A DNA stretch of 64,000 nt from an uncultured bacterium. Lineage in GTDB: Bacteria > Fidelibacterota > Marinisomatia > Marinisomatales > UBA2128. The notes beneath the pieces were generated by a model. The model saw nothing but the letters and a program-made list of their open reading frames with translations, did no database searches and was not told the DNA's origin. This document shows positions 1 to 64,000 of this stretch, piece by piece; within the stretch, counting starts at the first letter, position 1; each line of letters starts with the position of its first letter. The position numbers were made by a program, and so were the translations under genes. Where the stretch lies: contig CAZHRR010000002.1 of NCBI GenBank assembly GCA_964534955.1, forward strand, positions 11,069-75,068, in the 5' to 3' direction.

Positions 1-611
1 CCAGCGTGAACCACATGGGTTACGTGCTGCTGGGAATGGCCGCTGTTATTGCGGCAGGAGCCAAGAATGGCGGTAACGTTATGGCTGCTGAAGCGGGGAT
101 GAATGGCGCCGTTCTGCAGATGTTCAATCACGGCACGATTACAGCCATGCTCTTTATCCTGGTGGGTGTCATCTATGATAGAGCACACCATAGGAACTTA
201 GACGGCTTTGGAGGTCTTGGTGTCAGGATGCCGGTATACACGGGTGTTGTAGCACTGGCATTCTTTGCCGGTCTTGGACTTCCCGGGCTTTCAGGATTTA
301 TCAGTGAGGCCATGTGCTTTATTGGAGCATTCCCTGTGTTCAAGACTATTGTCATCATTTCAACTCTCGGAATTCTTTTGAATGCATCCTACTTCCTGTG
401 GGCATTTCAGAGGATGTTCCTCGGCAAATTGAACGAGAAGTATGTTGATCTTCCTGAAATCAATAAGCGAGAGCTGTTCACACTGGTACCTCTGGCTGTA
501 TTGGTAATCTTATTAGGAATATATCCTGCCCCTGTGTTGGATGTCATGAAAGTAACGTTAGGACACTTGATTCAAATAGTGCAGCAGAGCCCGCTGATGG
601 CGGCATTTTAA
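1..611 (+). CDS. nuoM: NADH-quinone oxidoreductase subunit M, C-terminal part (5' end outside window)
   Basis: ORF is open to the window start. The polytopic hydrophobic sequence has ND4/NuoM-type C-terminal helices (FNHGTITAMLFILVGVIYDRAHHR, GLPGLSGFISE). A NuoN gene follows directly. Confidence 0.8.
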   Translation, partial: SVNHMGYVLLGMAAVIAAGAKNGGNVMAAEAGMNGAVLQMFNHGTITAMLFILVGVIYDRAHHRNLDGFGGLGVRMPVYTGVVALAFFAGLGLPGLSGFISEAMCFIGAFPVFKTIVIISTLGILLNASYFLWAFQRMFLGKLNEKYVDLPEINKRELFTLVPLAVLVILLGIYPAPVLDVMKVTLGHLIQIVQQSPLMAAF

Positions 612-620
612 TACGAGAAT

Positions 621-2099
621 ATGGATAATTTTCAGAGCATAAAACTCTTCATTCCTGAGCTTGTACTCGTAGGCAGTGTACTGCTGGGGATAATCGCCGA
701 TCTATTCTACCGACGTGAGCATACATTTAAGGTAGGATACTGGATCATCGGGGGACTGACAGTTGCAGCTTTAGCACTTTACTTGACGCCTGCCGGTGAA
801 TCAATTACTATGTTCATGGGAACCATTGTTGTGGATCCTTTTGCCCGGATGTTCAAGTTCATTTTCCTTCTCTCTACGGTTGTAGTTATCCTTATGTCTC
901 AGAAGACAGACGAACTGAAATCAATAAGGACTGGTGAGTATTATCTTCTTATGGTCGTGATAACATTGGGAATGTTCCTCATGGCGTCCAGTGTTGATCT
1001 GATAATGATTTACCTTTCCATAGAAGTGGTTAGTATTGTCTCATTCATCCTTGCCGGATATTTGAAAACTCAGGTTCGCTCTACTGAAGCATCCTTAAAA
1101 TATGTTATCTACGGCGCCTTTTCATCCGGTATCATGCTCTACGGTTTTTCTCTGCTTTTCGGTCTTACCGGAACCACAAAGCTCTTCGAGATTCGAGAAA
1201 GCATAGCTGTTTTGGATGGAGGGACGCTGACTCTAACCGTTTCCATCATCATGATTATGGCGGGTTTCGGTTACAAAATTTCTGCAGTTCCATTCCACTT
1301 CTGGACGCCGGATGTATACGAAGGGGCTCCTACGCCTATTACCGCCTTTCTGTCCGTAGGACCTAAAGCGGCAGGTTTTGCGCTGCTCATTCGTGTTTTT
1401 AATTCGGTCTTCACCGGAGCAGATGCCTTGGCGGCATCCGTCTGGCAGACACTTGAAGGACTTCCGTGGCAGGAAGTGATGGCTGCGCTGGCTGCCATTA
1501 CGATGACATTAGGCAACGTTCTTGCGATTCAGCAGTCCAATGTGAAGCGGCTTCTGGCATACTCCAGCATCGCTCACGCTGGCTACATTCTGATGGGCAT
1601 TCCGGTTCTCTCTCAAGGCGGAATCTATGCTATAATGTTTTATGTGGTAGTTTATTTACTGATGCAATTAGGGGCATTTTTTGTGGTAATTGCCATAAAA
1701 AATAAATTTGGTACCGAAGAGATAGGGGAGTATGGCGGATTAGGTTTTAAGGCTCCTTACCTCGGAGTAACCATGGCCATTTTCCTCTTTTCCCTGACTG
1801 GGCTGCCGCCAACTGCCGGCTTTATTGGAAAGTTCTACCTCTTCTCAGCAGTAATAGATGCAAGGATGTATTGGCTGGCTATCGTGGGGGCACTTAACAG
1901 CGTTATCTCGCTTTACTATTACATGCGCATTGTTAAGATGATGTACCTTCAGGGAGAACGAGAAGCGGAGCTCTATCTTCCTCCGAAATTTCAGACTTCT
2001 CTATTGGCCGTACTTGCTGTTCCTACTGTCATTTTTGGTGTCTACTGGGCACCCATTGCGGATTGGATTCGCAATTCCTTGGTCTTCTTCCTGCCATAG
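621..2099 (+). CDS. nuoN: NADH-quinone oxidoreductase subunit N (first set)
   Basis: 492-aa polytopic protein with the ND2/NuoN core (AVPFHFWTPDVYEGAPTPITAFLSVGPKAAGF, KRLLAYSSIAHAGY). Starts 9 nt after the nuoM' stop. Confidence 0.9.
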   Translation: MDNFQSIKLFIPELVLVGSVLLGIIADLFYRREHTFKVGYWIIGGLTVAALALYLTPAGESITMFMGTIVVDPFARMFKFIFLLSTVVVILMSQKTDELKSIRTGEYYLLMVVITLGMFLMASSVDLIMIYLSIEVVSIVSFILAGYLKTQVRSTEASLKYVIYGAFSSGIMLYGFSLLFGLTGTTKLFEIRESIAVLDGGTLTLTVSIIMIMAGFGYKISAVPFHFWTPDVYEGAPTPITAFLSVGPKAAGFALLIRVFNSVFTGADALAASVWQTLEGLPWQEVMAALAAITMTLGNVLAIQQSNVKRLLAYSSIAHAGYILMGIPVLSQGGIYAIMFYVVVYLLMQLGAFFVVIAIKNKFGTEEIGEYGGLGFKAPYLGVTMAIFLFSLTGLPPTAGFIGKFYLFSAVIDARMYWLAIVGALNSVISLYYYMRIVKMMYLQGEREAELYLPPKFQTSLLAVLAVPTVIFGVYWAPIADWIRNSLVFFLP

Positions 2100-2180
2100 G
2101 CGTAAATTCGTCTGCCCCGACGAGAGAAACACACCGCAAACAGCAGTTTCTGCTGGTTCCTGAAGCGGTAAACAGGGAAG

Positions 2181-2549
2181 ATGATACTGGATAATTACAC
2201 CCCTCTTCTACTAGTCTTTCTATTGGCAGCAGGTTTTGCATCTTTGCTGCTGGTACTTTCACATATTCTCGGCCCCAAGGCCAAGTCAGCCGTGAAACTG
2301 TCTTCTTATGAATCAGGCGTTGATCCCATTGCACCGGCTCATGTCCGCCTTTCTATAAAATATTTTCTGATTGCACTCCTGTTTGTCATCTTTGATATTG
2401 AGATCGTTTTTCTGTTTCCGTGGGCTGTCATATTTAAGGACTTTGTACAATCCGGAGCTTTTATCTTCATCGAGATGCTGGTCTTCATGGTGATTCTCCT
2501 GTTTGGACTGGTTTTCGTATGGAAGAAAGGAGCGTTGGAATGGGAATAA
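2181..2549 (+). CDS. nuoA: NADH-quinone oxidoreductase subunit A
   Basis: 122 aa with 3 TM segments and ND3-type motifs (YESGVDP, FDIEIVFLFPWA). Confidence 0.9.
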   Translation: MILDNYTPLLLVFLLAAGFASLLLVLSHILGPKAKSAVKLSSYESGVDPIAPAHVRLSIKYFLIALLFVIFDIEIVFLFPWAVIFKDFVQSGAFIFIEMLVFMVILLFGLVFVWKKGALEWE

Positions 2550-2554
2550 TTCTT

Positions 2555-2610
2555 CACAGACTCCTTTTGGTGGACACAGAGAACGCCGAGATTCACAGAG
2601 TACCACAGAG
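2555..2610. repeat. Short heptamer repeat cluster: CACAGAC once, then CACAGAG three times
   Basis: Copies start at 2555, 2575, 2594 and 2604, immediately after the nuoA stop codon. Confidence 0.5.
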
Positions 2611-2809
2611 GTTTTTAACGTTGAAACATGTAGTCATGTCACGGACTTCATTTGATAAAACAGCTACAATCCTGTAGGGATTACATGTCTGTAAAAAACG
2701 ATAAGGAACAAACCAAAACCCCTTAGGATGTTTTTTACGAAGTACGTATGAGACACAGGATCTTCATAGCGAATAATGAAGGCTAAATTCCATAGAATAA
2801 ATAAGGTTA

Positions 2810-2881
2810 ATGGTAAAGATTAAGTCAAACATACTGACAACAACAGTCGAAGCAACCTTTGCTTTAACAAAAAAACTATGA
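2810..2881 (+). pseudogene. Relic of a nuoB 5' end (23 codons, then a stop)
   Basis: ATG at 2810 encodes [19 protein letters not shown]..., whereas the true NuoB at 3857 begins [18 protein letters not shown]. Eleven consecutive codons ([11 protein letters not shown]) are identical at the protein level but differ at 9 synonymous third positions. Confidence 0.6.
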
Positions 2882-3053
2882 TAATTGGAATAAGTAGAAA
2901 ATGATAAAACTGATTATGGGAATGATTGGCATATAACTCTTATGAAAAAGTTGGGAATAGCCATCTTTTTTTCATTAAAGCATTGGATTCTGACAAAGCT
3001 ATTGAAAGGGATACAGATAACCAGCCATTCACAGAGTATTATCGAAGCTGAAA

Positions 3054-3109
3054 ACTTGAGGTGCCAAAACGGCACCTTAAATTGAAGGATGCAAATTGCG
3101 ACCTCAAGT
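3054..3109 (+). other. Nested inverted repeats upstream of the ORF6N gene
   Basis: The outer 9-bp pair is ACTTGAGGT (3054-3062) / ACCTCAAGT (3101-3109). The inner 7-bp pair is AGGTGCC (3059-3065) / GGCACCT (3071-3077). Confidence 0.5.
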
Positions 3110-3131
3110 CCTAAAAAAGGAGATTTTGTGA

Positions 3132-3658
3132 ATGGACAGTAAAATAAAAAATGAAATTTTGGCACCAGTTGAAAAGGTTGCCGATAAAATACTGTTGATT
3201 CGAGGACAAAAAGTAATGTTGGATAGGGATTTGGCAGGATTGTATGGTGTAGAAACGAAAATATTAAAAAGAGCCGTGAGAAGAAATCTGGAAAGGTTTC
3301 CGGCTGACTTCATGTTTGAGCTAAATAAAGAAGAACAATCTGCCTTAAGGTACCAATTTGTCTCCTTAAAAAAAGGTGAGCATACAAAGTATTTATCATT
3401 TGCTTTTAATGAGCAAGGTGTAGCTATGCTTTCTTCTGTAAAAGGGCAATTGAAGTCAATATTTTAATCATGAGAGCCTTTGTTCGCATGAAGGAACTTT
3501 TGTATTCAGATAAGAATCTGGCATTGAAAGTAGAAAAATTGGAAAGAGAAATGGAAAAACAGGGAAGATCATTACAGCAAGTTATTCGTATTGTAGATCA
3601 ATTATTGGAGCAGCCCAAACCGAAGCCAATGATAATAGGATTTAAAGTGGATGAATGA
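3132..3658 (+). pseudogene. ORF6N-domain DNA-binding protein gene, frameshifted
   Basis: The N-terminal ORF ([54 protein letters not shown]) stops at 3467. The conserved continuation [13 protein letters not shown] is readable only in another frame from ~3447 and runs on as ORF 3470-3658. A short indel that is not a multiple of 3 must lie between SSV and AIEVN. Confidence 0.75.
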
Positions 3659-3856
3659 CCAAGAAACAACCATAACTATTCCTGTGAAAATAAGATGGAA
3701 AAATAGTCGCAATGGAGGGTAATTAACTTCTCTATTGTCATCAATAAACTCAACACGAAAAGGACAACGAAAGAAGTTGGCTGAAAAAAATGATAAATCC
3801 GTCCCAATGGGACTCCTTACTTCGGAACAATCCGCATTCTTCAATCCGAAATCCTA

Positions 3857-4342
3857 ATGGATAATAAATCCAACATACTCACTACCACTGTAGAGGCTGC
3901 CGTAAACTGGGGACGCAAAAACTCCCTTTGGCCCATGCCGTTTGGAACTGCCTGCTGCGGTATCGAACTGATGGCAGTACTGGCCTCGCGTTCTGACATA
4001 GCCCGGTTCGGGGCAGAAGCGATTCGCTTCTCACCCCGGCAGTCCGACCTCCTTGTTGTTGCCGGCCGAATTACCATTAAGATGATGCCCGTACTGCAGC
4101 GCATCTACGAGCAGATGCCGGAACCTAAGTGGGTCATCTCCATGGGCGCCTGTGCCTCCAGCGGCGGAGTGTTCGATACGTACAGTGTTATCCAGGGTGT
4201 AGACCAATTCATACCGGTGGATGTCTATATCCCGGGCTGCCCGCCAAGACCGGAGGGTTTGCTTGATGGTCTTATGAAGATTCAGAATCTGGTGGAAAAG
4301 GAGAAGTTTTCTGATTATTCCAGTTGGAGTAAAAATAGATGA
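3857..4342 (+). CDS. nuoB: NADH-quinone oxidoreductase subunit B
   Basis: PSST-type motifs: [24 protein letters not shown]. Confidence 0.95.
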
Positions 4343-4848
4343 CTCTCTCTAAAACAACGGCCAAGTTACAGGAACAATATTCAGAATCTGTTCTGGAAAT
4401 GTCGGAGAAAGAGAAGGACATTACTCTCCACGTGAAGGGTAATGCCGTTATTGAGATACTCTCTTTTCTTAGAATGGAAGGGTTCAACTTTCTGGCTGAC
4501 TTGACTGCGGTAGATAATCTGACATTAGGCGGATTTGAGAGGTTTGCCGTAATCTATCATTTGCTGTCACACGAGCGAGTGGAGCGAATTGTTGTCAAGG
4601 CGTATATCCCCGAAGAGAAACCGGTTATACCGTCTGTAGAGTCACTATGGAAGACAGCGGACTGGCAGGAGCGGGAGGTGTACGATTTGTACGGAATCGA
4701 ATTTGAGGGACACCCAAACCTGATCCGCATAATGAATCCTGACGAGTTCAAAGGCTACCCATTGCGTAAAGATTTTCCCCGGCAAGGACGGGGAGAGCGG
4801 AAAGACTTCCCGGTTGTGGATCGGCTGACTGGAGGAAAAAGCAAGTGA
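4339..4848 (+). CDS. nuoC: NADH-quinone oxidoreductase subunit C
   Basis: 30-kDa subunit signature ([20 protein letters not shown]). The ATGA overlap with nuoB indicates coupling. Confidence 0.9.
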
Positions 4849-6050
4849 ATCCTCAAATACCTGCCCGGCCGCTGGAGACTGAGAAAATGGTCCTCAACTT
4901 TGGGCCGTCCCATCCAGCCACTCACGGTACACTGCGGGTGATCATGGAGCTGGATGGTGAGATAGTCTTGAACGCGACACCGGAGATCGGCTTCCTCCAT
5001 TCCGGTTTTGAGAAACTAGGCGAGCATTTGGACTATAATCAGTATGTAACTATCACCGATAGGATGAATTATCTCTCGCCGCTCTGTAATAACGTAGCGT
5101 ATGCCCTTTCTGCCGAGAAGCTGATGGATATCGAGGTACCAAAAAGGGCTCAATACATTCGGGTGCTGATGTGCGAACTGAGCCGAATTGCTGATCATTT
5201 CCTGAGTGTAGGTATGCAGGCAGTGGACATTGGTGCATTTACAGTTTTCCTCTATGGATTTCGCCTGCGAGAAAATATCTATGACCTTTTTGAAGCGGCT
5301 ACTGGTACCCGCCTCACTACCAGCTATACCCGTGTAGGAGGGCTCATGAGGGATCTTCCCGATCGCTTCGAAGATGCCGTAGCAAAAGTTCTGGATGAGG
5401 TAGGTAAAGTTGCTGATGAGATCGAGACGCTTCTGAACCGAAACCGTATCTGGCAGAAGCGGACGAAAGGTGTGGGCGTTATCAGTCTGGAGGATGCTAA
5501 TTCCTACGGCATCACCGGGCCGGCGGCGCGGGCTGCAGGAGTTGATTGGGACCTGCGTGTGAAGGAGCCGTATTCCAGCTACGAGGAGTTTGACTTTGAT
5601 GTAGTGATTGGTATGAACGGAGATGTTTTCGATCGGTACCTTGTACGGATGGAAGAGATTCGACAAAGTGTAAAGATCTGCCGGCAGGTATTGGAGAAAA
5701 TTCCGAAAGGCGAAGTGAACATTGATTCCGAATCAAAGCTCGTTTTACCTCCAAAGGATGATGTTTACAATTCCATCGAGGGTCTGATTCATCACTTCGA
5801 GCAGATCATGCCTAATCGAGGGATGACACCACCCAAGGGAGAGGCCTACGTACCAACTGAATCGCCGAATGGCGAATTGGGCTACTACATCGTCAGTGAC
5901 GGCTCCCGTACTCCATATCGAGTTCGGACGCGGCCACCGTCACTTATCAACTACTCCATTTTTCCTAAGATTATGGCCGGTGGTATGATTTCAGATGCTG
6001 TCGCCATTATCGGAAGCCTCAACATTATTGCGGGAGAGCTTGACAGATAA
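4845..6050 (+). CDS. nuoD: NADH-quinone oxidoreductase subunit D
   Basis: 49-kDa subunit motifs (NFGPSHPATHGTLR, C-terminal LNIIAGELDR). The GTG start overlaps the nuoC stop. Confidence 0.95.
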   Translation: MNPQIPARPLETEKMVLNFGPSHPATHGTLRVIMELDGEIVLNATPEIGFLHSGFEKLGEHLDYNQYVTITDRMNYLSPLCNNVAYALSAEKLMDIEVPKRAQYIRVLMCELSRIADHFLSVGMQAVDIGAFTVFLYGFRLRENIYDLFEAATGTRLTTSYTRVGGLMRDLPDRFEDAVAKVLDEVGKVADEIETLLNRNRIWQKRTKGVGVISLEDANSYGITGPAARAAGVDWDLRVKEPYSSYEEFDFDVVIGMNGDVFDRYLVRMEEIRQSVKICRQVLEKIPKGEVNIDSESKLVLPPKDDVYNSIEGLIHHFEQIMPNRGMTPPKGEAYVPTESPNGELGYYIVSDGSRTPYRVRTRPPSLINYSIFPKIMAGGMISDAVAIIGSLNIIAGELDR

Positions 6051-6213
6051 GTCCTAAAATGAGACGAGAAAAAGTATTAATGAGAGAAATATTTAGTTCT
6101 ATGACCTCCCCTATTTCCCCTCCTTGGCAAGCCTGCCCGACGGTCAGGCGGGGAGGGGAAGAAAAGGGTGGTCCATGTTTTTCTTTTAGTATCGAACGAA
6201 AATATTTTTTAGT

Positions 6214-6693
6214 ATGAGTGACAGTTCCAAATTCGAATTCGCCAAGCCAGAAATGGTAGAAAACATCGTATCTCAGTATCCGGATAAACGATCGGCGGTT
6301 TTGCCTTTGCTGCATCTGGCTCAGAGTCAGGAAGGTTACATCACTGTCGCAGCTATTGAGACGATTGCTCAAATAGTAGGCGTTACTCCGGCAGAGATTG
6401 CTGACACAGTGTCCTTCTATACAATGCTATACACAAAACCACAAGGCAAGCACATCGTACAGGTTTGTCAAACCCTCTCCTGCAGCCTGAATGGAGCTGA
6501 TGACTTGGTGGATCACGTTTGCGACAAGTATAAAATTAATCCGGGAGAAACAACCGAGGACGGTATGTTCTCATTATTGAAAGTGGAGTGCCTAGGCTCC
6601 TGCGGGACAGCTCCGGTAGTTCAGATAAATAACGATTATCACGAAGAACTTTCTATCGAATCTCTGGATGAACTTTTGGATTCTCTGAAATGA
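6214..6693 (+). CDS. nuoE: NADH-quinone oxidoreductase subunit E
   Basis: 24-kDa 2Fe-2S subunit (VCQTLSCSLNGA ... ECLGSCGTAPV). Confidence 0.9.
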   Translation: MSDSSKFEFAKPEMVENIVSQYPDKRSAVLPLLHLAQSQEGYITVAAIETIAQIVGVTPAEIADTVSFYTMLYTKPQGKHIVQVCQTLSCSLNGADDLVDHVCDKYKINPGETTEDGMFSLLKVECLGSCGTAPVVQINNDYHEELSIESLDELLDSLK

Positions 6694-7991
6694 TCGATTT
6701 CAAGCCAATCTTGACGGAACATATCCACGTGGAGAATTCTCATACGCTGGAATTCTACCGATCCGTAGGCGGTTATTCAGCCTTGGAGAGAGTGCTGAAA
6801 TCAATGACTCCCGATGAAGTAATTGAAGAGGTAAAGGCTTCTAACCTGCGCGGCCGCGGCGGTGCTGGATTCTCTGCTGGCGTGAAGTGGGGATTCATTC
6901 CAAAGGGCAGCGATAAGCTGAAGTATCTCGTCTGCAATGCTGACGAGAGCGAGCCCGGAACATTCAAGGATCGGTTGCTCATGACCAAAGTGCCGCATCA
7001 AATGCTGGAGGGAATAATTATCGCCTCGTACGCCATCCAAGCTCACTTGGCGTTTGTTTATATTCGAGGTGAGTTTTACAGCGAGTATCTCATCTTGGAG
7101 AAAATGGTAGCTGAGGCGAAAGAGGCAGGACTGCTCGGTAAAAATATTTTAGACTCCGGCTACGATCTGGACGTTGTGATCCATCGCGGTGCCGGCGCTT
7201 ACATCTGCGGCGAAGAGATGGGTCTGATGGAATCACTGAAAGGCAGACGAGGATGGCCCCGCATCAAGCCGCCATACCCTGCCATCGAAGGGTACCTGAA
7301 GTCTCCCACTATTGTCAATAACGTAGAGACGCTGGCTAACGTGCCGCATATTATCAATCGTGGGGCGGACTGGTTTCGATCCATCGGGCCGGAGAAAGCT
7401 CCGGGTCCCAAGCTGTTTTGTCTTTCCGGTCGAGTAAAGAAGCCGGGAGTGTATGAAGAGCCCATGGGTATTCCATTGAAGGAACTCATCTACGACCGAG
7501 CCGGAGGTATTACCGATGACCGAAAACTCAAGGCTGTCTTTCCAGGCGGATCATCGTCACCTATTCTGTCAGCGGATGAAACTGAAGGTCTGAAGATGGA
7601 TTTTAGTGGATTGGCTTCAGTTAATTCCATGCTCGGTTCTGCTGGAATTATCGTCATGGACGAAACGGTGGATATGGTACGAGCGTGTCTTAACATTGCC
7701 CGTTTTTATGCTCATGAATCGTGCGGTCAGTGTACCCCGTGTCGGGAAGGAACTACTTGGCTGGTGAAGATTCTCACCCGACTTTATCGGGGCGGAGGTA
7801 CCCGCAGGGACATAGACATGATTCTGGAAATTACTGACAACATCGGAGGTCTATCAGACTATTCCTGGGGGAGTTATGGAAAGACCATCTGTCCGTTTGG
7901 CGAGGCAGTATCTTGGCCCGTGAGAAGTTTAGTGGAAAAATTTGAGGATGAGTTTATTGCCTGCGTAGAAAAGGCGGGAGTTGCCATCTAA
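6690..7991 (+). CDS. nuoF: NADH-quinone oxidoreductase subunit F
   Basis: 51-kDa subunit motifs: GRGGAGF, GAGAYICGEE, ESCGQCTPCREG. Confidence 0.95.
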   Translation: MIDFKPILTEHIHVENSHTLEFYRSVGGYSALERVLKSMTPDEVIEEVKASNLRGRGGAGFSAGVKWGFIPKGSDKLKYLVCNADESEPGTFKDRLLMTKVPHQMLEGIIIASYAIQAHLAFVYIRGEFYSEYLILEKMVAEAKEAGLLGKNILDSGYDLDVVIHRGAGAYICGEEMGLMESLKGRRGWPRIKPPYPAIEGYLKSPTIVNNVETLANVPHIINRGADWFRSIGPEKAPGPKLFCLSGRVKKPGVYEEPMGIPLKELIYDRAGGITDDRKLKAVFPGGSSSPILSADETEGLKMDFSGLASVNSMLGSAGIIVMDETVDMVRACLNIARFYAHESCGQCTPCREGTTWLVKILTRLYRGGGTRRDIDMILEITDNIGGLSDYSWGSYGKTICPFGEAVSWPVRSLVEKFEDEFIACVEKAGVAI

Positions 7992-9610
7992 TGCCTCTTC
8001 TCAGAATTGACAATAGAGAAATTGAAGTTGCTGCCGGGACGACTGTCCTGGATGCTGCCCTGGAGAATGGCATAGAGATCCCTCACTACTGCTACCATCC
8101 CGTTCTGGAGATTGTGAGCAGCTGCCGGATGTGTATGGTGGAAGTGGAAGGGATGACGAAACTTCAGGTGGCATGCAACACACGGGTAGGGAATGTGCCT
8201 CCGGATAAGAAAGTAGACGGATTTGATATGGTTGTTCGTACTAAGACCGAGACTGTACAAAAAGCGAGAGAGAACACACTGGAGTTTTTGCTCCTCAATC
8301 ATCCTCTGGATTGTCCAGTCTGTGACCAAGCGGGGGAGTGTTTTCTGCAGGATTACTCGTTCCGCTACGGCCGGGCTCACAGCCGTTTTGAGGATGAGAA
8401 GCGAGTCCGTCCGGCTGAGGACTTGGGCGCTGGAGTGGTCATTAATCAGAACCGCTGTATCATGTGTACTCGCTGTGTTCGTTTCACGAGAGAAATTTCC
8501 GGTACCGGCGAGTTGTTTGTCCAACATCGGGGCAACAATACGAAAATTTCTGCACTAGAAGACAATCCTCTCGACAATCTCCTCGCCGGGAACGTTACGG
8601 ACATATGTCCCGTAGGAGCGCTGCTGAGTAAAGATTACATACACCGCAACCGTATCTGGAATCTCAACCGGCAGCCGTCTGTTTGTCTGGAATGCAGTGT
8701 GGGCTGTAACGCGGATATCTTTCACCAGAACGGAGAGGTTTTCCGTATCTCAGCCCGGGAGAATCTCGAGGTGAACGGATACTTCATCTGCGATTTGGGC
8801 CGCTACAGTTACCACAATTACGAGAATCTCAAGCGAGTGACATCTCCCATGATTCGCAATGGCGAGAAGTGGCAGGAGATAAGCTGGGAAGGAGCTCTCA
8901 AAGAAATTTTTGAGAAGTTGGGCCGGAAGAAAAAGGGCTCAAAAAACTTGATATCCGGCATTGCCTCACCTTTCCACACCAGCGAAACCAATTTCATGTT
9001 TGCCCGGCTTATGAATAACGTTTTTAAAGAACGCGCTGTTATCGGAATGATCCCTTTTGATAAGGAGGATGAGATTCGTTTCCCCGCTGGTTTTCGCATC
9101 AGTGGTGACCGTTCGCCTAATCGACGGGGAGCAGAGCAAGTTTTTCCGGTAATGTCTGGCGACATTTTCAGCGAGATTAGGAAACATAAAATCAAGCTTA
9201 TGTATGCACTGGACGATGGTATTGAGCGTGAGTTGTCGCAAGAGTGGAGGGATCTTATCCGTAATCTCGATTTCCTCGTCGTGCAGACTTACGCCATGAC
9301 GCCTTTGGCGGAGCGAGCTCATCTTCTGCTTCCCGGAGCCGCACCGCTGGAGAGGGAAGGGACAGTCACAAATGATATGGGACAGATTCAATGGCTCCGT
9401 CCGGCACTGCCGCTGCAGGGCTCAAGCCGTCCTGACTGGCAGATTATCATGGAAGTGATAAACACTGTAGGGAAGCGTGAGCTGCACTATGCTCATGTAA
9501 GCGAAGTATTGGCGGAGATGGGTGAGCGGATTCCGGCCTATAAAGGTGTTACATTCTTCAAGCTGGGTGAGTTCGGGATGAGCTCCAACGGACAGATGGA
9601 GAAAAGCTGA
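7991..9610 (+). CDS. nuoG: NADH-quinone oxidoreductase subunit G
   Basis: 75-kDa subunit with an N-terminal 2Fe-2S region (CYHP..SCRMCMVEV), HPLDCPVCDQAGEC and CIMCTRCVRF. Confidence 0.9.
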   Translation: MPLLRIDNREIEVAAGTTVLDAALENGIEIPHYCYHPVLEIVSSCRMCMVEVEGMTKLQVACNTRVGNVPPDKKVDGFDMVVRTKTETVQKARENTLEFLLLNHPLDCPVCDQAGECFLQDYSFRYGRAHSRFEDEKRVRPAEDLGAGVVINQNRCIMCTRCVRFTREISGTGELFVQHRGNNTKISALEDNPLDNLLAGNVTDICPVGALLSKDYIHRNRIWNLNRQPSVCLECSVGCNADIFHQNGEVFRISARENLEVNGYFICDLGRYSYHNYENLKRVTSPMIRNGEKWQEISWEGALKEIFEKLGRKKKGSKNLISGIASPFHTSETNFMFARLMNNVFKERAVIGMIPFDKEDEIRFPAGFRISGDRSPNRRGAEQVFPVMSGDIFSEIRKHKIKLMYALDDGIERELSQEWRDLIRNLDFLVVQTYAMTPLAERAHLLLPGAAPLEREGTVTNDMGQIQWLRPALPLQGSSRPDWQIIMEVINTVGKRELHYAHVSEVLAEMGERIPAYKGVTFFKLGEFGMSSNGQMEKS

Positions 9611-10638
9611 TGGACGGCTTGGCTATTATTGTAATGATTGTAAAAGTGCTGATTGTCTTTGCCGGAGTCATAACGGCTGTCATGGCTATGACCTTGGCGG
9701 AGCGTCGGGTATCGGCGTTTATGCAGGATCGGCTCGGTCCTAATCGTGTGGGTCCTAAAGGGATCCTCCAACCCATCGCTGACGGCATAAAGTTCCTCAT
9801 GAAAGAGGACATCATTCCCTCCGAAGCGGTAAAGCCCATCTACATTCTTGCCCCAGCCATGCTGATTATTCCTGCCTTGATGACCTTTGCCGTCATACCG
9901 TTCGGTCAGACCGTCACTCTGTTCGGAAGGGAGATCGCTCTGCAGGTAGCGAATGTGAACATCGGAATTCTTTACATCTTTGCACTCACAAGCGTAGGAG
10001 TATACGGCTTGGTGCTGGCGGGATGGTCATCCAACAGCAAGTATCCGCTCCTGGGTGGACTCAGATCCTCAGCCCAATTAATCAGCTATGAACTGGCTAT
10101 GGGATTGGCAGCGATAAGCGTCATCATGCTGACCGGTTCACTGGAACTTAACCACATCGTTTCCGATCAGCAGGGGGGACTCTTTTCCTGGTACATCTGC
10201 CGGCAGCCGCTGGCGTTCATCATTTTCTTGGTGGCGGTCTTTGCTGAGACGAACCGGCTCCCGTTTGATATGACAGAAGCGGAGCAGGAGCTGGTGGGGG
10301 GTTACCACACGGAATACAGCAGCATGAAGTTCAGCATGTTCTTCATGGCGGAGTATGCAAACATGGTTACCGCTGCCGCTCTGACGGTGACACTCTTTTT
10401 CGGCGGTTGGGATGTTCCACTGGTGAATGAAGCTGTCCTAGGGATCTGGGGCGGGATTCTATCGGTAGTAGCATTTGTAGTGAAAACTGCACTCTTTCTG
10501 TTTCTGTTTATTTGGGTGCGGTGGACCTTCCCGCGTTTCCGGTATGATCAGCTTATGAGTCTGGGGTGGAAAGTGCTGCTGCCGCTGGCACTTCTGAATA
10601 TAATCATAACAGGCGCAATTATGACACTAACGGCTTAA
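9610..10638 (+). CDS. nuoH: NADH-quinone oxidoreductase subunit H
   Basis: ND1 motifs: ERRVSAFMQDRLGPNRVGP, EAEQELVGGYHTEYS. Confidence 0.95.
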   Translation: MDGLAIIVMIVKVLIVFAGVITAVMAMTLAERRVSAFMQDRLGPNRVGPKGILQPIADGIKFLMKEDIIPSEAVKPIYILAPAMLIIPALMTFAVIPFGQTVTLFGREIALQVANVNIGILYIFALTSVGVYGLVLAGWSSNSKYPLLGGLRSSAQLISYELAMGLAAISVIMLTGSLELNHIVSDQQGGLFSWYICRQPLAFIIFLVAVFAETNRLPFDMTEAEQELVGGYHTEYSSMKFSMFFMAEYANMVTAAALTVTLFFGGWDVPLVNEAVLGIWGGILSVVAFVVKTALFLFLFIWVRWTFPRFRYDQLMSLGWKVLLPLALLNIIITGAIMTLTA

Positions 10639-10674
10639 GATGAAAAATTTGCCACCAAGACACGAAGACAAGAA

Positions 10675-10730
10675 TAATTATGTAAAACGTAATTATGTAA
10701 TGGAGCACTATTTACATATTTACATAATTA
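10675..10730. repeat. AT-rich compound palindrome in the nuoH-nuoI spacer
   Basis: AATTATGTAA occurs twice in direct orientation (10676-10685, 10691-10700). It is followed by the inverted copies TTACATA (10712-10718) and TTACATAATT (10720-10729). Confidence 0.7.
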
Positions 10731-10780
10731 TCCGCAGGATGCCGTGCACATATTTAAGTTTATGGTAAAATAAAGTAAAC

Positions 10781-11275
10781 ATGGCGACGATAATAAAATC
10801 ATACGAACCGACTTTCTGGGACCGCCTCTACATCCCTGCACTCTTGAAAGGGATGATGGTGACTTTCCGCCATCTCTTCAAGAAGAAGGTGACCGTTCAA
10901 TATCCTGACGAAAAGCATATTCCACAAGAAGGTTACCGGGGACTCCATCGCCTGAACAAATATGAGGACGGCCGCATCCGCTGTGTGGCGTGCGAAATGT
11001 GTGCTGCGGCTTGTCCGTCTCAATGTATCCACATTGTCCCTGATGCTTCACCATGGGAGGAAGGGAAAGAACGCTACCCGGTGAGGTTCAACATTGACCT
11101 CCTAAGATGCATCTATTGCGGTTTTTGTGAAATAGCGTGCCCGGAAGAAGCCATTGAACTGACGGAAATCTATGATTTTGCCGATTACACTCGAGAGTCA
11201 TTCTGGATAGATAAGGAAGGTTTGCTGGAAGTTTATGAAATGACGAAGGACCGTAACTACTATGCTGATGAGTAG
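10781..11275 (+). CDS. nuoI: NADH-quinone oxidoreductase subunit I
   Basis: Two 4Fe-4S ferredoxin motifs: CVACEMCAAACP and CIYCGFCEIACP. Confidence 0.95.
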   Translation: MATIIKSYEPTFWDRLYIPALLKGMMVTFRHLFKKKVTVQYPDEKHIPQEGYRGLHRLNKYEDGRIRCVACEMCAAACPSQCIHIVPDASPWEEGKERYPVRFNIDLLRCIYCGFCEIACPEEAIELTEIYDFADYTRESFWIDKEGLLEVYEMTKDRNYYADE

Positions 11276-11342
11276 AGGAGCTTAGGAGCAGAGAAGATGA
11301 GGAGTAGGGGAGAAAGGGATAATTAGATGAAGAGCTACACCG

Positions 11343-11613
11343 CGAGCCCGTAAACGAGCACGCCTGCCTGTTCGTAGTGGAACGTAGACTGGCTAAAATC
11401 GAAGAAAGAACGCTGAAGCGTCCTGTCTGGGAGACAGCCCCATTTATGGGGGTTTATTTGATTATAACGTCGGTATTTTTACCCCGTGGAATGCGACAGA
11501 AGAACATATTCTACAGGGGTACACTGTCGCTTTGAAAGGTTTAAGCAGAAATTAACAGAAGATCATAATATGAAATTGTTACGACAAAATAACCATCACG
11601 AGCCCGTAAACGA
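11343..11613. repeat. Insert bounded by a perfect 15-bp direct repeat (CGAGCCCGTAAACGA)
   Basis: Copies lie at 11343-11357 and 11599-11613. The second copy abuts the nuoJ ATG. The 241-bp interior carries GCCTGCCTGTTCG and several hairpins. Confidence 0.7.
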
Positions 11614-12114
11614 ATGATGCCCAGCATACTATTCTACATCGCCGCTGCCGTCATGCTCGCTTCCGCTTTGGCGGTAGTGCTGAGCCGGAATGCGGTATAC
11701 AGCGCCATTCTGCTGGTGCTGACCTTTTTCTCATTGGCCGTGATGTACCTGCTTCTGGAAGCGTACTTTCTGGCAGTGCTGGAGGTGCTGGTCTATGCCG
11801 GTGCCATCATGGTGCTGTTCCTGTTTGTCATCATGCTGCTGAATACGACACGAGAGGAGGCACTGCCTAAGCTGATGCAGCTTCAAAGGGTGTCATCTCT
11901 TTTCTTGATTGTTCTCTTCATCTTTGGAATTTTACTGCTGATTGTTGGCAGTACCTCCGAACTTCATCAAGCTGATGGAATATCCACATCAGGCTCAGCC
12001 AGAGCACTCGGGACAGCCCTGTTTACTGACTATCTCTTGCCGTTCGAAGCGGCTTCCCTGCTCCTGCTGGTTGCTTTGATTGGAACCGTCTATCTGGCTA
12101 AGAGGAAAGTGTAA
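11614..12114 (+). CDS. nuoJ: NADH-quinone oxidoreductase subunit J
   Basis: 166-aa ND6-type membrane protein ([20 protein letters not shown]) in the syntenic position. Confidence 0.85.
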
Positions 12115-12419
12115 TGGCCGTCCCGCTTGAACATGTGATAGTCCTGAGCGGCGTCCTCTTTGCTGTGGGAGTTCTGGGCGTCCTTTTCCGGCGGAATGCT
12201 CTAGTGATTTTCATGTCCATTGAGCTAATGCTGAATGCCGTCAACCTGGCGCTGGTTGGCTTCTCCCGCTATTACAATAGCGTTGATGGACAAGTCTTTG
12301 TCTTCCTGGTGATGACACTGGCTGCTGCGGAAGTGGCTGTGGGATTGGCCATCATTGTAGCGCTATTTCGTAATAAGCAGACCGTGAATATTGATGAAAT
12401 CAACCTGATGAAAGGGTAG
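12114..12419 (+). CDS. nuoK: NADH-quinone oxidoreductase subunit K
   Basis: 101-aa ND4L-type protein ([24 protein letters not shown]). Confidence 0.9.
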
Positions 12420-12420
12420 G

Positions 12421-14304
12421 ATGGACAACGCACTCTGGCTCATACCGTTTCTCCCCTTCGCCGGCTTCCTGCTGAATGGGCTTCTCGGCAAGAAGCTGAG
12501 CGAATCGCTATCCGGTGTGATTGCGTCCGCAACGGTTGGCGTCAGTTTTGTCATAGGCTTGCTGAGTCTTAACGCCTACATGGAGAAACACGAGCCGCTT
12601 CATCAGGTGATGTTTACATGGCTGCCCCTCGGTTCCTTCGATGTCACCGTCGCCTACACACTGGATGCTCTTTCGCTGGTGATGGTGCTGGTGGTTACGG
12701 GAGTGGGTTTCCTCATTCACGTATATTCCATTGGCTACATGAGAGGTGACCCCGGCATCCAACGCTATTTTGCCTACCTGAACCTGTTTATCTTCATGAT
12801 GCTCAATCTTGTTATGGCAGATAACCTGCTGCTTCTATTCCTGGGCTGGGAAGGAGTGGGACTCTGCTCGTATCTGCTCATCGGTTACTGGTTTGAAGAT
12901 CCAGCCAAGGCGGCGGCGGGGAAGAAGGCATTTGTAGTGAACAGGATTGGCGATTTTGGCTTCCTTCTCGGGATGATTCTAATTTTGGTTAATATAGGTT
13001 CCCTGACTTTTGGTGATGTACTCCTACCCGAGACAATTGGCAGTCTTGATACTGGACTGGTGACAGCGATTACACTTTTGCTTTTTCTCGGTGCTGTAGG
13101 TAAATCTGCACAGATTCCCCTTTTCGTATGGCTGCCGGACGCCATGGCCGGTCCTACGCCGGTGAGCGCTCTCATTCACGCTGCTACAATGGTGACAGCC
13201 GGTGTCTATCTGGTAGCCCGTATGGGAGTCCTGTTTGCTGCTTCGACGATAGCTCTCTCTGTGGTGGCTGTGATTGGTGTACTGACCGCCTTCTTCGCTG
13301 CTACTATGGCCATCTATGAGAACGACATCAAGAAAGTTCTGGCGTATTCTACCATTAGTCAGCTCGGCTACATGTTTCTTGCAGCAGGTGTGGGAGCTTA
13401 CGGCGCTGCCATCTTCCACCTCATGACTCACGCCTTCTTTAAGGGACTTCTATTCCTCGGCGCAGGAAGCGTCATCCACAGCATGAGCGGAGAGCAGGAT
13501 ATGCGGCGCATGGGTGGACTAAAGATCAAGATGCCGCAGACGTACTGGACCATGCTGGCCGGTGTGGCGGCTATTTCGGGACTGCCGCTCCTTTCAGGCT
13601 TTTTCTCGAAAGACGAAATTTTGTGGCACTCCTACAGTTCTCAGAGTGGAGGCGATTTTATCTTCATTGTGGGACTGCTTACCGCAATCCTGACAGCATT
13701 CTACATGTTCCGGCTCTTTTTCCTGACTTTCCACGGTAACAGCCGCTGGCATAAGAATGTAATTCCACACGAGTCTCCGCCAGTAATGACAGTACCGTTG
13801 ATCATTCTGGCTGTTTTTTCTGTGGCAGGCGGCTGGATAGGAATCCCCGAAGTGCTGGGTGGAGAAAACAGTTTCCACCGTTTTCTCTCTGAAACAGTTC
13901 ACGATGCCGTTGGGCACCATCCGCCTAACTTGCTCCTGTCGGAGCTTGCTGCCATAGCTCTTTCCATCGCCAGCGCTCTGGCGGGACTCTATTTTGCATT
14001 CCGTCGATACGGAACCGGGAAGGTGGATGTGGTGCCTAAGGGGTTGCAGCGCCTGATAGCGAAGAAATACTACGTGGACGAGATTTACAATGCAGCCTTA
14101 GTACAGCCCATCCGGCGGGGGAGCGAATCGCTATGGAAAGGAATTGACATCCGCATTATTGACGGTATTGTGAACGGATTGGGATCAACGGCTTTGAGGA
14201 TCAGCGGCATCATTCGCCGAGTGCAGACCGGCGTGATACAGAACTATGCTGCCGTCATATTCCTGGGCGTGATTCTAATCATATTCTACATCTATCTGAA
14301 ATGA
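12421..14304 (+). CDS. nuoL: NADH-quinone oxidoreductase subunit L
   Basis: ND5 motifs: WLPDAMAGPTPVSALIHAATMVTAGVY, KKVLAYSTISQLGYM. Confidence 0.95.
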   Translation: MDNALWLIPFLPFAGFLLNGLLGKKLSESLSGVIASATVGVSFVIGLLSLNAYMEKHEPLHQVMFTWLPLGSFDVTVAYTLDALSLVMVLVVTGVGFLIHVYSIGYMRGDPGIQRYFAYLNLFIFMMLNLVMADNLLLLFLGWEGVGLCSYLLIGYWFEDPAKAAAGKKAFVVNRIGDFGFLLGMILILVNIGSLTFGDVLLPETIGSLDTGLVTAITLLLFLGAVGKSAQIPLFVWLPDAMAGPTPVSALIHAATMVTAGVYLVARMGVLFAASTIALSVVAVIGVLTAFFAATMAIYENDIKKVLAYSTISQLGYMFLAAGVGAYGAAIFHLMTHAFFKGLLFLGAGSVIHSMSGEQDMRRMGGLKIKMPQTYWTMLAGVAAISGLPLLSGFFSKDEILWHSYSSQSGGDFIFIVGLLTAILTAFYMFRLFFLTFHGNSRWHKNVIPHESPPVMTVPLIILAVFSVAGGWIGIPEVLGGENSFHRFLSETVHDAVGHHPPNLLLSELAAIALSIASALAGLYFAFRRYGTGKVDVVPKGLQRLIAKKYYVDEIYNAALVQPIRRGSESLWKGIDIRIIDGIVNGLGSTALRISGIIRRVQTGVIQNYAAVIFLGVILIIFYIYLK

Positions 14305-15851
14305 ACTGGTTGAACGAACATATTCTCACCGTGCTGATTCTACTGCCTCTGGTGGGTGTGGGACTACTCGTTGCGATACAATCTTTCGGTAACGGTTTAG
14401 TCAGGAGAGGAGCGCTATTTATCACATTATTGGAGTTTCTCCTGTCGCTGATTCTATTCACCGGCTTCAAGGCAACTGCTGCCTTTCAGTTCGAAGAACA
14501 GGTTTCGTGGATTCCTGCTTGGGGGGTTAGCTACTTTGTCGGTGTGGATGGTATTTCCCTCTTCCTGATTCTGCTTACCACATTCCTCATGCCCATTTCT
14601 GTCCTTGCATCATGGAAGTCAGTGGAGAAAAGTGTCACCGGTTTCATGGTATCGCTATTGGTTATGGAGAGCGCTATGGTAGGTGTTTTTGCATCTCTCG
14701 ACTTGTTCTTCTTCTACATTTTCTGGGAGGCGATGCTGATTCCCATGTACTTCCTCATCGGTGTCTGGGGTTCCGGCAATCGTATTTATGCTGCCATCAA
14801 GTTTGTTTTGTTTACAATGGTGGGATCCCTCTTGATGCTGGTAGGCATTATCTATCTCTACAGTCAAACTTCGGCGCAGCTGGGGGCGGCTTCCCTGGCC
14901 TACGAAGACATCAGTCGTCTGATTCTCTCGTCGGGAACTCAGTATTGGCTCTTCCTGGCTTTCGCCCTCAGCTTCGCCATCAAGATTCCCCTCTTCCCGT
15001 TCCACACGTGGCTGCCCGACGCTCACACTGAAGCGCCTACAGCCGGCTCCATAATTCTGGCCGGGGTTCTGCTGAAGATGGGCGGGTACGGTTTCCTCCG
15101 CTTCTGTGTACCGCTCTTCCCGCTGGGAATGGAGGAGTTTATCCCGCTGATTATTGCTCTGGCGGTTGTGGGAATTATCTACGGAGCCCTCATGGCGCTG
15201 GTACAGCCCGACGTGAAGCGGCTGGTTGCATTTTCCAGTGTAAGTCATCTGGGCTTCGTGGTGCTGGGCATCTTTGCACTCACATCGCGCAGTGTAACCG
15301 GCAGCGTCATTCAGATGGTAAACCACGGTTTGGCTACGGGAGCTCTCTTTTTGTTGGTGGGAATGCTTTATGAGCGACGACATACACGGATGATTACCGA
15401 TTTCGGCGGACTGGCACGATCACTGCCTCATTATTCTGCATTGTTCATGATTGTAGTACTGGCGTCTGTGGGTCTGCCGGGTCTGAACAGCTTCGTAGGA
15501 GAATTTCTCATATTGTCCGGTTCGTATGAGCCTCATCCGGCTGCAGTAGTTATCTCTGCTTTGGGTGTTATCCTGGCAGCGGTCTATCTGCTCTGGATGG
15601 TGGAGCGCGTTTTCTTCGGACCATTAGAAGAAGAAAACAGTGGGCTAAGTGATCTCATCCGTCGTGAGTGGCTGGCTGTCGTTCCCATGATTGTGATGAT
15701 GGTGTGGCTGGGTGTCTATCCCAAACCGTTCCTCGACAGGATAGAGCCATCCGTAGATAAACTGGTTAATAAGTACAGAGAAGCAATGGTGGAGTCTGAA
15801 ATAACTCCAATGGCCTATTTTGAAGATGACTTCGGGGAGGTACTTGAGTGA
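14301..15851 (+). CDS. nuoM: NADH-quinone oxidoreductase subunit M
   Basis: ND4 motifs: FPFHTWLPDAHTEAPTAGSIILAGVLLKMGGYG, KRLVAFSSVSHLGF. Confidence 0.95.
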   Translation: MNWLNEHILTVLILLPLVGVGLLVAIQSFGNGLVRRGALFITLLEFLLSLILFTGFKATAAFQFEEQVSWIPAWGVSYFVGVDGISLFLILLTTFLMPISVLASWKSVEKSVTGFMVSLLVMESAMVGVFASLDLFFFYIFWEAMLIPMYFLIGVWGSGNRIYAAIKFVLFTMVGSLLMLVGIIYLYSQTSAQLGAASLAYEDISRLILSSGTQYWLFLAFALSFAIKIPLFPFHTWLPDAHTEAPTAGSIILAGVLLKMGGYGFLRFCVPLFPLGMEEFIPLIIALAVVGIIYGALMALVQPDVKRLVAFSSVSHLGFVVLGIFALTSRSVTGSVIQMVNHGLATGALFLLVGMLYERRHTRMITDFGGLARSLPHYSALFMIVVLASVGLPGLNSFVGEFLILSGSYEPHPAAVVISALGVILAAVYLLWMVERVFFGPLEEENSGLSDLIRREWLAVVPMIVMMVWLGVYPKPFLDRIEPSVDKLVNKYREAMVESEITPMAYFEDDFGEVLE

Positions 15852-17347
15852 AGAGACTGATCCTGGTATTACTGATTATATCCATAGTCCCCGCTCTCAG
15901 TTGGGCGGAGGAAGAACATCATGATTCTCAGATCGATCAACATGAGCAGTCTTATGTAGAAGAGAATGTGCACCATTCTCCACTTCCCGGAGAAGAATTA
16001 GGATTGCCCTGGGCTTTTCCCTTTGCTGGGATTCTCCTCTCTATCGCTATTTTCCCTCTGGTAGCACCCCAGTTTTGGCATCACAACTTTGGGAAGGTGT
16101 CGACTTTATGGGCATTGGTATTGATTATTCCCATGCTGATCGAGTTTGGTTTTGGAATCGTTACTTATGAACTGTTCCACACGATGTTCTTGGAATATTT
16201 CCCCTTCATTATTCTGCTGCTGGCTCTCTTTACTATTTCCGGCGGGATCCGTCTCACCGGTACCTTGGTCGGGACTCCCATATTGAATACCGGTATTATC
16301 TTTGTGGGGACAGTCCTGGCAAGCTGGATGGGGACAACAGGCGCTGCCATGCTGATGATTCGGCCGCTGTTGAGGGCCAATGCTCAGCGGAAGCACAAGG
16401 TTCACGTAATAGTCTTTTTCATCTTCCTTGTGGCCAATATTGGCGGTTCCCTTACTCCGTTAGGAGACCCGCCCCTTTTTCTTGGTTTTTTAAAAGGGGT
16501 CGATTTCTTCTGGACAACCGGCGCCATGTTGGTCCCAATGATATTTGTGGTAACGCTGCTGATTTTCATTTTCTATTTTCTCGATTCCTATTTCTTCAAG
16601 AAAGAGGTAGTTCCTGATCAGATAATCACTCCCGACGAGAAGAAACTGGGCATTGAGGGTTCATTCAACTTTCTTCTGCTTCTAGGTGTCATCGGTTCAG
16701 TACTGCTAAGCGGATTCTGGCGGCCGGGGATTACGATACCACTTTATCACCTGATACATAATGGACACACATTCAAACTTGAGATGGAACTGCAAAACCT
16801 GGCCAGGGACTTACTATTGCTAACTCTGGCTTATGCAAGCTGGAAACTGACGTCAATGAAAATCCGGGAAGACAATGATTTCTCCTGGTTCCCAATCCAA
16901 GAAGTGGGCAAGTTGTTTGCCGGTATTTTTGTCACTATTATCCCTGCCATTGCCATCCTCCGGGCAGGTGAGCAGGGAGCCCTGAAGAGTGTCATCGAAT
17001 CGGTCTCATCTGGTGGTAACCCAGTCAATTATATGTATTTCTGGGCTACAGGAATTCTCTCCAGTTTCCTCGACAATGCACCAACTTATCTGGTATTCTT
17101 CAACACGGCAGGCGGTAATGCTGTAGAGCTTATGACAACTCATCACAACACACTGTTGGCCATTTCTGCCGGAGCTGTTTTCATGGGAGCAAATACTTAC
17201 ATCGGCAACGCTCCCAACTTCATGGTGAAGTCTATCGCCGAGCAGAGCGGAATCAAAATGCCCAGCTTCTTCGGTTTCATGCTGCGTTACTCCATCCCTA
17301 TCCTGATTCCTATCTTCATTTTGGTATCACTGATATTCTTTGCGTGA
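15848..17347 (+). CDS. ArsB/NhaD-superfamily ion transporter (NhaD-like Na+/H+ antiporter candidate)
   Basis: 499-aa polytopic protein with a signal-like N-terminus and an acidic/His-rich stretch. It contains LTPLGDPPLFLGFLKG and FLDNAPTYLVFF. The GTG start overlaps the nuoM stop (GTGA), and its own stop lies 4 nt before the nuoN ATG. Confidence 0.6.
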   Translation: MKRLILVLLIISIVPALSWAEEEHHDSQIDQHEQSYVEENVHHSPLPGEELGLPWAFPFAGILLSIAIFPLVAPQFWHHNFGKVSTLWALVLIIPMLIEFGFGIVTYELFHTMFLEYFPFIILLLALFTISGGIRLTGTLVGTPILNTGIIFVGTVLASWMGTTGAAMLMIRPLLRANAQRKHKVHVIVFFIFLVANIGGSLTPLGDPPLFLGFLKGVDFFWTTGAMLVPMIFVVTLLIFIFYFLDSYFFKKEVVPDQIITPDEKKLGIEGSFNFLLLLGVIGSVLLSGFWRPGITIPLYHLIHNGHTFKLEMELQNLARDLLLLTLAYASWKLTSMKIREDNDFSWFPIQEVGKLFAGIFVTIIPAIAILRAGEQGALKSVIESVSSGGNPVNYMYFWATGILSSFLDNAPTYLVFFNTAGGNAVELMTTHHNTLLAISAGAVFMGANTYIGNAPNFMVKSIAEQSGIKMPSFFGFMLRYSIPILIPIFILVSLIFFA

Positions 17348-17351
17348 GATT

Positions 17352-18797
17352 ATGGACTTCAGTCAATACTTCACATCCGCTGATCTCGCCGGTATCGCTC
17401 CGGAAATAATCCTGACGGTAACCGCACTGTTTGTGCTGACGCTGGAAATGGCGAGACTGAGTCGCCCAGGGATAATGTTGCTCGTAGCGGCAATTGGTAT
17501 CGTTCTGGCTGGGGGCGCTCTGGTACAGACTGGAGGTGAAGAACGCGTCCTATTTGGCGGAATGCTGCGGCTTAACCGTTTTTCCGTTTTCCTCGACTTC
17601 CTTTATCTGGCAGTGGGATTAGCGACGCTGATTCTATCACAAGGATATCTGGAGAAGAAGGGGAGTGAGTCCCGTGGGGAATATCCGGCTCTCATACTTT
17701 TCGCCGTTATCGGGATGATGCTCATGACTCAAGCTAACGACTTGGTGATTGTTTTCCTTGGACTGGAGCTTCTTTCCCTGTCGCTCTATGTGCTGGTGGG
17801 CTTCCTGCGGCACAATCTCTACAGCAACGAGTCCGGGTTGAAGTACCTCCTGCTGGGCGCTTTCGCCACCGGATTCTTCCTCTTTGGCGCCGCCTTGACC
17901 TACGGAGCTACGGGGACAACGAACTTTGATGGAATTGCCTCGGCTATCAGTTCGGGAGCTATTCTATCCGATGTATTTCTCTCCCTTGGAATTGGCTTAC
18001 TGCTCATCGGATTTGCCTTTAAGGTAGCTCTAGCGCCGTTCCACATGTGGTCGCCGGATGTATATCAGGGAGCACCCACAACGGTGACAGCATTTCTCTG
18101 CACAGCGCCCAAGGCGGCCGGCTTCGGAGCCCTGCTAAAGGTTTTTATGACGGCTTTCCCTGAGCTTCATGACGAATGGCAGATTCTACTCTGGATCTTG
18201 GCCGCACTGACCATGACTGTAGGTAACATCTCTGCACTGGTTCAGTCCAATGTGAAACGGATGTTAGCCTTTTCCAGTATCTCCCACGCCGGATATTTAG
18301 CAATGGGAGTGCTGGTGCTGGACAGCATCAGCGTGAGAGCAATACTCTTTTATCTGGCGATTTATTCCGCCATGAACCTGGGTGCCTTTGCTATCATTGC
18401 CGTGGCAGAGAGGGAGGAACAGGGTGTAGCATTCGAGGACTACCGGGGACTTGCCTCCAGGCACCCGTGGCTCTCAGCAGCTATGGCTCTCTTCATGATC
18501 TCGCTGGCAGGTTTTCCGCCTACGGCCGGGTTCGCCGCCAAGTACGGACTCTTTTCCGCTGTAGTGGCGAAAGGATACATCTGGCTGGTAATCATTGCTG
18601 TACTTAATACGTTGGTTTCGGTCTATTACTATCTAAGGCTGACGGTGAATATGTACATGCGGGAGGAGGTAGAAGTCTTGCGTCCAGCTACCGGTATTTT
18701 AACTGTGGGACTAATTGTACTTCTGGTTGCGGTGGTACTCCTGTTTGGGATTGTACCTGGATTTCTTCTTGACTTTACTGTGATAGCAGCGATTTAA
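17352..18797 (+). CDS. nuoN: NADH-quinone oxidoreductase subunit N (second set)
   Basis: ND2 core (APFHMWSPDVYQGAPTTVTAF, KRMLAFSSISHAGY). I prefer the ATG at 17352 (MDFSQYF, parallel to MDNFQS of the first NuoN) over the upstream TTG at 17340. Confidence 0.9.
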   Translation: MDFSQYFTSADLAGIAPEIILTVTALFVLTLEMARLSRPGIMLLVAAIGIVLAGGALVQTGGEERVLFGGMLRLNRFSVFLDFLYLAVGLATLILSQGYLEKKGSESRGEYPALILFAVIGMMLMTQANDLVIVFLGLELLSLSLYVLVGFLRHNLYSNESGLKYLLLGAFATGFFLFGAALTYGATGTTNFDGIASAISSGAILSDVFLSLGIGLLLIGFAFKVALAPFHMWSPDVYQGAPTTVTAFLCTAPKAAGFGALLKVFMTAFPELHDEWQILLWILAALTMTVGNISALVQSNVKRMLAFSSISHAGYLAMGVLVLDSISVRAILFYLAIYSAMNLGAFAIIAVAEREEQGVAFEDYRGLASRHPWLSAAMALFMISLAGFPPTAGFAAKYGLFSAVVAKGYIWLVIIAVLNTLVSVYYYLRLTVNMYMREEVEVLRPATGILTVGLIVLLVAVVLLFGIVPGFLLDFTVIAAI

Positions 18798-18949
18798 GCT
18801 GGTGGAAAATTTGTTTGCATCTGAACAATTCTAACATAAAATTGGGACCGAAATGTCAATGATATTCTACACAGCAACCCTGAATAATAACAATAACGCC
18901 AATAATTTTGGCGTGGGGGAACCTGTGTAGAACCATAACACAACCATTA

Positions 18950-18987
18950 AAAAGCCCCCACTGGCGAAAGTCATGGGGGCTTTTTTT
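18950..18987 (+). terminator. Rho-independent terminator after the nuo operon
   Basis: The stem GCCCCCA (18954-18960) / TGGGGGC (18974-18980) is followed by T7 (18981-18987). Confidence 0.7.
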
Positions 18988-19019
18988 GTAGGTAAACATG
19001 AAGAGGAGACAAAAATAAA

Positions 19020-20609
19020 ATGTGCGGAATATTTGCCTATCTCGGAGGAAATCTGTCGTGGAAAGAGCTTAGAGATCATGCCTATAAAATCAAATACAGG
19101 GGGCCTGAAAACACTCACATAGCAGAACTTAATAATAACGCTATTTTTGCATTTCACAGGCTCGCTATCATGGGAGTTTCCGAAACAGGAGACCAGCCCA
19201 TGCAGCATCCTCAAGATCCATCATTGACACTGATTTGTAACGGTGAGATCTACAATTATTTGGAACTGGCTGATAAATTTGGCTTCATACTGGAGACAGG
19301 TTCTGATTGTGAGATCATTCTCTTTCTCTATAAAAAATTCGGAATTGAACAAACGGTGAGAGAGTTGGATGGTGTATTCATGTTTGTCCTCTATGATGAT
19401 ATTTCGAAAACCTTTTATGCTGGCCGCGATCCCATGGGTGTTCGCCCAGGGTTCATAGGTAATAAGGGAGAGGAATTATTTATTACCTCAGAAGCTAAGC
19501 CTATGGTTGGGGTTTGTGATTCAATACAACCTTTTCCTCCTGGATGCTGGTGGAGCTCCCAAGAGCGGGATTCTTTCCATCGTTATTTTCATTACAGTAA
19601 TGATGGAACTGCTATTGGAACAGAAGATGAAATTTGCGATCGTATTTGTGAGTTATTATCAAGTGCGGTAGAAAAACGAATGATGGCAGAACGGGAGATT
19701 AGCTGTCTTTTATCCGGTGGACTGGACTCCAGCCTGATTACAGCGCTGGTTGCTCGGCATAGTAATGGTAATACCCTTAAAACCTATTCTATTGGAATGC
19801 CCGGTAGCATTGATCTGGAATATGCCCAGAGGGCTGCAGATTATATTGGGACAATTCATCATCATATCGAGGTGACAGAGGAGGATTTCCTAGAGGCAAT
19901 TGAAACGGTGATTTACAATATTGAGTCCTACGATACAACAACTGTTCGAGCCAGTGTGGGGAACTATCTTGTCTCCAGGTTCATCCGTGAAAATTCCGAC
20001 TGTAAGGTGGTTTTCAACGGTGACGGCAGTGATGAGGTCTGTTGTGGGTATGTGTATCTGAAGAATGCCCCGTCGGCAGATGCATTGCAGCAGGAGAGTG
20101 AACGGCTGGTGAAGGAATTATATCTGTTTGACGTTCTTCGTTCTGATCGCAGTATCAGCTCCAACGGACTGGAGGCCCGCACGCCGTTCCTGGACAAAGC
20201 ATTCGTTAAATACTATCTCTCCATCCCTGCGAAATTGAAAATGTTCGACGGAGAAAAACGACTAGAGAAGCATCTCTTGCGTAAGGCCTTTGATAGGCAG
20301 GATTTACTTCCACATGATATACTCTGGCGGCGTAAATGTGCCTTTTCTGATGGGGTCAGCAGTGCAAGTAAATCGTGGCACAGGATAATCCAGAATTATG
20401 TGGACACTATTATTTCCGATGAGGAATTCATCAGGGAATCGGTAAAGATCAACCATTGTAGGCCTGTTCTGAAGGAGAGTTATTTTTACCGTAAAGTCTA
20501 TCAGCAGTTTTTCGGTGAGCATGATGAGCTTATTCCGCATTATTGGCTTCCGAAATGGACCGATACAGTTGATCCGTCTGCCCGGGAGCTGGCGGGTTAT
20601 AAGGAATAA
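19020..20609 (+). CDS. asnB: Asparagine synthase (glutamine-hydrolysing)
   Basis: N-terminal MCGI Ntn nucleophile, SGGLDSS PP-loop, 529 aa. Confidence 0.9.
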   Translation: MCGIFAYLGGNLSWKELRDHAYKIKYRGPENTHIAELNNNAIFAFHRLAIMGVSETGDQPMQHPQDPSLTLICNGEIYNYLELADKFGFILETGSDCEIILFLYKKFGIEQTVRELDGVFMFVLYDDISKTFYAGRDPMGVRPGFIGNKGEELFITSEAKPMVGVCDSIQPFPPGCWWSSQERDSFHRYFHYSNDGTAIGTEDEICDRICELLSSAVEKRMMAEREISCLLSGGLDSSLITALVARHSNGNTLKTYSIGMPGSIDLEYAQRAADYIGTIHHHIEVTEEDFLEAIETVIYNIESYDTTTVRASVGNYLVSRFIRENSDCKVVFNGDGSDEVCCGYVYLKNAPSADALQQESERLVKELYLFDVLRSDRSISSNGLEARTPFLDKAFVKYYLSIPAKLKMFDGEKRLEKHLLRKAFDRQDLLPHDILWRRKCAFSDGVSSASKSWHRIIQNYVDTIISDEEFIRESVKINHCRPVLKESYFYRKVYQQFFGEHDELIPHYWLPKWTDTVDPSARELAGYKE

Positions 20610-20710
20610 ATTGCCCTACTCGATATTATTAGAGGATAAAACTGTATTCACCTTTATTGTACCTTCACTTTTCCATGGCACATAATCTCCCATCTGACTA
20701 AACTTAGCGC

Positions 20711-21253
20711 ATGCGAATTACGAAGGTATATACAAAGACTGGCGACGATGGTACCACCTCTCTGGCTAACGGAGAGCGCTTGCCGAAAGACCATCCCCGG
20801 ATGGCTGTTCTCGGTTCCCTGGATGAGACCAATTCTGCTCTTGGAGTGGTTTTGGCAGAGGGAATTTGTGCAGAAATCGAATCTACTCTGCATAAAGTAC
20901 AGCATACCCTTTTTAACATAGGCGCCGAGTTGGCCACTCCTGACAGAAAGCTGGGGTTGGTCTCAGAAGACGATGTAATGTTTCTGGAGTCCGCTATTGA
21001 TGAGTTGAATGAGTCCCTGCCACCGCTGGAGGAGTTCATCCTTCCTGGTGGTTCGAAAGCAGCAGATCTTTTGAATCATGCCCGGACCGTTTGCCGGCGG
21101 GCGGAGCGGGATCTGGTTACCCTCAATAGGACAGAAAATGTGTCTGAACTTCATCTGAAACTCATTAACCGACTCTCTGATTTTCTTTTCGTCGCGACTC
21201 GCTTCCAGAATCAGAAGGACGGCGGCGAAGAAAAACAGTGGAAGAATTCTTAA
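20711..21253 (+). CDS. PduO-type ATP:cob(I)alamin adenosyltransferase
   Basis: N-terminal KVYTKTGDDGTTSL motif and the typical ~180-aa helical-bundle length. Confidence 0.85.
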   Translation: MRITKVYTKTGDDGTTSLANGERLPKDHPRMAVLGSLDETNSALGVVLAEGICAEIESTLHKVQHTLFNIGAELATPDRKLGLVSEDDVMFLESAIDELNESLPPLEEFILPGGSKAADLLNHARTVCRRAERDLVTLNRTENVSELHLKLINRLSDFLFVATRFQNQKDGGEEKQWKNS

Positions 21254-21509
21254 TGCGGAATGCACCTTGCCTGCCACTATCGTGACGGTCAGGCAGGGAT
21301 TTCGAATTTCCCTCCAGAGACCCTTTGGATCACAGGGTGCTGTTAGCAGGACGCTGTGCGCTCACGAAACCCATTAACCAACCTGTCCTTCGTAATACAA
21401 TGTAGAAGGACCACCGCTCCACCAGTTATTTATCCATCGTAATGACGGCAGGAATGTAGATGGACCGTTCTTCTGCTCACCAATCTACCAATAAACACTC
21501 ACCAAATTA

Positions 21510-22343
21510 ATGACTCCCAAATCTTACTTCGGACCCTTCCCTGCACCTCAGCAGCACGGTGCATGGGCTATGTTCCTGATACCAGCAGCAATGGCGGCCT
21601 GGGTTGTGGGGGAGTGGCGATGGTCATCCCTGTTCCTCATACTCTCTTTCATACTCATATTCCTGTCGCACCGGCCGGCAGTCCGCTTCATGCGACGGAA
21701 GAAGTTCCGCCAAGTCATAGAGTGGCAGAGTCTGAACTGGGCGCTGCTTTTAGCGGGATCGGGTGCCACTATCGCCGGTTATCTCTTTCTTTCTGCCCAT
21801 CAATGGAGCGCAATGATCCTTGGCGGGATTGCGGCTGTGACTATGCTGTTTCATCTGCGGCTGACGCTCAACCGAGAGCATATGTCAGTTCCGGGGGAGA
21901 TCATAGGTGTGGCCGGACTGACAGCATCAGCTCCCGTGCTCTATCTCTTTCAGCATGGCTCTCTGGATGCTCAGGGATGGGTGCTATGGATGGTGAATTT
22001 TCTCTACTTCACAGGTTCCATATTCTACATCAAACTGAAGGTTCGCCATCAACCCAGGTATGAAGAGCCCGATGTCGTTGGTAAGTTGCAGGCAGGTCTT
22101 CCGGCCCTGACTTATTCCATCCTTGTAGTAATATACCTGCTGGTGATTACCGCCATTCGCGGCTATTCTTGGTATTTCCTTATGGCTTATTTACCATCGG
22201 TAGCGAAAGTATTGACTGGAATTTTCCGGTGGCAGTCGAAGGCAAAACTGAAGGTATCTCGATATGGATTTGTGGAACTTGCCCATGCTATCATCTTTGG
22301 AATTTTCACAATTCTAGGGTTTGAAAATACAATACGTAGATGA
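21510..22343 (+). CDS. YwiC-like membrane protein
   Basis: 277 aa with ~8 TM segments. The N-terminal P..QHGAWAMFLIP motif is as I remember for the YwiC-like family. Confidence 0.5.
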   Translation: MTPKSYFGPFPAPQQHGAWAMFLIPAAMAAWVVGEWRWSSLFLILSFILIFLSHRPAVRFMRRKKFRQVIEWQSLNWALLLAGSGATIAGYLFLSAHQWSAMILGGIAAVTMLFHLRLTLNREHMSVPGEIIGVAGLTASAPVLYLFQHGSLDAQGWVLWMVNFLYFTGSIFYIKLKVRHQPRYEEPDVVGKLQAGLPALTYSILVVIYLLVITAIRGYSWYFLMAYLPSVAKVLTGIFRWQSKAKLKVSRYGFVELAHAIIFGIFTILGFENTIRR

Positions 22344-22347
22344 ATTG

Positions 22348-22824
22348 CACGAAAACCTTGGAACTTTGTATGAAAAACCTGACAGGTGGACTTGCTCCTG
22401 TCAGATTGAAAGAACTTCTTTCGCCATTTTCTTTGGCGCAAAGAAAACGGCTGCTCCAAAGGAGCTCCTACGGAGCAAAAGAAACAGCCGCCCGCCTGTC
22501 CGCCCGTCCAAGCCGTTCGGACGGGAATGACGTAGTCGGGCAGGCTGTGAGAAAATTCAACGGTTTTTCGACATCTTTCGGGAATAAATTAAACTCACCT
22601 CCTATCGTCGGTTCAGACAGTAATTTATTCTGATCCTCAAGATACCATAAACCTAGTGTCGAATTTTCTCAAGGCGGCGAAATACAAAAAACAATATATC
22701 AAAACCGTCTACCCGTCCGTAATGAATTTATCACTCATCTATCTGTCGTAGCGACAGCGCAGACAGATAGTGTGCTTGATAATCGTAGAGTAAAAGAAGA
22801 TTACACGAAAACCTTGGAACTTTG
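22348..22824. repeat. Insert bounded by a perfect 21-bp direct repeat (CACGAAAACCTTGGAACTTTG)
   Basis: Copies lie at 22348-22368 and 22804-22824. Looser similarity extends leftward (AATACGTAGATGA vs AATCGTAGAGTAA). The interior is packed with hairpins and GC-rich motifs. Confidence 0.7.
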
Positions 22825-22855
22825 GCGATTCCGGGCGTAAGATGGATTAATTAAA

Positions 22856-23203
22856 ATGAAACAGGTACTGACACTTACTATTCTAATTTGCACCGCAGCT
22901 GTGAATGTTTTTCCATTCATTCCTGCCGTGGAGTGTGACATGCCGTGCTGCCAGCCGGTAATTTCCTGCTGCGATATGGACGAGAAAGAATCTCCTGTTT
23001 CCATGACTCAGTGCGAGACAGTAGTGTTCGTACCGATGATTGCGGCACCACTTTCTAAACATCAACTGCTGAAAGAACTGCCTCTGGATGGGACGCCTGT
23101 GGTGCACCGGGTACCTGTCGCTGCAGCGGTGTATGGGAATTACCCAGCGCAAGAACCAGAGGCAGAACCACCTCCCTCCTTCCTCTTCCCACTTATAATT
23201 TAG
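22856..23203 (+). CDS. Secreted Cys-rich protein, first gene of the cus-like operon
   Basis: Signal peptide followed by VECDMPCCQPVISCCDMDE. Assigned from position and strand context only; I recognise no family. Confidence 0.45.
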   Translation: MKQVLTLTILICTAAVNVFPFIPAVECDMPCCQPVISCCDMDEKESPVSMTQCETVVFVPMIAAPLSKHQLLKELPLDGTPVVHRVPVAAAVYGNYPAQEPEAEPPPSFLFPLII

Positions 23204-23311
23204 ACCTTTCCTCACACTCAATTCCTGGTGTAATCCGGGAACTGCGTGGATTCCATAGTTGACTCTGGGCACTGCAGCCTGGAGTGAAACCGATAACTAA
23301 AAGGAAAGGTC

Positions 23312-24562
23312 ATGAAATCACTCTCGAAATCGCTATTAGTAGTCATAATTAGTACTTCAGCTGTATTACCCCAGCAAATGGGGAATCAGATTAAGGTATT
23401 GTTCGAAAACAACCGCGAAATTCGGGCGGCCGAAGAAACCTACAAGTCTGCCCTCGAAGCCATTAAGGCAGCGGGTGTGCTCCCTGATCCTATGATTGAT
23501 GGATCACTGTTCTTAGAAAAAATCGAAACAAAGAACGGTCCTATGGAAGCTCAAATGATGCTGGGACAGAAGTTCCCCCTGTGGGGTAAACTGAATCGAA
23601 AGAGAAAAATAGCAGTGCTGAAGGCTGACATAGCAGGATACAACCTGAATGATATAAAGGTAACAACCGCATTTAAAATGAGGAAAGCGTGGGCAACATA
23701 CTTGAAGCTTATTAACTCCCTGAGAATCCTGAACGAATACAGTACGGAACTTGAATCCTTCCGTTCTGTTGCTCTGACCCAGTATGCTACAGGCACAGGT
23801 GTTACACAACATCCTATTTTGAAACTGCAGATTGAGTCTTCTCTTGTTGAGAGTCAGATCAATGATCTGGAAAGTGAGCTTGAATCTGCTGTGAACGAAC
23901 TTAAAGCCCTTTTTGACGGGGAGTTTTCACCGAGCCTTTTTCCGGAATCCTGGGAAGTGGTTGTACCGGATCGACCCTCAGAGGAATGGTCAAGGATCAC
24001 CAAGAGTGCAAATCCTATCTACCTTAAAGTGCTGATGGAGAGGGAAATAGCTGTCTTGCAGAATGAGCTTACCGTTCGGCAGAACTACCCTGACCTTTTG
24101 GTCGGTCTTACCTATACAGCTATCGGTAGCGCTGAGATGTCATCAGCTAATACAGGAAAGGACGCATTTGGGTTTAGAGTAGGTCTCAATCTTCCCCTGT
24201 GGTTTAACCGTAACAAAGCCAGGGTTCGGTCCACAGAGTTAATGGTAAAAGCGAGAGATGAGGCAATTGAGGCAACTTGGAATAGGGTTGAAGACGACAT
24301 CCTCTCCACAAAGAAGGAACTTGAAGAAATTGAACAGACCTACCAACTTTACGATTCTAAGTTAATTCGGGAATCTGAACAGATGTTGTCATCCGCCTTT
24401 GCTGCCTACGAAACGGGAAAGATCAGTTTTCTTGATGTGCTTGACAGTGAACGTATGGCCGTTAGGGTCAAGCTCGGTTTTGAGAAAACCAAGGCGAAGA
24501 GTACTATTGTAAGCGCTGCCCTGCTGCGGGCAGCAGGTTTGATTCAGATAGATAAGGAGTAG
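23312..24562 (+). CDS. TolC/CusC-family outer-membrane efflux protein
   Basis: 416 aa with a signal peptide and two-repeat coiled-coil/beta architecture. It lies immediately upstream of the adaptor and RND genes. Confidence 0.8.
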   Translation: MKSLSKSLLVVIISTSAVLPQQMGNQIKVLFENNREIRAAEETYKSALEAIKAAGVLPDPMIDGSLFLEKIETKNGPMEAQMMLGQKFPLWGKLNRKRKIAVLKADIAGYNLNDIKVTTAFKMRKAWATYLKLINSLRILNEYSTELESFRSVALTQYATGTGVTQHPILKLQIESSLVESQINDLESELESAVNELKALFDGEFSPSLFPESWEVVVPDRPSEEWSRITKSANPIYLKVLMEREIAVLQNELTVRQNYPDLLVGLTYTAIGSAEMSSANTGKDAFGFRVGLNLPLWFNRNKARVRSTELMVKARDEAIEATWNRVEDDILSTKKELEEIEQTYQLYDSKLIRESEQMLSSAFAAYETGKISFLDVLDSERMAVRVKLGFEKTKAKSTIVSAALLRAAGLIQIDKE

Positions 24563-24566
24563 AAAA

Positions 24567-26387
24567 ATGAGGTTTATGAAACTATTCATATTCAGAACTG
24601 TTCCCGTGATTGCTCTCGGTGTGATTCTCCTGACAGGGTGCAGTCAGGACAAGGAAACAGAGGCTGGATTACAGGTTCAAGAGGAAGAGAGACAGCTGTA
24701 CAGTTGTGGTATGCACCCGAATGTCATACAGGAAGGTCCGGGGAACTGTCCCATATGCGGGATGAAGCTTACGCCTCTTGGCGGCAGTCCCTCAGCGGTC
24801 ACGACATCGGCTTCGGCAGCTGATGAGCAGGGAGAAAGGAGGATTCTATACTGGCGAGCCCCAATGGATCCGACTTACATTTCACCCAAACCCGGTAAGT
24901 CTCCAATGGGAATGGATCTGATTCCTGTCTTCGAGGGAGAGGAAGCATTTGGTGCCACTGTAAAGATCAACCCGACTGTCCAGCAAAATATGGGGATAAG
25001 GGCGGCAACTGTAGAAAGGAGAGACCTTCAGCAGAAGATCCGGACAGTTGGTCATCTTGATTATGATGAATCAACAGTCGGCCATGTTCACACGAAATTC
25101 TCCGGCTGGATTGAAAAAACACATGTGAATATAACAGGCCAAACTGTTAGGAAAGGCCAGTCTCTTCTGGATATCTACAGTCCTCAATTGGTCTCTGCCC
25201 AGGAAGAGTATCTTGATGCTTTAAAGAACCTTGTGGGTACATCTGATTCCTTCTCAGGAAAGACCAACAAGAATGTGAGAAGCATTCTTTCCTCAACAAA
25301 AAGGCGATTGGAGTACTTCGACATATCAGATGAGCAGATCCAGAGCCTGGGGAATACGGGGCAGGTAAAGAAGACGATGTCACTGATATCACCTTTTGAC
25401 GGAGTTGTCGTGGAAAAACATGCTCTAGACGGTATGGAAGTGAAACCGGCAATGATGCTTTACACCATTGCTGACCTGTCGGAGATATGGGTGTATGCCG
25501 ATATCTATGAATATGAGACCCCATGGGTCAGGGTTGGTCAAGAAGCCAGAATGACACTTTCTTATGACCCGGGGAAGGAGTACACGGGCAAAGTCCAATA
25601 CGTTTATCCATACCTTGAGGAAAAATCACGAACGATCAAGGTCAGGTTGGCCTTCCCTAACCCAAACTTGGATCTCAAACCCGGGATGTACGCTAATGTA
25701 GAAATCAAGACGTCTCCTCTTCAGGATGTGGTATCCGTGCCTATGGAGGCTGTGCTCTTTACAGGCGAGCGACATCTTGTGTTCGTAGAACTGGAGGAAG
25801 GGCGTTTTGCCCCCAGAGATGTTACGATCGGAATTGAGAGTGGAGACGGATACTATCATGTGAAAGACGGTCTGTCCGAAGGAGAATCTGTTGTTACGTC
25901 AGGTCAGTTCCTGCTTGATTCGGAAAGCAGGCTCCAGGAAAGTATTGCGAAAATGCTTCAAATAAAAGGGTCAGAAGCAGAACAACTAAGTATAGAGGAA
26001 AAACAAAATGAGGAAACCCCTACTGAAGAACACCAGCATAGTCATGAACTGGAAGAGATGAAAGAACACGAAACCGAGGAAACAGATAATCATGAAAAGG
26101 AACATAAAATGATGAAGACTAAGAAAACGGAAGCTTCACTGTCCTTTGGGAATCTGGAAGAAAGCATGCTTGCCTATTATACCTGCCCGATGGAATCTCA
26201 TTCCTACGTACGAATGAGCGAACCGGGCAAGTGTCCGGACTGCGGAATGCAGTTGGTGCAGAAGAGAGAGCACTTTGATCAGGACGAGACTTTCTACACT
26301 TGTCCCATGCCGGCACACAGCTATGTCATAGAAGAAGTGCCCGGAGACTGCCCTGTCTGCGGAATGGAACTGGTCGAAGCCAAATGA
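24567..26387 (+). CDS. cusB: CusB-like RND periplasmic adaptor with three HMBD modules
   Basis: Lipoprotein signal (LLTGC). One N-terminal HMBD (YSCGMHPNVIQEGPGNCPICGMKL), an MFP core, a His/Glu-rich linker, and two C-terminal HMBDs (YYTCPMESHSYVRMSEPGKCPDCGMQL, FYTCPMPAHSYVIEEVPGDCPVCGMEL). Confidence 0.85.
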   Translation: MRFMKLFIFRTVPVIALGVILLTGCSQDKETEAGLQVQEEERQLYSCGMHPNVIQEGPGNCPICGMKLTPLGGSPSAVTTSASAADEQGERRILYWRAPMDPTYISPKPGKSPMGMDLIPVFEGEEAFGATVKINPTVQQNMGIRAATVERRDLQQKIRTVGHLDYDESTVGHVHTKFSGWIEKTHVNITGQTVRKGQSLLDIYSPQLVSAQEEYLDALKNLVGTSDSFSGKTNKNVRSILSSTKRRLEYFDISDEQIQSLGNTGQVKKTMSLISPFDGVVVEKHALDGMEVKPAMMLYTIADLSEIWVYADIYEYETPWVRVGQEARMTLSYDPGKEYTGKVQYVYPYLEEKSRTIKVRLAFPNPNLDLKPGMYANVEIKTSPLQDVVSVPMEAVLFTGERHLVFVELEEGRFAPRDVTIGIESGDGYYHVKDGLSEGESVVTSGQFLLDSESRLQESIAKMLQIKGSEAEQLSIEEKQNEETPTEEHQHSHELEEMKEHETEETDNHEKEHKMMKTKKTEASLSFGNLEESMLAYYTCPMESHSYVRMSEPGKCPDCGMQLVQKREHFDQDETFYTCPMPAHSYVIEEVPGDCPVCGMELVEAK

Positions 26388-26482
26388 CAATGCGACTGCT
26401 ATCCTACGATTCTAGCGAAGAGGTTAGCAGCAATTAGGACAGGAAACATTAGAGAAAAGAATATTTGCAGCAGGAGTGTCTG

Positions 26483-29400
26483 ATGATTGAGAAAATAATA
26501 GAATGGTCCATAAACAATCGATTTATAGTTATTCTAGCCGTAGTATTTGTGATTCTTGGCGGTTTTATGGCCATGACTACTACCCCTCTGGATGCCATTC
26601 CAGATTTGAGTGATGTACAGGTTATCATCCTTACCAAGTATCCAGGGCAGGCGCCTCAGGTAGTGGAAGACCAGGTGACGTATCCTCTCACTACCGCCAT
26701 GCTCTCAGTCCCATATGCCAAAGTAGTTCGAGGTTATTCATTTTTTGGCTTGTCTTTTGTATACATCATTTTCGAGGACGGTACGGATATGTATTGGGCT
26801 CGAAGCCGGGTGTTGGAGTATCTCAATTTCGTCTCCGGCCGGCTGCCTCAAGGAGTCACACCGCAACTAGGTCCTGACGCCACCGGGGTCGGCTGGGTCT
26901 ATGAGTACACTGTGGAGAGCGACCAGCATGACCTGCAGCAATTACGTTCTATTCAGGATTGGTATTTAAGGTATCAATTGATGAGTGTGCCTGGAGTATC
27001 AGAAGTTGCGAGCATCGGTGGTTATGTCAAACAGTACCAGGTAGAAGTGGATCCCAACAAGCTATTGGCATATAACCTTTCCTTAAACAAAGTCAAAATG
27101 GCTATCAAACGAAGCAACAATGATGTGGGTGGAAAGCTGATTGAGATGGCTGAAACGGAATTTATGGTGAGAGGACTTGGCTATATCAAATCTATAGATG
27201 ACCTGAAAAAAGTCCCACTTGGCGTTGACAAGAATGGCACTCCAATTCTGTTAAGAAGCGTTGCCAACATCCATCTGGGACCTGAGTTACGCCGAGGTCT
27301 TGCTGAGCGCGATGGTCTCGGTGAAGTTGTGGGTGGTGTGATCGTGATGCGTTATGGTGAGAATGCACTGGAAGTCATAAAAAATGTTCGGGAAAAAATT
27401 GATGATCTGAAGACAGGTTTGCCGGAAGGGGTTAAAATCTTATCTGCTTATGACCGTTCTCTTCTTATTGAGCGGGCAATTGATAACCTGAAAGAAAAAC
27501 TTCTTGAGGAAAGTGTTGTTGTAGCGTTGGTCTGCATCATTTTTCTTCTTCACTTTCGCAGCGCATTTGTGGCGATCTTTACTTTACCTGTTGGAATACT
27601 GATGTCTTTTCTCGTTATGCGGTATCAGGGAATTAATGCCAACATTATGTCTTTAGGGGGCATAGCTATTGCAATTGGGGCTATGGTGGATGCGGCAATC
27701 GTCATGATAGAGAATGCTCATAAACATATTGAACGTCGCAGGGGAGAAGAAGATCATTGGCAATTGATTCTTGATGCATCAAAAGAAGTGGGGCCTGCAC
27801 TGTTTTATTCTTTGCTGATTATCACTTTTTCATTCCTTCCTGTCTTTTCGCTGCAAGCTCAAGAAGGCCGCCTTTTCAGTCCATTGGCATTTACAAAAAC
27901 TTATGCTATGGGTGCATCAGCTCTATTGGCTATCACTATTGTTCCCGTTTTAATGGGTTACCTTATCAAGGGAAAGATACTTCCCGAACAGAGAAACCCC
28001 ATCAATCGTTTTCTTATATATGTTTACCGACCAATGATCCGGTTTGTTCTTCGGTTCAGGAAAACCACTTTATCGATGGCGTTATTAGCCCTTGTGGTTA
28101 CCATCATTCCGCTAAAAAATATTGGGTCTGAGTTTATGCCTCCCTTAAACGAAGGCGACCTGCTGTATATGCCCACAACTGATCCGGGTATTTCCATCAC
28201 GAAGGCAAGGGAACTTCTGCAGCAAACGGATAAGATCATCAAGACTTTTCCAGAGGTGGAACGTGTATTCGGGAAAATTGGACGGGCTGAGACAGCCACG
28301 GATCCTGCTCCTCTGAGCATGATCGAAACCACCATCACTCTGAAACAGATTGACAAGTGGCCAAAACGCAAGACGGCATCACGCTGGTATTCTGGTTGGA
28401 TGCCTGACTGGCTGGCAGCCCCATTCAGATGGATATGGCCAGAGCAGCGCCCTGTGACTATGGAGGAACTGGTGAATGAACTGAACGCTGCCATCCAGTT
28501 CCCGGGTCTGACCAACGCATGGACTATGCCTATAAAGACAAGAATTGATATGTTGAGTACAGGCATTAAAACACCTGTGGGTATAAAATTAATGGGCTCT
28601 AATCTTGATACCTTAAATGTTCTGGGAGCAAGGGTTCAGGCGATTGTTCAAAAATTGCCGGGAACATTGAGCGCCTTTGCTGACAAAGTTACGGGTGGAA
28701 ATTTTCTTGATTTCGAAATCAACAGGGAAGAGGCTGCCCGGTACGGTCTTACTATCGGCGATGTGCAGGATATTATTCAATCGGCAGTGGGAGGTATGAA
28801 TATCAGTTATACTGTTGAAGGTCTTGAAAGATACCCTATTAATCTTCGCTATAGCAGGGAACTGCGGGACAGTATCAGCAAGCTGAAGAGGGTTATTATT
28901 CCCACTCCTACAGGAGCGCAGATTCCCATCAGCCAGGTGGCAGATATATTTGTTCGAAAAGGCGCACCGGTTATCAAAAGCGAAAATGCCAGAAATACAG
29001 GATGGATCTATGTCGACATTACCGGGATTGATGTAGGAACCTACGTCAAAAGAGCTCAAAAAGTGTTAAAAGAGGAATTAAAGTTGCCCGAAGGATATTC
29101 AATCGTCTGGAGTGGTCAATACGAGTATATGGAGCGTGCTGCGAAAAGACTCAGGATAGTAGTGCCAGTTACTTTGGTGATCATCTTCTTATTGTTATTC
29201 TTCAATTTCAAGAACGTAACGGAAAGTGTGATTGTAATGTTGTCCCTCCCCTTTTCTCTTGTTGGCGGATTGTGGTTCATGTATTTGTTGGGCTATAATA
29301 TGAGTGTGGCGGTTGGTGTGGGATTTATTGCACTGGCTGGAGTGGCTGCTGAAACAGGTGTAGTTATGCTAATTTATTTAGATCACGCTTTCGCGGCGAG

Positions 29401-29689
29401 AAAAAATCGAGGAACGATGAACACGCTGAAGGATCTTTATGATGCAGTTATGGAAGGGGCAGTAGACAGGGTGAGACCCAAGATGATGACAGTGACGGCA
29501 ATAATGGCAGGACTTTTGCCTATCCTCTGGGGACATGGTACCGGTTCTCAAGTGATGAAACGTATCGCAGCGCCAATGGTGGGAGGGATGGTGACATCTA
29601 CGCTCCTTACCTTGCTGGTCATCCCTACCATCTATTTCCTGTGGAAATCTGTGGAGGTAAAAAAGCGATTAGAAGGAGGAGAAGAATGA
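26483..29689 (+). CDS. cusA: CusA/CzcA-family heavy-metal efflux RND pump
   Basis: About 1068 aa from the ATG at 26483 (MIEKIIEWSINNRF, typical HME-RND N-terminus), with a 12-TM RND architecture. The RBS caggag lies upstream. Confidence 0.95.
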   Translation: MIEKIIEWSINNRFIVILAVVFVILGGFMAMTTTPLDAIPDLSDVQVIILTKYPGQAPQVVEDQVTYPLTTAMLSVPYAKVVRGYSFFGLSFVYIIFEDGTDMYWARSRVLEYLNFVSGRLPQGVTPQLGPDATGVGWVYEYTVESDQHDLQQLRSIQDWYLRYQLMSVPGVSEVASIGGYVKQYQVEVDPNKLLAYNLSLNKVKMAIKRSNNDVGGKLIEMAETEFMVRGLGYIKSIDDLKKVPLGVDKNGTPILLRSVANIHLGPELRRGLAERDGLGEVVGGVIVMRYGENALEVIKNVREKIDDLKTGLPEGVKILSAYDRSLLIERAIDNLKEKLLEESVVVALVCIIFLLHFRSAFVAIFTLPVGILMSFLVMRYQGINANIMSLGGIAIAIGAMVDAAIVMIENAHKHIERRRGEEDHWQLILDASKEVGPALFYSLLIITFSFLPVFSLQAQEGRLFSPLAFTKTYAMGASALLAITIVPVLMGYLIKGKILPEQRNPINRFLIYVYRPMIRFVLRFRKTTLSMALLALVVTIIPLKNIGSEFMPPLNEGDLLYMPTTDPGISITKARELLQQTDKIIKTFPEVERVFGKIGRAETATDPAPLSMIETTITLKQIDKWPKRKTASRWYSGWMPDWLAAPFRWIWPEQRPVTMEELVNELNAAIQFPGLTNAWTMPIKTRIDMLSTGIKTPVGIKLMGSNLDTLNVLGARVQAIVQKLPGTLSAFADKVTGGNFLDFEINREEAARYGLTIGDVQDIIQSAVGGMNISYTVEGLERYPINLRYSRELRDSISKLKRVIIPTPTGAQIPISQVADIFVRKGAPVIKSENARNTGWIYVDITGIDVGTYVKRAQKVLKEELKLPEGYSIVWSGQYEYMERAAKRLRIVVPVTLVIIFLLLFFNFKNVTESVIVMLSLPFSLVGGLWFMYLLGYNMSVAVGVGFIALAGVAAETGVVMLIYLDHAFAARKNRGTMNTLKDLYDAVMEGAVDRVRPKMMTVTAIMAGLLPILWGHGTGSQVMKRIAAPMVGGMVTSTLLTLLVIPTIYFLWKSVEVKKRLEGGEE

Positions 29690-30048
29690 AAGAGATTAAG
29701 GCCTACATCCGATGCTCAGCCGTTGAGAGAGTTATCCAAGCTCTTCATAAAATCGGTGCTGAGAATCTGACGGTTATTGATGTCATGGCTTTAGGTAAAA
29801 CGATGATAGATCCGGATCACTACAAATACTCAATTGAGTGTGTTGAGAAGTACTCTGATGTAGCCAAGATCGAAATCATTTGTGCTGACGAAGATGCCGA
29901 TAGAATTGTAGAGGTTATGCGATCTGAAGCGTACTCCGGAGAGAGAGGAGATGGTGTTATTTTCATATCGGAGGTAAGCCGTGCTGTAAAGATACGGACA
30001 GGTGAATCGGGAGAGCAGATTCTACAACCTGAAATGGCACGAAGTTAG
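29686..30048 (+). CDS. PII (GlnB)-like signalling protein
   Basis: MKEIKAYIR...GDGVIFISEVSRAVKIRTGESGEQIL aligns with the PII core. The T-loop region is divergent. The ATG overlaps the cusA stop (ATGA). Confidence 0.75.
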   Translation: MKEIKAYIRCSAVERVIQALHKIGAENLTVIDVMALGKTMIDPDHYKYSIECVEKYSDVAKIEIICADEDADRIVEVMRSEAYSGERGDGVIFISEVSRAVKIRTGESGEQILQPEMARS

Positions 30049-30162
30049 TCATTCTATGAAGAAGGTGACACTTTGCTTTCAAGAACATAAGCATGGCATC
30101 AGTGATGCCGGGCGAAGCCTAATAAGAATCGTCGTGACTGGTCGATAGAAAAGGAGTTGAAA

Positions 30163-32163
30163 ATGGTACAGATTTCGGATAGCCTTATACTTTTCTCATT
30201 CATTCTTGCTGGTTATGCGACTTGGGCCGCCTTCATGAGCGGCCAGTGGCGCAGAGAGAAATTGCTGGCCAGTGCTGAGCGCAGTGCTCTTGCCTTGTTT
30301 GCGCTGTCAACTTTGTTGATTGTGGTGCTATTGTCTGCTTTTGTGACTCGTGATTTCTCACTGAAATACGTTGCATCTTATTCCAGCCGAACTCTGCCAA
30401 TGTTTTACACCATCTCCGCCCTATGGGCTGGGCAGGCAGGATCGCTCTTGCTGTGGACTTGGCTTCTCTGTCTGTTTTCGGCGATAATTGTCTGGCAGAA
30501 TCGTCAGAAAAACCGGGACCTGATGCCGTATGTTCTCGGTACCCTCCTTTTCACTGCTTTCTTTTTCTTTGGACTGATGGTGTACGCTACAAGTCCGTTT
30601 GAGCTCCTGCCGCAGTCAGTGGCCGATGGGAACGGTCTCAATCCCATGCTGCAAAACTCTGGTATGGTCATTCATCCGCCAACACTTTTTCTGGGTTACG
30701 TCGGTTTTACCGTCCCCTTCGCCTTCGCAATTGCTGCATTGATCAGCAAAAGGCTTGACGCACAATGGATTCGCACAACCCGTCGGTGGACACTGTTTTC
30801 TTGGCTCTTTCTTACAATAGGTATCTTGTTTGGTGCAAAGTGGGCTTATGTTGAATTGGGGTGGGGCGGTTATTGGGCATGGGATCCAGTAGAGAACGCT
30901 TCGCTGATGCCGTGGTTAACTGGTACGGCGTTCCTGCATTCGGTGATAATTCAAGAAAAGCGTGGCATGCTGAAAGTATGGAATCTTGTGCTCATTGTTA
31001 TCACATTTAGCCTTACCATATTCGGAACATTTATCACCCGCAGCGGGATCATCGGTTCGGTTCATTCATTCGGAGTTTCAAATCTCGGCCCTCTGTTTTT
31101 GATTTTCCTCAGTGTGATCCTGGTTATCTCGCTGGGTCTTTTGTGGCTGCGTCGGCCAAATCTACAAAGCGACAATCATCTGGATGCATTCCTTTCCCGC
31201 GAGTCCAGCTTTCTCTTCAATAATCTGATCCTTGTAGGCATTGCCTTCGCTGTTTTCTGGGGCACGATCTTTCCGTTCATTTCCGAAGCTGTACGCAGTA
31301 CAAAAATTACTGTTGGTCCGCCATACTACAATCAGGTGAACTTGCCGTTAGGTCTGGCGCTCTTGGCACTCACCGGTATTTGTCCCCTGATAGCTTGGCG
31401 AAAAGTGTCGAAACGTAACCTGCGCCGCAGCTTTGTGATTCCTTTGTCTGGCTTTCTACTTACTGGGGTTGTCCTTCTCCTGTTTGGTCTGCGTTCCTTC
31501 TATTCAATTATGTCATTTGCGCTTTCGGTATTCGTACTGACAACAATTGGTTTGGAATTCTATCGTGGAGGTAAGGCTCGTGCCCGAATAAAAGATGTGA
31601 ACTTAGTTCAGGGCATGTGGGATTTGACTGTACGGAACAAACAGCGATATGGCGGCTATATCGTCCACCTTGGTGTGGTCATGATTTTTGTCGGCATCAC
31701 TGGCTCCAGTGCTTTTCAGCAGGAACAGACAGCTGTACTGGATCAGGGAGAGTCGATAAAAATTGCCGATTTTTCCCTGCAATATCAAGGTCTTGTGGAC
31801 CAATCCACAGAACACGCGCAAATCGTTGCCGCTAAGCTGCATGTAGATAAAGCCGGAGAGACGGTAGACACTATGTTTCCAGCAAAACAAATACATCGCA
31901 ACCAAGAGCCGGTCTCAGAAGTGGATATCCGGCAGACATTGAAAGAGGACCTTTACCTTATTCTCGCCGGATGGGATGACCAACAACGGGCTACGGTAAA
32001 GGCTCTTGTTGTTCCTCTTGTTGCATGGATTTGGATAGGTGGAACCGTCATGATTGTCGGTACACTCATAGCTGTCGGACCTGACAGGGTGAACCGTAAG
32101 AGAAGATCTTTCCACGCTCGAAGTGTAAGACGCCAAGAAGTGGAGGAGATACAATATGCTTAA
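30163..32163 (+). CDS. ccmF: Cytochrome c maturation heme lyase subunit CcmF
   Basis: WGGYWAWDPVENASLMPWL (WWD motif) in a polytopic protein of ~666 aa. The ATG at 30163 lies 6 nt after aaggag. Confidence 0.9.
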   Translation: MVQISDSLILFSFILAGYATWAAFMSGQWRREKLLASAERSALALFALSTLLIVVLLSAFVTRDFSLKYVASYSSRTLPMFYTISALWAGQAGSLLLWTWLLCLFSAIIVWQNRQKNRDLMPYVLGTLLFTAFFFFGLMVYATSPFELLPQSVADGNGLNPMLQNSGMVIHPPTLFLGYVGFTVPFAFAIAALISKRLDAQWIRTTRRWTLFSWLFLTIGILFGAKWAYVELGWGGYWAWDPVENASLMPWLTGTAFLHSVIIQEKRGMLKVWNLVLIVITFSLTIFGTFITRSGIIGSVHSFGVSNLGPLFLIFLSVILVISLGLLWLRRPNLQSDNHLDAFLSRESSFLFNNLILVGIAFAVFWGTIFPFISEAVRSTKITVGPPYYNQVNLPLGLALLALTGICPLIAWRKVSKRNLRRSFVIPLSGFLLTGVVLLLFGLRSFYSIMSFALSVFVLTTIGLEFYRGGKARARIKDVNLVQGMWDLTVRNKQRYGGYIVHLGVVMIFVGITGSSAFQQEQTAVLDQGESIKIADFSLQYQGLVDQSTEHAQIVAAKLHVDKAGETVDTMFPAKQIHRNQEPVSEVDIRQTLKEDLYLILAGWDDQQRATVKALVVPLVAWIWIGGTVMIVGTLIAVGPDRVNRKRRSFHARSVRRQEVEEIQYA

Positions 32164-32644
32164 TCGAAATTTGCTGCTGAACAAGACCATGATAATACTT
32201 TTGTTGTTTATGACCCCTTTGTTAACAGAGTCAGAAGTTACTCTGGGAGAGATCAAGAAAAGTCTTACCTGTCTGTGCGAATGCAACATGACCGTTGAAG
32301 CCTGTCAAGGGGCGATGGCCTGTGACTCTGCGGAAAATCTAACCCAAGAGGCAAAACGATTGATTGACAGAAATATGGGTCAGAAGGAAGTCTTGGCCAG
32401 TTTTGTCACACGTTATGGTGAGCGCATTCTTGCCGCACCATCGAAAAGAGGATTTAACCTCACAGCATGGATTTTGCCTTTTGCCGCCATTACTGTTACA
32501 GGTTTTGGCATTATCAGCGCCTTGCGAAAGTGGGTACGTTCTCCAGAGGAGGAGAGTGAAAGATCAGGGATAAATGCTGTTGATGCCGCCGACCTTGAGT
32601 ACGAGGAAGAGCTGGAGGAGGTTCTGCGTGATTTTTCCGGTTGA
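32156..32644 (+). CDS. ccmH: CcmH/NrfF-like protein
   Basis: Signal sequence, a Cys motif (LTCLCECNMTVEAC), ...VTRYGERILAAP, a TM segment and an acidic tail. Overlaps the ccmF end by 8 nt. Confidence 0.7.
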   Translation: MLNRNLLLNKTMIILLLFMTPLLTESEVTLGEIKKSLTCLCECNMTVEACQGAMACDSAENLTQEAKRLIDRNMGQKEVLASFVTRYGERILAAPSKRGFNLTAWILPFAAITVTGFGIISALRKWVRSPEEESERSGINAVDAADLEYEEELEEVLRDFSG

Positions 32645-32741
32645 AATTTGTGGTGAGAATCGAGAAGAGAAATGGAACAAACTCTGAGACGCTTTCTACA
32701 AAGGAATTTTTCATTAATCAGCAATTGATGGAGTAAAGCTT

Positions 32742-33182
32742 ATGAACACGGTTGTATTGTTGTCAATCATCCTGGGTAGTGCCTTGTATGTGGCATTGCC
32801 ATTTCTTAGAAAGAAGACTGTTTCGTTAAGTGTCACTGGATCTAAGAATGTTCGCCTTGATGATCTTTACACGTACCGAGACAATCTTGTGTCCTCAATC
32901 AAAGAGCTTGAATTCGACTGCGAAACGGGGAAAATAGGAGGCGAAGATTTTGCAGAAATAAACGCCCGGTATCGTCGTCAAGCCATAGGTGTGCTCAAGG
33001 ACATCCACTCATTAGAGAAGGGCGATGGTTCACCACAGAAGTTTGAGAAGGAATTGTCTGATCTCCGCCTGAAGGGAAAAAGCGGGGGGACGCTTGACTG
33101 TCCTCACTGTGAAGCTCCGGTCATGTCAGAGGACAGCTTTTGCAGTCAGTGTGGTCACCGTCTGCATAATGATGGTTCGTAA
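32742..33182 (+). CDS. CcmI-N-terminal-like protein with a C-terminal zinc ribbon
   Basis: An N-terminal TM segment plus LRKK is followed by LYTYRDNLVSSIKELEFDCETGKIGGEDFAEINARYRRQ, which resembles the CcmI leucine-zipper module. The C-terminus is CPHC..(13)..CSQC. Confidence 0.45.
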   Translation: MNTVVLLSIILGSALYVALPFLRKKTVSLSVTGSKNVRLDDLYTYRDNLVSSIKELEFDCETGKIGGEDFAEINARYRRQAIGVLKDIHSLEKGDGSPQKFEKELSDLRLKGKSGGTLDCPHCEAPVMSEDSFCSQCGHRLHNDGS

Positions 33183-33254
33183 GGTTGGGAAATGTTACGT
33201 GAGGAAAGAGAGTGAAGTTGGAATGGATGGGTTTTTTTCCCATAGATTCTACAC

Positions 33255-33737
33255 ATGAAAAAAACCGGAACTGAAATGAAGGAAAGCAACTCAGTTGAAT
33301 CTCATGACGGTTATCGCCGTCGGTTGTTCCTTAACTATCTTCTCACTGGGGGTATCTTAAGTTTTACTGCGTCAATTATCTACCCAATTTTTCGTTTTTT
33401 AATTCCGCCTGAAAATGCAGAACCAGTTCCCACAAGCGTTGTTGCTGGAACTGCCAACGAATTAAAACCAAATAGTAGTAAAATTATCCGGTTCGGAAGA
33501 AAACCGGCTATCTTGATTCGTACAAAGAAAGGGGAATACAGAGCGTTTACTGCTGTCTGTACGCACCTTGATTGTACCGTACAATATCGTGAGGATTTTC
33601 TGCATATTTGGTGTGCCTGTCATAACGGACATTATGATTTGAAAGGCATAAACATTGCTGGACCACCTCCTCGTCCATTAGAATGGTTCAAGGTAGACAT
33701 TAATGAGGGTAAAGTCTTTGTATCAAAGATAACCTGA
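33255..33737 (+). CDS. Rieske 2Fe-2S protein (membrane-anchored, RR-containing N-terminus)
   Basis: CTHLDC and CACHNGH cluster boxes, a YRRRLF twin-arginine-like motif and a TM anchor. Confidence 0.85.
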   Translation: MKKTGTEMKESNSVESHDGYRRRLFLNYLLTGGILSFTASIIYPIFRFLIPPENAEPVPTSVVAGTANELKPNSSKIIRFGRKPAILIRTKKGEYRAFTAVCTHLDCTVQYREDFLHIWCACHNGHYDLKGINIAGPPPRPLEWFKVDINEGKVFVSKIT

Positions 33738-33811
33738 AAACTTTCACGGGATTATTAGAGAACATGAGAAAGTCGAAATCAAAATAGTGAATAAATAATG
33801 AGAAAGATTAA

Positions 33812-33898
33812 CTAAAAGATCCAGTGTGTGGAATGACAGTATCTGTGGGTTCTGCGGCGGGATTTGAGACATCAGTTATTGATAAATGGAGGAAATGA
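33812..33898 (+). pseudogene. Start-less relic of a TRASH/YHS-domain coding sequence (copA 5'-like)
   Basis: Reads [19 protein letters not shown]... directly after a TAA. It closely matches copA codons at 37707-37721 (AAAGATCCAGTGTGT is identical) and at 37923-37967 ([15 protein letters not shown]). Confidence 0.5.
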
Positions 33899-34314
33899 TG
33901 AATAATAAAAAACCGAATACAGCAATTACAATTACATTGGGTCTGTTCATCCTTGGAGTTGTTTTACATGCTCAAGGAACAGCGGAGAATCCACAGCCCA
34001 AGAATCTTGGCCAGCAGCCAATTGTACGTGTGGCAGCTGATCATGTCTGTATGGGTATGGGCGTCAATCGCGTTTTTGACAAAGAACTCTTACCCGCAGT
34101 TGTTGAGGGCAAGACCTATTACGGATGTTGTGAGGGATGTCAGGCTACACTCCAGAAGGATCCCAAAAGCAGGATTGCAGTCGATCCCGTTACCGGAAAT
34201 GTTGTGGACAAAGCGACGGCTGTCATTGGTGCGCTCCCCAATGGAGTGGTGCACTATTTCGAGAATGAACAAACGATGAAACAATTTGCTCAACATATAC
34301 AATTGCAGGAATGA
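33886..34314 (+). CDS. Secreted YHS/TRASH-like protein
   Basis: Signal/TM segment, then DHVCMGMGV...GKTYYGCCEGCQATLQKDP and a degenerate second repeat (VDPVTGNVV...VVHYFENEQTMKQF). Confidence 0.45.
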   Translation: MEEMMNNKKPNTAITITLGLFILGVVLHAQGTAENPQPKNLGQQPIVRVAADHVCMGMGVNRVFDKELLPAVVEGKTYYGCCEGCQATLQKDPKSRIAVDPVTGNVVDKATAVIGALPNGVVHYFENEQTMKQFAQHIQLQE

Positions 34315-34524
34315 AATGATGAGGTCATTAAATCTTGTTGCTTCAGAGCTGTCTGAAAGGGATTTAGACTTATTCTCTCGACTGAAATTTGGTATGATAG
34401 TTCCGGATTTAGGCGAAGTTGATTATGAAGAATAAAGGATCGATTCCATGAGAAGAAGAGGTGAAACCTGGCAAACTGTTAGTCCACGGAGCAACTTGCG
34501 CCGCTTTAAAGAGGAGGGGAAAAC

Positions 34525-35061
34525 ATGTTTGAAGGATTGAATGCATTAGAAGGAATACATCCGCTTGTTGTGCATTTTCCCATCGTGTTGACCTTGTTGG
34601 CTCTGTTGAGCCAGGTATGGGAGCAACTGAGAGGTCTCCCTGACGGCTTGAAAAAAGCCCCAGTGCTGCTGCTATACCTGTCGGCTGTAAGCGCTCTTGT
34701 CAGTGTGGCAACTGGATACTGGACGACTGAGTTACTTGGGCATGAAACGCCGGGTCATGAGTTTGTCCATACTCACAGGGATGTGATGGTCTGGTACACA
34801 TCAATCCTTGTCCTCGGGACATTGGTACATCTTATCGTCAAGAAGTGTCAGACTGGGATATACCGGCTATTCTTGCTGATTGTCACAACTGGAATCATGG
34901 TCGTGGGGACAGACCTGGGCGGTCAATTGGTCTATCGGTATGGAGTAGGCGTGAAAAGTGGGATTTCATCAAGTGAGAATAGTGAAGACCAGGGGGAAGC
35001 CGAGGGGCAGGAAAAGCAGGAAACTCACATACACCCCAACGGTTCCGAGCACGTCCATTGA
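34525..35061 (+). CDS. DUF2231-like membrane protein with a His/Glu-rich tail
   Basis: HPLVVHFPIVL motif, 4-5 TM segments and a C-terminal tail (SSENSEDQGEAEGQEKQETHIHPNGSEHVH). Confidence 0.6.
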   Translation: MFEGLNALEGIHPLVVHFPIVLTLLALLSQVWEQLRGLPDGLKKAPVLLLYLSAVSALVSVATGYWTTELLGHETPGHEFVHTHRDVMVWYTSILVLGTLVHLIVKKCQTGIYRLFLLIVTTGIMVVGTDLGGQLVYRYGVGVKSGISSSENSEDQGEAEGQEKQETHIHPNGSEHVH

Positions 35062-35074
35062 TGATGGGCAGGAA

Positions 35075-37321
35075 ATGAAGAGGATAGACAATAAGAGGTC
35101 ACACAGGTTCTTCTACAGGACAGTTCACCCGTTTGCTCCCCGGTCATTTCAGATCATCACTGTCTTGTCTCTTATTGTAAGCCTCGGATTTGGACAGGAG
35201 GGCTTCCCATCAGGATCTATCGTGGGCACTGTTAATAGCAGCGAAGGCCCATTGACTGGAGTGCAAGTCTGGCTGGAAGGCACCGAGGAGGGTGATATCA
35301 CCGATTCACTGGGAATGTATCGGTTGGAGGTTCTATCTCCCGGAGACTATCAAATTGTCTTCCGACATATCGGATACAAAGAGGTAACAAGAAAAATCAT
35401 AGTAGTAGAAGCGAGGGAAGAGCAGATTATTAATATCGAGTTGAACCAAGTAGCGGTTGAAATGGATGCGATCTTAGTGACGCCCAAAGAGGAGGGGTTC
35501 GACCCTTCTGGTATCACGGCTCGATTGACAACCCGTATGATTCAGGAAGCTCCAGGGGCCGCGCAGGACATCTTTCTGGTGCTGCAGACGCTTCCCGGGG
35601 TCTCTTCGGGTGGGGACGATTCGAAGCTATTTGTAAGAGGCGGGAGGCCTGAAGAGAACCTCATAGTCTACGATGGCGCCACAATTCCAAACCCGTTCCA
35701 TTTTGATTTTATCGGTGGCGGGTTTTACTCAATTTTCAATTCTGCTCTTGTTGAGAATGTAGAGTTCTATTCAGGATGGTTTCCTGCTCGATACGGAGAT
35801 CGTCTTTCGTCAGTAATGATAATCGAGAACCGGGAGGCAAATCGTGAAAGAACAAGAGCCGAGATTTCCTTGAGCATGTCTGATTTGTCTGGAATGGTCG
35901 AAGCGCCCATTTCAAGCACAGCTGCTACTATCCTGAGCGTTCGCCGCAGCTATTTTGATCTTCTTCTCAATGAATCAGGATTTGGTGGTAAATACGATCT
36001 CCTGCCCTTTTTCTATGATGTGAATTCCCGGACTGATGTTTTTCTCGCGGATAGACATCGACTGTCAATAAATCTTCTATACTCGCGTGAAGAGATGTCT
36101 GGCGAGTTTGACGAGCCTCACTGGGAAGGAATGCATAACTGGTCAAGTGAAAGCTGGACTGCGGCGATGAGACTGCGATCACTTTTTTCAGAGAACTTTG
36201 CATCTGATCTAAACATCTATTGGAGCGAAGGAAGCAACAGAGCCAGCCACGCTGATGACATAGGTACTGAGAATACCAGGAAAGGGGAGGTGGCGATTAA
36301 AGAGGATATCGCTATTCGTAGAGGTGTTCACGAGTTTCATCTCGGTATGTGGCTGGTGCAGGATCGAGGTGAAATGAGAATCAACTTGCCTTTGGATCTG
36401 GCCTACAATTTTGAGCCGCTTGCCTTTGAATCAAACGGCAATACCACTAAACTTGCACTCTATACGGACGATACATGGAGAGTTAACGACAAGATTTCAT
36501 TGAACCTGGGCGTTAGGGGAGACCATATTATTATCAGTTCAGAAACCACCCTGTCACCTAGGCTGAATCTGGTTGTCACTCCGACAGAGACTGTCCAGCT
36601 TTCAGCCAACTATGGTTTGTATACACAGAGCCCTCCAGCATATGAACTAAAGAAAAACATCCAGCTTCGATCAAGGCAATCGCGTGCATGGGGAATAGGT
36701 ATTTCTGGGACTTTCTCATCAGGCGATTTCTGGAGTCTTGAAGGCTATCGGAAACAGCTTTCCAACTTGATGACAATCGATTCCGTGGGGAACTTCGCCA
36801 GTGAAGGAGAAGGTAGTGCAACCGGTTATGAACTTTACGTTCAGAGAAAGAGCGGAGATAGTTTCATCGGCTGGGGCTCCGTGACCTACTCTATTGCCAA
36901 AAGAAAGGAGCAGACGGCCGAGGAGGTGACACTATTTGACTATGATCAAACCTATATGGTTACAGCTGTAGGACAGTATCGCCCGTCAAAGAAGTGGAAA
37001 CTGAGTCTGCGGTTCCGCTACGCAACCGGAAGACCCTACACTCCCGCAGAAGGGAGCTGGTACAACACTGAAGCTCAAAGATTTTTTCCAGTTGTTGGAG
37101 AAAGAAACTCTTCACGATATCCCCCCTATCATCGGCTTGACATCCGTGTGGCACGATACTTTCCGCAGATACTCGGGGGACTAACTGTCTATTTGGAGAC
37201 AATCAATACGTATGATCGGGACAACGTTGCCTACTATGTCTGGAGTGAGGATTTCTCCAGCAAGAGGAACTTCACTGTGTTTCCTTTCATTCCCGTGATA
37301 GGCATAGATTTGATGTTATAG
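35075..37321 (+). CDS. TonB-dependent receptor with an N-terminal CarboxypepD_reg-like domain
   Basis: GSIVGTVNS..GVQVWLEG...GMYRLEVLSPGDYQIVFRHIGY, then a plug and a long beta-barrel. I chose the ATG at 35075 so the gene does not overlap the previous one. Confidence 0.75.
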   Translation: MKRIDNKRSHRFFYRTVHPFAPRSFQIITVLSLIVSLGFGQEGFPSGSIVGTVNSSEGPLTGVQVWLEGTEEGDITDSLGMYRLEVLSPGDYQIVFRHIGYKEVTRKIIVVEAREEQIINIELNQVAVEMDAILVTPKEEGFDPSGITARLTTRMIQEAPGAAQDIFLVLQTLPGVSSGGDDSKLFVRGGRPEENLIVYDGATIPNPFHFDFIGGGFYSIFNSALVENVEFYSGWFPARYGDRLSSVMIIENREANRERTRAEISLSMSDLSGMVEAPISSTAATILSVRRSYFDLLLNESGFGGKYDLLPFFYDVNSRTDVFLADRHRLSINLLYSREEMSGEFDEPHWEGMHNWSSESWTAAMRLRSLFSENFASDLNIYWSEGSNRASHADDIGTENTRKGEVAIKEDIAIRRGVHEFHLGMWLVQDRGEMRINLPLDLAYNFEPLAFESNGNTTKLALYTDDTWRVNDKISLNLGVRGDHIIISSETTLSPRLNLVVTPTETVQLSANYGLYTQSPPAYELKKNIQLRSRQSRAWGIGISGTFSSGDFWSLEGYRKQLSNLMTIDSVGNFASEGEGSATGYELYVQRKSGDSFIGWGSVTYSIAKRKEQTAEEVTLFDYDQTYMVTAVGQYRPSKKWKLSLRFRYATGRPYTPAEGSWYNTEAQRFFPVVGERNSSRYPPYHRLDIRVARYFPQILGGLTVYLETINTYDRDNVAYYVWSEDFSSKRNFTVFPFIPVIGIDLML

Positions 37322-37626
37322 AAGGCTTTGAAAAACCTACTGCACAAATTAAAAAAGAGTAAAATTCGCCTGTCCACAGGGCACACACAGTGTCCTCCGT
37401 ACAGCCTCCTTCGTAGATCCTGCGGACTTTTCGTTGGAAAACTCGTCCATAGCGTTGCTATTGACTGCATTTTCCCGCCTGAATGGCCCGTCCGAACGGC
37501 AGGGCCGGGCGGGCATTGTCGGGCAGGCCGTCTTAATCAGACCTGTCTGCGTTCCACTCCGAACAGGCAGGCAAATTTTTCTTCTTTTTTCTTCACACAT
37601 AAGATTTTGCAAAGCCTTCTTATAGA
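37316..37626. mobile_element. MITE-like element bounded by inverted repeats
   Basis: AGAAGGCTTTG (37320-37330) pairs perfectly with CAAAGCCTTCT (37610-37620), and flanking TTAT/TATA bases pair partially. The interior carries CCCGTCCGAACGGC, GTCGGGCAGGC and CGAACAGGCAGGC. The left end overlaps the receptor stop codon. Confidence 0.4.
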
Positions 37627-37700
37627 AATGGAAATACATATTTGAATCGGTAGTCACAATGTCATGAACGAATCAAACTAACGAACAGTAGGAGCTAATC

Positions 37701-40211
37701 ATGAAAGATCCAGTGTGTAGTATGTCCGTGGAGGAAGAAACGGCCGCAGGTGTTGTAGAATGGCAAGGAGTCCGATACGGTTTCTGCTCCCAGCACTGTC
37801 TTGAACTTTTCGAGAAGGAACCAGAAAAGTTTGTAAAGGAGAGTACCGAATCGTCAGACTCCGATCTGCTGGAACAGGCAACAGACATTCCTCCCAGTGA
37901 AGATGATAGGAAATCTAATGTAGATCCAGTGTGTGGTATGACGGTGGCTCTGGAGTCTGCTGCCGGTTCTTACACTTATGAGGCGGAAACGTACTACTTC
38001 TGTTCGGCCCACTGTTTGGAGAAGTTCAAATCGAATCCAGAGCTATTTGTTGGTATTGACGAAGAGAAACCGCATGAGATGGTTGGTGAAATGGTGGAGG
38101 GCGCCGGTCAATATACCTGCCCCATGCATCCGGAAATGGTTCAGGATGGACCGGGAGATTGTCCCATTTGTGGAATGGCACTGGAGCCGATGACGGCTAC
38201 CCTGAAAGAAGAAGTTAATCCCGAGCTGGTGGACATGAACCGCCGGTTCTGGACCAGTTTAATCCTTACTTTTCCTCTTCTGATTTTTGTGATGACCGAG
38301 ATGTTCTTCGGAAGAGCTCTTCTGCCTCCCTCATTAGGGAAATGGGTTCAATTGCTTCTCGCTACGCCCGTTGTCCTATGGGGAGGGAAGCTGTTCTTTG
38401 TACGCGGTTGGAACTCAATAGTCAATCGAAGTCTGAATATGTTTACCCTTATCGCCACTGGCACAGGTGTGGCCTATATTTTCAGTGTCGTGGCCACATT
38501 TTTCCCGAGGATATTTCCTGCTGCCTTCAGAAGAGTTGAAGGAGAAGTGGCTGTCTACTTTGAAGCTGCAGCAGTAATCATAACTCTGGTGCTGCTGGGT
38601 CAGGTTCTGGAGTTGAGGGCCCGGGATAAGACGAGCAGCGCCATCAAGGCTTTACTGGGACTTGCTCCCAAAACAGCGCGTATAGTCCGGGATGATGACA
38701 CAGAAGAGGACATCCCTCTTGAGCACGTAAAACCCGGTGACCGGCTACGAGTACGTCCGGGTGAGAAAGTACCCGTTGACGGGATTGTGGTCGAGGGTAC
38801 CAGTTCTGTTGATGAATCCATGGTAACAGGGGAAGCCATACCGGTAATGAAAGCTGCTGGTGACAATGTGACGGGGGCTACCGTGAATGAGACAGGTTCC
38901 TTCCTTATGAAGGCGGAACGGGTTGGCAGCGATACATTGCTTGCTCAAATCGTCAAGATGGTGAGTGAGGCTCAGCGCAGCCGTGCTCCCATTCAGAGTC
39001 TTGCTGACAGGGTAGCATCCTATTTTGTCCCCGCAGTGGTCATTATCAGCATCCTTACTTTCATCGTGTGGAGCCTGGCGGGACCAGAACCGCGCATGGC
39101 CTTTGCTTTGCTCAATGCCGTTGCTGTTCTTATTATTGCTTGTCCTTGCGCGCTTGGATTGGCAACACCCATGTCCATCATGGTAGGAACTGGACGTGGT
39201 GCCATGACCGGTGTCTTGATTAAGAATGCTGAAGCTCTGGAAACCATGGAAAAGGTGGATACTCTCGTGGTTGATAAAACAGGCACGCTGACAGAGGGGA
39301 AGCCGCGTTTGGTAACAATTGAAGGGGAAGGTCAGCATACGCAAGACGGGTTACTCCGGACTGTTGCCAGTCTTGAGCAGGCCAGTGAACATCCTCTGGG
39401 AGCAGCTATCGTTAAGGCCGCTAAAGAAGAGAATCTGAAATTGGAGCGAGTTAAAAGTTTTGAATCTATCACTGGGAAAGGGGTAAAGGGAACCATCAAC
39501 GGAATAGTAGTGGCTGTGGGTAACCGGAAGCTGCTGGAAGAGCTGCGAGTGAATCCTGGCGGTTTTCCTGAGAAAGCCGAGGAGTTAAGAAAGAACGGCG
39601 AAACAGTGATGTTTGTGTTGATAGATGGGCATGTGGCCGGCTTGCTTGGCGTGGCTGATCCCATTAAGGATACAACCCCTGACGCCATCAAATCCCTTCA
39701 GAAAGAGAACGTCCACGTTGTTATGCTCACAGGGGATAACCGGACGACGGCTGAAGCGGTGGCGAGAAAATTGGGTATTGAAGAGATAGAGGCTGAGGTA
39801 ATGCCTGACAGAAAGAACGAAGTAGTCAAGCGATTCCAGGAAAATGGACGGTTCGTGGCTATGGCTGGTGATGGTATCAATGATGCTCCTGCTTTAGCCC
39901 AAGCTCATGTCGGTATTGCTATGGGCAGCGGAACGGATGTAGCAATAGAAAGTGCGGGGGTAACGCTTGTTCGAGGTGATTTACAGGGTATAGTACGAGC
40001 AAGAAAGCTGAGTGTAGCAACAATGCGTAACATTAAACAGAATCTCTTCTGGGCATTTATCTATAATGCCCTTGGAGTACCAGTTGCCGCAGGAGTTCTA
40101 TATCCATTTTTTGGAGTTTTGCTTAGTCCCATTCTTGCAGCTGCAGCGATGAGTTTCAGTTCTGTCTCGGTAATTGGAAATGCCCTGCGATTGAGAAGTC
40201 TGAGACTATGA
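37701..40211 (+). CDS. copA: Copper-translocating P1B-type ATPase
   Basis: Two N-terminal TRASH/YHS domains (DPVCSM..FCSQHC, DPVCGM..FCSAHC) and one HMBD ([24 protein letters not shown]). Catalytic motifs: [23 protein letters not shown]. Confidence 0.95.
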
Positions 40212-40259
40212 GAACAGTCTCGTGGAACTTAAAACAGTAACTAATTGGAGGATTGAATT

Positions 40260-40631
40260 GTGAATCGGCGTTTACAGAAGAAACAAACTGGAATGGGTAA
40301 TCAACAACCACTTATCTACAAGTGGTCAGTTTGGGCACTTGTCTGCACGGTCCTTGTCCTGGGGATATGGATTGGTGTTCTTCTTGAAGATAAGGAGAAG
40401 ACCCCACAGGTTAATGAGAATACTTACAGCTCGTTCTCTGCAGCTACAACGCAGATTGCCGGACTGTTTAGCTGCTCTTGCGGCTCATGTGGCGAAAAGA
40501 ACTTAGCGATTTGCGAGTGTCCGACAGCCCTTTCTACAAAGAGATTCATCACTGATAAGTTGAAATCAGGTTCACCTCAAGACCATATTATTGACTTGGT
40601 CAAAACTACCTACGGTCACTATACGGGATAG
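40260..40631 (+). CDS. Membrane-anchored Cys-rich protein (CcmH-like / PCYCGC-like motif)
   Basis: GTG start 8 nt after ggagg, one TM segment, then FSCSCGSCGEKNLAICECPTA...IIDLVKTTYGHY. Confidence 0.45.
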   Translation: MNRRLQKKQTGMGNQQPLIYKWSVWALVCTVLVLGIWIGVLLEDKEKTPQVNENTYSSFSAATTQIAGLFSCSCGSCGEKNLAICECPTALSTKRFITDKLKSGSPQDHIIDLVKTTYGHYTG

Positions 40632-40668
40632 TTAGGGTGGCTATTTCAATTAAACACGAGGAGAGTAT

Positions 40669-41199
40669 ATGATGACCAAATATCTGATGGTTTCTGTAGT
40701 ACTGCTTACACAAATGGGATGCATGCACATGGGCATGAGCATGGGCGGGACGATGATGGATCGGGTCGTATCTGCGCGGACGAAGACAGTACAGGAGGTG
40801 AACTCAGGTCAGGTAATTGACCAAATGATAACAAAGGCTCTGCAGGATTTGTCTTCCGAAAACATGAATGTAACCTCCGTCGCAGTGTGGCAGATCAAGT
40901 CCAGAACCCCGGGTATAGATGTAGTAATGGTTCGACAGAGACTCATTGAACAGCTTGTCAGTCAGAACCGCTATAAAGTTGTATCGAGGAAGAGACTGGA
41001 AGAACTACTGGAGGAGCAAAGTCTATCCTTATCGGGAGGGATTGATAAAAAAAGTGCTGTTGAAATTGGTCAACTTGTGGGAGTAGAAGGTTTCATTGAT
41101 GGTTACATATACATTGAAAGTGACCGTATTGTGTTGAGTCTCAGTCTTATCGAGACGAGAACGGGAGTTATCGTCTGGTCGAAAACGATAGAAGAATAA
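40669..41199 (+). CDS. Lipoprotein of the LpoB/FlgO/CsgG-like type
   Basis: Lipobox (LTQMGC). The C-terminal half (RKRLEELLEEQSLSLSGGIDKKSAVEIGQLVGVEGFIDGYI) resembles that fold family. Confidence 0.4.
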   Translation: MMTKYLMVSVVLLTQMGCMHMGMSMGGTMMDRVVSARTKTVQEVNSGQVIDQMITKALQDLSSENMNVTSVAVWQIKSRTPGIDVVMVRQRLIEQLVSQNRYKVVSRKRLEELLEEQSLSLSGGIDKKSAVEIGQLVGVEGFIDGYIYIESDRIVLSLSLIETRTGVIVWSKTIEE

Positions 41200-41242
41200 G
41201 GGTTCAAACAGGTTCAATAACAAACAACAGAAAGGAAATACC

Positions 41243-41677
41243 ATGAAAATAAACTACATAAGTACAATGTTGACATCAATCATCCTGCTGACGGGTTGCG
41301 GAGGAGGAGAAGGAGAGGATGTTCAGGAAACTGCTTCAACGAACCAGTCGTCAGAGATGGTAATGGAAGCTCATAATCATAACGACGAAAATGATGGAAT
41401 GAGCCATGCGTCACTGGATTTGATGGAAGGTGAAGAGGTTCTGTATTACACCTGCCCCATGGAATCTCATAAGCATATTCAAAGTCACGAACAGGGGAAG
41501 TGCCCAGAGTGCGGGATGGAATTGGTCGCCGCTATTGCCACCGACAGTGAGCACAAGGCTTTCTACGGGTGCCCAATGCCTGAGCACAGCCATGTACGCA
41601 GTGACACTCCGGGCAGATGTCCCGAATGCAAGATGGAACTGAAACCAATCCGCCTCGAAAGCAATAGTGACATATAG
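41243..41677 (+). CDS. Lipoprotein with a His-rich linker and two HMBD modules
   Basis: Lipobox (LLTGC), then YYTCPMESHKHIQSHEQGKCPECGMEL and FYGCPMPEHSHVRSDTPGRCPECKMEL. Confidence 0.75.
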   Translation: MKINYISTMLTSIILLTGCGGGEGEDVQETASTNQSSEMVMEAHNHNDENDGMSHASLDLMEGEEVLYYTCPMESHKHIQSHEQGKCPECGMELVAAIATDSEHKAFYGCPMPEHSHVRSDTPGRCPECKMELKPIRLESNSDI

Positions 41678-41682
41678 GGGGT

Positions 41683-41934
41683 ATGAAGAGCTGGTACGAC
41701 CTTATAGCACCTCTATATGATATCTCCTGTGAGTGGACTTATAGAATCAGGCAAGATGGAGGCATATCATGTAGTATCCATCGATGTGAATGAAGAGGAG
41801 AAGAAGCCGTTGTAGTTTTCAAAACTGGCTTTATTGAATTGACGGGAATTGAAAAAGCTATTGCTGGACTGGGCTTTCAGGTTATGGAGTCATTTGCTGA
41901 TTCTAAGGCGTGTGCTGACATGAATAAGTGCTGA
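41683..41934 (+). pseudogene. Decayed HMA (CopZ-like) domain gene
   Basis: Three frames together give MKSWYDL..DISCE / KMEAYHVVSIDVNEEEKK / EAVVVFKTGFIELTGIEKAIAGLGFQVME. Restoring one missing G near 41806 would join the last two pieces. Confidence 0.4.
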
Positions 41935-42089
41935 TAGCTGAAAAGCCGGTAGAAGATCAACAGACGACAGGAGTCACATGTTATTCTGTACACGGGGTAA
42001 ATATGTGAGCCAGTTCATTGGAAAGAGTATTCCGAGTGTGTAACTTTCGTTCTGATTTTGGGGGTGAGAAAATAATACAGGAGTACATA

Positions 42090-44894
42090 ATGGCACACAT
42101 GCAGAAGATAGCGGTAGTTATGGTTTTAATTTCCATTCTATCAGCAAAGGAAGGAAACAGTCCCATAGCGGAATTTGGACTGGAAGAGTTTCGGGAAACT
42201 ATCTCTCTAAATGGCAAGACTACTGACGCAGAGAGTAGTATTGTTCGGACATGGTCTCAAATTCCAGAGTACAATATCCGTGGTGATGCTCGATTAGCAG
42301 CCGAGAGCTTTCTGAAGGCCAACAGCAAGCAGATGGGTTTCGATAACCGTCTGAGTGAACCCAGCTTCTGGTACGAGAAGAAAAGCAGAGGTATCACGTT
42401 CGAGACCTATCAACAGACAATTGAGGGGATTCCGGTTTTTCGTGGTGATATAACAGTTACCGTAAATCGCCAGAACCGGGTGAGCTTCCTTCGAAACAAC
42501 ACTCGTTTAGTAGATAATGTTTCTTCTCGATCGGCAGTATTTACCTCCGAGGCTGCCAGGCAGATTGCAGTGGAGTACATCAATCCTGCGGAAGAAATTC
42601 GCTGGGAAGCAGAGCCAGTCCAGAACTATCTGGTGCAGGACAAAACCGCTTACCTCACATGGGTCATCGAATTTGAAACACCGGATCCCCTGGGCGACTG
42701 GCGGCTGTTTGTGGATGCTGTGACTGGGGAAGTCAGGGCCCTGGAAAACCGCATTGTTTTCGACAACGGTTCCGGCATGATTTGGGATCCTGATCCACTC
42801 AGTTCCGCCTATGCAGAGTATGGTGATGACGGTTTCAGTGACAACAATGATGCTGACACGGATCAGCTCAACGGAGAGCGGTTTACGGCAGATTTGCTGG
42901 ACATAACTTACTCCGGAGGTGTTTATCAGCTGCAAGGACCTCATGTCTCAGTAGTAGATTGGGATTCTCCAACGGTTCCGGTCGTCACTAGTACTACGCC
43001 AGACGGTTTTGTTTTCACTCGCACAGAAAGCGGGTTCGAAGATGTGCTGGTTTATTACTTTGTGGATATGACTCAGCGTTACATCCAGTCCCTCGGTTTT
43101 GATAATGTGAACAATGAGTCACAAACCTCTGATCCTCACGGTGCAAACGGTGCGGACAATTCCTACTATTTCCCCGGATCCGATGCCATCGCATGGGGAG
43201 AAGGTGGTGTAGATGATGCAGAGGATGCCGATGTAATCCTGCATGAATACGGTCACGCCATTCAGCACGATCAGGTGCCAGGCTGGGGCGGAGGTGACGA
43301 AGGAGCCATGGGTGAGGGTTTCGGTGACTATTGGGCAGGTTCACACAGTCTAACCATCTCTGATCATCACTCCAACTGGGTGTTCAACTGGGATGGACAT
43401 AATCCTTTCTGGTCAGGCAGGATTCTTGATGCTAACTACCATTATCCTGAAGATAACGGCGGCGGTGTTCATAACGCTGGTCAACTCTGGTCAGCTGGAT
43501 TGTGGGACTGCCACACCGATCCTGGTATATCTCGGGAAAATATGGATGCTCTGGTGTTGCAGAACCATTTCATGATCGGTTCAAGCGCCACCATGGCAGA
43601 TGCTGCAGCGGCTATCATTCAGGCAGATATTGATATGTTTGGTGCTGAGCATTACAACCTGCTGGTACAACATTTCAGTGACAGGGGATTCATTGATCCG
43701 GATGACTATCCGCCAATGAGCGATGACCTCGACCCCAACCCACCCACTAATCTTGCCGCCTACAGTGATGATACAATGCCTACTAGTATCCAGCTGATCT
43801 GGGAAGATCCCACTGAACTGTTCGGTGGTGGAGAGATTGGTACATTCCAGATTAACATCTCCCGGGATGGCGAACCTATCGCCGAAGTGTGGGAAGGAGT
43901 GGAAAGTTACCTTGATGAGGATCTCGGCGAAGGACAGTCTTACTATTATACTTTTGTGACACAGCTTGTGGCGAACGACAGCACCAGTTATCCAGTACAT
44001 GTAGCTGGATTTGCCGGTGGAGCACCTTCGATTCTTATTTGGGATATGGGAAATTCCAGTTCTAACTCGGAGGCGATTCTAGGAGCCATCAGTGAAGCTA
44101 CAGGTCGGTCTGCTTACATTACGGATGACCTGTTCATGTTTGGAGATGATCTTAGTGCAGTCGGATTCGATGCCATCTTTGTGCTCCTGGGTATTTACTC
44201 GAATAACCATGTACTGGGTGAAGGTGCGCAAGTCACTGCTCTTGTCAATTATCTGGAGAACGGCGGCAGTCTCTACATGGAAGGGGGTGACACCTGGGCA
44301 TACGATACCCAAACTTCGCTCCATGCTTACTTTGGCATAGATGGTTTAGATGATGGTTCGGACGACCTTTCGACTGTGTCAGGTATCGCCGGGACGTTTA
44401 CAGAAGGGATGGACTTTTCTTACAGCGGAGAGAACGCTTGGATTGATCATTTGTCACCTGATGGAGAGACTGCCTTTGCGATTCTAGAGAATCTTGATGC
44501 TGCATATATCTGCGGTGTAGCAAATGCTGCTGACAGCTATAGTACAATCGGCACATCTTTTCAGCTTGGCGGTTTAGATGGAAGCGATGAACTGACGACT
44601 CTGGTGGCTGCAATGATGGAATTCTTCGATGTGGGCGGTGTGGCGCCATGTGAAAAAGGAGATCTCAATTCTGATGGTGTAATTGATGTTTTTGATGTGA
44701 TCAGAATTGTAAACATCATCCTGGGGATTGAGACCAATCCGACAGAAGGAGAGTTATGTGCCGCTGATTATGATGACAGTGGAGAAATTGATGTGTTCGA
44801 TATTATTAAGGTAGTGAATTACATCCTCGGTATCGGGGCTGGTCAGTCTGTTGACTGGTTTGATGCAAACGTGCTGAACCAGAGAGTGAAATGA
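42090..44894 (+). CDS. Secreted zinc metalloprotease with an FTP/PepSY-type propeptide and a C-terminal dockerin
   Basis: Signal peptide from the ATG at 42090. HEYGHAIQH and GEGFGDYWAG are catalytic-type motifs. Two dockerin EF-hand repeats are present (DLNSDGVIDVFDVIRIVNIILG, DYDDSGEIDVFDIIKVVNYILG). Confidence 0.7.
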   Translation: MAHMQKIAVVMVLISILSAKEGNSPIAEFGLEEFRETISLNGKTTDAESSIVRTWSQIPEYNIRGDARLAAESFLKANSKQMGFDNRLSEPSFWYEKKSRGITFETYQQTIEGIPVFRGDITVTVNRQNRVSFLRNNTRLVDNVSSRSAVFTSEAARQIAVEYINPAEEIRWEAEPVQNYLVQDKTAYLTWVIEFETPDPLGDWRLFVDAVTGEVRALENRIVFDNGSGMIWDPDPLSSAYAEYGDDGFSDNNDADTDQLNGERFTADLLDITYSGGVYQLQGPHVSVVDWDSPTVPVVTSTTPDGFVFTRTESGFEDVLVYYFVDMTQRYIQSLGFDNVNNESQTSDPHGANGADNSYYFPGSDAIAWGEGGVDDAEDADVILHEYGHAIQHDQVPGWGGGDEGAMGEGFGDYWAGSHSLTISDHHSNWVFNWDGHNPFWSGRILDANYHYPEDNGGGVHNAGQLWSAGLWDCHTDPGISRENMDALVLQNHFMIGSSATMADAAAAIIQADIDMFGAEHYNLLVQHFSDRGFIDPDDYPPMSDDLDPNPPTNLAAYSDDTMPTSIQLIWEDPTELFGGGEIGTFQINISRDGEPIAEVWEGVESYLDEDLGEGQSYYYTFVTQLVANDSTSYPVHVAGFAGGAPSILIWDMGNSSSNSEAILGAISEATGRSAYITDDLFMFGDDLSAVGFDAIFVLLGIYSNNHVLGEGAQVTALVNYLENGGSLYMEGGDTWAYDTQTSLHAYFGIDGLDDGSDDLSTVSGIAGTFTEGMDFSYSGENAWIDHLSPDGETAFAILENLDAAYICGVANAADSYSTIGTSFQLGGLDGSDELTTLVAAMMEFFDVGGVAPCEKGDLNSDGVIDVFDVIRIVNIILGIETNPTEGELCAADYDDSGEIDVFDIIKVVNYILGIGAGQSVDWFDANVLNQRVK

Positions 44895-44924
44895 CCGACA
44901 GGTAATAACAGGAGGAGGGGGGAG

Positions 44925-46433
44925 ATGAAGACAGTGCTAATGAGCATGCTCATTCCGCTGATGGTTTGGGCGGTTGAGTTTAATCCAAATGTACCGGTAG
45001 TGATTGCTGAATCGACACAAAAACTACCTGACATTGCTGTGGGAGATGATGGAACGATTTATGCTATCTGGGTGGATACACGGTTCGGTACCAACGTCTA
45101 TTTCGCTAAGTCAACTGATCACGGCGAGACGTTTACAGAAGGAGTACAGGTGAATGACGAGACAGGTCAGGTAGTATCATTGACGTCAAATCACCCGAAG
45201 ATCGCAGAATATGAAGGTATACTCTACGTCTTCTGGGCAGATCAGCGTAGCGGTTATTACAATACTAACATTTACATGTCAAAATCCATAGATGGAGGAG
45301 AAACGTGGAGTGCAGGAACTTCTGTCGGAAACGGAGTTAAGTTTAATCTCTATCCGGAAGTCGAAATAGATAATAGTGGTACCATTCATCTGATTTACTA
45401 TGTATACAGTAGAATAACATTGGAATTCGAGACGGTGGGGTACCGGACATCGACAAACAACGGCAGTACTTTTTCCTTTCAGACAACAGTAAGTGACTAT
45501 TCCGGAAGTGAACCGTGCGAATGTTGTCCTGCCGATATCGTCATTCTTCCTGATGGGAACAAGATAGTAACCTTTCGTGACAACGATGAAAATATCCGAG
45601 ATATCTTTGGCATACGTTCGCAAGCCGGCTCAAGCAGCTGGGATGATCTCTTCCAGATCTCGTTCGAGGATTTCTTCATAACGTATTGTCCTTCCTCCGG
45701 TCCCAGCCTGGACAACCTGGAATCCACAGTAGCTGTAGGCTACATGGTAGGAGTCGAAAGTGTACCGCGAACTTTCCTGAAGATCTCTACAGATGGTGGA
45801 GAGACGTTTGGTGACTCCATTGCTGTGGATCCTTCTGTGGCCTCTGACGTGATCCAGGACTATCCCTCGGTCGCTATGACCTCAGATGGCATGATTCACA
45901 TCGCTTGGGAGGATCGTAGAGACGGATCTGATATCTACTACGGCAGTATGATGGCTGGTGACTCCGAATTGAGCACCCTTCAGATTTTGAATGACGACGG
46001 TTCAGGTGAGTCACAGGGAGAAGTGCGAATGGTAAATGGAAACGATGGGTTTGTTTATGCCGTTTGGACTGATAAACGCAACGGTGACTACGATATCTAC
46101 TTTACCACAAACTATGGCCAAGCTGAGGTGGAAGAGATGAAACCATCGGTGCCGACTGCTCAAGTTCTCCATCAGAATTATCCCAATCCCTTCAATCCGG
46201 GAACAGTAATCCGTTTTGAACTTACTAACAGGGAGGTGATCACTTTAATGATTCATGACATTCTGGGGAGAGAAATCAAAAGACTGGAGAGTGGTAAACT
46301 GGTGAGTGGTACCTATGAAGCGGTGTGGGATGGAACCGACGCTGGAGGAAGTCCGGTCAGCCCAGGAGTTTATTTCTATAGACTTTCCAGTGGTGCCGGT
46401 GATGAGACAAGGAAAATGGTATTGATTAAATAA
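44925..46433 (+). CDS. BNR/Asp-box repeat protein with a T9SS C-terminal sorting domain
   Basis: Asp-boxes: STDHGETF, SIDGGETW, STNNGSTF, STDGGETF. The C-terminus is NYPNPFNPGTVIRF...GVYFYRL...KMVLIK. Confidence 0.7.
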   Translation: MKTVLMSMLIPLMVWAVEFNPNVPVVIAESTQKLPDIAVGDDGTIYAIWVDTRFGTNVYFAKSTDHGETFTEGVQVNDETGQVVSLTSNHPKIAEYEGILYVFWADQRSGYYNTNIYMSKSIDGGETWSAGTSVGNGVKFNLYPEVEIDNSGTIHLIYYVYSRITLEFETVGYRTSTNNGSTFSFQTTVSDYSGSEPCECCPADIVILPDGNKIVTFRDNDENIRDIFGIRSQAGSSSWDDLFQISFEDFFITYCPSSGPSLDNLESTVAVGYMVGVESVPRTFLKISTDGGETFGDSIAVDPSVASDVIQDYPSVAMTSDGMIHIAWEDRRDGSDIYYGSMMAGDSELSTLQILNDDGSGESQGEVRMVNGNDGFVYAVWTDKRNGDYDIYFTTNYGQAEVEEMKPSVPTAQVLHQNYPNPFNPGTVIRFELTNREVITLMIHDILGREIKRLESGKLVSGTYEAVWDGTDAGGSPVSPGVYFYRLSSGAGDETRKMVLIK

Positions 46434-46746
46434 GTCCGTGAATGTGTTTTCAGCCCGGGATAGGAGTATCATAGGATGGGTTTTTTCTGTGAATAAAAAA
46501 CATGTGAGGGATATGCAGTGAAAATCGGAAACGCTCTGGAAAATCTCCCAACGGTAGGAAAAACCGAAATTGATTTGAGCAACAAACTAATCCGTGTATA
46601 AGATTTGGTTATCAACCTTTCAGCGGAGGATTTGATTAAAAATAGTGTGTATATACCATTCAGCGGTTTGTGGCGGGAATGACACTTATGTGAGGATGTG
46701 ATGTTACAGTTATCAATTTGTATTGTAACAGTAATCAAGTGAGATT

Positions 46747-47508
46747 TTGATGGGTGAACTGCTTCAAGTTACCAGCTCTTGGCGCTCCCAGATGGGAGTC
46801 ATGAGAGCAAAGAACGAAGACAGCTGTTTTGCGAACGATAGTAATGGCTTATATTGTGTCGCCGATGGCATAGGTGGCGCCCCTGCCGGAGAGGTGGCCA
46901 GCAGTGTGGCTGTAGATCTTTTTGTATCAGAGTCTTCCAGGATTAGTGACCATTCAGAACCGTGGCAAGTTTCTGATTTGGAAGAGATGCTTTCCCGCTT
47001 AAACAGTGGAATTATAGAGTACAGTCAGCGGGATAGCAGTCTGATGGGAATGGGTACGACTTTCTCTGGAGTGATCTCTGAGAGTTCATCCCGATGGTGG
47101 ATTATGCATGCTGGTGACAGCAGGATTTACGCTGTTTCAAAAGATGATCAACTCGTTCAGCTCACCAAAGATCAGACACTGGCTGAGGAGAGAATCAAAA
47201 TGGGCCTGACACCTAAAGGAGGGATTTATGGACACCGGACAGAAGATATCCTGACAAATTATCTCGGATCTGATATGTTCTCTCCAGTTGTTAATGCTAT
47301 TGTTCCCCGGGAATATGAGTTGCTCCTCTTGTGTACTGACGGTATTACTAAAATGCTGAACTTAGAAGACATCTCTTCTATTGTACAGTCGAGTATTAAT
47401 GATATTGATGAACTTTGTGGACGTCTTGTTAAAGCTGCTGGAGAAGCCGGGAGTGGAGACGATATGACTCTTGTAGCAGTCTCTATTAATACAGATGAAG
47501 ATCGGTAG
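46747..47508 (+). CDS. PP2C-family Ser/Thr phosphatase
   Basis: RAKNEDS, VADGIGGAPAGEVAS, TDGI and GSGDDMT motifs. Confidence 0.85.
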   Translation: MMGELLQVTSSWRSQMGVMRAKNEDSCFANDSNGLYCVADGIGGAPAGEVASSVAVDLFVSESSRISDHSEPWQVSDLEEMLSRLNSGIIEYSQRDSSLMGMGTTFSGVISESSSRWWIMHAGDSRIYAVSKDDQLVQLTKDQTLAEERIKMGLTPKGGIYGHRTEDILTNYLGSDMFSPVVNAIVPREYELLLLCTDGITKMLNLEDISSIVQSSINDIDELCGRLVKAAGEAGSGDDMTLVAVSINTDEDR

Positions 47509-48499
47509 AATGAACAGAGAAATTGTATTTGTGACGATTCTGATCCTTGTCATGATTGCAGCGTGTACACAGGACGCTCCCCGGGACAATATCTTTGATC
47601 CCAATAGTTCCCTTTTTGAAAACTCCGGAACCATTGAAGGAACAATAACAGGACAGTATCCTCCCTATGATCCTGTGGAATCTGTCCAGGTAGAGTTGTC
47701 TCCGGAAAACACGATCGTATTTAGTGATCAGGAAGGGATATTCATGTTAGATAGATTAAAGCCCGGCGATTATACCCTACTTTTAAGTAAGGACCAGTAC
47801 GTGCCGATTGTTGATACTGTTACAGTAATTGCAGGAGAGACTTCTAATGTGCTGGTACGAATGAATGGTAAACCCACAATAGACTCGGTTGATCTGGTAA
47901 CTAAACACATATCCCACTGGTGGCCCATCGCAGATGAGTATATCCTGTCGGTGACTGTTACGGTCTCAGATATTGACAACGCTTTGGATGTTGATTCCGT
48001 CATTATGAATGTTGATGCTCTGGGATTCGATACACTTCTAACTGAAGGTTCTTCGGGCGAGTTCACAGCGACCTATTTTGATAGTGATTTTCTTCCCGAG
48101 CCGTTCTCCGAGTTGCAGGGAAGGGATATCTCATTCCACTGTATTGATAAGCCCGGGTCAATAAGTGATACCCTCGACTTTCAGGTTTCCCGGATCATCT
48201 CTTCAACACCAACCATCGTTTCTCCAAGCAGCGGAGTCTCAGTAGATTCTCTGCCGGTCTTTCGCTGGAGCAGTTTCGAGGTAGGGTACAGCTTCACTTA
48301 TTCAGTGGATGTTTTCAGGCTCGATGAGTCTGGTATCCCGCAGTTTGTGCAAGGAAGTGATGAACTTGATATCTCAACATTTCAGTGGCAAGCTGAGACT
48401 CCGCTCCCCTCAGCACCGCTATATTATTGGACACTCTCGGTTACTGATGGATTTGGGAATATCAGCGTCTCCAGAGAAGCAACATTTGAGGTACAATGA
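47495..48499 (+). CDS. Lipoprotein with a CarboxypepD_reg-like domain
   Basis: Lipobox (MIAACT), then GTIEGTITG...EGIFMLDRLKPGDYTLLLSKDQYVP. Overlaps both neighbouring genes. Confidence 0.55.
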   Translation: MKIGRMNREIVFVTILILVMIAACTQDAPRDNIFDPNSSLFENSGTIEGTITGQYPPYDPVESVQVELSPENTIVFSDQEGIFMLDRLKPGDYTLLLSKDQYVPIVDTVTVIAGETSNVLVRMNGKPTIDSVDLVTKHISHWWPIADEYILSVTVTVSDIDNALDVDSVIMNVDALGFDTLLTEGSSGEFTATYFDSDFLPEPFSELQGRDISFHCIDKPGSISDTLDFQVSRIISSTPTIVSPSSGVSVDSLPVFRWSSFEVGYSFTYSVDVFRLDESGIPQFVQGSDELDISTFQWQAETPLPSAPLYYWTLSVTDGFGNISVSREATFEVQ

Positions 48500-49977
48500 C
48501 AACGAATAGACAGAAAGAGTTTTTCGATGCGCTCATCCGTGTGAGCGAAGCCATGCTTGAGAAGGATGACACACATCTGCTCTTGGAACGAATTCTTGAT
48601 ATAGCCATGGAAGTAGTGGAAGCAGAGAGAGGATTTGTACTGGTATCAAGCCTTCAGGAGAAAGGGGAGATTATTCCGGCGATTTACAGGAATATCGATC
48701 CTGAGAACTTCCTTGAGAAGGAACGCTATTCGCGCGGGGTTGTGGAACAGGTGATGGAAACCGGTGAACCGGTCGTCACAATCAATGCTGTTGAAGACGA
48801 ACGATTTAAGGGACGGGAAAGTGTGGTCATTAACAAGCTGACCTCTATTATATGTGTACCTATCCAATACGGAAAAGACCGGGTTGGCTACATCTATCTG
48901 GACAGTCAGGACCGGCGTTCCCGATTCAACATGGAGTCGCTTGACTTTATGAAAGTCTTCTCGACTCAGGCAGGTCTGGCCTTGGCCAACACTGATTTTG
49001 TCAGTCGTCTCTCCCTGGAAATTGAAGCGCTTCGTTCCCAAACGGAAACTGAGTATCCCTTCAGTGAGATTATCGGCCGAAGTCCCGGCATTAAAGAAGT
49101 ATTCAAGATAACTGAAAAGGTGATGGCTACAGACGTACCTGTTATAATTCTGGGCGATAGCGGAACAGGTAAGGAGCTAATCGCCAGAGCCATCCATTTC
49201 AAGGGTCTCCGCTCTGATAAGCCGTTTATAGCACAGTTCTGCGGGGCTCTTTCTGACAACCTGCTGGAGAGCGAGCTTTTTGGATACAAAAAGGGTGCAT
49301 TCACTGGTGCCGCGAAGGATAAGCCGGGCCTGATCGAAGCGGCGAATGGCGGGACGTTCTTCCTCGATGAAATTGCCGATGTTTCGCTGGAGATTCAAAC
49401 CAAGTTATTGCGCTTTATCCAGGAAGGTGAATTCCGGCGAGTGGGTGACACTCAAATCCGAAAAGCTGATGTGCGAATCATCTCTGCCACGAATAAAGAT
49501 TTAGAGGCAGTGGTTAAAGAAGGCAAGTTCCGTGAAGATCTCTATTATCGACTAAATGTGGTTTCCATCCACATGCCGTCCCTTTCCGAGCGGCGTGATG
49601 ATATTCCACTTCTTGCTGACTATTTCCTTGAAAAGTACTGCCAGCGGCACCACAAAAAGATCGATGGATTTACGCAGTCTGCAATGGAAGCAATGTTAAG
49701 GCACGACTGGCCAGGTAATGTTCGAGAACTTCAAAATGCCATTCAGAGGGGTGTGACACTGTGTACGGAAGATAAAATCACTCCTGAGCAACTTGGTCTC
49801 TTCGGAAGCTACGATGCAGACGAAGCTGAGCCTCAGACATTGGAAGAGATGGAGCGTGCCTTTGTGCTCCAGATATTGCGGGATATGGACGGTAACAGGA
49901 CCAAAACTGCTCAGAAATTAGGGAAGTCTCTGCGGTGGCTTCAATACCGTCTGAAGGAATGGCAGATTGAAGATTAA
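48496..49977 (+). CDS. Sigma-54-dependent transcriptional activator (GAF-AAA+-HTH, no receiver domain)
   Basis: N-terminal GAF-like domain, Walker A GDSGTGKE, GAFTGA, ESELFG and a C-terminal Fis-type HTH (RTKTAQKLGKS). Confidence 0.9.
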   Translation: MTTNRQKEFFDALIRVSEAMLEKDDTHLLLERILDIAMEVVEAERGFVLVSSLQEKGEIIPAIYRNIDPENFLEKERYSRGVVEQVMETGEPVVTINAVEDERFKGRESVVINKLTSIICVPIQYGKDRVGYIYLDSQDRRSRFNMESLDFMKVFSTQAGLALANTDFVSRLSLEIEALRSQTETEYPFSEIIGRSPGIKEVFKITEKVMATDVPVIILGDSGTGKELIARAIHFKGLRSDKPFIAQFCGALSDNLLESELFGYKKGAFTGAAKDKPGLIEAANGGTFFLDEIADVSLEIQTKLLRFIQEGEFRRVGDTQIRKADVRIISATNKDLEAVVKEGKFREDLYYRLNVVSIHMPSLSERRDDIPLLADYFLEKYCQRHHKKIDGFTQSAMEAMLRHDWPGNVRELQNAIQRGVTLCTEDKITPEQLGLFGSYDADEAEPQTLEEMERAFVLQILRDMDGNRTKTAQKLGKSLRWLQYRLKEWQIED

Positions 49978-51547
49978 CGGATACACAATTTTACAAGTTA
50001 TCACTGAAACTCAAGGTATGAAAACTGCCGTAGCAATACAGGAGTCTCTTGATCGTAAAGTCTTTTTGAAAATACTCACCAAGGATTTTTCTTCTCACGA
50101 AGATATACTGGTGCAGTTCGAGAGTGAAGCAAAGGCACTGGCGAAGCTGGATGATCCGAACATCGTAACCGTTTACGAGTTTGTGCGAACCGGAGAAACC
50201 CCGTTCATTGTGCTGGAGTACTATCTGGGGGACGACCTTCATTCGATTCTGCAGGAGCGAGGGCCATTCAGCGAAGACGAATTGTTCAGCGTCATGGAAC
50301 AGTGTTTAAAGGCTGTTTCCGGAGCGCATACCGCCGGAATACTGCATCGCGATATTAAGCCCGAGAACGTGCTCATGAATGATGGCGGCCTGGTTAAAAT
50401 TACAGATTTTGGTATGGCAAGCCTGAAAGGTTCTTCTGATGCTGAACTGTTTTCTGGGGGAACGCCAGGTTATCTGGCGCCGGAACTGGCGTTGGGAGAA
50501 GCTCCTTCGGAACAAACTGATATATTTGCTCTTGGCATGACGTTATATGAACTGGCGTCGGGAGTAAATCCTTTGCGTGAGGATGATCTGAACAAAGCTC
50601 TCAATCTGGCAGTTTCTCATATTCCTGATAAGCTGAGTGCACAACGTGAAGAACTTTCTCAACCTCTAATAAGAATCATAGAGCGGATGATCGTGAAATC
50701 ACCTGATGAGCGTTATAAGAATTGTGAAAGAGCTTTATCAGATCTCAAGGAAATTGGAATAGGAACAGCCAAGGAGCCAGAAGCACCCGTGGTTAGGCAG
50801 AAAACGACGACACCTAAAAGCAATTTGAAGCAGAAAAGATGGTTGCGCGCTGTCCCATTTGCTGTTTTGATCGCGGTTATCATCGGTTACTGGTGGTTGT
50901 CGTCATATCAGGATGAAGGCGTGGTGCCCACTACTGAATCGCAGCAGTTAGATGAAGACATTCCTCCCTCGGAAGTCGTAGCTGAGGATAAGTATACCAA
51001 GGAAGTTCAGCCACCAACTTTTGAGGCTGAACAGCAAGATGCGGTTCAAGTAGCGGCTGTGAAAGAGACACAAGCATCAGAGGTGCCTCAATCACTAGGG
51101 GGGGTGACAGCGAATATCAATGTTGGTAAGTCAAAGTCAGGTATTCTAATTATGGCGAACCCGTGGGCAGAAATCTCCATTGACAACAAAACCATTGGAA
51201 CCACACCATTTAAAACTCCTGTGACTCTTGCCGCCGGAGATCACGAAGTTCTCTTCCGGAATCCGGATTATCCAGAATACTCCCGGTCATTTACTTTACA
51301 AGATTCAAGTATTGATACACTTTATTTTCGTTGGGAAGATGTTTTTGGATACGTGGAGTTATCGGCTCATCCCTGGGCTAAAGTATGGATTGATGGTAGG
51401 TACATTGACGTTACACCTTTGGAAGGTAATCTGGCACTGTCGGTCGGTGAACATCATCTACTGCTGAAGAATCCTGATTTTCCGGTTTGGCAAAAGTACT
51501 TCAATGTAACAGCAGGCGATACAGTTCATTTTAAAGTGCAGTTGTGA
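49967..51547 (+). CDS. Hanks-type Ser/Thr protein kinase with a TM segment and two PEGA-like domains
   Basis: HRDIKPENVLM, DFGMA and GTPGYLAPE motifs. A TM segment (AVPFAVLIAVIIGYWWL). C-terminal ANPWAEISIDNKTIGTTPF and AHPWAKVWIDGRYIDVTPL. The TTG start overlaps the activator gene. Confidence 0.9.
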   Translation: MKINGYTILQVITETQGMKTAVAIQESLDRKVFLKILTKDFSSHEDILVQFESEAKALAKLDDPNIVTVYEFVRTGETPFIVLEYYLGDDLHSILQERGPFSEDELFSVMEQCLKAVSGAHTAGILHRDIKPENVLMNDGGLVKITDFGMASLKGSSDAELFSGGTPGYLAPELALGEAPSEQTDIFALGMTLYELASGVNPLREDDLNKALNLAVSHIPDKLSAQREELSQPLIRIIERMIVKSPDERYKNCERALSDLKEIGIGTAKEPEAPVVRQKTTTPKSNLKQKRWLRAVPFAVLIAVIIGYWWLSSYQDEGVVPTTESQQLDEDIPPSEVVAEDKYTKEVQPPTFEAEQQDAVQVAAVKETQASEVPQSLGGVTANINVGKSKSGILIMANPWAEISIDNKTIGTTPFKTPVTLAAGDHEVLFRNPDYPEYSRSFTLQDSSIDTLYFRWEDVFGYVELSAHPWAKVWIDGRYIDVTPLEGNLALSVGEHHLLLKNPDFPVWQKYFNVTAGDTVHFKVQL

Positions 51548-51569
51548 TGGAAACACAAAAACAGAGTTT

Positions 51570-51585
51570 TGGCACGGGGTTTGCA
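51570..51585 (+). promoter_or_regulatory. Sigma-54 (-24/-12) promoter
   Basis: TGGCACGGGGTTTGCA matches TGGCAC-N5-TTGCW exactly. It lies 22 nt after the kinase stop and 14 nt before the next ATG. Confidence 0.7.
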
Positions 51586-51599
51586 CTATTATAACTGAG

Positions 51600-52844
51600 A
51601 TGAAAATCAACCTCAGAATAATCACTGTCACACTGCTTTTTTTCGGCAACATTCTGGCACAGGGTGAATGGTCTGAACGGGCTGCACTACCGGAACATAG
51701 AGTGGGACACGCAGCGGTTGTTGTAGATTCAATAATCTACCTCATTGGAGGAAAGGGCGGGCAGCAGCACCACTCCTCGGATGAGTTCTGGTCATACAAT
51801 CCTGAAACAGATACATGGAACACAGATCTTCCGTCTCTGAACAACCCCCGGTCTTCACTGACGGCAGCGGCGATGGGCGATACTATCCTTGTTTTTGGCG
51901 GGAGGCATATGTCCAATATTGAGGAGGACGTTGAGCAGTATATAATTGGCTCAGAATCCTGGGAGGTAGTAGGGACCATGCCCGAACCGCGTATGGGATT
52001 GGGCAGTGCAGTCATTGACGGAAAAGTTTATCTCTTCGGCGGCAAGACCTCGGCAGGGATGTTTGCGTTACCTACAGATCAAGTAGATGTTTTTGATCCC
52101 TTCATGGATGAATGGACTGAAGGTCCATCTCTAAATCAGGCAAGGACGGATTTTGGAAGTTCTTCAATGGAGAACACGATTATATGTGCAGGGGGGAGCT
52201 CTGTAGATCCGTTGTCTGATGTTGAGATACTTGAGGACCAAACAGCATGGACAGAAATCGCACCCCTCGACGAGCCGAGAAGCAATACGTCCGCTGTCTT
52301 TCTTGATGGACAGTTTGTACTCCTCGGTGGCTATACATCAGAAGGACTCAGTCAGTCTAATCTTATTCTCGTGGGTGACCTGTGGGAAGAGTTTCCTGAG
52401 ATGCTGCTGCCGAGATACGATCATACTTCAGTAGAATTGGATGGAAAGATCTACGTGATGGGCGGCCGCAGCGGCCAGCAGCCTATGGATTCTCACGAAC
52501 GTTACATGCCGACGGCTTCCGTAAACGAAGAGTTCGATTCAATGCCAAAGTCATTTGAAGTTACTGGTCCGTATCCCAACCCGTTCAACAGTACATTCGC
52601 CTTTGCAATTCATCTACCTTCGGATGCACTTGGTAACCTCAGCATGAAACTCATCGATGTTAGAGGTTTGCTGGTCTATGAGGGAAATCTTTACGGGACA
52701 GGAAATGGAGATATTATCCGAATAGACATGGAACAACTGCAGTTGGGATTTTTGTCAAGTGGCATCTACATCCTGCAGCTTCAGTGGTCAGATACAAAAA
52801 CAACTATATTATCAACAGCTCGCAGGATTGTCTATCTAAAATGA
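51600..52844 (+). CDS. Kelch-repeat protein with a T9SS C-terminal sorting domain
   Basis: Signal peptide, ~6 Kelch-like blades (repeated ..Y.IGG / VFGG / LFGG / VMGG) and a C-terminal PYPNPFNSTFAF...GIYILQL...IVYLK. Confidence 0.8.
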   Translation: MKINLRIITVTLLFFGNILAQGEWSERAALPEHRVGHAAVVVDSIIYLIGGKGGQQHHSSDEFWSYNPETDTWNTDLPSLNNPRSSLTAAAMGDTILVFGGRHMSNIEEDVEQYIIGSESWEVVGTMPEPRMGLGSAVIDGKVYLFGGKTSAGMFALPTDQVDVFDPFMDEWTEGPSLNQARTDFGSSSMENTIICAGGSSVDPLSDVEILEDQTAWTEIAPLDEPRSNTSAVFLDGQFVLLGGYTSEGLSQSNLILVGDLWEEFPEMLLPRYDHTSVELDGKIYVMGGRSGQQPMDSHERYMPTASVNEEFDSMPKSFEVTGPYPNPFNSTFAFAIHLPSDALGNLSMKLIDVRGLLVYEGNLYGTGNGDIIRIDMEQLQLGFLSSGIYILQLQWSDTKTTILSTARRIVYLK

Positions 52845-53551
52845 ATCGTCTATTTCTCATAATATCTTTACTGTCTGGGGGCTGTTTTGCATTACCTCAA
52901 AGTGAGAGTGATGAGGATATATCCTCTAAAGCTGTACGGGAAGCATATAATTCAATGCAGTACAAAGATGTTATCAGGATGGTGAAAGCAGAACTGGAGA
53001 CTCATCCCAGCCAGAACCGGGAAGATCTGAGATTGTATTTGAAGTACCTGGCATTAGCACTCTTCGTGGAGGAAGGCGAGGAAGCTGCTACTGGTGCTCT
53101 TACCTCACTGCTGTTGGTAGATCCTGCATTCGAATTTTCTGAGAGTGAAGCTTCACCGAAAATATTGGCTCTGTTTGAAAGCATCAGGCAGAACGGGCAG
53201 TACTCAAATGAAGCTGAGCATGAAGTTGATAAATACATTGTGGTAGAGGATACCCGAAATTCTGAGATTCTGGCATCCGCACTTTTTCCAGGGCAGGGAC
53301 AGCTAATGCGAAATCAGTCCAGGGGGTATATTTACCGGGCAGTTTTTGGATTTTCTCTCGGTGGAGGTTTGTACTATGCATATCTGACCAGCAAGAACCA
53401 TGAAGAGTATTTGCAGTCATATAACCAGACAGCTATAGATTTGGCGTATGATGAATATAATTTTAGCTACAAGGCGAGGAATAATCTTTTTCTTCTATCA
53501 CTGATAACCTACATAGTAAGTCTCGCGGACGTAGCTCTTACCTCTAAATAG
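52841..53551 (+). CDS. Lipoprotein-like protein with a DUF5683-like C-terminal membrane region
   Basis: ATGA overlap with the Kelch gene. Signal (LLSGGCFA), a helical repeat region, then ALFPGQGQLMRNQSRGYIYRAVFGF. Confidence 0.45.
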   Translation: MNRLFLIISLLSGGCFALPQSESDEDISSKAVREAYNSMQYKDVIRMVKAELETHPSQNREDLRLYLKYLALALFVEEGEEAATGALTSLLLVDPAFEFSESEASPKILALFESIRQNGQYSNEAEHEVDKYIVVEDTRNSEILASALFPGQGQLMRNQSRGYIYRAVFGFSLGGGLYYAYLTSKNHEEYLQSYNQTAIDLAYDEYNFSYKARNNLFLLSLITYIVSLADVALTSK

Positions 53552-53739
53552 CTACCTATTTCACTCTAAACGATACGCAGAATTTGCGCACCCCTATGCA
53601 GACTATTCGCAGCTGCCTTCCCGTTTCTAATGGATTGAAAGATTGTAACGAAGAGAAAATCGTTTGGCATGGTATTTGTCTCCGTATAGGCAGAATGATG
53701 AATAAAACAACTAACTTAGCAACAGATAAGGAGAACAAA

Positions 53740-54681
53740 ATGAAAACTACAAGTGTAATAAGGCTTCTTGCTATTGCCATCACGTCTTTTGCGGTGATGT
53801 TCTTGGTTCCTGATCTTGCAGCTCAAGGTCATGGCGGAGGCATGGGCGGAGGCGGTAACGGCGGTGGCATGGGTGGAGGCGACTGCGGAGGCGATTCCAC
53901 GGGTCACGGCGGCGGTATGCACGACTCACTGGAAGTAATAACAGCGAGTGGTATTGTACTTATTGATTCAACCGAGATGGGTTGGAATCACGATTCTACA
54001 GGTCATGGGGGAGGTTGCAACGATGATTCTTCTGGTCATGGCCACGGGAACCACGGTTTCTACGGACATAACGGTTCCGGTAATAGCGAGATGGACATGA
54101 CAAGTTATATGGATGAAAGAGACTTTGGCGACTCGCTCATGCTCGTTTACTTTCTAGATGAAGATGAAGACGGTGAAGCCGATTATGTTTTGAACTTTGG
54201 TCCACCATGGTATACTCCGGAAGATTCAACACTGACCCGTCCGGAAGCGGGCGAGTATATCACCGTGAGTGGTTATCTCATGACTGAGTCACCGATGTGG
54301 GATTTCAGTGTAATCATTGTGACGGAGCTGAATGGCCAACCCTGGCGAGATTTTGATGGTTTTGGACACGGAGGCAGGATATCCGGGCTTGACAGGAAGA
54401 TCTCCTATATCGGCAGTCACGGAAACTTCCCGAATCCATTCAACCCGTCCACAACCGTCACTTTCGAGATTCTCGAAGCCTCTAAAGTCAAAGTGACAAT
54501 CTATGATATTCTCGGTCGCGAAGTGAATACGCTGATGAACAGGTATGCTGTACCAGGAACATACAATGTTGTATGGGACGGCAGTGGAATTGGCGGCAGT
54601 CAAGTAGCTGCTGGACTCTACCTGTATCGAATCAGTACAAATACGAGTTCCGTGACCAAACTGATTAATTATCTCAAGTAA
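53740..54681 (+). CDS. Gly/His-rich secreted protein with a T9SS C-terminal sorting domain
   Basis: The ATG at 53740 follows aaggaga. Signal peptide, then GHGGGMGGGGNGGGMGGGDCGGDSTGHGGGMH and STGHGGGCNDDSSGHGHGNHGFYGHNG. The C-terminus is FPNPFNPSTTVTF...GLYLYRI...LINYLK. Confidence 0.6.
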   Translation: MKTTSVIRLLAIAITSFAVMFLVPDLAAQGHGGGMGGGGNGGGMGGGDCGGDSTGHGGGMHDSLEVITASGIVLIDSTEMGWNHDSTGHGGGCNDDSSGHGHGNHGFYGHNGSGNSEMDMTSYMDERDFGDSLMLVYFLDEDEDGEADYVLNFGPPWYTPEDSTLTRPEAGEYITVSGYLMTESPMWDFSVIIVTELNGQPWRDFDGFGHGGRISGLDRKISYIGSHGNFPNPFNPSTTVTFEILEASKVKVTIYDILGREVNTLMNRYAVPGTYNVVWDGSGIGGSQVAAGLYLYRISTNTSSVTKLINYLK

Positions 54682-54712
54682 GACGCACGGAAATATAGAT
54701 TCAAACAAACGA

Positions 54713-54744
54713 AGAGGCGCTCTGTTGGGCGCCTCTCTTTTTTT
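54713..54744 (+). terminator. Rho-independent terminator
   Basis: The stem AGAGGCGC (54713-54720) / GCGCCTCT (54729-54736) is followed by CTTTTTTT. Confidence 0.75.
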
Positions 54745-55338
54745 CTTAGTCATAATAGTCAGGTAATTGGTTTTTGTGTTAAACAAAAGAGGCGGTAAAT
54801 AATCTTGATTAATTCGGCGTTTTTGAAAGCGATAAAGAAGACGAGAAAAAACAGTTAATCGGGGGAACTCTGAATCTAATTCGCAGAAATCGCTTGATGT
54901 TTCCGTGGTAACAGTTGGCCATCAAAGGGATGCATTGTGCTGGATATGCTGCCTCTACAGTAATGGCTGTAAGTTAGCTATCAGTGGAAATAAATTCTCT
55001 CAGACTCGGAAAAATAGAATCTGAACCAACTTTTTTTTCTATGTAATAGAGTCCATTTCTCGTCGAGAAAAGGGTAGTTACTAGATAATTTTAAAAAGAG
55101 TGCTTATTCAATTTTTTCTTGACATTTATTCAAGAAGTCCTTAGCATTGGGCAATTCAGTATGGTTATGATCTCGGAGCGATCAAACTACTTATCTCATC
55201 CACACAAGATTTATCTTCGTGTCTTGACCTGTGACTCAAATGGAAAAACCAGGGTTATCGGATTCCTTTGAGGTTCTGGCTTAGGCTGATAACAGGTAAA
55301 GACAGCAGTTAGTCACTAACCAAGTAGGAGGGTTCATA

Positions 55339-55557
55339 ATGGCTACATTAAAGGATACATTCTCAACCATATCAGGATGGGCTGGTGATATCGTAAATCT
55401 GGGTCTATCCCTGGCATTGGTATTCCTGATCGTAGATATCCTGTTTCCAGGAACGACCGGTATTGTAGGCAACGTGGCTGACCTTGTGTCAGAGTTCACG
55501 AGTGAAGGTCTTGTTGGTCTCATTACCTTCATCGTCTTCCTGGCTATTTACAGGTAG
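55339..55557 (+). CDS. Small two-TM membrane protein, paralog A (72 aa)
   Basis: RBS aggaggg lies upstream, and the gene ends in a TAG TAG double stop. Many differences from paralog B are synonymous in this frame (for example D I L F P G T T G is conserved through gat/gac, atc/att, ctg/tta, cca/ccg, acg/act, acc/aca). Confidence 0.6.
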   Translation: MATLKDTFSTISGWAGDIVNLGLSLALVFLIVDILFPGTTGIVGNVADLVSEFTSEGLVGLITFIVFLAIYR

Positions 55558-55581
55558 TAGGCAGTACTTATAAGGGAAATT

Positions 55582-55606
55582 CGTCCCCTCTTTCGTGGAG
55601 GGGACG
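55582..55606 (+). terminator. GC-rich hairpin between the two small genes (weak T-tract)
   Basis: The 9-bp stem is CGTCCCCTC (55582-55590) / GAGGGGACG (55598-55606). Confidence 0.45.
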
Positions 55607-55703
55607 GACTTTCCCCTGTACACGCTTTCCCTGTTCGAATTCACTTTCTTGAACGGGGGCTGAGGGATACTCACCTACCAATTGAATCAGGAGAACTAAG
55701 CCA

Positions 55704-55925
55704 ATGGCTACATTGAGAGATACATTAAGGACGACGAGCGGCTGGATGAAGGAAATTTTCGAATTCGGCGTCGCTCTAATCCTGCTATTCGTTGTGATCG
55801 ACATTTTATTTCCGGGAACTACAGGTGTCGTGAACAACATTGGGGAGATAGTGAGCAACTTTGCCTCTGAAGGTATTGTGGGGCTGATTGCATTGCTCAT
55901 CTTCCTGCTAATCTACAAGCGATAG
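55704..55925 (+). CDS. Small two-TM membrane protein, paralog B (73 aa)
   Basis: RBS caggaga lies upstream, and the gene ends in a TAG TAG double stop. By my manual count, 40 of 72 aligned residues are identical to paralog A. Two hairpins follow (55946-55979, 55986-56025). Confidence 0.6.
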   Translation: MATLRDTLRTTSGWMKEIFEFGVALILLFVVIDILFPGTTGVVNNIGEIVSNFASEGIVGLIALLIFLLIYKR

Positions 55926-56348
55926 TAGAATAGTTAAGTCTTAAAATACATTACCCCTAGTACAATTGGGGGGATGTATCTTTGGACCCGGTTTCTTTTT
56001 GGCGCAATGCCAAAAGGAATCGGGTTCGGTTATTTTAGAAGTTCAGAGTATAATATATTGGGAAGGATAGGTTATCCTGGATTTCTTAAATCTCACCGGC
56101 TCCGATACGTCCGTGCCGATCGTATATCCATTCACCAATGAATTCCCGGGCAAGGCGGTGTTCAATTTGTAAAGCTGACTCGTTGGTATTTAACTTATGT
56201 TTGACTTGATGGATGATAGTACCGTATTCCTTGGCTTCCAGTTTTGTTTTTTTAATGTTCACTTCAATCTCCAATATTTATGTCCTGTCCTTTACTAATT
56301 ATAAACTGGAGCATTTACTTAAGTCAATGATAGAGTTCTTATAGGAAC

Positions 56349-56377
56349 TTGACATTGTAAAATTTACATATTATGTT
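56349..56377 (+). promoter_or_regulatory. Sigma-70-like promoter with an embedded palindrome, upstream of the XRE regulator
   Basis: TTGACA (56349-56354), a 17-nt spacer, then TATGTT (56372-56377). The spacer contains the palindrome TGTAAA-A-TTTACA (56356-56368). Confidence 0.4.
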
Positions 56378-56403
56378 GATCATTATTTTAATAGGATAAT
56401 AGA

Positions 56404-57975
56404 ATGAAGTCTGCCGGGAATAAACTGAAATCACATTTTTTTGGTATTAAACTGCGAAAAAGGCGGAAGGATTTTGGTCTTACTCTGGAAGATCTCATGA
56501 ATCGGTGCATTGCATTAGATGCTTCAAATGCCCCATCAATTTCATATCTCAGTCTCCTTGAGACCGGTCGACGAGCCCCGACGGAGAAACTAATCGACAT
56601 TTTCAGCGAACTGTTTAATGAATCTCCCGAGTGGTTTCTCGATGATTCTACCGGGATAGATGATAACAATGATACTCATCCCACCAATGAGTTTATGTTA
56701 GAACCCCGAGTTCTTTTCGATCAGTCAATTCTTAGACGTGCTGTTCCGGACGTGTTAACTCAAACCGGAACTTCAGGTCGTAGATTTGCCTATGCTTTAA
56801 TAAGTGCACTTCGTGAACGACAGAAAAATCACTTTCCTGATTTGGAAAGGGAGGCGGAGTCTTTGGGGAATAAGAAGTTGCCTATGGATCTTGACACCAT
56901 CTTTAAAATATGTGCCAAGGTAGGCTTGGAAGTGAAATGGTTCGATAATCCGCCTGTAAAAGTAGCTGTAGAGGAAGCAGGAGAGGAAATTCGCTCTCTT
57001 GCCCGCTCATTTTTTCAGTCACCGAATACAATTTGGATTAATAGACGATTAGAGAAACAGCAGGATCGTTTGATGTTTGAAATATCGCTTAGGCTGGCCC
57101 ATATGGTACTTCATGGTGGTGACGGAGTCATTTCGGATCACGCTACAGGAGGAGAACTGGGTGCAGCGCCGGAGGGAGAAATACCGCCTACTTTTGTACA
57201 ACACCAGAGGGATGTACTGGTAGCTTGGCGTGATTATGAATGCAGCTATTATGCCTCTGCTTTACTGCTGCCACGACAACCATTTAAGCGTTTCTTGATC
57301 CGTACTCAATACGACGTTCAACAGGCGGAAAAACTGGGATATACACCTTCCATGGTTATGAGAAGGATGACATCGGTCTCTCCATACCGGTACTGGCACT
57401 ATTTCGATGTGTATCCGCCTCACTTCATCCGGGTATACTACCGGGGGAATGACATACCATTACCACATCATCATGATGCCCTTCATCCCGACAGTATCTG
57501 TGGTAAATGGGGTATATATCAAGTGACAAAAAATCCCGCTCTTAAGCATATTACCCAGCTCTCCTTAATGAGACAAGACGAAAGACGGAACCTATATGCC
57601 TGTCACAGTGTTCGGGCCAGGGATGCAGCCGGAAATAGACATGTTTTGGCTATCGGGATTGACTTGGAGCCTGCTCTGGAGTCCACAGGCAAGTCCTTCT
57701 CCACAATAGTCAATGCTGTGGAAGATCATGTGTCAAATCATCCTGGCAAACCACTAAGTGATGAGGTTCAGAGAGAGTTTCAGCCTGCCCTTGGTCTGCT
57801 GAATATGGGGTTCGCTGCTGATGCGGTAAAACTTCCACCTGAAATAGTATGTACTTGGGCAAGATTTTGTCCCCGGACTAATAAGTGTACCGGAGCTCCC
57901 AAATCAATACCGACCAAGTCTCCTATAGTAAAATTGAGGCATGAGATACTTTCTGGAAATTCTGATCAAGAATAG
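56404..57975 (+). CDS. XRE-family HTH regulator with an ImmA/IrrE-like and a DUF2083-like region (ScfR/PrpR-like architecture)
   Basis: N-terminal HTH (LRKRRKDFGLTLEDL...ISYLSLLETGRR). The central FEISLRLAHMVLH replaces HExxH. YYASALLLPRQPF, YDVQQAEKLGYTPSMVMRRMTSV and ICGKWGIYQV resemble the ScfR family. The C-terminus is Cys-rich (CTWARFCPRTNKC). Confidence 0.55.
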   Translation: MKSAGNKLKSHFFGIKLRKRRKDFGLTLEDLMNRCIALDASNAPSISYLSLLETGRRAPTEKLIDIFSELFNESPEWFLDDSTGIDDNNDTHPTNEFMLEPRVLFDQSILRRAVPDVLTQTGTSGRRFAYALISALRERQKNHFPDLEREAESLGNKKLPMDLDTIFKICAKVGLEVKWFDNPPVKVAVEEAGEEIRSLARSFFQSPNTIWINRRLEKQQDRLMFEISLRLAHMVLHGGDGVISDHATGGELGAAPEGEIPPTFVQHQRDVLVAWRDYECSYYASALLLPRQPFKRFLIRTQYDVQQAEKLGYTPSMVMRRMTSVSPYRYWHYFDVYPPHFIRVYYRGNDIPLPHHHDALHPDSICGKWGIYQVTKNPALKHITQLSLMRQDERRNLYACHSVRARDAAGNRHVLAIGIDLEPALESTGKSFSTIVNAVEDHVSNHPGKPLSDEVQREFQPALGLLNMGFAADAVKLPPEIVCTWARFCPRTNKCTGAPKSIPTKSPIVKLRHEILSGNSDQE

Positions 57976-58063
57976 AACTGCGTACCTAATGACTCATGCC
58001 CTTTGACTTGTTTTTCCTCGAAGAGAGGGGTAATTTTTCATTCAATTAATTGGAGGAATAACG

Positions 58064-58384
58064 TTGGATATTCTACTTGCACAGGGAAGCGGAGGAGCAG
58101 GTTCAACTATTGGTGGATTTCTGCCCTTCATCCTGATCATGGTGGTCATCTATTTTTTCATGATGCGCCCACAAATGAAGCAGCAGAAACAAAAAAAATT
58201 AATGATAGAGGCTCTGAAGAAAGGAGACCGAGTTATTACCGTAGGTGGTATACGAGGAACTATCGCAGGGTTTAAGGAAAAAGATTCCATAATTCTTTTG
58301 AACGTGGGAAAAGGGACAACACTGGAAGTTACCAGATCATCTGTCTCAGGACTGGCTAAGAAAGAGAAAAATGAGAGTAAATGA
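58064..58384 (+). CDS. yajC: Preprotein translocase subunit YajC
   Basis: One TM segment, then FFMMRPQMKQQKQ...KKGDRVITVGGIRGTI. The TTG start lies 7 nt after ggagg. Confidence 0.85.
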   Translation: MDILLAQGSGGAGSTIGGFLPFILIMVVIYFFMMRPQMKQQKQKKLMIEALKKGDRVITVGGIRGTIAGFKEKDSIILLNVGKGTTLEVTRSSVSGLAKKEKNESK

Positions 58385-58917
58385 TAAGACCAATTGTAAT
58401 ATATGGAGATCCTATCCTTAGAAAGAAGACTGAACCGGTAACGGATTTCTCTGGTCTGGAGGATCTTATTCAGGATATGTACGATACTATGTACGAAGAA
58501 GAGGGGATAGGTCTTTCTGCGAATCAGATCGGTGTCGAGTTAAACCTCATGGTAGTAGATGTAACCCATACTGATGAATGGGATGAACCTATGGCAATTG
58601 CTAATGCTCACATCACAGATTCCTGGGGGGAAAATGTAATAGAAGAGGGGTGCCTGAGTCTGCCTGAAATCCGGTTTGATGTTACCCGTCCCGAAGAAAT
58701 TCTGTTGAAGTATCAGGACCAGACAGGTAAACAGTTTGAATCCCAATTTGATGGTCTAATGTCTCGCGTTCTCCAGCACGAATTTGATCACTTGAATGGC
58801 GTTATGATCATTGACTATCAAACTCCAATACAGCTTCAACAGTATAAGAGCCGTCTTCGGGAATTATCTGAACATCCCAAAGAAAAATCACAGATTTCCA
58901 AAGGGATAGTACTATAA
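58381..58917 (+). CDS. def: Peptide deformylase
   Basis: GIGLSANQIG, EGCLSLP and HEFDHLNG motifs. Confidence 0.95.
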   Translation: MIRPIVIYGDPILRKKTEPVTDFSGLEDLIQDMYDTMYEEEGIGLSANQIGVELNLMVVDVTHTDEWDEPMAIANAHITDSWGENVIEEGCLSLPEIRFDVTRPEEILLKYQDQTGKQFESQFDGLMSRVLQHEFDHLNGVMIIDYQTPIQLQQYKSRLRELSEHPKEKSQISKGIVL

Positions 58918-58928
58918 ACCGACGCGCC

Positions 58929-59861
58929 ATGCGCATAGTATTTATGGGGAATCCGGAGTTTGCGATTCCCTCCCTTAGTGCAATCTATTCTTCAACTCAC
59001 GAGATTGCAGCGGTTGTGACAAATCCGGACAAGCCCCAAGGCCGCGGAAGGAATCCTCTCCCTACACCCGTAGCCATATGTGCAGAAGATTTGGACATTC
59101 CGGTTGTCCGCGCAGAAAAGCTCAAGGATGAGAATCTTGCCGCCCTGTTATCAGACCTCTCAGCAGATCTTTTTGTTATTGTGGCTTATAGAATTTTACC
59201 CGCAAGCCTTCTGGAGATCCCCAGGATTGGCTGTATTAATCTGCACGGTTCGATCCTGCCAAAATATCGCGGTGCAGCACCGATCCAGTGGGCTTTACTC
59301 AATGGGGATTCGTTAACAGGACTGACAACTTTCTTGCTCAAGCCGTCTGTTGATACTGGAGATATTCTGATGAAGAGGGAAGTAGTGATCTTCCCAAGCG
59401 ATAACTGTGGTGATTTATCCCGGCGAATGTCTCTTGTGGGTGCTCAACTATTGAAGAATACTGTGGATCGGTTGGCAAGTGATGATCTTGTACCCCTTCG
59501 ACAGGATGATTCACTTGCTACAAAAGCTCCAAAGATAAAACCCGAAATGAGAGAAATTGACTGGAGTAAGTCGGCATTTAGAGTTTACAACTTGATCAGG
59601 GCTCTTACTCCTATACCTGGAGCACATTCGTTTTTAGATGGCAAAAGGTTGAAGATATGCGACAGCCGACCGGGATTAATGAGTGGAGAGACTCCGGGGA
59701 CGATAATTTCAGCAGATAAAAAATCTTTCAGGGTGGCGTGCGGGACAGGTTCACTCCAAGTGCTCGAAGTTCAGGCAGAGGGGAAGAAAAAGATGTCTGC
59801 CCGGGAGTATCTGACTGGTTCCAAGTTAACAGTTGGTGATTGTTTTGACTCAGCAGGATGA
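58929..59861 (+). CDS. fmt: Methionyl-tRNA formyltransferase
   Basis: MRIVFMGNPEFA and NLHGSILPKYRGAAPIQWA motifs, 310 aa. Confidence 0.95.
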   Translation: MRIVFMGNPEFAIPSLSAIYSSTHEIAAVVTNPDKPQGRGRNPLPTPVAICAEDLDIPVVRAEKLKDENLAALLSDLSADLFVIVAYRILPASLLEIPRIGCINLHGSILPKYRGAAPIQWALLNGDSLTGLTTFLLKPSVDTGDILMKREVVIFPSDNCGDLSRRMSLVGAQLLKNTVDRLASDDLVPLRQDDSLATKAPKIKPEMREIDWSKSAFRVYNLIRALTPIPGAHSFLDGKRLKICDSRPGLMSGETPGTIISADKKSFRVACGTGSLQVLEVQAEGKKKMSAREYLTGSKLTVGDCFDSAG

Positions 59862-61179
59862 TGCTCGGTTTCATGCTGTCAGAATGTTGACGGATTTCGA
59901 TCGAACAGGCGAAAGATTATCCTCTGTCTCTGCTCGCTATCTCAGAGGAAGAGAACGTATTTCACACTTAGAAGAAATCACCTTCCTAGTGCAGGAAACT
60001 ATGCGGTGGCGGGGATACCTTGACTCAGTCATCTGTCGCTTCTACCGAGGGAAGTACACGAAAGTCGAGCACGTGCTGAAGAATATATTACGTCTGGGTG
60101 CTTATGAACTGATCTTCCGGAACCAGGTGCCTTCTTATGCAGTAGTAAACGAGGCGGTGGAACTGACCCGTCGGCTGGCGAGCGAAAAATCTGCAGGACT
60201 AACAAATGCAATACTGCGAAAAATGTCAGAGACAGACTATCCAAAGCCGGGAATTGTATCGCAAAGCGATAGTCTGGCGAAGATATCTGAGCTCACATCC
60301 CATCCTCAATGGATGATTGAACGCTGGCTGAAGCGGTATGGATTCGAGGAAACAGTTGAACTATGTAATTGGAATAATCAGGTACCTTCTTTCACCGTCT
60401 GGAGGAATCCGGCACAGGTGGAAGCGTCTCAGTGGGAAGAGGAATTGGAAGGTTTGGGCATCAATTGGGCAATGAGCACATCTATTAAGAATTATTATCA
60501 TGTGGACTCACTTTCGCGACTGTTACAGAGCGAAGCCTATGGAAAAGGATGGTTCGCAGTACAGGATACATCATCAGCTTTGATTGTGATGTTGGCGGTA
60601 GAAAACACCAAAGGACAGGTACTTGATGTCTGTTGTGCCCCTGGCGGGAAGACTGCTGCTCTATCAAGCAGGCTTGGAACTGATGTTCCTGTTATTGCCT
60701 CAGATGTTAACGAAGAAAGGCTACAAAAAGTACGGGAAACTTTGAAGCGACTAAAAATATCAAATGTAACCGTTGAGAAAAAAGATGCCGCCAAAGATAA
60801 TTTTCAGGAGAGTAATGTCATTCTCATTGATGCACCATGCACAGGCACCGGCGTTATGTCCAAACGTGCTGATCTACGGTGGAGACGGACAGAGGAAAAT
60901 CTGGGAGAAATACAGTCGTTGCAATTGGAAATCCTTCGGCATATGGCGAACTTTGTGTCATCTAATGGAAGCATTATCTACTCTACCTGTTCACTGGAAC
61001 CGGAAGAGAATTGGGATGTGATTGATATGCTGTTGGAGGAACGTGACGACTTTGATGCAGTTAGGATTGAAAGAGAAGAGATTATTCCTTTCACGGATGA
61101 ACGTGGAGCAGTCTCCACTTTTCCACCTCGTGATGGCATGGATGGTGTATTTGGAGTAATATTGAAGAAATGTTCATAA
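59833..61179 (+). CDS. rsmB: 16S rRNA (cytosine-C5)-methyltransferase RsmB
   Basis: NusB-like N-terminal region, DVCCAPGGKT, DAPCTGTGV and YSTCS motifs. The exact start is uncertain (TTG/GTG cluster at 59833-59845). Confidence 0.85.
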   Translation: MVIVLTQQDDARFHAVRMLTDFDRTGERLSSVSARYLRGRERISHLEEITFLVQETMRWRGYLDSVICRFYRGKYTKVEHVLKNILRLGAYELIFRNQVPSYAVVNEAVELTRRLASEKSAGLTNAILRKMSETDYPKPGIVSQSDSLAKISELTSHPQWMIERWLKRYGFEETVELCNWNNQVPSFTVWRNPAQVEASQWEEELEGLGINWAMSTSIKNYYHVDSLSRLLQSEAYGKGWFAVQDTSSALIVMLAVENTKGQVLDVCCAPGGKTAALSSRLGTDVPVIASDVNEERLQKVRETLKRLKISNVTVEKKDAAKDNFQESNVILIDAPCTGTGVMSKRADLRWRRTEENLGEIQSLQLEILRHMANFVSSNGSIIYSTCSLEPEENWDVIDMLLEERDDFDAVRIEREEIIPFTDERGAVSTFPPRDGMDGVFGVILKKCS

Positions 61180-61958
61180 GAACGATTGTCAGGATTATAG
61201 TAGTTTTTACAATTGTGGGAGGCACGGCATTTATTGTGGTTGACAAGATTGCCATGCCCATTTACGTAGCGAGTGGACGGGAAATTTCACTGCCAGATGT
61301 TAGTGGACAGACGACTCAATCAGGACCAGTGATGACATTTGACGAAGCCCAGACAGAGTTAAAGAAATACGATCTCGTAGCTGTGGAAGAATTTGTGAAA
61401 TACACTGGAAAGTATCCTCCCGGAACGGTTTTGGATCAATACCCACAGGCTGGGCGAAAAGTGAAGCCCGGACGTAAAGTACGATTAACTGTGGCAAAAG
61501 AGGAGAAAATGGTTAAAGTGCCAAATCTGGTAGGACAGTCACTACGCCACGCTCAGTTAAAGATAGAAGAAATCGGACTTCATTTGGATACTTTACTGAA
61601 GGATTATGATACTCGTGTACCGCTTGATGTGGTTCGCTGGCAGAACCCCATTCAAGGGAATCTCCTTCGCAAGGGGAGTGGCGTGAAACTGGGTGTGAGT
61701 TTGGGACGACCACCTGATTTCTTTGAGGTTCCTAATCTGGTGGGAATCACTCTGGCTGAGGCCAAAGTAGAGTTGGTAAAAGAAGGCCTCAGAATCGGTA
61801 AAATCACCCGCATGCAGGATGAGGATAAGATTCCCGATACAGTTCTTAGGCAAAGTATCGTACCGGGCACTGTTCTGAGAAAACCTATACCCATTGATCT
61901 GACTTTAAGTTTTATAGATATTACAGACCTTCGGAACCGGTTGAATGATCAGGACTGA
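61170..61958 (+). CDS. PASTA-domain membrane protein
   Basis: N-terminal TM segment followed by three PASTA-like repeats (LPDVSGQ, VPNLVGQSL, VPNLVGITL). Confidence 0.7.
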   Translation: MFIRTIVRIIVVFTIVGGTAFIVVDKIAMPIYVASGREISLPDVSGQTTQSGPVMTFDEAQTELKKYDLVAVEEFVKYTGKYPPGTVLDQYPQAGRKVKPGRKVRLTVAKEEKMVKVPNLVGQSLRHAQLKIEEIGLHLDTLLKDYDTRVPLDVVRWQNPIQGNLLRKGSGVKLGVSLGRPPDFFEVPNLVGITLAEAKVELVKEGLRIGKITRMQDEDKIPDTVLRQSIVPGTVLRKPIPIDLTLSFIDITDLRNRLNDQD

Positions 61959-61963
61959 TTAAG

Positions 61964-62542
61964 ATGGAATACAGACATGAAATCGTCAGGAAGCTGATCC
62001 ACTATGGATCTGCTATTTTCCCTATAGGCTACCTCTTCTTTTTCGAGAGGAAAGAAATGCTCATTATGCTGGGTTCGGCCGTAATAATCATCATCATTCT
62101 GGAAATTCTCCGTATGACCGTTCCTTTATTTAACCGCATTTACAAAGTGGTATTTGGGAAGATAGTTCGCAAAGAAGAATCTGTGAGGTTTACGGGTGCA
62201 ACTTACTCTTTTTTAGGTGCTTTTGCTGCTATTCTAATCTTCGAAAAGGAAGTCGCAATCTTTGCAATGCTTGTACTTTCCCTGGCTGATTCTACCGCCG
62301 CTCTCGTAGGGAGAAGGTGGGGGACGATACCTCTTCTGGAAAAGTCAGTTCAGGGAACAGTAACTTTTCTGATAATGGCAATAGCTGTAGCATTATTTGT
62401 CCCCGGAATCCCTCGAACTGAAGCAGTTACAGCTGCCGTATTTACTGCTTTGATAGAACTGCTGCCTTCTCCTGTGAATGACAATCTTCTTATACCCATG
62501 TCAGCCGGAATTATTTTATCTCTTATGAGGCTCTTTACTTGA
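61964..62542 (+). CDS. Polyprenol/phytol/dolichol kinase-family membrane protein (CTP-dependent kinase type)
   Basis: EIVRKLIHYGS and SLADSTAALVGRRWG motifs with ~6 TM segments. Confidence 0.6.
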   Translation: MEYRHEIVRKLIHYGSAIFPIGYLFFFERKEMLIMLGSAVIIIIILEILRMTVPLFNRIYKVVFGKIVRKEESVRFTGATYSFLGAFAAILIFEKEVAIFAMLVLSLADSTAALVGRRWGTIPLLEKSVQGTVTFLIMAIAVALFVPGIPRTEAVTAAVFTALIELLPSPVNDNLLIPMSAGIILSLMRLFT

Positions 62543-64000
62543 GTTTTTTAGCACCTTCCGTTCTTTGGGGACTGATTGCATCCACTATTCCCCTTCTCAT
62601 CCATCTCTTCAGCATCAGACGTACACAGACGGTGGAATTCAGCTCCATTAGGTTCATAAAGGAGCTGGAGCACGAGACCATCCGCAGGTTGAAAATTCGA
62701 CAACTTATTCTGCTTATTCTTCGGACACTGGCTATTGTCTTAATTGTCCTGGCGTTTGCTCGACCTGTGAAGCTGGGATATTTCCCCGCCGGCAGCAGTC
62801 AGACTACCTTGATGATTTTTCTTGTGGACAATTCAGCTTCTATGAGTGCATCTAATGTAGAGGAGGATTTGTTCCTGACTTTGGCAAAGGATAAAGTAAG
62901 GAATATACTGGAAGGGGCAGAAGGTGAGATTTCTCTCCAGCTCTGGCAGACGACACCGCTTAAGAGAGTCTATTCCGGTGAATTCAGTTCTGTGGATGAA
63001 GTGGCCGGTTACCTGGAGTCTATCCAAGAATCTGCCGGTGGCGATGATCTCTGGGGTGCAATCGACTCGAATCTGGAGAGGTCAGCCTGGGAAGCAGAAG
63101 GAGGGGAGGTTACTGCCAATCGTGAGTTCTACATATTCAGTGATTTCCCCGCTACTGTGCCGGAAGATTGGTTGTTCCGGAAAGTGGACAGCAGTACTTT
63201 GCTGGAATGGCATGTGTTTCTTTTCCCATCTGACATTCCCGGTGGAAACCTGAGTATCAGGGAGAGCGAAGTTCTTACTGAGCTGCGGGTAACGGGACAG
63301 CTCGTAGAAATTCAAACTGCTATTGAGAATCAGGGTAACGAAGATTTAAGCGACATACCTGTGCAGCTTCTCTTCGGTGACACACCTGTTGGGCAGGCTG
63401 TCTCTGATATTCCGGCAGGGAAAATGAAAGAGTTTATATTTCAGGCCTATCCCTCCCGCAGTGTGACAGTAGAAGGAACTGTCGTTATTCCTTCTGATCA
63501 TTTCAGCTACGATAATCGAAGGTATTTCAGATTTTCTGTGCCAGATAAAATTAACTGCATAATTGCTGGCAATGCGGAAGACCAGGTTAAAATTGTAGAA
63601 CTTGCGCTGGAAGCAATGAACAGCGATTCGGTTTTTGTTAAGTACCGCTTGGAGAAACTGACATCCGGAACGATGCTGCAGTTGTCAGATACCGATATCC
63701 TGCTGCTTGTGGATCCCGGACCGATCAGTTCCTATGTTGCAGAGCAAATCGCAGAGTTTCAGACGATGGGCGGAGGAGTTCTTGCCTTTTTAGGTGGACG
63801 TAGTCAAACCGCTGGAGATCATCTGCTGAATCAGCTTGGACTCGAGGAAGTGACAGGTGTCGATTCAGTTGCTGAGGGGAGTTTTCTTTCAGTTGAAGCA
63901 ATCAGAGATCTTCAGCCAGTTATTGAGGGACTCTCTATCTGGGATTTAGAGCGTGCCATGCCGGAAGTTTATTCTTCACTGAAGCTGGTCCCCGGAAAAA
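62539..64000 (+). CDS. BatA-like aerotolerance-family protein with a vWA-like region (3' end outside window)
   Basis: This frame is absent from the ORF track because it has no stop. I translated it by hand and it stays open from the TTG at 62539 to 64000. The N-terminus LSFLAPSVLWGLIASTIPLLIHLFSIRR...RTLAIVLIVLAFARP is the double-TM BatA-type motif. A DNSASM MIDAS-like motif follows. Confidence 0.65.
   Translation, partial: MSFLAPSVLWGLIASTIPLLIHLFSIRRTQTVEFSSIRFIKELEHETIRRLKIRQLILLILRTLAIVLIVLAFARPVKLGYFPAGSSQTTLMIFLVDNSASMSASNVEEDLFLTLAKDKVRNILEGAEGEISLQLWQTTPLKRVYSGEFSSVDEVAGYLESIQESAGGDDLWGAIDSNLERSAWEAEGGEVTANREFYIFSDFPATVPEDWLFRKVDSSTLLEWHVFLFPSDIPGGNLSIRESEVLTELRVTGQLVEIQTAIENQGNEDLSDIPVQLLFGDTPVGQAVSDIPAGKMKEFIFQAYPSRSVTVEGTVVIPSDHFSYDNRRYFRFSVPDKINCIIAGNAEDQVKIVELALEAMNSDSVFVKYRLEKLTSGTMLQLSDTDILLLVDPGPISSYVAEQIAEFQTMGGGVLAFLGGRSQTAGDHLLNQLGLEEVTGVDSVAEGSFLSVEAIRDLQPVIEGLSIWDLERAMPEVYSSLKLVPGK

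Follow-up and report, generated by a model that had tools for sequence, protein, structure and literature searches.

A displaced nuoB start and an ORF6N-domain gene between nuoA and nuoB in the complex I operon of a Marinimicrobia-like bacterium

The window (the whole stretch of DNA that was analysed, 64,000 nucleotides) holds the complex I operon of a Marinimicrobia-like organism, the closest genome loci being those of Candidatus Marinimicrobia UBA7301 (86% NuoB identity) and of Fidelibacterota (75%). According to the list of open reading frames, nuoA and nuoB are separated by 1307 bp (positions 2550-3856), in agreement with the coordinates and the content given in an earlier, sequence-only reading of this DNA, and nuoC-nuoN come after the intact nuoB ORF. 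That reading took nuoA and nuoB to be normally adjacent, which is borne out by comparison with about 100 other nuoB loci from genomes and metagenomes, where the spacing ranges from an overlap to a gap of at most ~120 bp. The exception is L092, whose long nuoA-nuoB spacer holds a 406-aa gene; this gene is unrelated and the organism has a high GC content, and we therefore rejected it as a comparable case. In the sister clade that does not carry the insert (P0123-P0140 at loci L168-L174, with NuoB identities of 94-95%), the two genes abut or overlap. The empty site that the sequence-only reading had proposed to look for in relatives is thus present in these loci, and none was found inside the clade formed by the window and L165.

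L165 is an independent 64-kb JGI contig from a second lineage, ~95% identical to the window at the DNA level, and it shows the same layout. Contigs from the Logan collection, derived from several other runs and samples, cover pieces of the arrangement as well, and since an independent assembly and these contigs agree, we rejected an assembly artefact as the explanation. Eight of the Logan contigs (L176-L183) were considered as candidates for a third insert-carrying lineage and were rejected in that role because all of them belong to the L165 lineage (99.6-99.8% identity). The spacer has a GC content of 32-38%, compared with 43-57% in its flanks. Of the earlier description of a single 1.3-kb insert, the presence of foreign DNA stands and the singleness does not, for the spacer is a composite of a ~250-bp piece, a relic of the nuoB start and a segment of ~1.05 kb. 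The features of the locus are as follows.

2181-2549, + strand: nuoA, intact (122 aa; Pfam PF00507, E = 7e-35)
2544-2551, + strand: left copy of the 8-nt direct repeat GAATAATT, spanning the nuoA stop codon
2552-2794, + strand: sp1, an older inserted spacer, absent from the sister clade
2810-2854, + strand: displaced native nuoB 5' end, comprising the start codon and 14 codons; the homologous part of the relic
2855-2881, + strand: non-homologous tail of the relic ORF (TFALTKKL, then stop), where similarity to nuoB ends abruptly
2855-3131, + strand: sp2, non-coding leader of the imported segment (5 differences from L165 in 250 nt)
3132-3658, + strand: ORF6N-domain gene, a pseudogene in the window, PDC-S05 candidate family (PF10543, E = 1.5e-31)
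3659-3856, + strand: sp3, imported spacer, now the upstream region of nuoB (4.5% of positions differ from L165, indels included)
3857-3904, + strand: imported replacement nuoB 5' end (codons 1-16; 13 of the 13 comparable codons differ from the sister clade)
3857-4342, + strand: nuoB, functional and chimeric (161 aa; PF01058, E = 6.5e-29)

The spacer contains a 23-codon ORF (2810-2881) that resembles the start of nuoB. Residues 5-15 of this relic (bases 2822-2854) correspond to NuoB residues 4-14 (3866-3898) with all 11 amino acids matching, and the two 33-nt stretches are identical at 24 positions. Nine of the 11 codons differ, every change being synonymous and in the third position (AAG/AAA, TCA/TCC, CTG/CTC, ACA/ACT, ACA/ACC, ACA/ACT, GTC/GTA, GAA/GAG and GCA/GCT), so that we recovered the same codon pairs as had been listed before. 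The nucleotide similarity includes a TAATGG at both start codons and stops after the GC of the Ala codon. A chance match of the relic to NuoB was rejected on two grounds: the longest exact peptide word common to the spacer and NuoB is 11 aa, compared with a maximum of 6 in 300 shuffles, and a scan of 55 window genes identified nuoB as the only gene with a nearby relic of its own end. The relic also has the clade-specific NuoB residues VEA, together, in L165, with the DDIKSN start seen in relatives, and no relative was found to have the same spacer devoid of relic similarity. Neutral decay of a target duplication was likewise rejected, since the confinement of nine out of nine changes to third positions has a probability of 1.4e-6 under such decay. 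Changes restricted to third positions imply that both copies diverged while they were still coding, as the sequence-only reading had argued. No second nuoB paralogue that could have served as the source is present within the window, and the spacer holds no further remnants of nuoB or nuoA.

To decide which of the two nuoB starts is native, we used the sister-clade locus L168 as the reference. The relic is identical to L168 at 28 of 33 nt and in 6 of 11 codons, alongside 104 of 120 nt for the next 40 codons of nuoB and a gene-wide codon identity of 51-54%. The working 5' end of nuoB is identical at only 22 of 33 nt, and all 13 of its codons that specify the same amino acid as in the sister clade (K4-V16) differ from it, whereas 19 of the 26 codons that follow this run are identical. 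With an expected codon identity of ~51%, a run of 13 differing codons has a probability of ~8e-5, and no other run of this kind in seven nuo genes (~1,900 codons) exceeds 8. As the relic is normally diverged from the sister clade and the working end is anomalous, this codon comparison indicates that the relic is the native nuoB start and that the working 5' end, up to ~3904, is imported. The proposal that one nuoB end came from a different allele and arrived with the inserted DNA is thereby supported. The relic in L165 begins MDDIKSN, which is close to the MN[HY]DDIKSN of more distant relatives, and when the end of nuoA is joined to the relic across GAATAATT the product aligns with the contiguous junction of the sister clade with a single 4-nt gap. 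A NuoB beginning MDNKSN occurs only in the proteins of the window lineage (P0121) and the L165 lineage (P0122); no other NuoB begins in this way, and no other locus has an ORF6N gene upstream of nuoB that would point to a donor. Codon-level comparison of this kind can tell the native from the imported copy among duplicated gene ends. The version carried by the working nuoB 5' end, assigned here as imported, reads AAATCCAACATACTCACTACCACT.

The low-GC segment of ~1.05 kb spans 2855 to ~3904. Comparison of the window with L165 shows that positions 2819-3856 differ by 23 substitutions in 1038 (2.2%) and three indels, a tract that includes non-coding DNA and the pseudogene, whereas 199 of 1334 fourfold-degenerate sites in nuoN-nuoH differ (14.9%); the rate in the tract is far below that at the fourfold sites (p = 1.5e-29) and that in the adjacent spacer (p = 3e-9). 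Since the divergence of the segment is so much lower than that of the host flanks, these rates indicate that it was exchanged between the window and L165 lineages recently, after the two had split. The left edge of this young tract lies between 2818 and 2882 and therefore overlaps the relic homology, an overlap that arises in ~8% of random placements; its right edge has no fixed position, as the first difference between the two lineages in nuoB is at 3928. The low GC content (32-38%), together with the solitary occurrence of ORF6N homologues in unrelated contexts elsewhere, indicates that the segment is of foreign origin. Nested palindromes (3053-3109; inverted repeats I14 and I19) lie just upstream of the ORF6N gene, sp2 matches no Rfam family, and sp3 contains a hairpin at 3801-3813.

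The ~250-bp piece to the left has a different history. Positions 2635-2818 differ between the window and L165 by 24 substitutions in 184 (13%) and by several indels, a divergence like that of neutral host sites, which suggests that this part is old. The region 2511-2634 shows zero differences between the two lineages; its invariant spacer portion (2550-2634, 85 nt) contains three copies of the motif CACAGAG, and a fourth copy is found at 3030, in sp2. The right copy of GAATAATT lies just before the start codon of the relic and is clean in L165; the window copy is split by a 6-nt insertion (2795-2800 and 2807-2808). sp1 has this flanking 8-nt direct repeat but lacks inverted repeats, and it occurs only once in the window. 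Comparison of the spacer with the 86-nt native spacers of more distant relatives revealed no similarity above shuffled controls, and the predicted fold of 2545-2745 is unremarkable (z = -0.7). A known RNA family in the spacer was also considered, and the one Rfam match, a snoRNA below threshold, was dismissed.

The ORF6N gene had been described previously as frameshifted, and this is the case: it is split into two ORFs (3132-3467 and 3470-3658), the first of which scores 109 bits with PF10543 against a cut-off of 27.8. As a reference for the reading frame we used the intact orthologue in L165 (P0001, 178 aa), which is 94% identical to the frame-repaired window gene. Relative to P0001, the frame is broken by a 10-bp deletion (GTTTTGCGGA) after 3437, which is present in the window and in the strain contig L001, the gene being intact in L165. 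Seven non-synonymous and five synonymous differences separate the window gene from that of L165, which suggests that the ORF6N gene is not under strong constraint. P0001 matches the PADLOC model PDLC04856 for PDC-S05 (E = 1.2e-55, profile positions 3-169 of 177) and also PHROG 'anti-repressor' families and Pfam ORF6N. The match of P0001 to the family covers its full length. One PDC-S05 representative reduced the plating of T7 and T5 ~1000-fold and that of T4 ~10-fold in E. coli; this representative is described as having a Virulence_RhuM domain and may belong to another subfamily (PMC12881386). Proteins with an ORF6N domain are KilA-N-like, 'anti-repressor' and Rha-like, and the window copy is a pseudogene with no surrounding defence island. 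On the basis of the family match, the cargo of the segment is a candidate anti-phage gene.

Elsewhere, homologues of the ORF6N gene (61-77% identity) occur singly among unrelated housekeeping genes, the nearest of them (77%) lying in other genomic contexts, and these other loci have no DNA similarity to ours outside the coding sequence. Neither relics nor duplicated gene ends were detected beside the ORF6N genes at L166, L167 and L184, which gives no indication that gene-end replacement is a general property of ORF6N cassettes. The sequence-only reading had suggested a search for further copies of the insert and for a cognate integrase: the window contains no other copy, and when the spacer was compared with phage and plasmid records only the ORF6N domain itself was matched. 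No close relative of the gene was found in viral contigs. An AlphaFold model of the ORF6N protein (pLDDT 73) gave no PDB match with an E value below 0.5, and its weak top fold matches were winged-helix or MerR-type DNA binders. The idea that the ORF6N protein might be a hidden recombinase or nuclease was rejected because the predicted structure has no significant fold match in the PDB.

The sequence-only reading had noted that no integrase remains. Our annotation agrees, as no integrase or transposase is present in the insert or in ~15 kb on either side, where all genes are nuo genes, and the insert contains only the ORF6N gene and short ORFs with no Pfam match. The junctions read GCA followed by ACCTTT on the left (2854/2855) and GCT followed by GCCGTA on the right and have at most 2 nt in common; neither an identical crossover core of more than 2 nt at both junctions nor any other candidate emerged from a repeat search, and the 1.05-kb segment is bounded by neither terminal inverted repeats nor a target duplication. 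The two sides are unlike each other. At the right junction, which is seamless, the imported codons merge in frame with the resident gene, and codon identity switches at about codon 16/17; at the left junction, which is abrupt, homology ends at 2854/2855. A seamless right side and an abrupt left side fit homology-facilitated illegitimate recombination, an established route to one-sided integration (PMC3240628; PMC5361080).

The best model, to which we assign a probability of roughly 0.5, is an illegitimate recombination anchored by homology, after which homologous recombination spread the segment. The ancestral nuoB would have started just after the nuoA stop codon, as it does in relatives, and the uninterrupted native allele would have read ...GAATAATTAATGGACGATATTAAGTCAAACATACTGACAACAACAGTCGAAGC and then directly GCnGTnAACTGGGG. 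Linear foreign DNA of low GC content, whose source would be a related lineage of Marinimicrobia or a vector bearing that lineage's DNA, would have carried the ORF6N gene followed by the first ~16 codons of the donor lineage's nuoB, which on this model begins ATGGATAATAAATCCAACATACTCACTACCACTGTAGAGGCT. Its right end would have paired with the resident nuoB, with a homologous crossover at about codon 16/17 in the highly conserved AACTGGGG.CGCAAAAACTC stretch, and an illegitimate join directly behind resident codon 15, at 2854/2855, would have fixed its left end. After this event nuoB would be intact, with both its upstream region and its synonymously altered start derived from the donor, and the native start codon and 14 codons would be stranded ~1 kb upstream as the 23-codon relic. 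The insert would then be bordered by two homology arms, the relic to its left and nuoB to its right, by means of which later homologous recombination may have transferred the insert from one lineage to another or made the lineages' copies uniform; the 10-bp deletion subsequently disrupted the ORF6N gene in the window lineage. The data show directly the duplicated start, which of its two copies is native, the uninterrupted site of relatives, a foreign base composition, an exchange that is recent and no recombinase signature; we infer the one-sided mechanism, the crossover positions and the role of the relic as a homology arm, the right crossover point being placed from the change in codon identity. 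For the left border over the relic, simple gene conversion between two lineages, both of them already in possession of the insert, is an alternative, with the ~8% chance of overlap given above. The model also needs a donor that already had an ORF6N gene beside nuoB, which moves the original insertion one step earlier.

The sequence-only reading had left the choice between an integrating element and recombination with a second nuoB. Recombination is favoured by our analysis and an integrase-driven element less so, in view of the missing integrase and a common core of at most 2 nt. A decayed element of this kind would have targeted the 5' end of nuoB by means of a nuoB fragment in its attP and would later have lost its integrase and most of its cargo. 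Such an 'attP fragment strategy' has been described for protein-coding targets (PMC7192596), and it accounts for a restored gene with a foreign end, for the displaced native fragment and for the empty site in relatives; the restored target and the displaced native fragment at the other end, both traits of integrative elements, are indeed present at this locus. Site-specific integration would also explain why the junctions are identical in two lineages and why the insert is young. However, neither the insert nor the ~15 kb to each side of it contains an integrase, the segment amounts to no more than ~1 kb and one gene, and junctions with no more than 2 nt in common are unlike those of a tyrosine integrase. 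Moreover, positions 2819-2854, which would be host DNA in this scheme, have no differences between the lineages where ~5 are expected (p = 0.003). For a site-specific serine recombinase a core of 2 nt would suffice, and the lack of a longer one thus does not speak against every integrase. Taken with this proviso, an integrase-driven origin seems unlikely to us.

Less probable still is a reversed assignment, in which the working 5' end would be native and relic codons 4-15 would be the mobile segment's own nuoB-like homology, the segment having entered between codons 3 and 4 and having contributed no more than a new ATG-GAT-AAT start. In its favour, the first position of the low-divergence tract, 2819, coincides with relic codon 4, relic codons 2-3 differ strongly between the lineages (GTAAAG versus GACGAT), and the closeness of the relic to L168 could mean that the former host was L168-like. 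Nevertheless, this arrangement leaves the 13 synonymous differences out of 13 unexplained (p ~ 8e-5, the top outlier in ~1,900 codons), and it still offers no recombinase and no clean core. Duplication of the nuoB start in place followed by divergence, or a relic that is a selected, translated leader peptide, is highly improbable: the window relic still has a start codon and an SD-like AAGG, and its codons 4-23 are identical in both lineages, but near-saturated, synonymous-only divergence would need long selection on both copies, the relic is truncated after 15 codons, its invariance is common to the whole 1-kb tract including the pseudogene, and the non-synonymous change in codons 2-3 between the lineages (VK versus DD) argues against selection on a 23-aa peptide.

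The favoured recombination model resembles known cases of homology-facilitated illegitimate recombination in that one end is anchored by homology (here nuoB), the other joins with no homology, and no element-encoded enzyme is needed. The known examples arose in the laboratory, during transformation or conjugation, and recipient DNA is usually lost or exchanged in them (de Vries & Wackernagel 2002 and Prudhomme et al. 2002, both as cited in PMC5361080). In our locus, by contrast, 15 recipient codons persist in duplicate, and natural genomes are the sole source from which the event is deduced.

There are likewise parallels with integrative elements that restore their target gene through an attP fragment, of which a general description is available (Mageeney et al. 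2020; PMC7192596). Foreign DNA sits in a conserved gene that is kept intact by a homologous, synonymously different end, the displaced native fragment lies at the other junction, and the site is uninterrupted in relatives. In the classic case, e14 or phage 21 occupies the 3' end of E. coli icd. Unlike such elements, the ~1-kb, single-gene segment described here has no integrase and no identical core, it lies inside the complex I operon, and it replaces the 5' end, so that the insert supplies the start codon and the upstream region. Displaced 'orphan' gene ends are also known from Rhs, CDI and T6SS effector arrays (Kirchberger et al. 2017; PMC5361080), where, as here, a resident gene receives a new end from an incoming module and its former end is pushed aside and retained as a fragment. 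Those arrays involve 3' toxin ends with their immunity genes, and replacement changes function, whereas nuoB, a housekeeping gene, has received a synonymous version of its own 5' end, and the cargo has no relation to the gene that was hit. The outcome thus resembles products already known from integrative elements and from homology-facilitated illegitimate recombination, and we regard the nuoB case as a clear, fairly ordinary trace of horizontal transfer that calls for no new machinery. It provides a clean natural example of foreign DNA lodged in the coding start of an essential respiratory gene with no damage to it, in which the old nuoB start survives as a dated fossil. It also indicates that single candidate defence genes can lodge in core operons, and that such insertions can cross between lineages at ~95% identity long after the lineages have split.

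A more speculative view, to which we give little credence, is that the ~1-kb ORF6N/PDC-S05 cassette may be a minimal, integrase-free mobile unit equipped with a recoded start of its target gene. If so, host recombination would insert it into nuoB with no harm to complex I, divergence would protect the repeat from deletion, and the native start and the body of nuoB would act as transfer arms, so that single defence genes could colonise essential operons.

Within the complex I operon, the ORF6N gene and the nuo genes point in one direction. The spacer has no predicted terminator-like site on its + strand, so transcription may plausibly read through from nuoA. The N-terminus of the current NuoB is one residue shorter than the native form (MDNK... 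versus MDDIK...).

In the spacer that separates nuoA from nuoB, the older piece of ~250 bp lies between two copies of an 8-nt direct repeat, GAATAATT, at 2544-2551 and 2795-2808 of the window, the left of which spans the nuoA stop codon. The right copy is unbroken in L165, an independent contig from a second lineage with the same spacer layout, but is interrupted in the window by a 6-nt insertion, ATAAGG, which places a Shine-Dalgarno-like AAGG ahead of the ATG of the relic, the short ORF that holds the displaced native nuoB 5' end. Neither inverted repeats nor further copies were found for this older piece. The motif CACAGAG occurs seven times in the 64-kb window and four of these copies lie inside the spacer, as follows:

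2575-2610, + strand, CACAGAG triplet (three copies within 36 nt)
3030-3036, further CACAGAG copy

The spacer also holds, at 2591 and 3027, an exact 12-nt repeat, ATTCACAGAGTA. No differences from L165 occur in the 124-nt block around the triplet (2511-2634), against a neutral divergence of ~15%; this block could serve as a site for protein binding or mark a second recombination tract.

The strain contig L001 shares with the window the 10-bp deletion in the broken ORF6N gene and is otherwise 99.8% identical to it. At four ORF6N sites clustered within 43 nt (window 3344, 3361, 3363 and 3386) L001 carries the L165 alleles, a pattern that would reflect either a short conversion tract or decay that continued in the window copy once the deletion had occurred. 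The ends of Logan contigs from several independent runs (L001, L083 and L084, together with L176-L183 of the L165 lineage) coincide at window ~2778-2786 and ~3498, which suggests population polymorphism or k-mers common to other ORF6N copies of the communities sampled.

The nuoA-nuoB junction is independently interrupted in L092, a locus from an unrelated high-GC organism whose NuoB is 79% identical, where the gap measures 1326 bp and contains a 406-aa ORF:

L092 1328-2674, region of the interruption, with the 406-aa ORF

A second lineage-specific insertion, of ~165 nt (6051-6213), parts nuoD from nuoE in the window, where nuoE starts at a new ATG; the two genes overlap in L165 and in the sister clade (L168). 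No relic is present at this insertion, which holds a GC-rich palindrome, CCCCTCC...GGAGGGG, around GCCTGCCCGACGGTCAGGCGGG, and within which the Logan contigs L001 and L002 both terminate, at 6143. Two GC-rich inverted-repeat pairs join distant intergenic regions of the window:

11362-11392 and 37542-37572, GC-rich inverted-repeat pair
22497-22525 and 37487-37515, GC-rich inverted-repeat pair

These pairs may be members of a repeat family of the REP or MITE kind, with a possible relationship to the palindrome of the nuoD-nuoE insertion.

The nuo locus carries two sets of membrane-arm genes (window 1-2099 and 9610-18797; L165 1-6979). The first, nuoH-I-J-K-L-M-N, lies upstream of nuoA and is seen complete in L165, and the second, again running from nuoH to nuoN, is located downstream of nuoG and includes an additional gene:

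15848-17347, extra 499-aa ORF between the nuoM-like and nuoN-like genes

What the first reader, a model, noticed from the sequence alone, without database searches (positions are those of the whole stretch)
22331..22824. Hairpin-dense 435-bp insert bounded by 21-bp perfect direct repeats that duplicate a gene's 3' end
CACGAAAACCTTGGAACTTTG occurs at 22348-22368 and 22804-22824. Similarity extends leftward into the last codons of the YwiC-like gene (AATACGTAGATGA versus AATCGTAGAGTAA), so the right copy looks like a relic of that gene end plus its downstream flank.

The interior has no credible ORF but many strong hairpins:

- CTGACAGG/CCTGTCAG
- TTTTCTTTG-GCG-CAAAGAAAA
- CCCGTCC..GGACGGG

It also carries the REP-like motifs. 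Its left end (CTTTGTATGAAAAACCTGAC) resembles the left end of the MITE-like element at 37326 (CTTTGAAAAACCTAC).

Taken with the nuoB and nuoJ cases, there is a recurring pattern of inserts that duplicate 15-50 bp of gene-boundary sequence.
Basis: partly seen in the sequence, partly recalled or inferred. Interest (0 to 1): 0.55.

Follow-up and report, generated by a model that had tools for sequence, protein, structure and literature searches.

The report
Hairpin-rich insert duplicating a promoter box
A 456-base stretch of gene-less, hairpin-rich DNA was inserted between two genes of an uncultured marine bacterium (Marinimicrobia), copying a 21-25-base conserved promoter-like box in the process; it is a real, lineage-specific insertion of unknown source, but there is no evidence that it belongs to a mobile-element family.

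Summary
CACGAAAACCTTGGAACTTTG occurs exactly twice (22348-22368 and 22804-22824; 24/25 identical from 22344/22800). Both junctions appear in independent assemblies, and the 435-nt interior folds far better than shuffles (z -6.0 and -7.5).

The interpretation needs correcting.

- **What the repeat is.** It is not the end of the YwiC gene. It is a box conserved upstream of the next gene, a 115-aa Cys-rich ORF that heads a cus-like efflux operon. The box contains a -35-like TTGGAA placed 18 nt before a conserved TAAGAT.
- **Empty site.** One distant relative has it directly: stop codon, box, ORF, 52-bp spacer. The closest relative has the box once.
- **Event.** This is a true insertion that duplicated the box and left an intact box-plus-TAAGAT unit on the right.
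- **Interior.** It has no terminal inverted repeats, no credible gene, no Rfam, phage or plasmid match, and no second copy in anything I could search. It shares only a ~50-nt GC-rich REP-like hairpin with the 37-kb element.

My best guess is recombination at the box, att-like, leaving a remnant or miniature integrated element. Transposition looks less likely. The mechanism is not shown. Interest is modest.

The parts
21510..22343 (+). YwiC-like membrane protein gene. Its stop codon is 22341-22343, and its last ~27 nt plus the left repeat form the ancestral 'gene end + box' block.
   Evidence: Pfam PF14256, E = 8.8e-18. Positions 22318-22367 align at 86% to L004 11026-11075, the relic gene end plus single box of the relative.
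22344..22368 (+). Left copy of the direct repeat (ATTG + CACGAAAACCTTGGAACTTTG). It is followed by foreign DNA and no -10-like hexamer, so it probably does not act as a promoter.
   Evidence: No TAAGAT-like hexamer lies 16-18 nt downstream (read from the sequence).
22369..22799 (.). Inserted interior: gene-less, hairpin-dense, and with no copy found elsewhere.
   Evidence: Absent from L003, L021-L025 and L026. No match in Rfam, phages or plasmids, viral contigs, protein space, or six-frame comparison with the window and all loci.
22376..22407 (-). 11-bp-stem hairpin. On the - strand it is followed by UUUUUCAUA (22375-22367), making it terminator-like for leftward transcription at the extreme left end of the insert.
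   Evidence: -14.8 kcal/mol, z = -4.2. The terminator scan does not list it because its loop is 10 nt.
22408..22477 (.). Three abutting hairpins: 22408-22422, 22423-22451 (13-bp stem), and 22452-22477 (with the inner GGAGCTCC palindrome).
   Evidence: I9, I4.
22486..22547 (+). GC-rich REP-like hairpin module (GCCTG..CCCGTCC..GTCGGGCAGGC).
   Evidence: Second copy at 37470-37530 and a homologue in a Bacteroidota MAG (L008, 89% to the 37-kb copy). Consensus hairpin.
22548..22671 (.). Long-range stem (14 nt, 93% complementary) enclosing a 10-bp perfect AT-rich hairpin at 22582-22630.
   Evidence: I5, I16.
22739..22770 (.). 9-bp perfect hairpin CTATCTGTC / GACAGATAG.
   Evidence: z = -3.1.
22775..22799 (+). 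Right-end segment of the insert with weak, non-significant resemblance to the YwiC gene end.
   Evidence: p = 0.10; p = 0.077 / 0.013.
22800..22824 (+). Right copy of the direct repeat (ATTA + 21-mer), in its ancestral context. It contains the -35-like TTGGAA at 22814-22819.
   Evidence: Conserved in every lineage that has the 115-aa ORF and was aligned.
22825..22855 (+). Conserved downstream flank with the -10-like TAAGAT (22838-22843), 18 nt after TTGGAA and 12 nt before the ATG.
   Evidence: Alignment A8. The same TTGGAA-18-TAAAAT is the only promoter-like site reported in the L026 scan.
22856..23203 (+). 115-aa ORF with a hydrophobic N-terminus that looks like a signal peptide, rich in Cys (CDMPCC...SCC). 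It is the first gene of a cus-like RND efflux cluster (OEP 23312-24562, CusB-like 24567-26387, ACR_tran 26465-29689).

Best explanation
**Shown.** The ancestral YwiC-orf115 spacer was about 52-56 bp: YwiC stop, then a conserved box (GAAAACCTTGGAACTTTG), then about 31 nt, then the ATG of a 115-aa ORF heading a cus-like efflux operon. In the window's lineage 456 bp were added: 435 nt of new DNA plus a second copy of the 21-25-nt box. As a result, the YwiC end still abuts a box, and an intact box-plus-flank unit still sits in front of the ORF.

**Inferred.**
1. The box is the -35 region of the ORF's promoter (TTGGAA, 18 nt, TAAGAT). The insertion would be tolerated because the duplication rebuilt a complete promoter on the right. 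The left copy would be an orphan -35.
2. The DNA entered by recombination within the box itself. The box would act as an att-like core, or as the only island of identity available for a Campbell-type crossover with a small circular or foreign molecule carrying the same box. What remains would be a gene-less remnant or miniature of an integrated element, not a transposon.
3. Its present effect is probably neutral or insulating. It moves the YwiC stop 456 nt away from the promoter and places many stable hairpins between the two genes, including a leftward terminator-like hairpin at its left edge.
For: **Insertion and empty site.**
- L026/L027 have stop-box-ORF with a 52-bp spacer.
- L003 and L021-L025 have the box once, contiguous on the left with a relic YwiC end that matches the window's left copy (86% over 51 nt, p = 0.0002). 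On the right it is contiguous with the same flank as the window's right copy (95%).

**The box is a conserved element of the downstream gene.**
- It is present with fixed 18-nt spacing to TAAGAT/TAAAAT in five lineages, including those without YwiC.
- The promoter scan picks exactly this site in L026.

**Recombination rather than transposition.**
- No inverted ends were found.
- A 21-25-nt repeat is longer than the 2-14 bp I recall as usual for IS and MITE target duplications.
- The extent of the repeat coincides with the extent of the cross-lineage conserved box.
- The right edge is sharp while the left edge is fuzzy, as expected if the incoming DNA carried a diverged copy of the target.
- The locus is demonstrably a recombination junction. 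Third-codon-position identity to the relative is 0.66-0.78 in asnB-cobO-ywiC against 0.87-0.94 in most flanking genes (0.82-0.86 in cusB, ccmF and cusA). High identity resumes exactly at 22801.
- Four other lineages show independent rearrangements ending just upstream of the box.

**Real sequence, not an artefact.** Both junctions are present in independent assemblies.
Against: - No integrase or transposase lies in the 64-kb window among the 26 proteins scanned. The genome outside the window could not be searched.
- No other genome shows an element integrated at the box. Of the lineages examined, one is empty and the others are rearranged upstream of the box.
- No second copy or relative of the interior was found anywhere, so mobility rests on a single event.
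- The resemblance of the insert's right end to the gene end, which would support an element-borne copy of the target, is not significant (p = 0.08-0.10).
- The promoter assignment rests on an 8/12 consensus match in the window (9/12 in L026) plus conservation. Promoter rules for this phylum are not established.
- The middle 139 nt of the insert (22447-22585) are not confirmed by a second assembly.
Confidence: 0.4

Rival explanations
1. A non-autonomous transposable element (MITE-like). A transposase acting in trans made staggered cuts about 21-25 nt apart, and repair duplicated the target.
For: - Clean insertion with a near-perfect flanking duplication, with the empty site seen in relatives.
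- Size (435 nt) and lack of genes fit a MITE.
- A genuine MITE-like element exists in the same window, with 53-nt inverted ends and an 8-bp duplication. It shares one hairpin module and a short end motif with this insert.
- From memory, a few IS groups (the IS1634 group of IS4; IS1182) make unusually long duplications.
Against: - No terminal inverted repeats.
- No second copy in the window, in 36 fetched loci, or in protein space.
- No similarity to the 37-kb element outside the module.
- The repeat boundaries coincide with a conserved functional box, which a staggered cut would not predict.
- No transposase among the window proteins scanned.
Confidence: 0.15
2. Replacement import by homology-facilitated illegitimate recombination. 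A foreign segment carrying YwiC, its own box and its downstream flank (the interior) replaced the native YwiC. This left the last ~30 nt of the native gene plus the native box as the right copy.
For: - A patch of high synonymous divergence (asnB-cobO-ywiC) ends exactly at the right copy.
- The closest relative and a more distant lineage both show this architecture: a new gene end, an insert, a relic gene end and then the box.
- There is weak resemblance of 22775-22803 to a YwiC end.
Against: - If 22775-22803 were the native relic, it should match the relative's relic at roughly flank-level identity (~90%). It does not (p = 0.65).
- It is the window's left gene end that matches that relic (p = 0.0002). 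This makes the left block native, and the divergence patch is better explained by an import in the relative.
Confidence: 0.12
3. Templated insertion by replication template switching or break repair. A stalled 3' end copied about 435 nt from elsewhere and re-primed about 25 nt upstream of where it left, duplicating the box.
For: - It explains an insertion with an arbitrary-length flanking duplication, no inverted ends and no recombinase.
- The interior contains a module also present in other spacers.
- Other spacers in this genome have been remodelled by blocks of hairpins.
Against: - No source copy was found in the 64 kb available.
- The shared module is only about 70-86% similar, so it is not a fresh copy.
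- The coincidence of the repeat limits with the conserved box is unexplained.
Confidence: 0.12
4. The interior is primarily a functional RNA gene or regulatory leader, for example a ~265-nt - strand sRNA running from a promoter-like site at 22672-22644 to the terminator-like hairpin at 22407-22376. The repeats would be incidental.
For: - Very strong predicted structure, stronger on the - strand (z = -7.5).
- A - strand promoter-like site (9/12).
- A - strand hairpin followed by a U run.
Against: - No Rfam family matches.
- No homologue anywhere, so covariation cannot be tested.
- It is absent from the closest relatives, which keep the same flanking genes.
- Palindromic DNA folds well on both strands whatever its function.
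Confidence: 0.08
5. Assembly artefact: a chimeric join inside the insert, at the repeated hairpin module, in a metagenome-assembled genome.
For: - The independent contigs stop at 22386 and 22446 and start at 22586. This brackets the REP-like module and leaves 139 nt unconfirmed.
Against: - Both repeat junctions are confirmed independently in two samples.
- The joined genes are neighbours in every related lineage that has both, so a chimera would have to recreate the true synteny by accident.
Confidence: 0.03

Closest known systems
Gene-poor att-flanked integrated elements (cis-mobilizable elements, CIMEs) and decayed integrative elements. The term is used in PMC5704250 and PMC6323972. Direct repeats of a target's end around islands are described for Dehalococcoides ssrA islands in PMC3146451. 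I saw only the titles and abstracts listed; the details are from memory.
   Same: - An insert bounded by direct repeats that are a duplicated native sequence present once in empty sites.
- A repeat length (21-25 nt) in the range of att identity blocks.
- No recombinase of its own.
- A sharp edge on one side of the repeat and a fuzzy edge on the other.
   Different: - At 435 nt it is far smaller than described CIMEs and contains no gene at all.
- The target is a promoter box between genes, not a tRNA, tmRNA or gene 3' end.
- No cognate integrase, no sister element at the same site, and no excised form is known.
MITEs (miniature inverted-repeat transposable elements), including the element at 37316-37627 of this window.
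   Same: - Size, lack of coding capacity, intergenic position next to a stop codon, strong secondary structure, and a flanking duplication.
   Different: - No terminal inverted repeats.
- The duplication is 21-25 nt instead of 2-10.
- Single copy as far as could be searched.
- The interior is unrelated to the local MITE apart from one ~50-nt module.
REP/BIME-type intergenic palindromic repeats (from memory: short GC-rich imperfect palindromes clustered after genes, mobilised by RAYT transposases).
   Same: - The module at 22486-22547 is a GC-rich imperfect hairpin repeated in other spacers and in another FCB-group genome.
- The insert is a mosaic of abutting hairpins after a gene end.
   Different: - Only one of about eight hairpins is a repeated module.
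- No RAYT gene was seen.
- As far as I recall, REP insertion does not create 21-nt duplications.
Homology-facilitated illegitimate recombination and sequential displacement that leaves gene-end relics (PMC3240628; PMC5361080, Vibrio T6SS effector arrays). I saw only the listings.
   Same: - The locus shows a divergent imported patch ending at the spacer.
- In sister lineages, relic YwiC ends are left next to the conserved box.
   Different: - For the window's own insert, the relic test fails. The left block looks native and the event looks like a simple insertion.

Membership tests
MITE | Terminal inverted repeats | tested here: not met
   No inverted repeat pairs the two ends of 22369-22803 or of the unit including the repeats. 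The local MITE-like element has 53-nt inverted ends, for contrast.
MITE | Short target-site duplication (2-10 bp) typical of the parent IS family | tested here: not met
   The duplication is 21 nt perfect and 24/25 overall.
MITE | Multiple dispersed copies in the genome | tested here: inconclusive
   No second copy in the 64-kb window or in 36 loci, and no similar spurious ORF among 5.8 billion proteins. The rest of the source genome was not available, because the genome-collection scan showed it is not the species representative held.
MITE | Small (<~800 bp) and without a transposase | tested here: met
   435 nt. Its only ORFs of 40 aa or more have no Pfam hit or homologue.
att-flanked integrated element / CIME | Flanking direct repeats are a duplicated native sequence, present once at the empty site | tested here: met
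   Single box in L003, L021-L025, L026, L028 and L032-L035. The uninterrupted site is seen in L026.
att-flanked integrated element / CIME | A cognate site-specific recombinase in the genome or on a related full-length element | not testable with these tools
   None among the 26 window proteins scanned.
att-flanked integrated element / CIME | Related elements occupy the same site in other genomes | tested here: not met
   The other lineages examined are empty (L026) or rearranged upstream of the box with unrelated DNA (L003-type, P0004-type, P0042/43-type). None has an insert at the box.
att-flanked integrated element / CIME | The element carries its own diverged copy of the target next to the core | tested here: inconclusive
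   Leftward similarity beyond the repeat gives p = 0.10 (free alignment), and p = 0.077 / 0.013 when anchored.
REP/BIME | Short GC-rich imperfect palindrome repeated in many intergenic regions | tested here: inconclusive
   One module (22486-22547) has a second copy at 37470-37530 and one homologue in another genome. The 11-nt core occurs 3 times exactly and 5 times with up to 1 mismatch, against 0.68 expected. The rest of the insert is not repeated.
REP/BIME | Associated RAYT (IS200/IS605-like) transposase | not testable with these tools
   None among the window proteins scanned. The genome was not available.
Any curated RNA family (Rfam 15) | Covariance-model match at or near the gathering score | tested here: not met
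   0 matches at gathering score over the whole window. The best hits at E <= 10 are chance miRNA/snoRNA hairpins at 14-18 bits against cut-offs of 45-88.
Sigma-70-type promoter (for the repeat box) | -35 and -10 hexamers at 16-18 nt, conserved among relatives, upstream of the gene | tested here: inconclusive
   TTGGAA, 18 nt, TAAGAT matches 8/12 in the window and 9/12 in L026, where the scan lists it as the only site. Hexamers and spacing are conserved in five lineages. There are no transcript data, and the promoter consensus of the phylum is unknown.

The most novel reading that the evidence does not exclude
The conserved box in front of the efflux operon is a dedicated attachment site for small gene-less cassettes. 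The 435-nt insert would be such a cassette, carrying a new ~265-nt structured RNA on the - strand (promoter-like site 22672-22644, terminator-like hairpin 22407-22376). That would make it a mobile non-coding RNA gene delivered by site-specific recombination into a promoter.
Probability: 0.07. Interest if true: 0.6.

Novelty: new variant of a known kind. Interest (0 to 1): 0.3.

Why it matters
This matters mainly as a corrective. A striking 21-nt perfect repeat around a hairpin-rich block looks like a transposon footprint. Comparison with relatives shows instead that the repeat is a conserved regulatory box, and that the spacer is a recurrent recombination junction in these streamlined marine genomes.

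If the att-like reading is right, it would be an unusually small (435 nt), gene-less integrated unit. It would also be an example of an insertion surviving because the duplication rebuilt the promoter it hit.

Two by-products may be useful:
- a candidate promoter motif for an uncultured phylum (TTGGAA, 18 nt, TAAGAT, about 12 nt before the start codon);
- a REP-like hairpin module shared between two FCB-group genomes.

Tried and rejected
**Searches that found nothing**
- Rfam, at gathering score over the window and at E <= 10 over the locus; tRNA/tmRNA.
- BLASTN of the interior against phage and plasmid collections.
- Exact-pattern scans of viral contigs for the 13-bp hairpin and for the box.
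- Metagenome scan for the repeat 20-mer: 0 hits, and the collection evidently lacks these lineages.
- Protein search with the 97-aa interior ORF as a proxy for DNA homologues: only itself.
- Six-frame comparison of the interior with the window and all loci, looking for a decayed gene: nothing.

**Hypotheses tested and rejected**
- *Interior is a decayed tandem copy of the YwiC 3' half, or of the flank plus orf115.* No similarity (p = 0.56).
- *The interior's first bases (ATGAAAAACCTGACA) are a relic of the orf115 start.* Not significant (p = 0.13-0.24).
- *The interior is a diverged copy of the 37-kb MITE-like element.* Not significant between or after the shared motifs.
- *A second box-like sequence follows YwiC in the P0004 lineage, which would have meant a three-gene cassette flanked by boxes.* Not significant (p = 0.09-0.27).
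- *The box is a shared operator of other metal genes in the window.* No further copies.
- *Bacteroidetes-type promoter motif (TTTG...TAnnTTTG).* The scan was uninformative.

**Scans and look-ups that missed their aim**
It gave one true homologue and three chance hits in GC-rich genes, and showed that the source genome is not in that collection.
- Two look-ups (P0001, P0039) returned no record, so the source assembly could not be named.
- The P0003 contig ends 17 nt after YwiC and was uninformative.
Full report
**1. The observation**

The 21-mer CACGAAAACCTTGGAACTTTG is present at 22348-22368 and 22804-22824 and nowhere else in the window. This holds even with three mismatches allowed, and none is expected by chance. 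In register the repeat is 24/25 identical from 22344 and 22800, with spacing 456.

The left copy starts one base after the stop codon of a YwiC-family gene (21510-22343; Pfam PF14256). The right copy ends 31 nt before the ATG of a 115-aa ORF (22856-23203). That ORF heads a cus-like efflux cluster of OEP, a CusB-like protein and an RND pump.

The interior (22369-22803) has:
- no ORF with a Pfam match or a homologue;
- no tRNA;
- no Rfam match.

The whole spacer folds with z = -6.0 on the + strand and -7.5 on the - strand. That places it among the three or four most structured spacers of the window.

Independent Logan assemblies from two runs reproduce both junctions base for base. Positions 22447-22585 are covered only by the window's own assembly.

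**2. Organism and relatives**

YwiC homologues place the window in Marinimicrobia/Fidelibacterota. Only one close relative lineage exists in the databases. It is represented by L003/L004 (a JGI contig) and L021-L025 (Logan), with YwiC 86-87% identical at the protein level. More distant lineages with the same neighbourhood were obtained through YwiC and through the 115-aa ORF.

**3. What the repeat is**

In every lineage where the region upstream of the 115-aa ORF was aligned, the box GAAA(A/T)(C/T)CTTGGA(A/G)CTTT(G/A) lies upstream of it. Exactly 18 nt after its TTGGAA comes G(C/T)GTAA(G/A)AT, and the ATG follows 12-13 nt later (alignment A8).

This holds even in lineages that have lost YwiC altogether, where cobO is the upstream neighbour. 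The more distant P0004 lineage has only a diverged version of this region.

The box therefore belongs to the 5' control region of the downstream gene, not to the YwiC 3' end. TTGGAA, 18 nt, TAAGAT is a weak sigma-70-type match: 8/12 in the window and 9/12 in L026, where the scan lists it as the only promoter-like site. I read the box as the -35 region of that promoter. This is an inference from conservation and geometry, with no transcript data behind it.

**4. Empty site and direction of the event**

L026/L027 show the uninterrupted arrangement. It reads YwiC stop TGA, AT, GAAAACCTTGGAACTTTG, 32 nt, ATG, giving a spacer of 52 bp.

The close relative has the box once.
- To its right, the flank and ORF match the window's right copy at 93-95%.
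- To its left lies a relic of a YwiC gene end. It matches the window's left block (22318-22367) at 86% over 51 nt, p = 0.0002 for the gene-end part alone.

Both window junctions, gene end plus box and box plus flank, are therefore ancestral. The window differs from the ancestral block by a clean 456-bp addition: the interior plus one extra box.

In the relative a different, unrelated ~200-bp block sits inside the last codons of YwiC. It gives that gene a new C-terminus and carries an intrinsic terminator.

**5. The locus is a recombination junction**

| Genes | Third-codon-position identity, window vs relative |
|---|---|
| nuo genes | 0.88-0.94 |
| asnB | 0.78 |
| cobO | 0.72 |
| ywiC | 0.66 |
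| 115-aa ORF | 0.89 |
| OEP | 0.87 |
| cusB, cusA, PII, ccmF | 0.82-0.91 |

(Values.) High nucleotide identity resumes exactly at 22801.

Other lineages have also been rearranged here:
- The P0004 lineage has three extra genes between YwiC and the ORF, with a relic gene end kept next to the box region.
- The P0042/P0043 lineages deleted YwiC but kept about 15 nt of its end plus the box.

Rearrangements thus end repeatedly just upstream of the box. The simplest reason is survivorship: events that remove the box would silence the efflux operon.

**6. Which model fits the window's insert**

*In-situ target duplication.* This predicts that any similarity beyond the repeat is as young as the repeat. 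The repeat is 24/25 identical. The flank to its left is at best a much-diverged resemblance: p = 0.10 free, and p = 0.077 / 0.013 anchored. The flank to the right shows none.

*Replacement import leaving a native relic on the right.* This predicts that 22775-22803 matches the relative's relic. It does not (p = 0.65). The window's left gene end does match it. So the left block is native, and the divergence patch is better assigned to an import in the relative.

*Transposition.* Four points weigh against it:
- there are no inverted ends;
- the duplication is long;
- no second copy was found in anything searchable;
- the repeat limits coincide with the limits of the conserved box.

*Recombination within the box.* That last coincidence is what recombination within the only island of identity would give. 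The recombination could be by an integrase using the box as core, or by homologous Campbell-type integration of a small circle carrying the box. I therefore favour an att-like origin and regard the 435 nt as a remnant or miniature of an integrated unit.

The evidence against this is real:
- no recombinase in the window;
- no sister element at the box in the other lineages examined;
- no excised form is known.

My confidence in the anatomy (an insertion, a duplicated box, an empty site) is high, about 0.85. For the promoter reading it is about 0.55, and for the att-like mechanism about 0.35-0.4.

**7. The REP-like motifs and the link to 37326**

One module (22486-22547; GCCTG..CCCGTCC..GTCGGGCAGGC) recurs at 37470-37530. 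It has an 89% homologue upstream of an RNase E/G gene in a Bacteroidota MAG (L008). It folds as a long imperfect GC-rich hairpin. Its 11-nt core occurs three times exactly in the window (five times with up to one mismatch, against 0.68 expected).

The element at 37316-37627 is a genuine MITE-like unit with 53-nt inverted ends and an 8-bp duplication that includes the upstream gene's stop codon. Outside the module and a short end motif (the pattern was derived post hoc), it is not similar to the present insert.

The nuoI-nuoJ case is different again. The left repeat copy opens a window-specific ~115-nt hairpin block that replaces a ~30-nt hairpin of the relative. About 150 nt between the two copies are shared with the relative, so that repeat is not a target duplication.

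The recurring pattern is therefore heterogeneous. It is better described as frequent remodelling of spacers by hairpin-bearing blocks.

**8. Likely consequence**

The right box, with its flank, keeps the putative promoter intact. The left box lacks a -10 partner.

The insert puts about eight stable hairpins between YwiC and the operon. At its left edge it carries an 11-bp-stem hairpin followed on the - strand by a U run, and a - strand promoter-like site lies 260 nt to its right.

A - strand transcript or an insulating role is possible, but neither can be tested without homologues or expression data.

**9. Verdict**

This is a real, lineage-specific insertion with a duplicated regulatory box. 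It is not a demonstrated mobile-element family member, nor a relic of a gene end, nor a known RNA. Interest is modest.

Noticed in passing
window 37316-37627: MITE-like element between a TonB-dependent receptor gene and a copper P-type ATPase gene. It has 53-nt terminal inverted repeats (74% complementary) and an 8-bp direct repeat, TTATAGAA, whose left copy contains the receptor gene's TAG stop. It carries the REP-like module and ends in a terminator-like hairpin plus T run.
   Followed up: partly
window 22486-22547 and 37470-37530; L008 3734-3790: A ~55-nt GC-rich hairpin module (GCCTG..CCCGTCC..GTCGGGCAGGC) is shared between two spacers of this genome and a 54%-GC Bacteroidota MAG, at 89% identity to the 37-kb copy. 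That is unusually high for such different genomes. The 11-nt core is also at 6131-6141 on the - strand.
   Followed up: partly
window 19020-22800 versus L004 7635-11052: asnB, cobO and ywiC form a patch of much higher synonymous divergence (third-position identity 0.66-0.78) than most genes on either side (0.87-0.94; 0.82-0.86 in cusB, ccmF and cusA). This indicates a homologous-recombination import in one of the two lineages.
   Followed up: partly
L003 6826-7025 (also L021, L022-L025): In the sister lineage an unrelated ~200-bp block is inserted inside the last codons of ywiC. It gives the gene a new C-terminus (VSTTS) and carries a + strand intrinsic terminator. The old gene end survives as a relic next to the box.
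   Followed up: yes
L028, L032-L035 (about 80 nt upstream of the 115-aa ORF): Lineages that lack ywiC entirely still keep about 15 nt resembling its 3' end (TTTGAGGAATGCATG) plus the box, directly after cobO. This suggests ywiC was deleted with a breakpoint just upstream of the box.
   Followed up: partly
window 11276-11613: In the nuoI-nuoJ spacer, the 20 nt that abut the nuoJ ATG (11594-11613) are copied at 11338-11357 (15/15 perfect core). The copy sits at the start of a window-specific ~115-nt hairpin block that replaces a ~30-nt hairpin of the relative. The origin of the copy is unexplained.
   Followed up: partly
window 2550-3856: nuoA and the next nuo gene are separated by about 1.3 kb of AT-rich DNA carrying an ORF6N-domain ORF (3132-3467, E = 1.5e-31) that appears truncated or frameshifted. 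It looks like an insertion into the nuo operon.
   Followed up: no
window 18798-19019: The nuoN-asnB spacer is the most strongly structured spacer in the window (z = -6.7 with mononucleotide shuffles) and has no Rfam match at gathering score.
   Followed up: no
window 22856-23203 and homologues P0040-P0043: The 115-aa ORF has no Pfam family but is conserved across Marinimicrobia. It has invariant ECDM.CC, SCC, QCE and C-terminal PEAE.PPSFLFPL motifs, and always precedes metal-handling genes. It is a candidate periplasmic metal-binding partner of the cus-like system.
   Followed up: no
window 24567-26387 versus L004 12822-14640: The CusB-like gene is a single 606-aa ORF in the window. In the relative it is split into 512-aa and 92-aa (HMBD) ORFs.
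   Followed up: no
window 20650-20660: This 11-nt insertion (ACCTTTATTGT), next to the similar ACCTTCAC, is the only other indel of 9 nt or more in about 19.5 kb aligned with the relative.
   Followed up: no

Follow-up and report, generated by a model that had tools for sequence, protein, structure and literature searches.

Within the window analyzed here, a 64-kb stretch of an uncultured marine Marinimicrobia (Fidelibacterota) genome, a copper-resistance island carries ccmF-ccmH-ccmI'-Rieske as a 3.8-kb accessory cassette, whereas the genes of a secreted YHS-like protein and of a DUF2231 membrane protein belong to the core of the island (table 1). We see about an even chance that this cassette is a spare-parts module for copper stress, serving the ligation of heme to periplasmic cytochrome c and supplying a Rieske centre. 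The six genes singled out in the preliminary description are all present and co-oriented on the + strand, between cusCBA-P-II and the TonB-dependent receptor (TBDR) and copA. The heme-lyase set was said to come directly after the metal pump; the set is there, but a gene for a P-II-like protein intervenes. Most related islands (L083, L086, L088, L092, L174, L179, and L181) have this gene too, after cusA or elsewhere inside the island.

Table 1. Features of the copper island, in window coordinates
Feature	Position	Strand	Evidence and remarks
Small secreted Cys-rich protein, C-terminal PPxSxLxPLxI	22856..23203	+	ORF; island left edge
cusCBA, RND copper/silver efflux pump	23312..29689	+	Pfam
cusC	23312-24562	+	Pfam OEP 8e-28
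cusB, four HMBD repeats	24567-26387	+	Pfam HlyD_D23 7e-80, HMBD 4e-35
cusA	26465-29689	+	Pfam ACR_tran 5e-232
P-II-like protein	29686..30048	+	Pfam P-II 6.5e-17
CcmF heme lyase, copper-island clade	30163..32163	+	Pfam CcmF_C 4.7e-59, Cytochrom_C_asm 2.2e-42; cassette start
CcmH	32156..32644	+	Pfam PF03918 2.5e-15; 8-nt overlap with ccmF
Mini-CcmI (CcmI'): N-terminal TM segment, CcmI-1-like helix, C-terminal zinc ribbon	32742..33182	+	hhalign
Tat/TM-anchored Rieske [2Fe-2S] protein, b6f/bc type, orphan	33276..33737	+	Pfam 3e-12; cassette end
Small YHS gene remnant	33815..33900	+	Right cassette junction, between Rieske and YHS-like genes
Secreted YHS/TRASH-like protein (CMGMG ... CCEGC)	33898..34314	+	hhalign; weak Pfam TRASH 0.0023; island core
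DUF2231 four-helix membrane protein	34525..35061	+	Pfam 8.9e-14; island core
TonB-dependent receptor	35222..37321	+	Pfam Plug, TonB_dep_Rec
MITE-like insertion, 296 nt	37324..37619	.	Imperfect 53-nt inverted-repeat arms (74% complementary), TTATAG duplication
CopA-type P1B ATPase, two YHS domains, one HMBD	37701..40211	+	Pfam
Second CcmH-like protein, membrane-anchored, five-Cys (C-x-C-x-x-C ... C-x-C)	40260..40631	+	Pfam CcmH 4e-6
LpoB/CsgG-like lipoprotein	40669-41199	+	Pfam
2xHMBD protein	41243-41677	+	Pfam; island right end

The cassette is dispensable, since a close relative represented by three independent assemblies (L083–L085) keeps cusCBA-P-II-YHS-like-DUF2231-TBDR-copA and lacks all four cassette genes, P-II being directly followed by the YHS-like gene. 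By blastn, positions 30048–34012 of the window are missing from these assemblies, with flanks at 75% and 93% nucleotide identity, and the TonB-dependent receptor has a counterpart at 95% amino acid identity in L083. Another relative (L181, 93% nucleotide identity) shares the gene order of the window. At the right cassette junction, the YHS remnant retains 76% nucleotide identity to the YHS-2 coding sequence of copA, and intact small YHS genes stand in the equivalent neighbourhood of L174, L179, and L088; the MITE-like insertion is absent from both L181 and L083. The preliminary description had considered that the ccm and Rieske genes might reflect simple housekeeping synteny, conserved at this position in relatives devoid of metal genes. 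The reverse was found, namely a relative that keeps the metal genes without the ccm and Rieske genes, and the tie to metal islands also emerges from distant genomes, in which the same CcmF clade sits in differently arranged copper islands.

Indeed, in a tree of 150 CcmF sequences, those of the window, L181, L179, L001, and L088 form one clade (100/100 bootstrap), which spans about 47 clusters (90% identity) at 61–100% identity to the CcmF of the window, other full-length matches reaching at most 60%. All four independent contexts inspected in this clade are copper islands, and ccmE and ccmABC are missing from all of them. The ordinary relatives instead belong to complete ccmE-F-H-I'-A-B-C operons devoid of metal genes: among the 160 other loci, most of those whose contig extends far enough have ccmE immediately upstream and usually ccmABC downstream, and a CopA-like match occurs in the flanks of L068 and L111 only, never adjoining the ccm genes. 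Six Marinimicrobia/Fidelibacterota loci (L034, L036, L037, L039, L047, and L057) encode a complete ccmE-F-I'-A-B-C operon, with a CcmF clade separate from that of the island. It is known that ccm genes are often split across loci, and the region is prone to rearrangement (MITE, YHS remnant, and mosaic identity profile), both of which would suit neutral hitch-hiking, whereby the lineage's own heme lyase, split from ccmABCE, and a Rieske gene came to lie beside copper genes by rearrangement; so would the retention in the island CcmF of all catalytic residues with almost no clade-specific change. However, we consider this scenario unlikely, given one CcmF clade in four differently organized copper islands, the distinct complete operon of the Marinimicrobia/Fidelibacterota genomes, the close relative with the same island and no cassette, and the finding of further orphan ccmF sets, as well as orphan petA genes, within metal islands from four other phyla.

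Judging from its sequence, the island CcmF looks like a functional lyase, because neither the WWD motif nor any of the four heme histidines (H173, H261, H303, and H504) varies across 150 relatives and the clade shows just two clade-specific substitutions at otherwise conserved sites; the protein also matches the Thermus CcmF (6ZMQ) over its full length (E=7e-108). CcmH has a signal peptide and a C-terminal TM segment, and its cysteine motif is C-x-C-x-C instead of the canonical LRCXXC, a variant found in 30/34 related CcmH proteins from the loci collected. The resemblance of the zinc-ribbon protein to the N-terminus of CcmI, previously proposed, is borne out by profile–profile comparison of its N-terminal TM segment and helix (hhalign probability 83%, E=8e-6). 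This mini-CcmI has no TPR domain, its zinc ribbon matches Pfam Zn-ribbon families under the gathering score, and a homologue comes after ccmH or ccmF at 48 of 80 genome loci. Separately, the second CcmH-like gene, located 3' of copA and overlooked in the preliminary description, is a regular copA partner that adjoins it, just up- or downstream, in L001, L092, and L181.

As to what the island lacks, the earlier reading holds: none of the + strand genes from 22.8 to 41.7 kb encodes a CXXCH motif, the only match in this interval being a 57-aa ORF antisense to cusA; tblastn searches for CcmE, A, B, and C over the 64 kb returned no match; and no cytochrome b domain appears in the window ORFs scanned against Pfam, a subset of all ORFs. 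Neither a second, housekeeping ccm operon nor a c-type cytochrome gene lies within the window, which also has no WCxxC thioredoxin-like ORF that would correspond to a CcmG/TlpA-type reductase, whereas the proteobacterial versions of such islands have one.

On the spare-parts reading, CcmFHI' would work on its own as the complex for the late step of heme ligation in a System I of the CXXXY-CcmE type and, since the cassette has no heme-delivery genes, would cooperate with a housekeeping CcmABCE encoded elsewhere, from which heme would be taken. The fourth gene would provide a lone periplasm-facing Rieske [2Fe-2S] subunit to a partner. Periplasmic Cu(I) may attack free thiols and exposed Fe–S centres, and the cassette, presumably induced by copper, could add extra or replacement capacity at these vulnerable steps, that is, apocytochrome CXXCH reduction and thioether formation (CcmH/CcmF/CcmI') plus the Rieske centre, with respiration continuing while the pumps clear copper.

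Alternatively, CcmFHI' could be a dedicated, NrfEFG-like lyase instead of a general backup, its substrate being one particular c-type cytochrome of the copper response or else a protein whose heme motif departs from the standard. NrfE-type models are indeed the best NCBIfam matches of the island CcmF, but they score below cut-off (472 vs 569 bits). Cytochromes are found near comparable genes elsewhere: the P-II-YHS-Rieske-ccmF block of L180 is preceded, at about 0.6 kb, by a gene for a dihaem cytochrome c, the orphan ccmFGHI of plasmid pDSHI03 adjoins four cytochrome c genes and a multicopper oxidase, and in Myxococcus xanthus the neighbour of copA encodes a CcoP-like cytochrome regulated by copper (PMC3707914). 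Yet the + strand genes of the island offer no CXXCH substrate, their only CXXCK match is the CPECK of the HMBD motifs in the 2xHMBD protein, L001 has a single, distant CXXCH ORF, and no residue change in CcmF points to altered specificity, all of which makes a dedicated lyase improbable in our eyes.

The Rieske protein has a PetC-type TM anchor (Pfam), and both cluster boxes (CTHLDC and CACH) can be read in its sequence, along with a Tat motif, RRRLFL. We hold the replacement of a bc subunit less firmly than the heme-lyase part of the spare-parts reading, because the closest relatives of the Rieske protein (60–76% identity) are every one also orphans, some in contexts not obviously related to copper, such as that of Ignavibacterium with a flavoprotein and an M50 protease. 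A second independent island has a Rieske gene close to ccmF (L179 and L180, in the order P-II-YHS-313aa-Rieske-118aa-CcmF-CcmH-ZnR); the ccm set of L001 and L088 comes with no Rieske gene. Small Cys-rich proteins with a C-terminal PPxSxLxPLxI, like the one at the left edge of our island, for which Pfam gave no match, are encoded directly 5' of the island ccmF in L179 and L180, and a Cys-rich protein is likewise encoded directly upstream of it in L088.

The preliminary description had speculated that the Rieske protein could form a small periplasm-facing module for Cu(I)/Cu(II) or thiol redox together with the secreted YHS-like protein and DUF2231, the last as a membrane partner that binds heme or metal. 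In such a model, the ccm genes would either serve to assemble the module or have no part in it. The genes for the three proteins adjoin one another in the window and in L181, and are together again in L174, in another order (YHS-like, YHS, 149 aa, Rieske, P-II, DUF2231); of five contexts of this Rieske family, four have a YHS gene nearby; and the invariant H12, H17, and H84 of DUF2231 lie where TM helices 1 and 3 end, apparently on the periplasmic side. However, in the window the Rieske gene goes with the ccm cassette, and in L179 it stands near ccmF; among the loci inspected, DUF2231 occurs in six other copper islands without a nearby Rieske (L083, L086, L088, L090, L092, and L001), of which L083 retains the YHS-like gene too, and the Rieske occurs without DUF2231 nearby in L177, L179, and L182. 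Nor does anything indicate that DUF2231 is a heme protein: its AF2 model (pLDDT 80, four long helices) found no significant match in a structure search (best E=0.25), it has no similarity to CcmF profiles, and ten long relatives, none of which has a Rieske or cytochrome fusion, bear His-rich tails or an HMBD-like segment. A single redox module is thus quite unlikely, although a looser functional link among the three proteins may exist, given their co-occurrence in L174. The His/Glu tail of DUF2231 was confirmed, and it is likely that this His-rich tail and the conserved histidines bind metal on the periplasmic side. The YHS/TRASH protein is a putative copper binder; of the tandem YHS-like repeats described for it, the first is recovered by hhalign (residues 51–102, 96.6% probability, E=7e-10 against YHS domains), whereas the second, Cys-less repeat is discerned by eye only.

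A partial cytochrome c assembly kit with a lone Rieske protein in copper islands is of a known kind, poorly described so far, and the combination recurs on copper-resistance plasmids of unrelated bacteria. Orphan ccmF-dsbE-ccmH-ccmI sets lie in metal islands of Dinoroseobacter shibae pDSHI03, Phaeobacter pP73_b, Sulfitobacter, Jannaschia, and a 24-kb Psychrobacter plasmid, and orphan ccmF-tlpA in those of Deinococcus and Iamia plasmids; overall, 7 of 12 sampled plasmid loci have an orphan ccmF set in a metal island. An orphan copy of the Rieske gene petA, without petBC, is present in the ccm-bearing islands of Sulfitobacter and Jannaschia and also in Roseobacter litoralis, and a petA-like gene is found on 122 plasmids. 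The spare-parts reading is consistent with published work in which copper targets cytochrome c assembly: copper impairs the assembly of periplasmic c-type cytochromes (PMC4600104), ccsA and ccsB of Corynebacterium glutamicum are induced by copper (PMC3140484), and copper resistance of Pseudomonas fluorescens needs a cytochrome c biogenesis locus, according to the citation of Yang 1996 in PMC3707914.

The metal island of the window, whose genes nearly all lie on the + strand, carries in its middle a ccmF, a ccmH, a mini-ccmI and a Rieske gene, flanked on either side by copper-efflux genes; gene starts were taken here from the identical public contigs L081 and L082. The source is a Marinimicrobia/Fidelibacterota genome; NuoD shares a 90%-identity cluster with proteins of Candidatus Marinimicrobia, and CopA groups with a protein from Fidelibacterota. 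Each of the elements that the preliminary description had listed proved to be real in per-gene Pfam, profile and motif checks, and the absences that it had reported were found as well: no CXXCH motif occurs in any + strand gene of the island, tblastn with representatives of CcmE, CcmA, CcmB and CcmC returned no match in the 64 kb, and Pfam detected no cytochrome b domain among the scanned window ORFs. A complete System I operon (ccmABCDEFGHI) is thus not present in the window, and most non-island relatives have ccmA, B, C and E. Furthermore, all window ORFs of 100 aa or more lack a thioredoxin-like WCxxC motif, and the single CXXCK match is the CPECK motif of the 2xHMBD protein. Neither an Rfam family nor a tRNA was found in the window, σ70 and terminator scans stayed at chance level, and σ54 consensus matches numbered 31 against 29 expected, none of them upstream of the island operons, with the caveat that these consensus models may not suit the phylum.

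Coordinates of features in the window and in compared public loci
Locus	Feature	Coordinates	Remarks
Window	nuo operon, asnB, cobalamin adenosyltransferase gene, YwiC-like gene	start of window	
Window	Short pieces related to the MITE-like insertion	11362-11392; 22497-22525	
Window	Direct repeat, 25 nt	22344-22368 / 22800-22824	96% identical; flanks a GC-rich palindromic spacer upstream of the first island gene; possible regulatory site or mobile-element remains
Window	Metal island	about 22.8 to 41.7 kb	
Window	Small secreted Cys-rich protein	22856-23203	upstream of cusC
Window	P-II-like (GlnB-fold) gene	29686-30048	
Window	Interval missing from L083	30048-34012	
Window	ccmF	30163 (start)	
Window	ccmH	32156-32644	five-Cys protein
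Window	mini-ccmI	32742-33182	
Window	Rieske gene	33276 (start)	
Window	Remnant of small YHS gene (5' fragment)	33815-33900	right cassette junction, between Rieske and YHS-like genes
Window	YHS-like gene	33898 (start)	
Window	MITE-like insertion, 296 nt	37324-37619	between TonB receptor gene and copA; 53-nt arms form an imperfect inverted repeat (74% complementary), TTATAG target duplication, fold -104 kcal/mol
Window	Membrane-anchored CcmH-fold protein	40260-40631	five-Cys motif F-x-C-x-C-x-x-C-x6-C-x-C; regular copA neighbour
Window	PP2C phosphatase, GAF-σ54 activator and Ser/Thr kinase genes	46747-51547	just upstream of the σ54 site
Window	Perfect σ54 -24/-12 consensus TGGCACGGGGTTTGCA	51570-51585	a gene with Kelch repeats and a T9SS sorting domain follows after 15 nt
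L001	CcmH-fold copA neighbour	6114-6590	
L092	CcmH-fold copA neighbour	8679-9026	
L181	CcmH-fold copA neighbour	12563-12979	
L179	PCYCGC-family protein	7267-7794	related to the CcmH-fold copA neighbour
L179	Cys-rich secreted protein	2675-3031	directly upstream of island ccmF
L180	Cys-rich secreted protein	6542-6907	directly upstream of island ccmF
L088	Cys-rich secreted protein	12885-13283	directly upstream of island ccmF
L179	VACCAHH membrane protein	1196-2137	no Pfam family
L180	VACCAHH membrane protein	5072-6013	no Pfam family
L174	VACCAHH membrane protein	1088-1537	no Pfam family

The CcmF encoded in the island has the full-length architecture of its family (Pfam Cytochrom_C_asm, 2.2e-42; CcmF_C, 4.7e-59) and aligns end to end, residue by residue, with the Thermus CcmF structure 6ZMQ (E=7e-108). 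Its WWD motif GWGGYWAWDPVEN and residues H173, H261, H303 and H504 do not vary among 150 aligned sequences, the four conserved histidines of CcmF being two heme-b ligands and two periplasmic ones. NCBIfam TIGR00353 gives 472 bits, under its 569-bit cut-off, and membership in NrfE can be set aside, with 465 bits against the 927-bit cut-off of TIGR03145 and neither nrfA nor a CXXCK cytochrome in the window. Across the 150 sequences, the island CcmF proteins depart from the rest at two otherwise conserved positions only (F143Y and S344A), which gives no sign of neofunctionalization and suggests, judging from sequence, an apparently working heme lyase rather than a repurposed one. Its partner CcmH (PF03918, 2.5e-15; no phmmer match in the PDB) starts with a signal peptide and is anchored C-terminally, with residues 5-23 and 102-120 as hydrophobic segments, and its cysteines follow a C-x-C-x-C pattern (LTCLCECN...C...C) instead of the canonical LRCXXC; since the same pattern is seen in 30 of the 34 related CcmH proteins from the collected loci, it characterizes the lineage rather than the island. 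As for the mini-CcmI, NCBIfam and Pfam contain no CcmI match to it, and the call of a CcmI-N-terminal-like module is borne out by hhalign when its zinc-ribbon (ZnR) family is compared with CcmI (83% probability, E=8.4e-6, 76 columns); with 146 aa, a CxxC...CxxC zinc-ribbon end and no TPR match, the protein is also as described in having a zinc ribbon in place of the TPR part.

The comparison with a close relative (L083, L084 and L085, from three sequencing runs), which has the same island at the same chromosomal site, reveals that these four genes are separable from the rest. Indeed, none of ccmF, ccmH, mini-ccmI and Rieske is found in the island of the relative, where the P-II gene is followed directly by the YHS-like gene, the DUF2231 gene (87% aa), the TonB receptor gene (95% aa) and copA (92% aa). 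Nucleotide identity changes across the gap, from 75% on its left to 93% on its right (blastn), and this mosaic points to recombination. The YHS gene remnant at the right junction has 76% identity over 54 nt to the coding sequence of the second YHS domain of copA, and an intact small YHS gene (53-69 aa) is present in the same neighborhood of related loci. On the basis of this indel, ccmF-ccmH-mini-ccmI-Rieske acts as one accessory block, and the YHS-like and DUF2231 genes belong to the island core. Elsewhere in the island, the MITE-like insertion is missing from L083 and from L181, a locus otherwise 93% identical to the window.

The properties of the two core proteins also bear on the preliminary description, which had united Rieske, DUF2231 and YHS-like proteins in a single redox module with a possibly heme-binding DUF2231. 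The DUF2231 protein (PF09990, 52.2 bits against a gathering score of 26.4) has 15,432 representative relatives at E<=0.001 in an exhaustive search. Wherever the context of a homolog from its subfamily was examined, it proved to be a copper or metal island, in which the usual neighbor is a small YHS or HMBD protein and a Rieske gene is mostly lacking. Its AlphaFold model (pLDDT 80) consists of four long helices, and H12, H17 and H84, invariant in the alignment, would face the periplasm together with the His/Glu tail according to the positive-inside rule. As a heme-handling relative it does not stand: the best Foldseek match is CcmF 6ZMQ, at a nonsignificant E=0.25 and TM 0.41, and hhalign against CcmF gives 1% probability. 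Actinobacteria may have proteins that fuse DUF2231 to a Rieske or cytochrome domain; no such fusion was found among ten long relatives scanned against Pfam, whose extensions include tails rich in His and Asp in five of the seven inspected, along with an HMBD-like motif or Cys/His/Met repeats. Taken together, the sequence and the model make a metal-binding role fit better than a cytochrome-like one; in the literature, DUF2231 was found in one unrelated paper. In the YHS-like protein, which has no phmmer match in the PDB, residues 51-102 form a YHS domain (hhalign 96.6%, E=6.9e-10; under threshold by Pfam alone) with C55, C81/C82 and C85 aligned to the YHS cysteines, and a second repeat is visible by eye only. 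The single module, for which the contiguity of the three genes in the window speaks, thus seems quite unlikely, the Rieske gene being part of a separable cassette and its two supposed partners being kept in L083-L085.

From genomes and metagenomes, 160 loci with CcmF relatives were retrieved. At 43-58% identity, the typical setting of a relative is an operon of the form ccmE(CXXXY)-ccmF-ccmH-mini-ccmI-(340-410-aa secreted protein)-ccmA-B-C, sometimes ended by a thioredoxin gene. The ccmE of non-island relatives has the CXXXY motif in 41 of the 47 scored, and this CcmF lineage is therefore a CXXXY-type variant of System I, as known from Desulfovibrio and archaea (PMC9084895). Since the mini-ccmI sits in these ordinary operons, it is a normal part of the variant. 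No cus gene was found in the flanks of the ordinary relatives, and a CopA-like match occurs in only two of them (L068 and L111), not adjacent to the ccm genes. The complete ordinary operon is present in six Marinimicrobia/Fidelibacterota genomes (L034, L036, L037, L039, L047 and L057). Bacillaceae-type Firmicutes normally use System II; complete CXXXY-type System I operons were nonetheless observed in Neobacillus, Cytobacillus and Bacillus (L054, L059, L065, L067-L069 and L078), and a complete System I operon lies on a 383-kb plasmid of Cytobacillus firmus (L189).

By contrast with these ordinary operons, the CcmF proteins of the window and of four public loci form one clade (100/100 neighbor-joining bootstrap, 150 sequences), apart from the Marinimicrobia housekeeping clade; in a database search, about 47 sequence clusters have 61-100% identity to the window CcmF, and the remaining full-length matches have 60% or below. 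The four independent arrangements that we inspected for this clade are copper islands without exception, and ccmE and ccmABC are missing from each of them. A neutral placement of ccm and Rieske genes in the island would be in keeping with the recombination at the cassette borders; with the recurrence in differently arranged copper islands and the absence of the cassette from a close relative that has the same island on the other side, we deem it unlikely. As side observations on these islands, the P-II-like gene follows cusA or lies within the island in most related loci examined (L083, L086, L088, L092, L174, L179 and L181 in addition to the window), the Cys-rich secreted proteins of the window, L179 and L180 share a conserved C-terminal PPxSxLxPLxI (no Pfam family in those of the window and L179, which were scanned), and the islands of L092 and L181, too, are bordered by PP2C/GAF-σ54/kinase genes. 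For the CcmH-fold neighbor of copA, a role in copper binding or thiol redox as partner of the ATPase is possible.

Gene content of the copper islands of the CcmF clade and of orphan sets on plasmids of cultured bacteria
Locus	Genes	Remarks
Window	Cys-rich secreted protein, cusC, cusB (four HMBD repeats), cusA, P-II-like, ccmF, ccmH, mini-ccmI, Rieske, secreted YHS-like, DUF2231, TonB-dependent receptor (TBDR), copA-type ATPase (two YHS domains, one HMBD), second CcmH-like, LpoB/CsgG-like lipoprotein, 2xHMBD protein	
L181	gene order as window	93% nt to window
L179/L180	P-II, YHS, 313 aa, Rieske, 118 aa, ccmF, ccmH, mini-ccmI, 350 aa, PCYCGC, OEP	Fidelibacterota
L001	cusCB, DUF3347, CcmH-like, copA, DUF2231, ccmF, ccmH, mini-ccmI, 414 aa	CcmF 70% aa
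L088	cusBA, HK, RR, SHOCT, P-II, YHS, ..., DUF2231, P-ATPase, ..., ccmF, ccmH, mini-ccmI, 407 aa, ..., YHS	CcmF 68% aa
Dinoroseobacter shibae pDSHI03	ccmF-dsbE-ccmH-ccmI	near SHOCT, DsbD, four cytochromes c, multicopper oxidase, DsbA, P1B ATPase
Phaeobacter pP73_b	ccmF-dsbE-ccmH-ccmI	
Sulfitobacter faviae	ccmF-dsbE-ccmH-ccmI	
Jannaschia	ccmF-dsbE-ccmH-ccmI	with CueR, lgt, DsbA, DsbD
Psychrobacter, 24-kb plasmid	ccmF-dsbE-ccmH-ccmI	with CadR, P-ATPase, lgt, lnt, lspA
Deinococcus plasmid	ccmF-tlpA	
Iamia plasmid	tlpA-ccmF-tlpA-ccdA	

Similar sets exist on plasmids of cultured bacteria. A ccmF gene was detected by tblastn on 198 of 72,556 plasmids, and among 12 loci inspected, seven hold orphan late-step ccm sets inside metal-resistance islands and five hold complete or respiratory ccm operons. 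An orphan petA, the bc1 Rieske subunit gene, without petB or petC is found in the Sulfitobacter and Jannaschia islands and on a Roseobacter litoralis plasmid; petA-like genes occur on 122 plasmids, and at least a dozen Roseobacter-group plasmids among the matches listed have both ccmF and petA-like matches. The pairing of orphan heme lyase and Rieske genes thus occurs in copper islands of two unrelated phyla, with gene lineages that are unrelated as well. We also observed lgt, lnt and lspA genes beside orphan ccmF and metal ATPases on plasmids of Psychrobacter (pPspP2G3a, L186), Jannaschia (L196) and Deinococcus (L188), which suggests that extra cysteine-processing envelope enzymes are common metal-island cargo. 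The co-occurrence of orphan ccm genes and metal islands has been noted in passing (PMC5513947); such passing mentions were all that we found in the literature on the orphan ccmF/petA sets of copper islands. The four cytochromes c near the pDSHI03 set could be taken to mean that an island lyase is dedicated to a copper-response cytochrome; the window island encodes no CXXCH protein, and we regard a dedicated lyase as improbable.

The Rieske protein of the cassette has the boxes CTHLDC and CACHNGH, a Tat motif (RRRLFL) and an N-terminal anchor (Pfam Rieske, 3e-12; TM_PetC, 2.8e-6), and its best solved relative is the b6f-type subunit 8hn2 (2.5e-15), yet it reaches only 70 bits against the PetC equivalog cut-off of 250. 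Its closest relatives (60-76% identity) come from Ignavibacteria, Calditrichia, Fidelibacterota and Bacteroidota, and in none of five contexts (the window, L174, L179, Ignavibacterium L182-L184, and L177) does a cytochrome b gene adjoin the Rieske gene, the first three of these contexts being metal islands. The other two present a second type of neighborhood, with a flavoprotein or lycopene-cyclase-like gene, the Rieske gene, small ORFs, an M50 protease gene and, nearby, genes for CBM48-like and ICMT-like proteins; the Ignavibacterium loci additionally carry YHS, HtrA and DUF305 genes, and L177 carries SHOCT. In L174, L179 and L180, the orphan Rieske gene begins within the gene for a VACCAHH membrane protein, an overlap suggestive of translational coupling; this protein, absent from the window, is a candidate Rieske partner. 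Every model is weakest on the partner of the Rieske protein. A bolder alternative is that the Rieske protein and CcmF/CcmH/mini-CcmI, possibly with DUF2231 and YHS-like proteins, form a quinol-driven periplasmic redox machine rather than a maturation backup, in which the CcmF heme b and the Rieske center would pass electrons to copper or copper-damaged thiols, and which would have evolved convergently in Fidelibacterota islands and Roseobacter plasmids. We consider such a machine very unlikely.

Copper is known to poison the periplasmic assembly of c-type cytochromes (PMC4600104), cytochrome c maturation genes are copper-induced in C. glutamicum (PMC3140484), copper resistance of P. fluorescens needs a cytochrome c biogenesis locus (Yang 1996, cited in PMC3707914), and a metal-resistance element of Sulfobacillus includes a CcmF-like gene (PMC6803676). 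Against this background, we propose, with about an even chance of being right, that the cassette is a set of spare parts for copper stress, made of a stand-alone CcmFHI-type ligation complex and a Rieske protein. Under this proposal, the cassette would be induced by copper, housekeeping CcmABCE presumably encoded elsewhere in the same genomes would supply heme to the stand-alone complex, and its lyase would uphold the reduction of CXXCH thiols and thioether formation while Cu(I) competes for those thiols; the Rieske protein might replace a copper-damaged center or have another electron-transfer role. The extra lgt/lnt/lspA, DsbA/DsbD and TlpA genes on plasmids, as copies of functions that process exported cysteines, fit the logic of spare parts. 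More generally, copper islands may bring along genes of their own for the final, thiol-dependent stage of heme attachment, often plus a lone Rieske subunit. If this were true, a new interpretation would be due for many genes that are annotated on metal-resistance plasmids as "petA" or as "cytochrome c biogenesis" genes, a widespread orphan Rieske family of FCB-group bacteria would gain a function, and the idea that resistance islands carry, beyond pumps, spare parts for the targets of a toxin would be supported. In this regard, the convergence with Roseobacter plasmids makes the long-standing harm of copper to cytochrome c assembly directly testable, with Dinoroseobacter, Phaeobacter and Psychrobacter as cultured hosts.

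Compared with the CcmFHI complex of System I, the window likewise encodes a full-length CcmF with WWD motif and four histidines, a CcmH-family partner and a CcmI-1-like module; it differs by the absence of ccmABCDE and ccmG nearby, by the cysteine pattern of CcmH, by a CcmI-like protein that ends in a zinc ribbon without TPR, by the copper-island setting and by a CcmF clade of its own. With NrfEFG it shares a CcmF/CcmH/CcmI-like trio that would lean on general CcmABCDE heme delivery, and the best NCBIfam hits are nrfE models, but scores are under the family cut-offs, nrfA is missing and the surrounding genes serve copper efflux instead of nitrite reduction. As in the Scs, DsbD/DsbA and TlpA systems of copper tolerance, periplasmic Cys-handling proteins are encoded in a copper-resistance locus, here with CcmH folds and five cysteines rather than thioredoxin folds; DsbD, DsbA and TlpA genes do adjoin orphan ccmF in the pDSHI03, Deinococcus, Iamia and Jannaschia plasmid loci. 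The rationale of such envelope thiol-redox tolerance is that copper damages periplasmic thiols (PMC10907172). The Rieske protein shares with bc1/b6f subunits the Tat signal, the membrane anchor and the cluster boxes with disulfide cysteines, but is far under the PetC equivalog cut-off and has no cytochrome b gene beside it. The closest parallel lies in the plasmid orphan sets of Roseobacters, Psychrobacter, Deinococcus and Iamia, which adjoin P1B ATPases, multicopper oxidases, CueR/CadR and SHOCT genes: as in these sets, ccmF, ccmH and a ccmI-like gene stand without ccmABCDE beside a P1B ATPase and efflux genes in the window, and several of the sets also have an orphan Rieske subunit gene in the same island. 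Nevertheless, they belong to other phyla, their CcmF has only 34-40% identity and their Rieske is of bc1 type against the b6f type of the window; the proteobacterial ones have CcmG/DsbE, DsbD and a full TPR CcmI, whereas no thioredoxin-fold partner stands beside ccmF in the window, which has in turn the DUF2231 gene, the P-II-like gene and the CcmH-like copA partner that the plasmid sets lack. The component families are therefore known, and late ccm genes in metal islands are visible on annotated plasmids, mentioned in passing and left unexplained; the Fidelibacterota version combines a CcmF clade of its own with the variant CcmH, the mini-CcmI, the orphan b6f-type Rieske and the DUF2231/YHS core.
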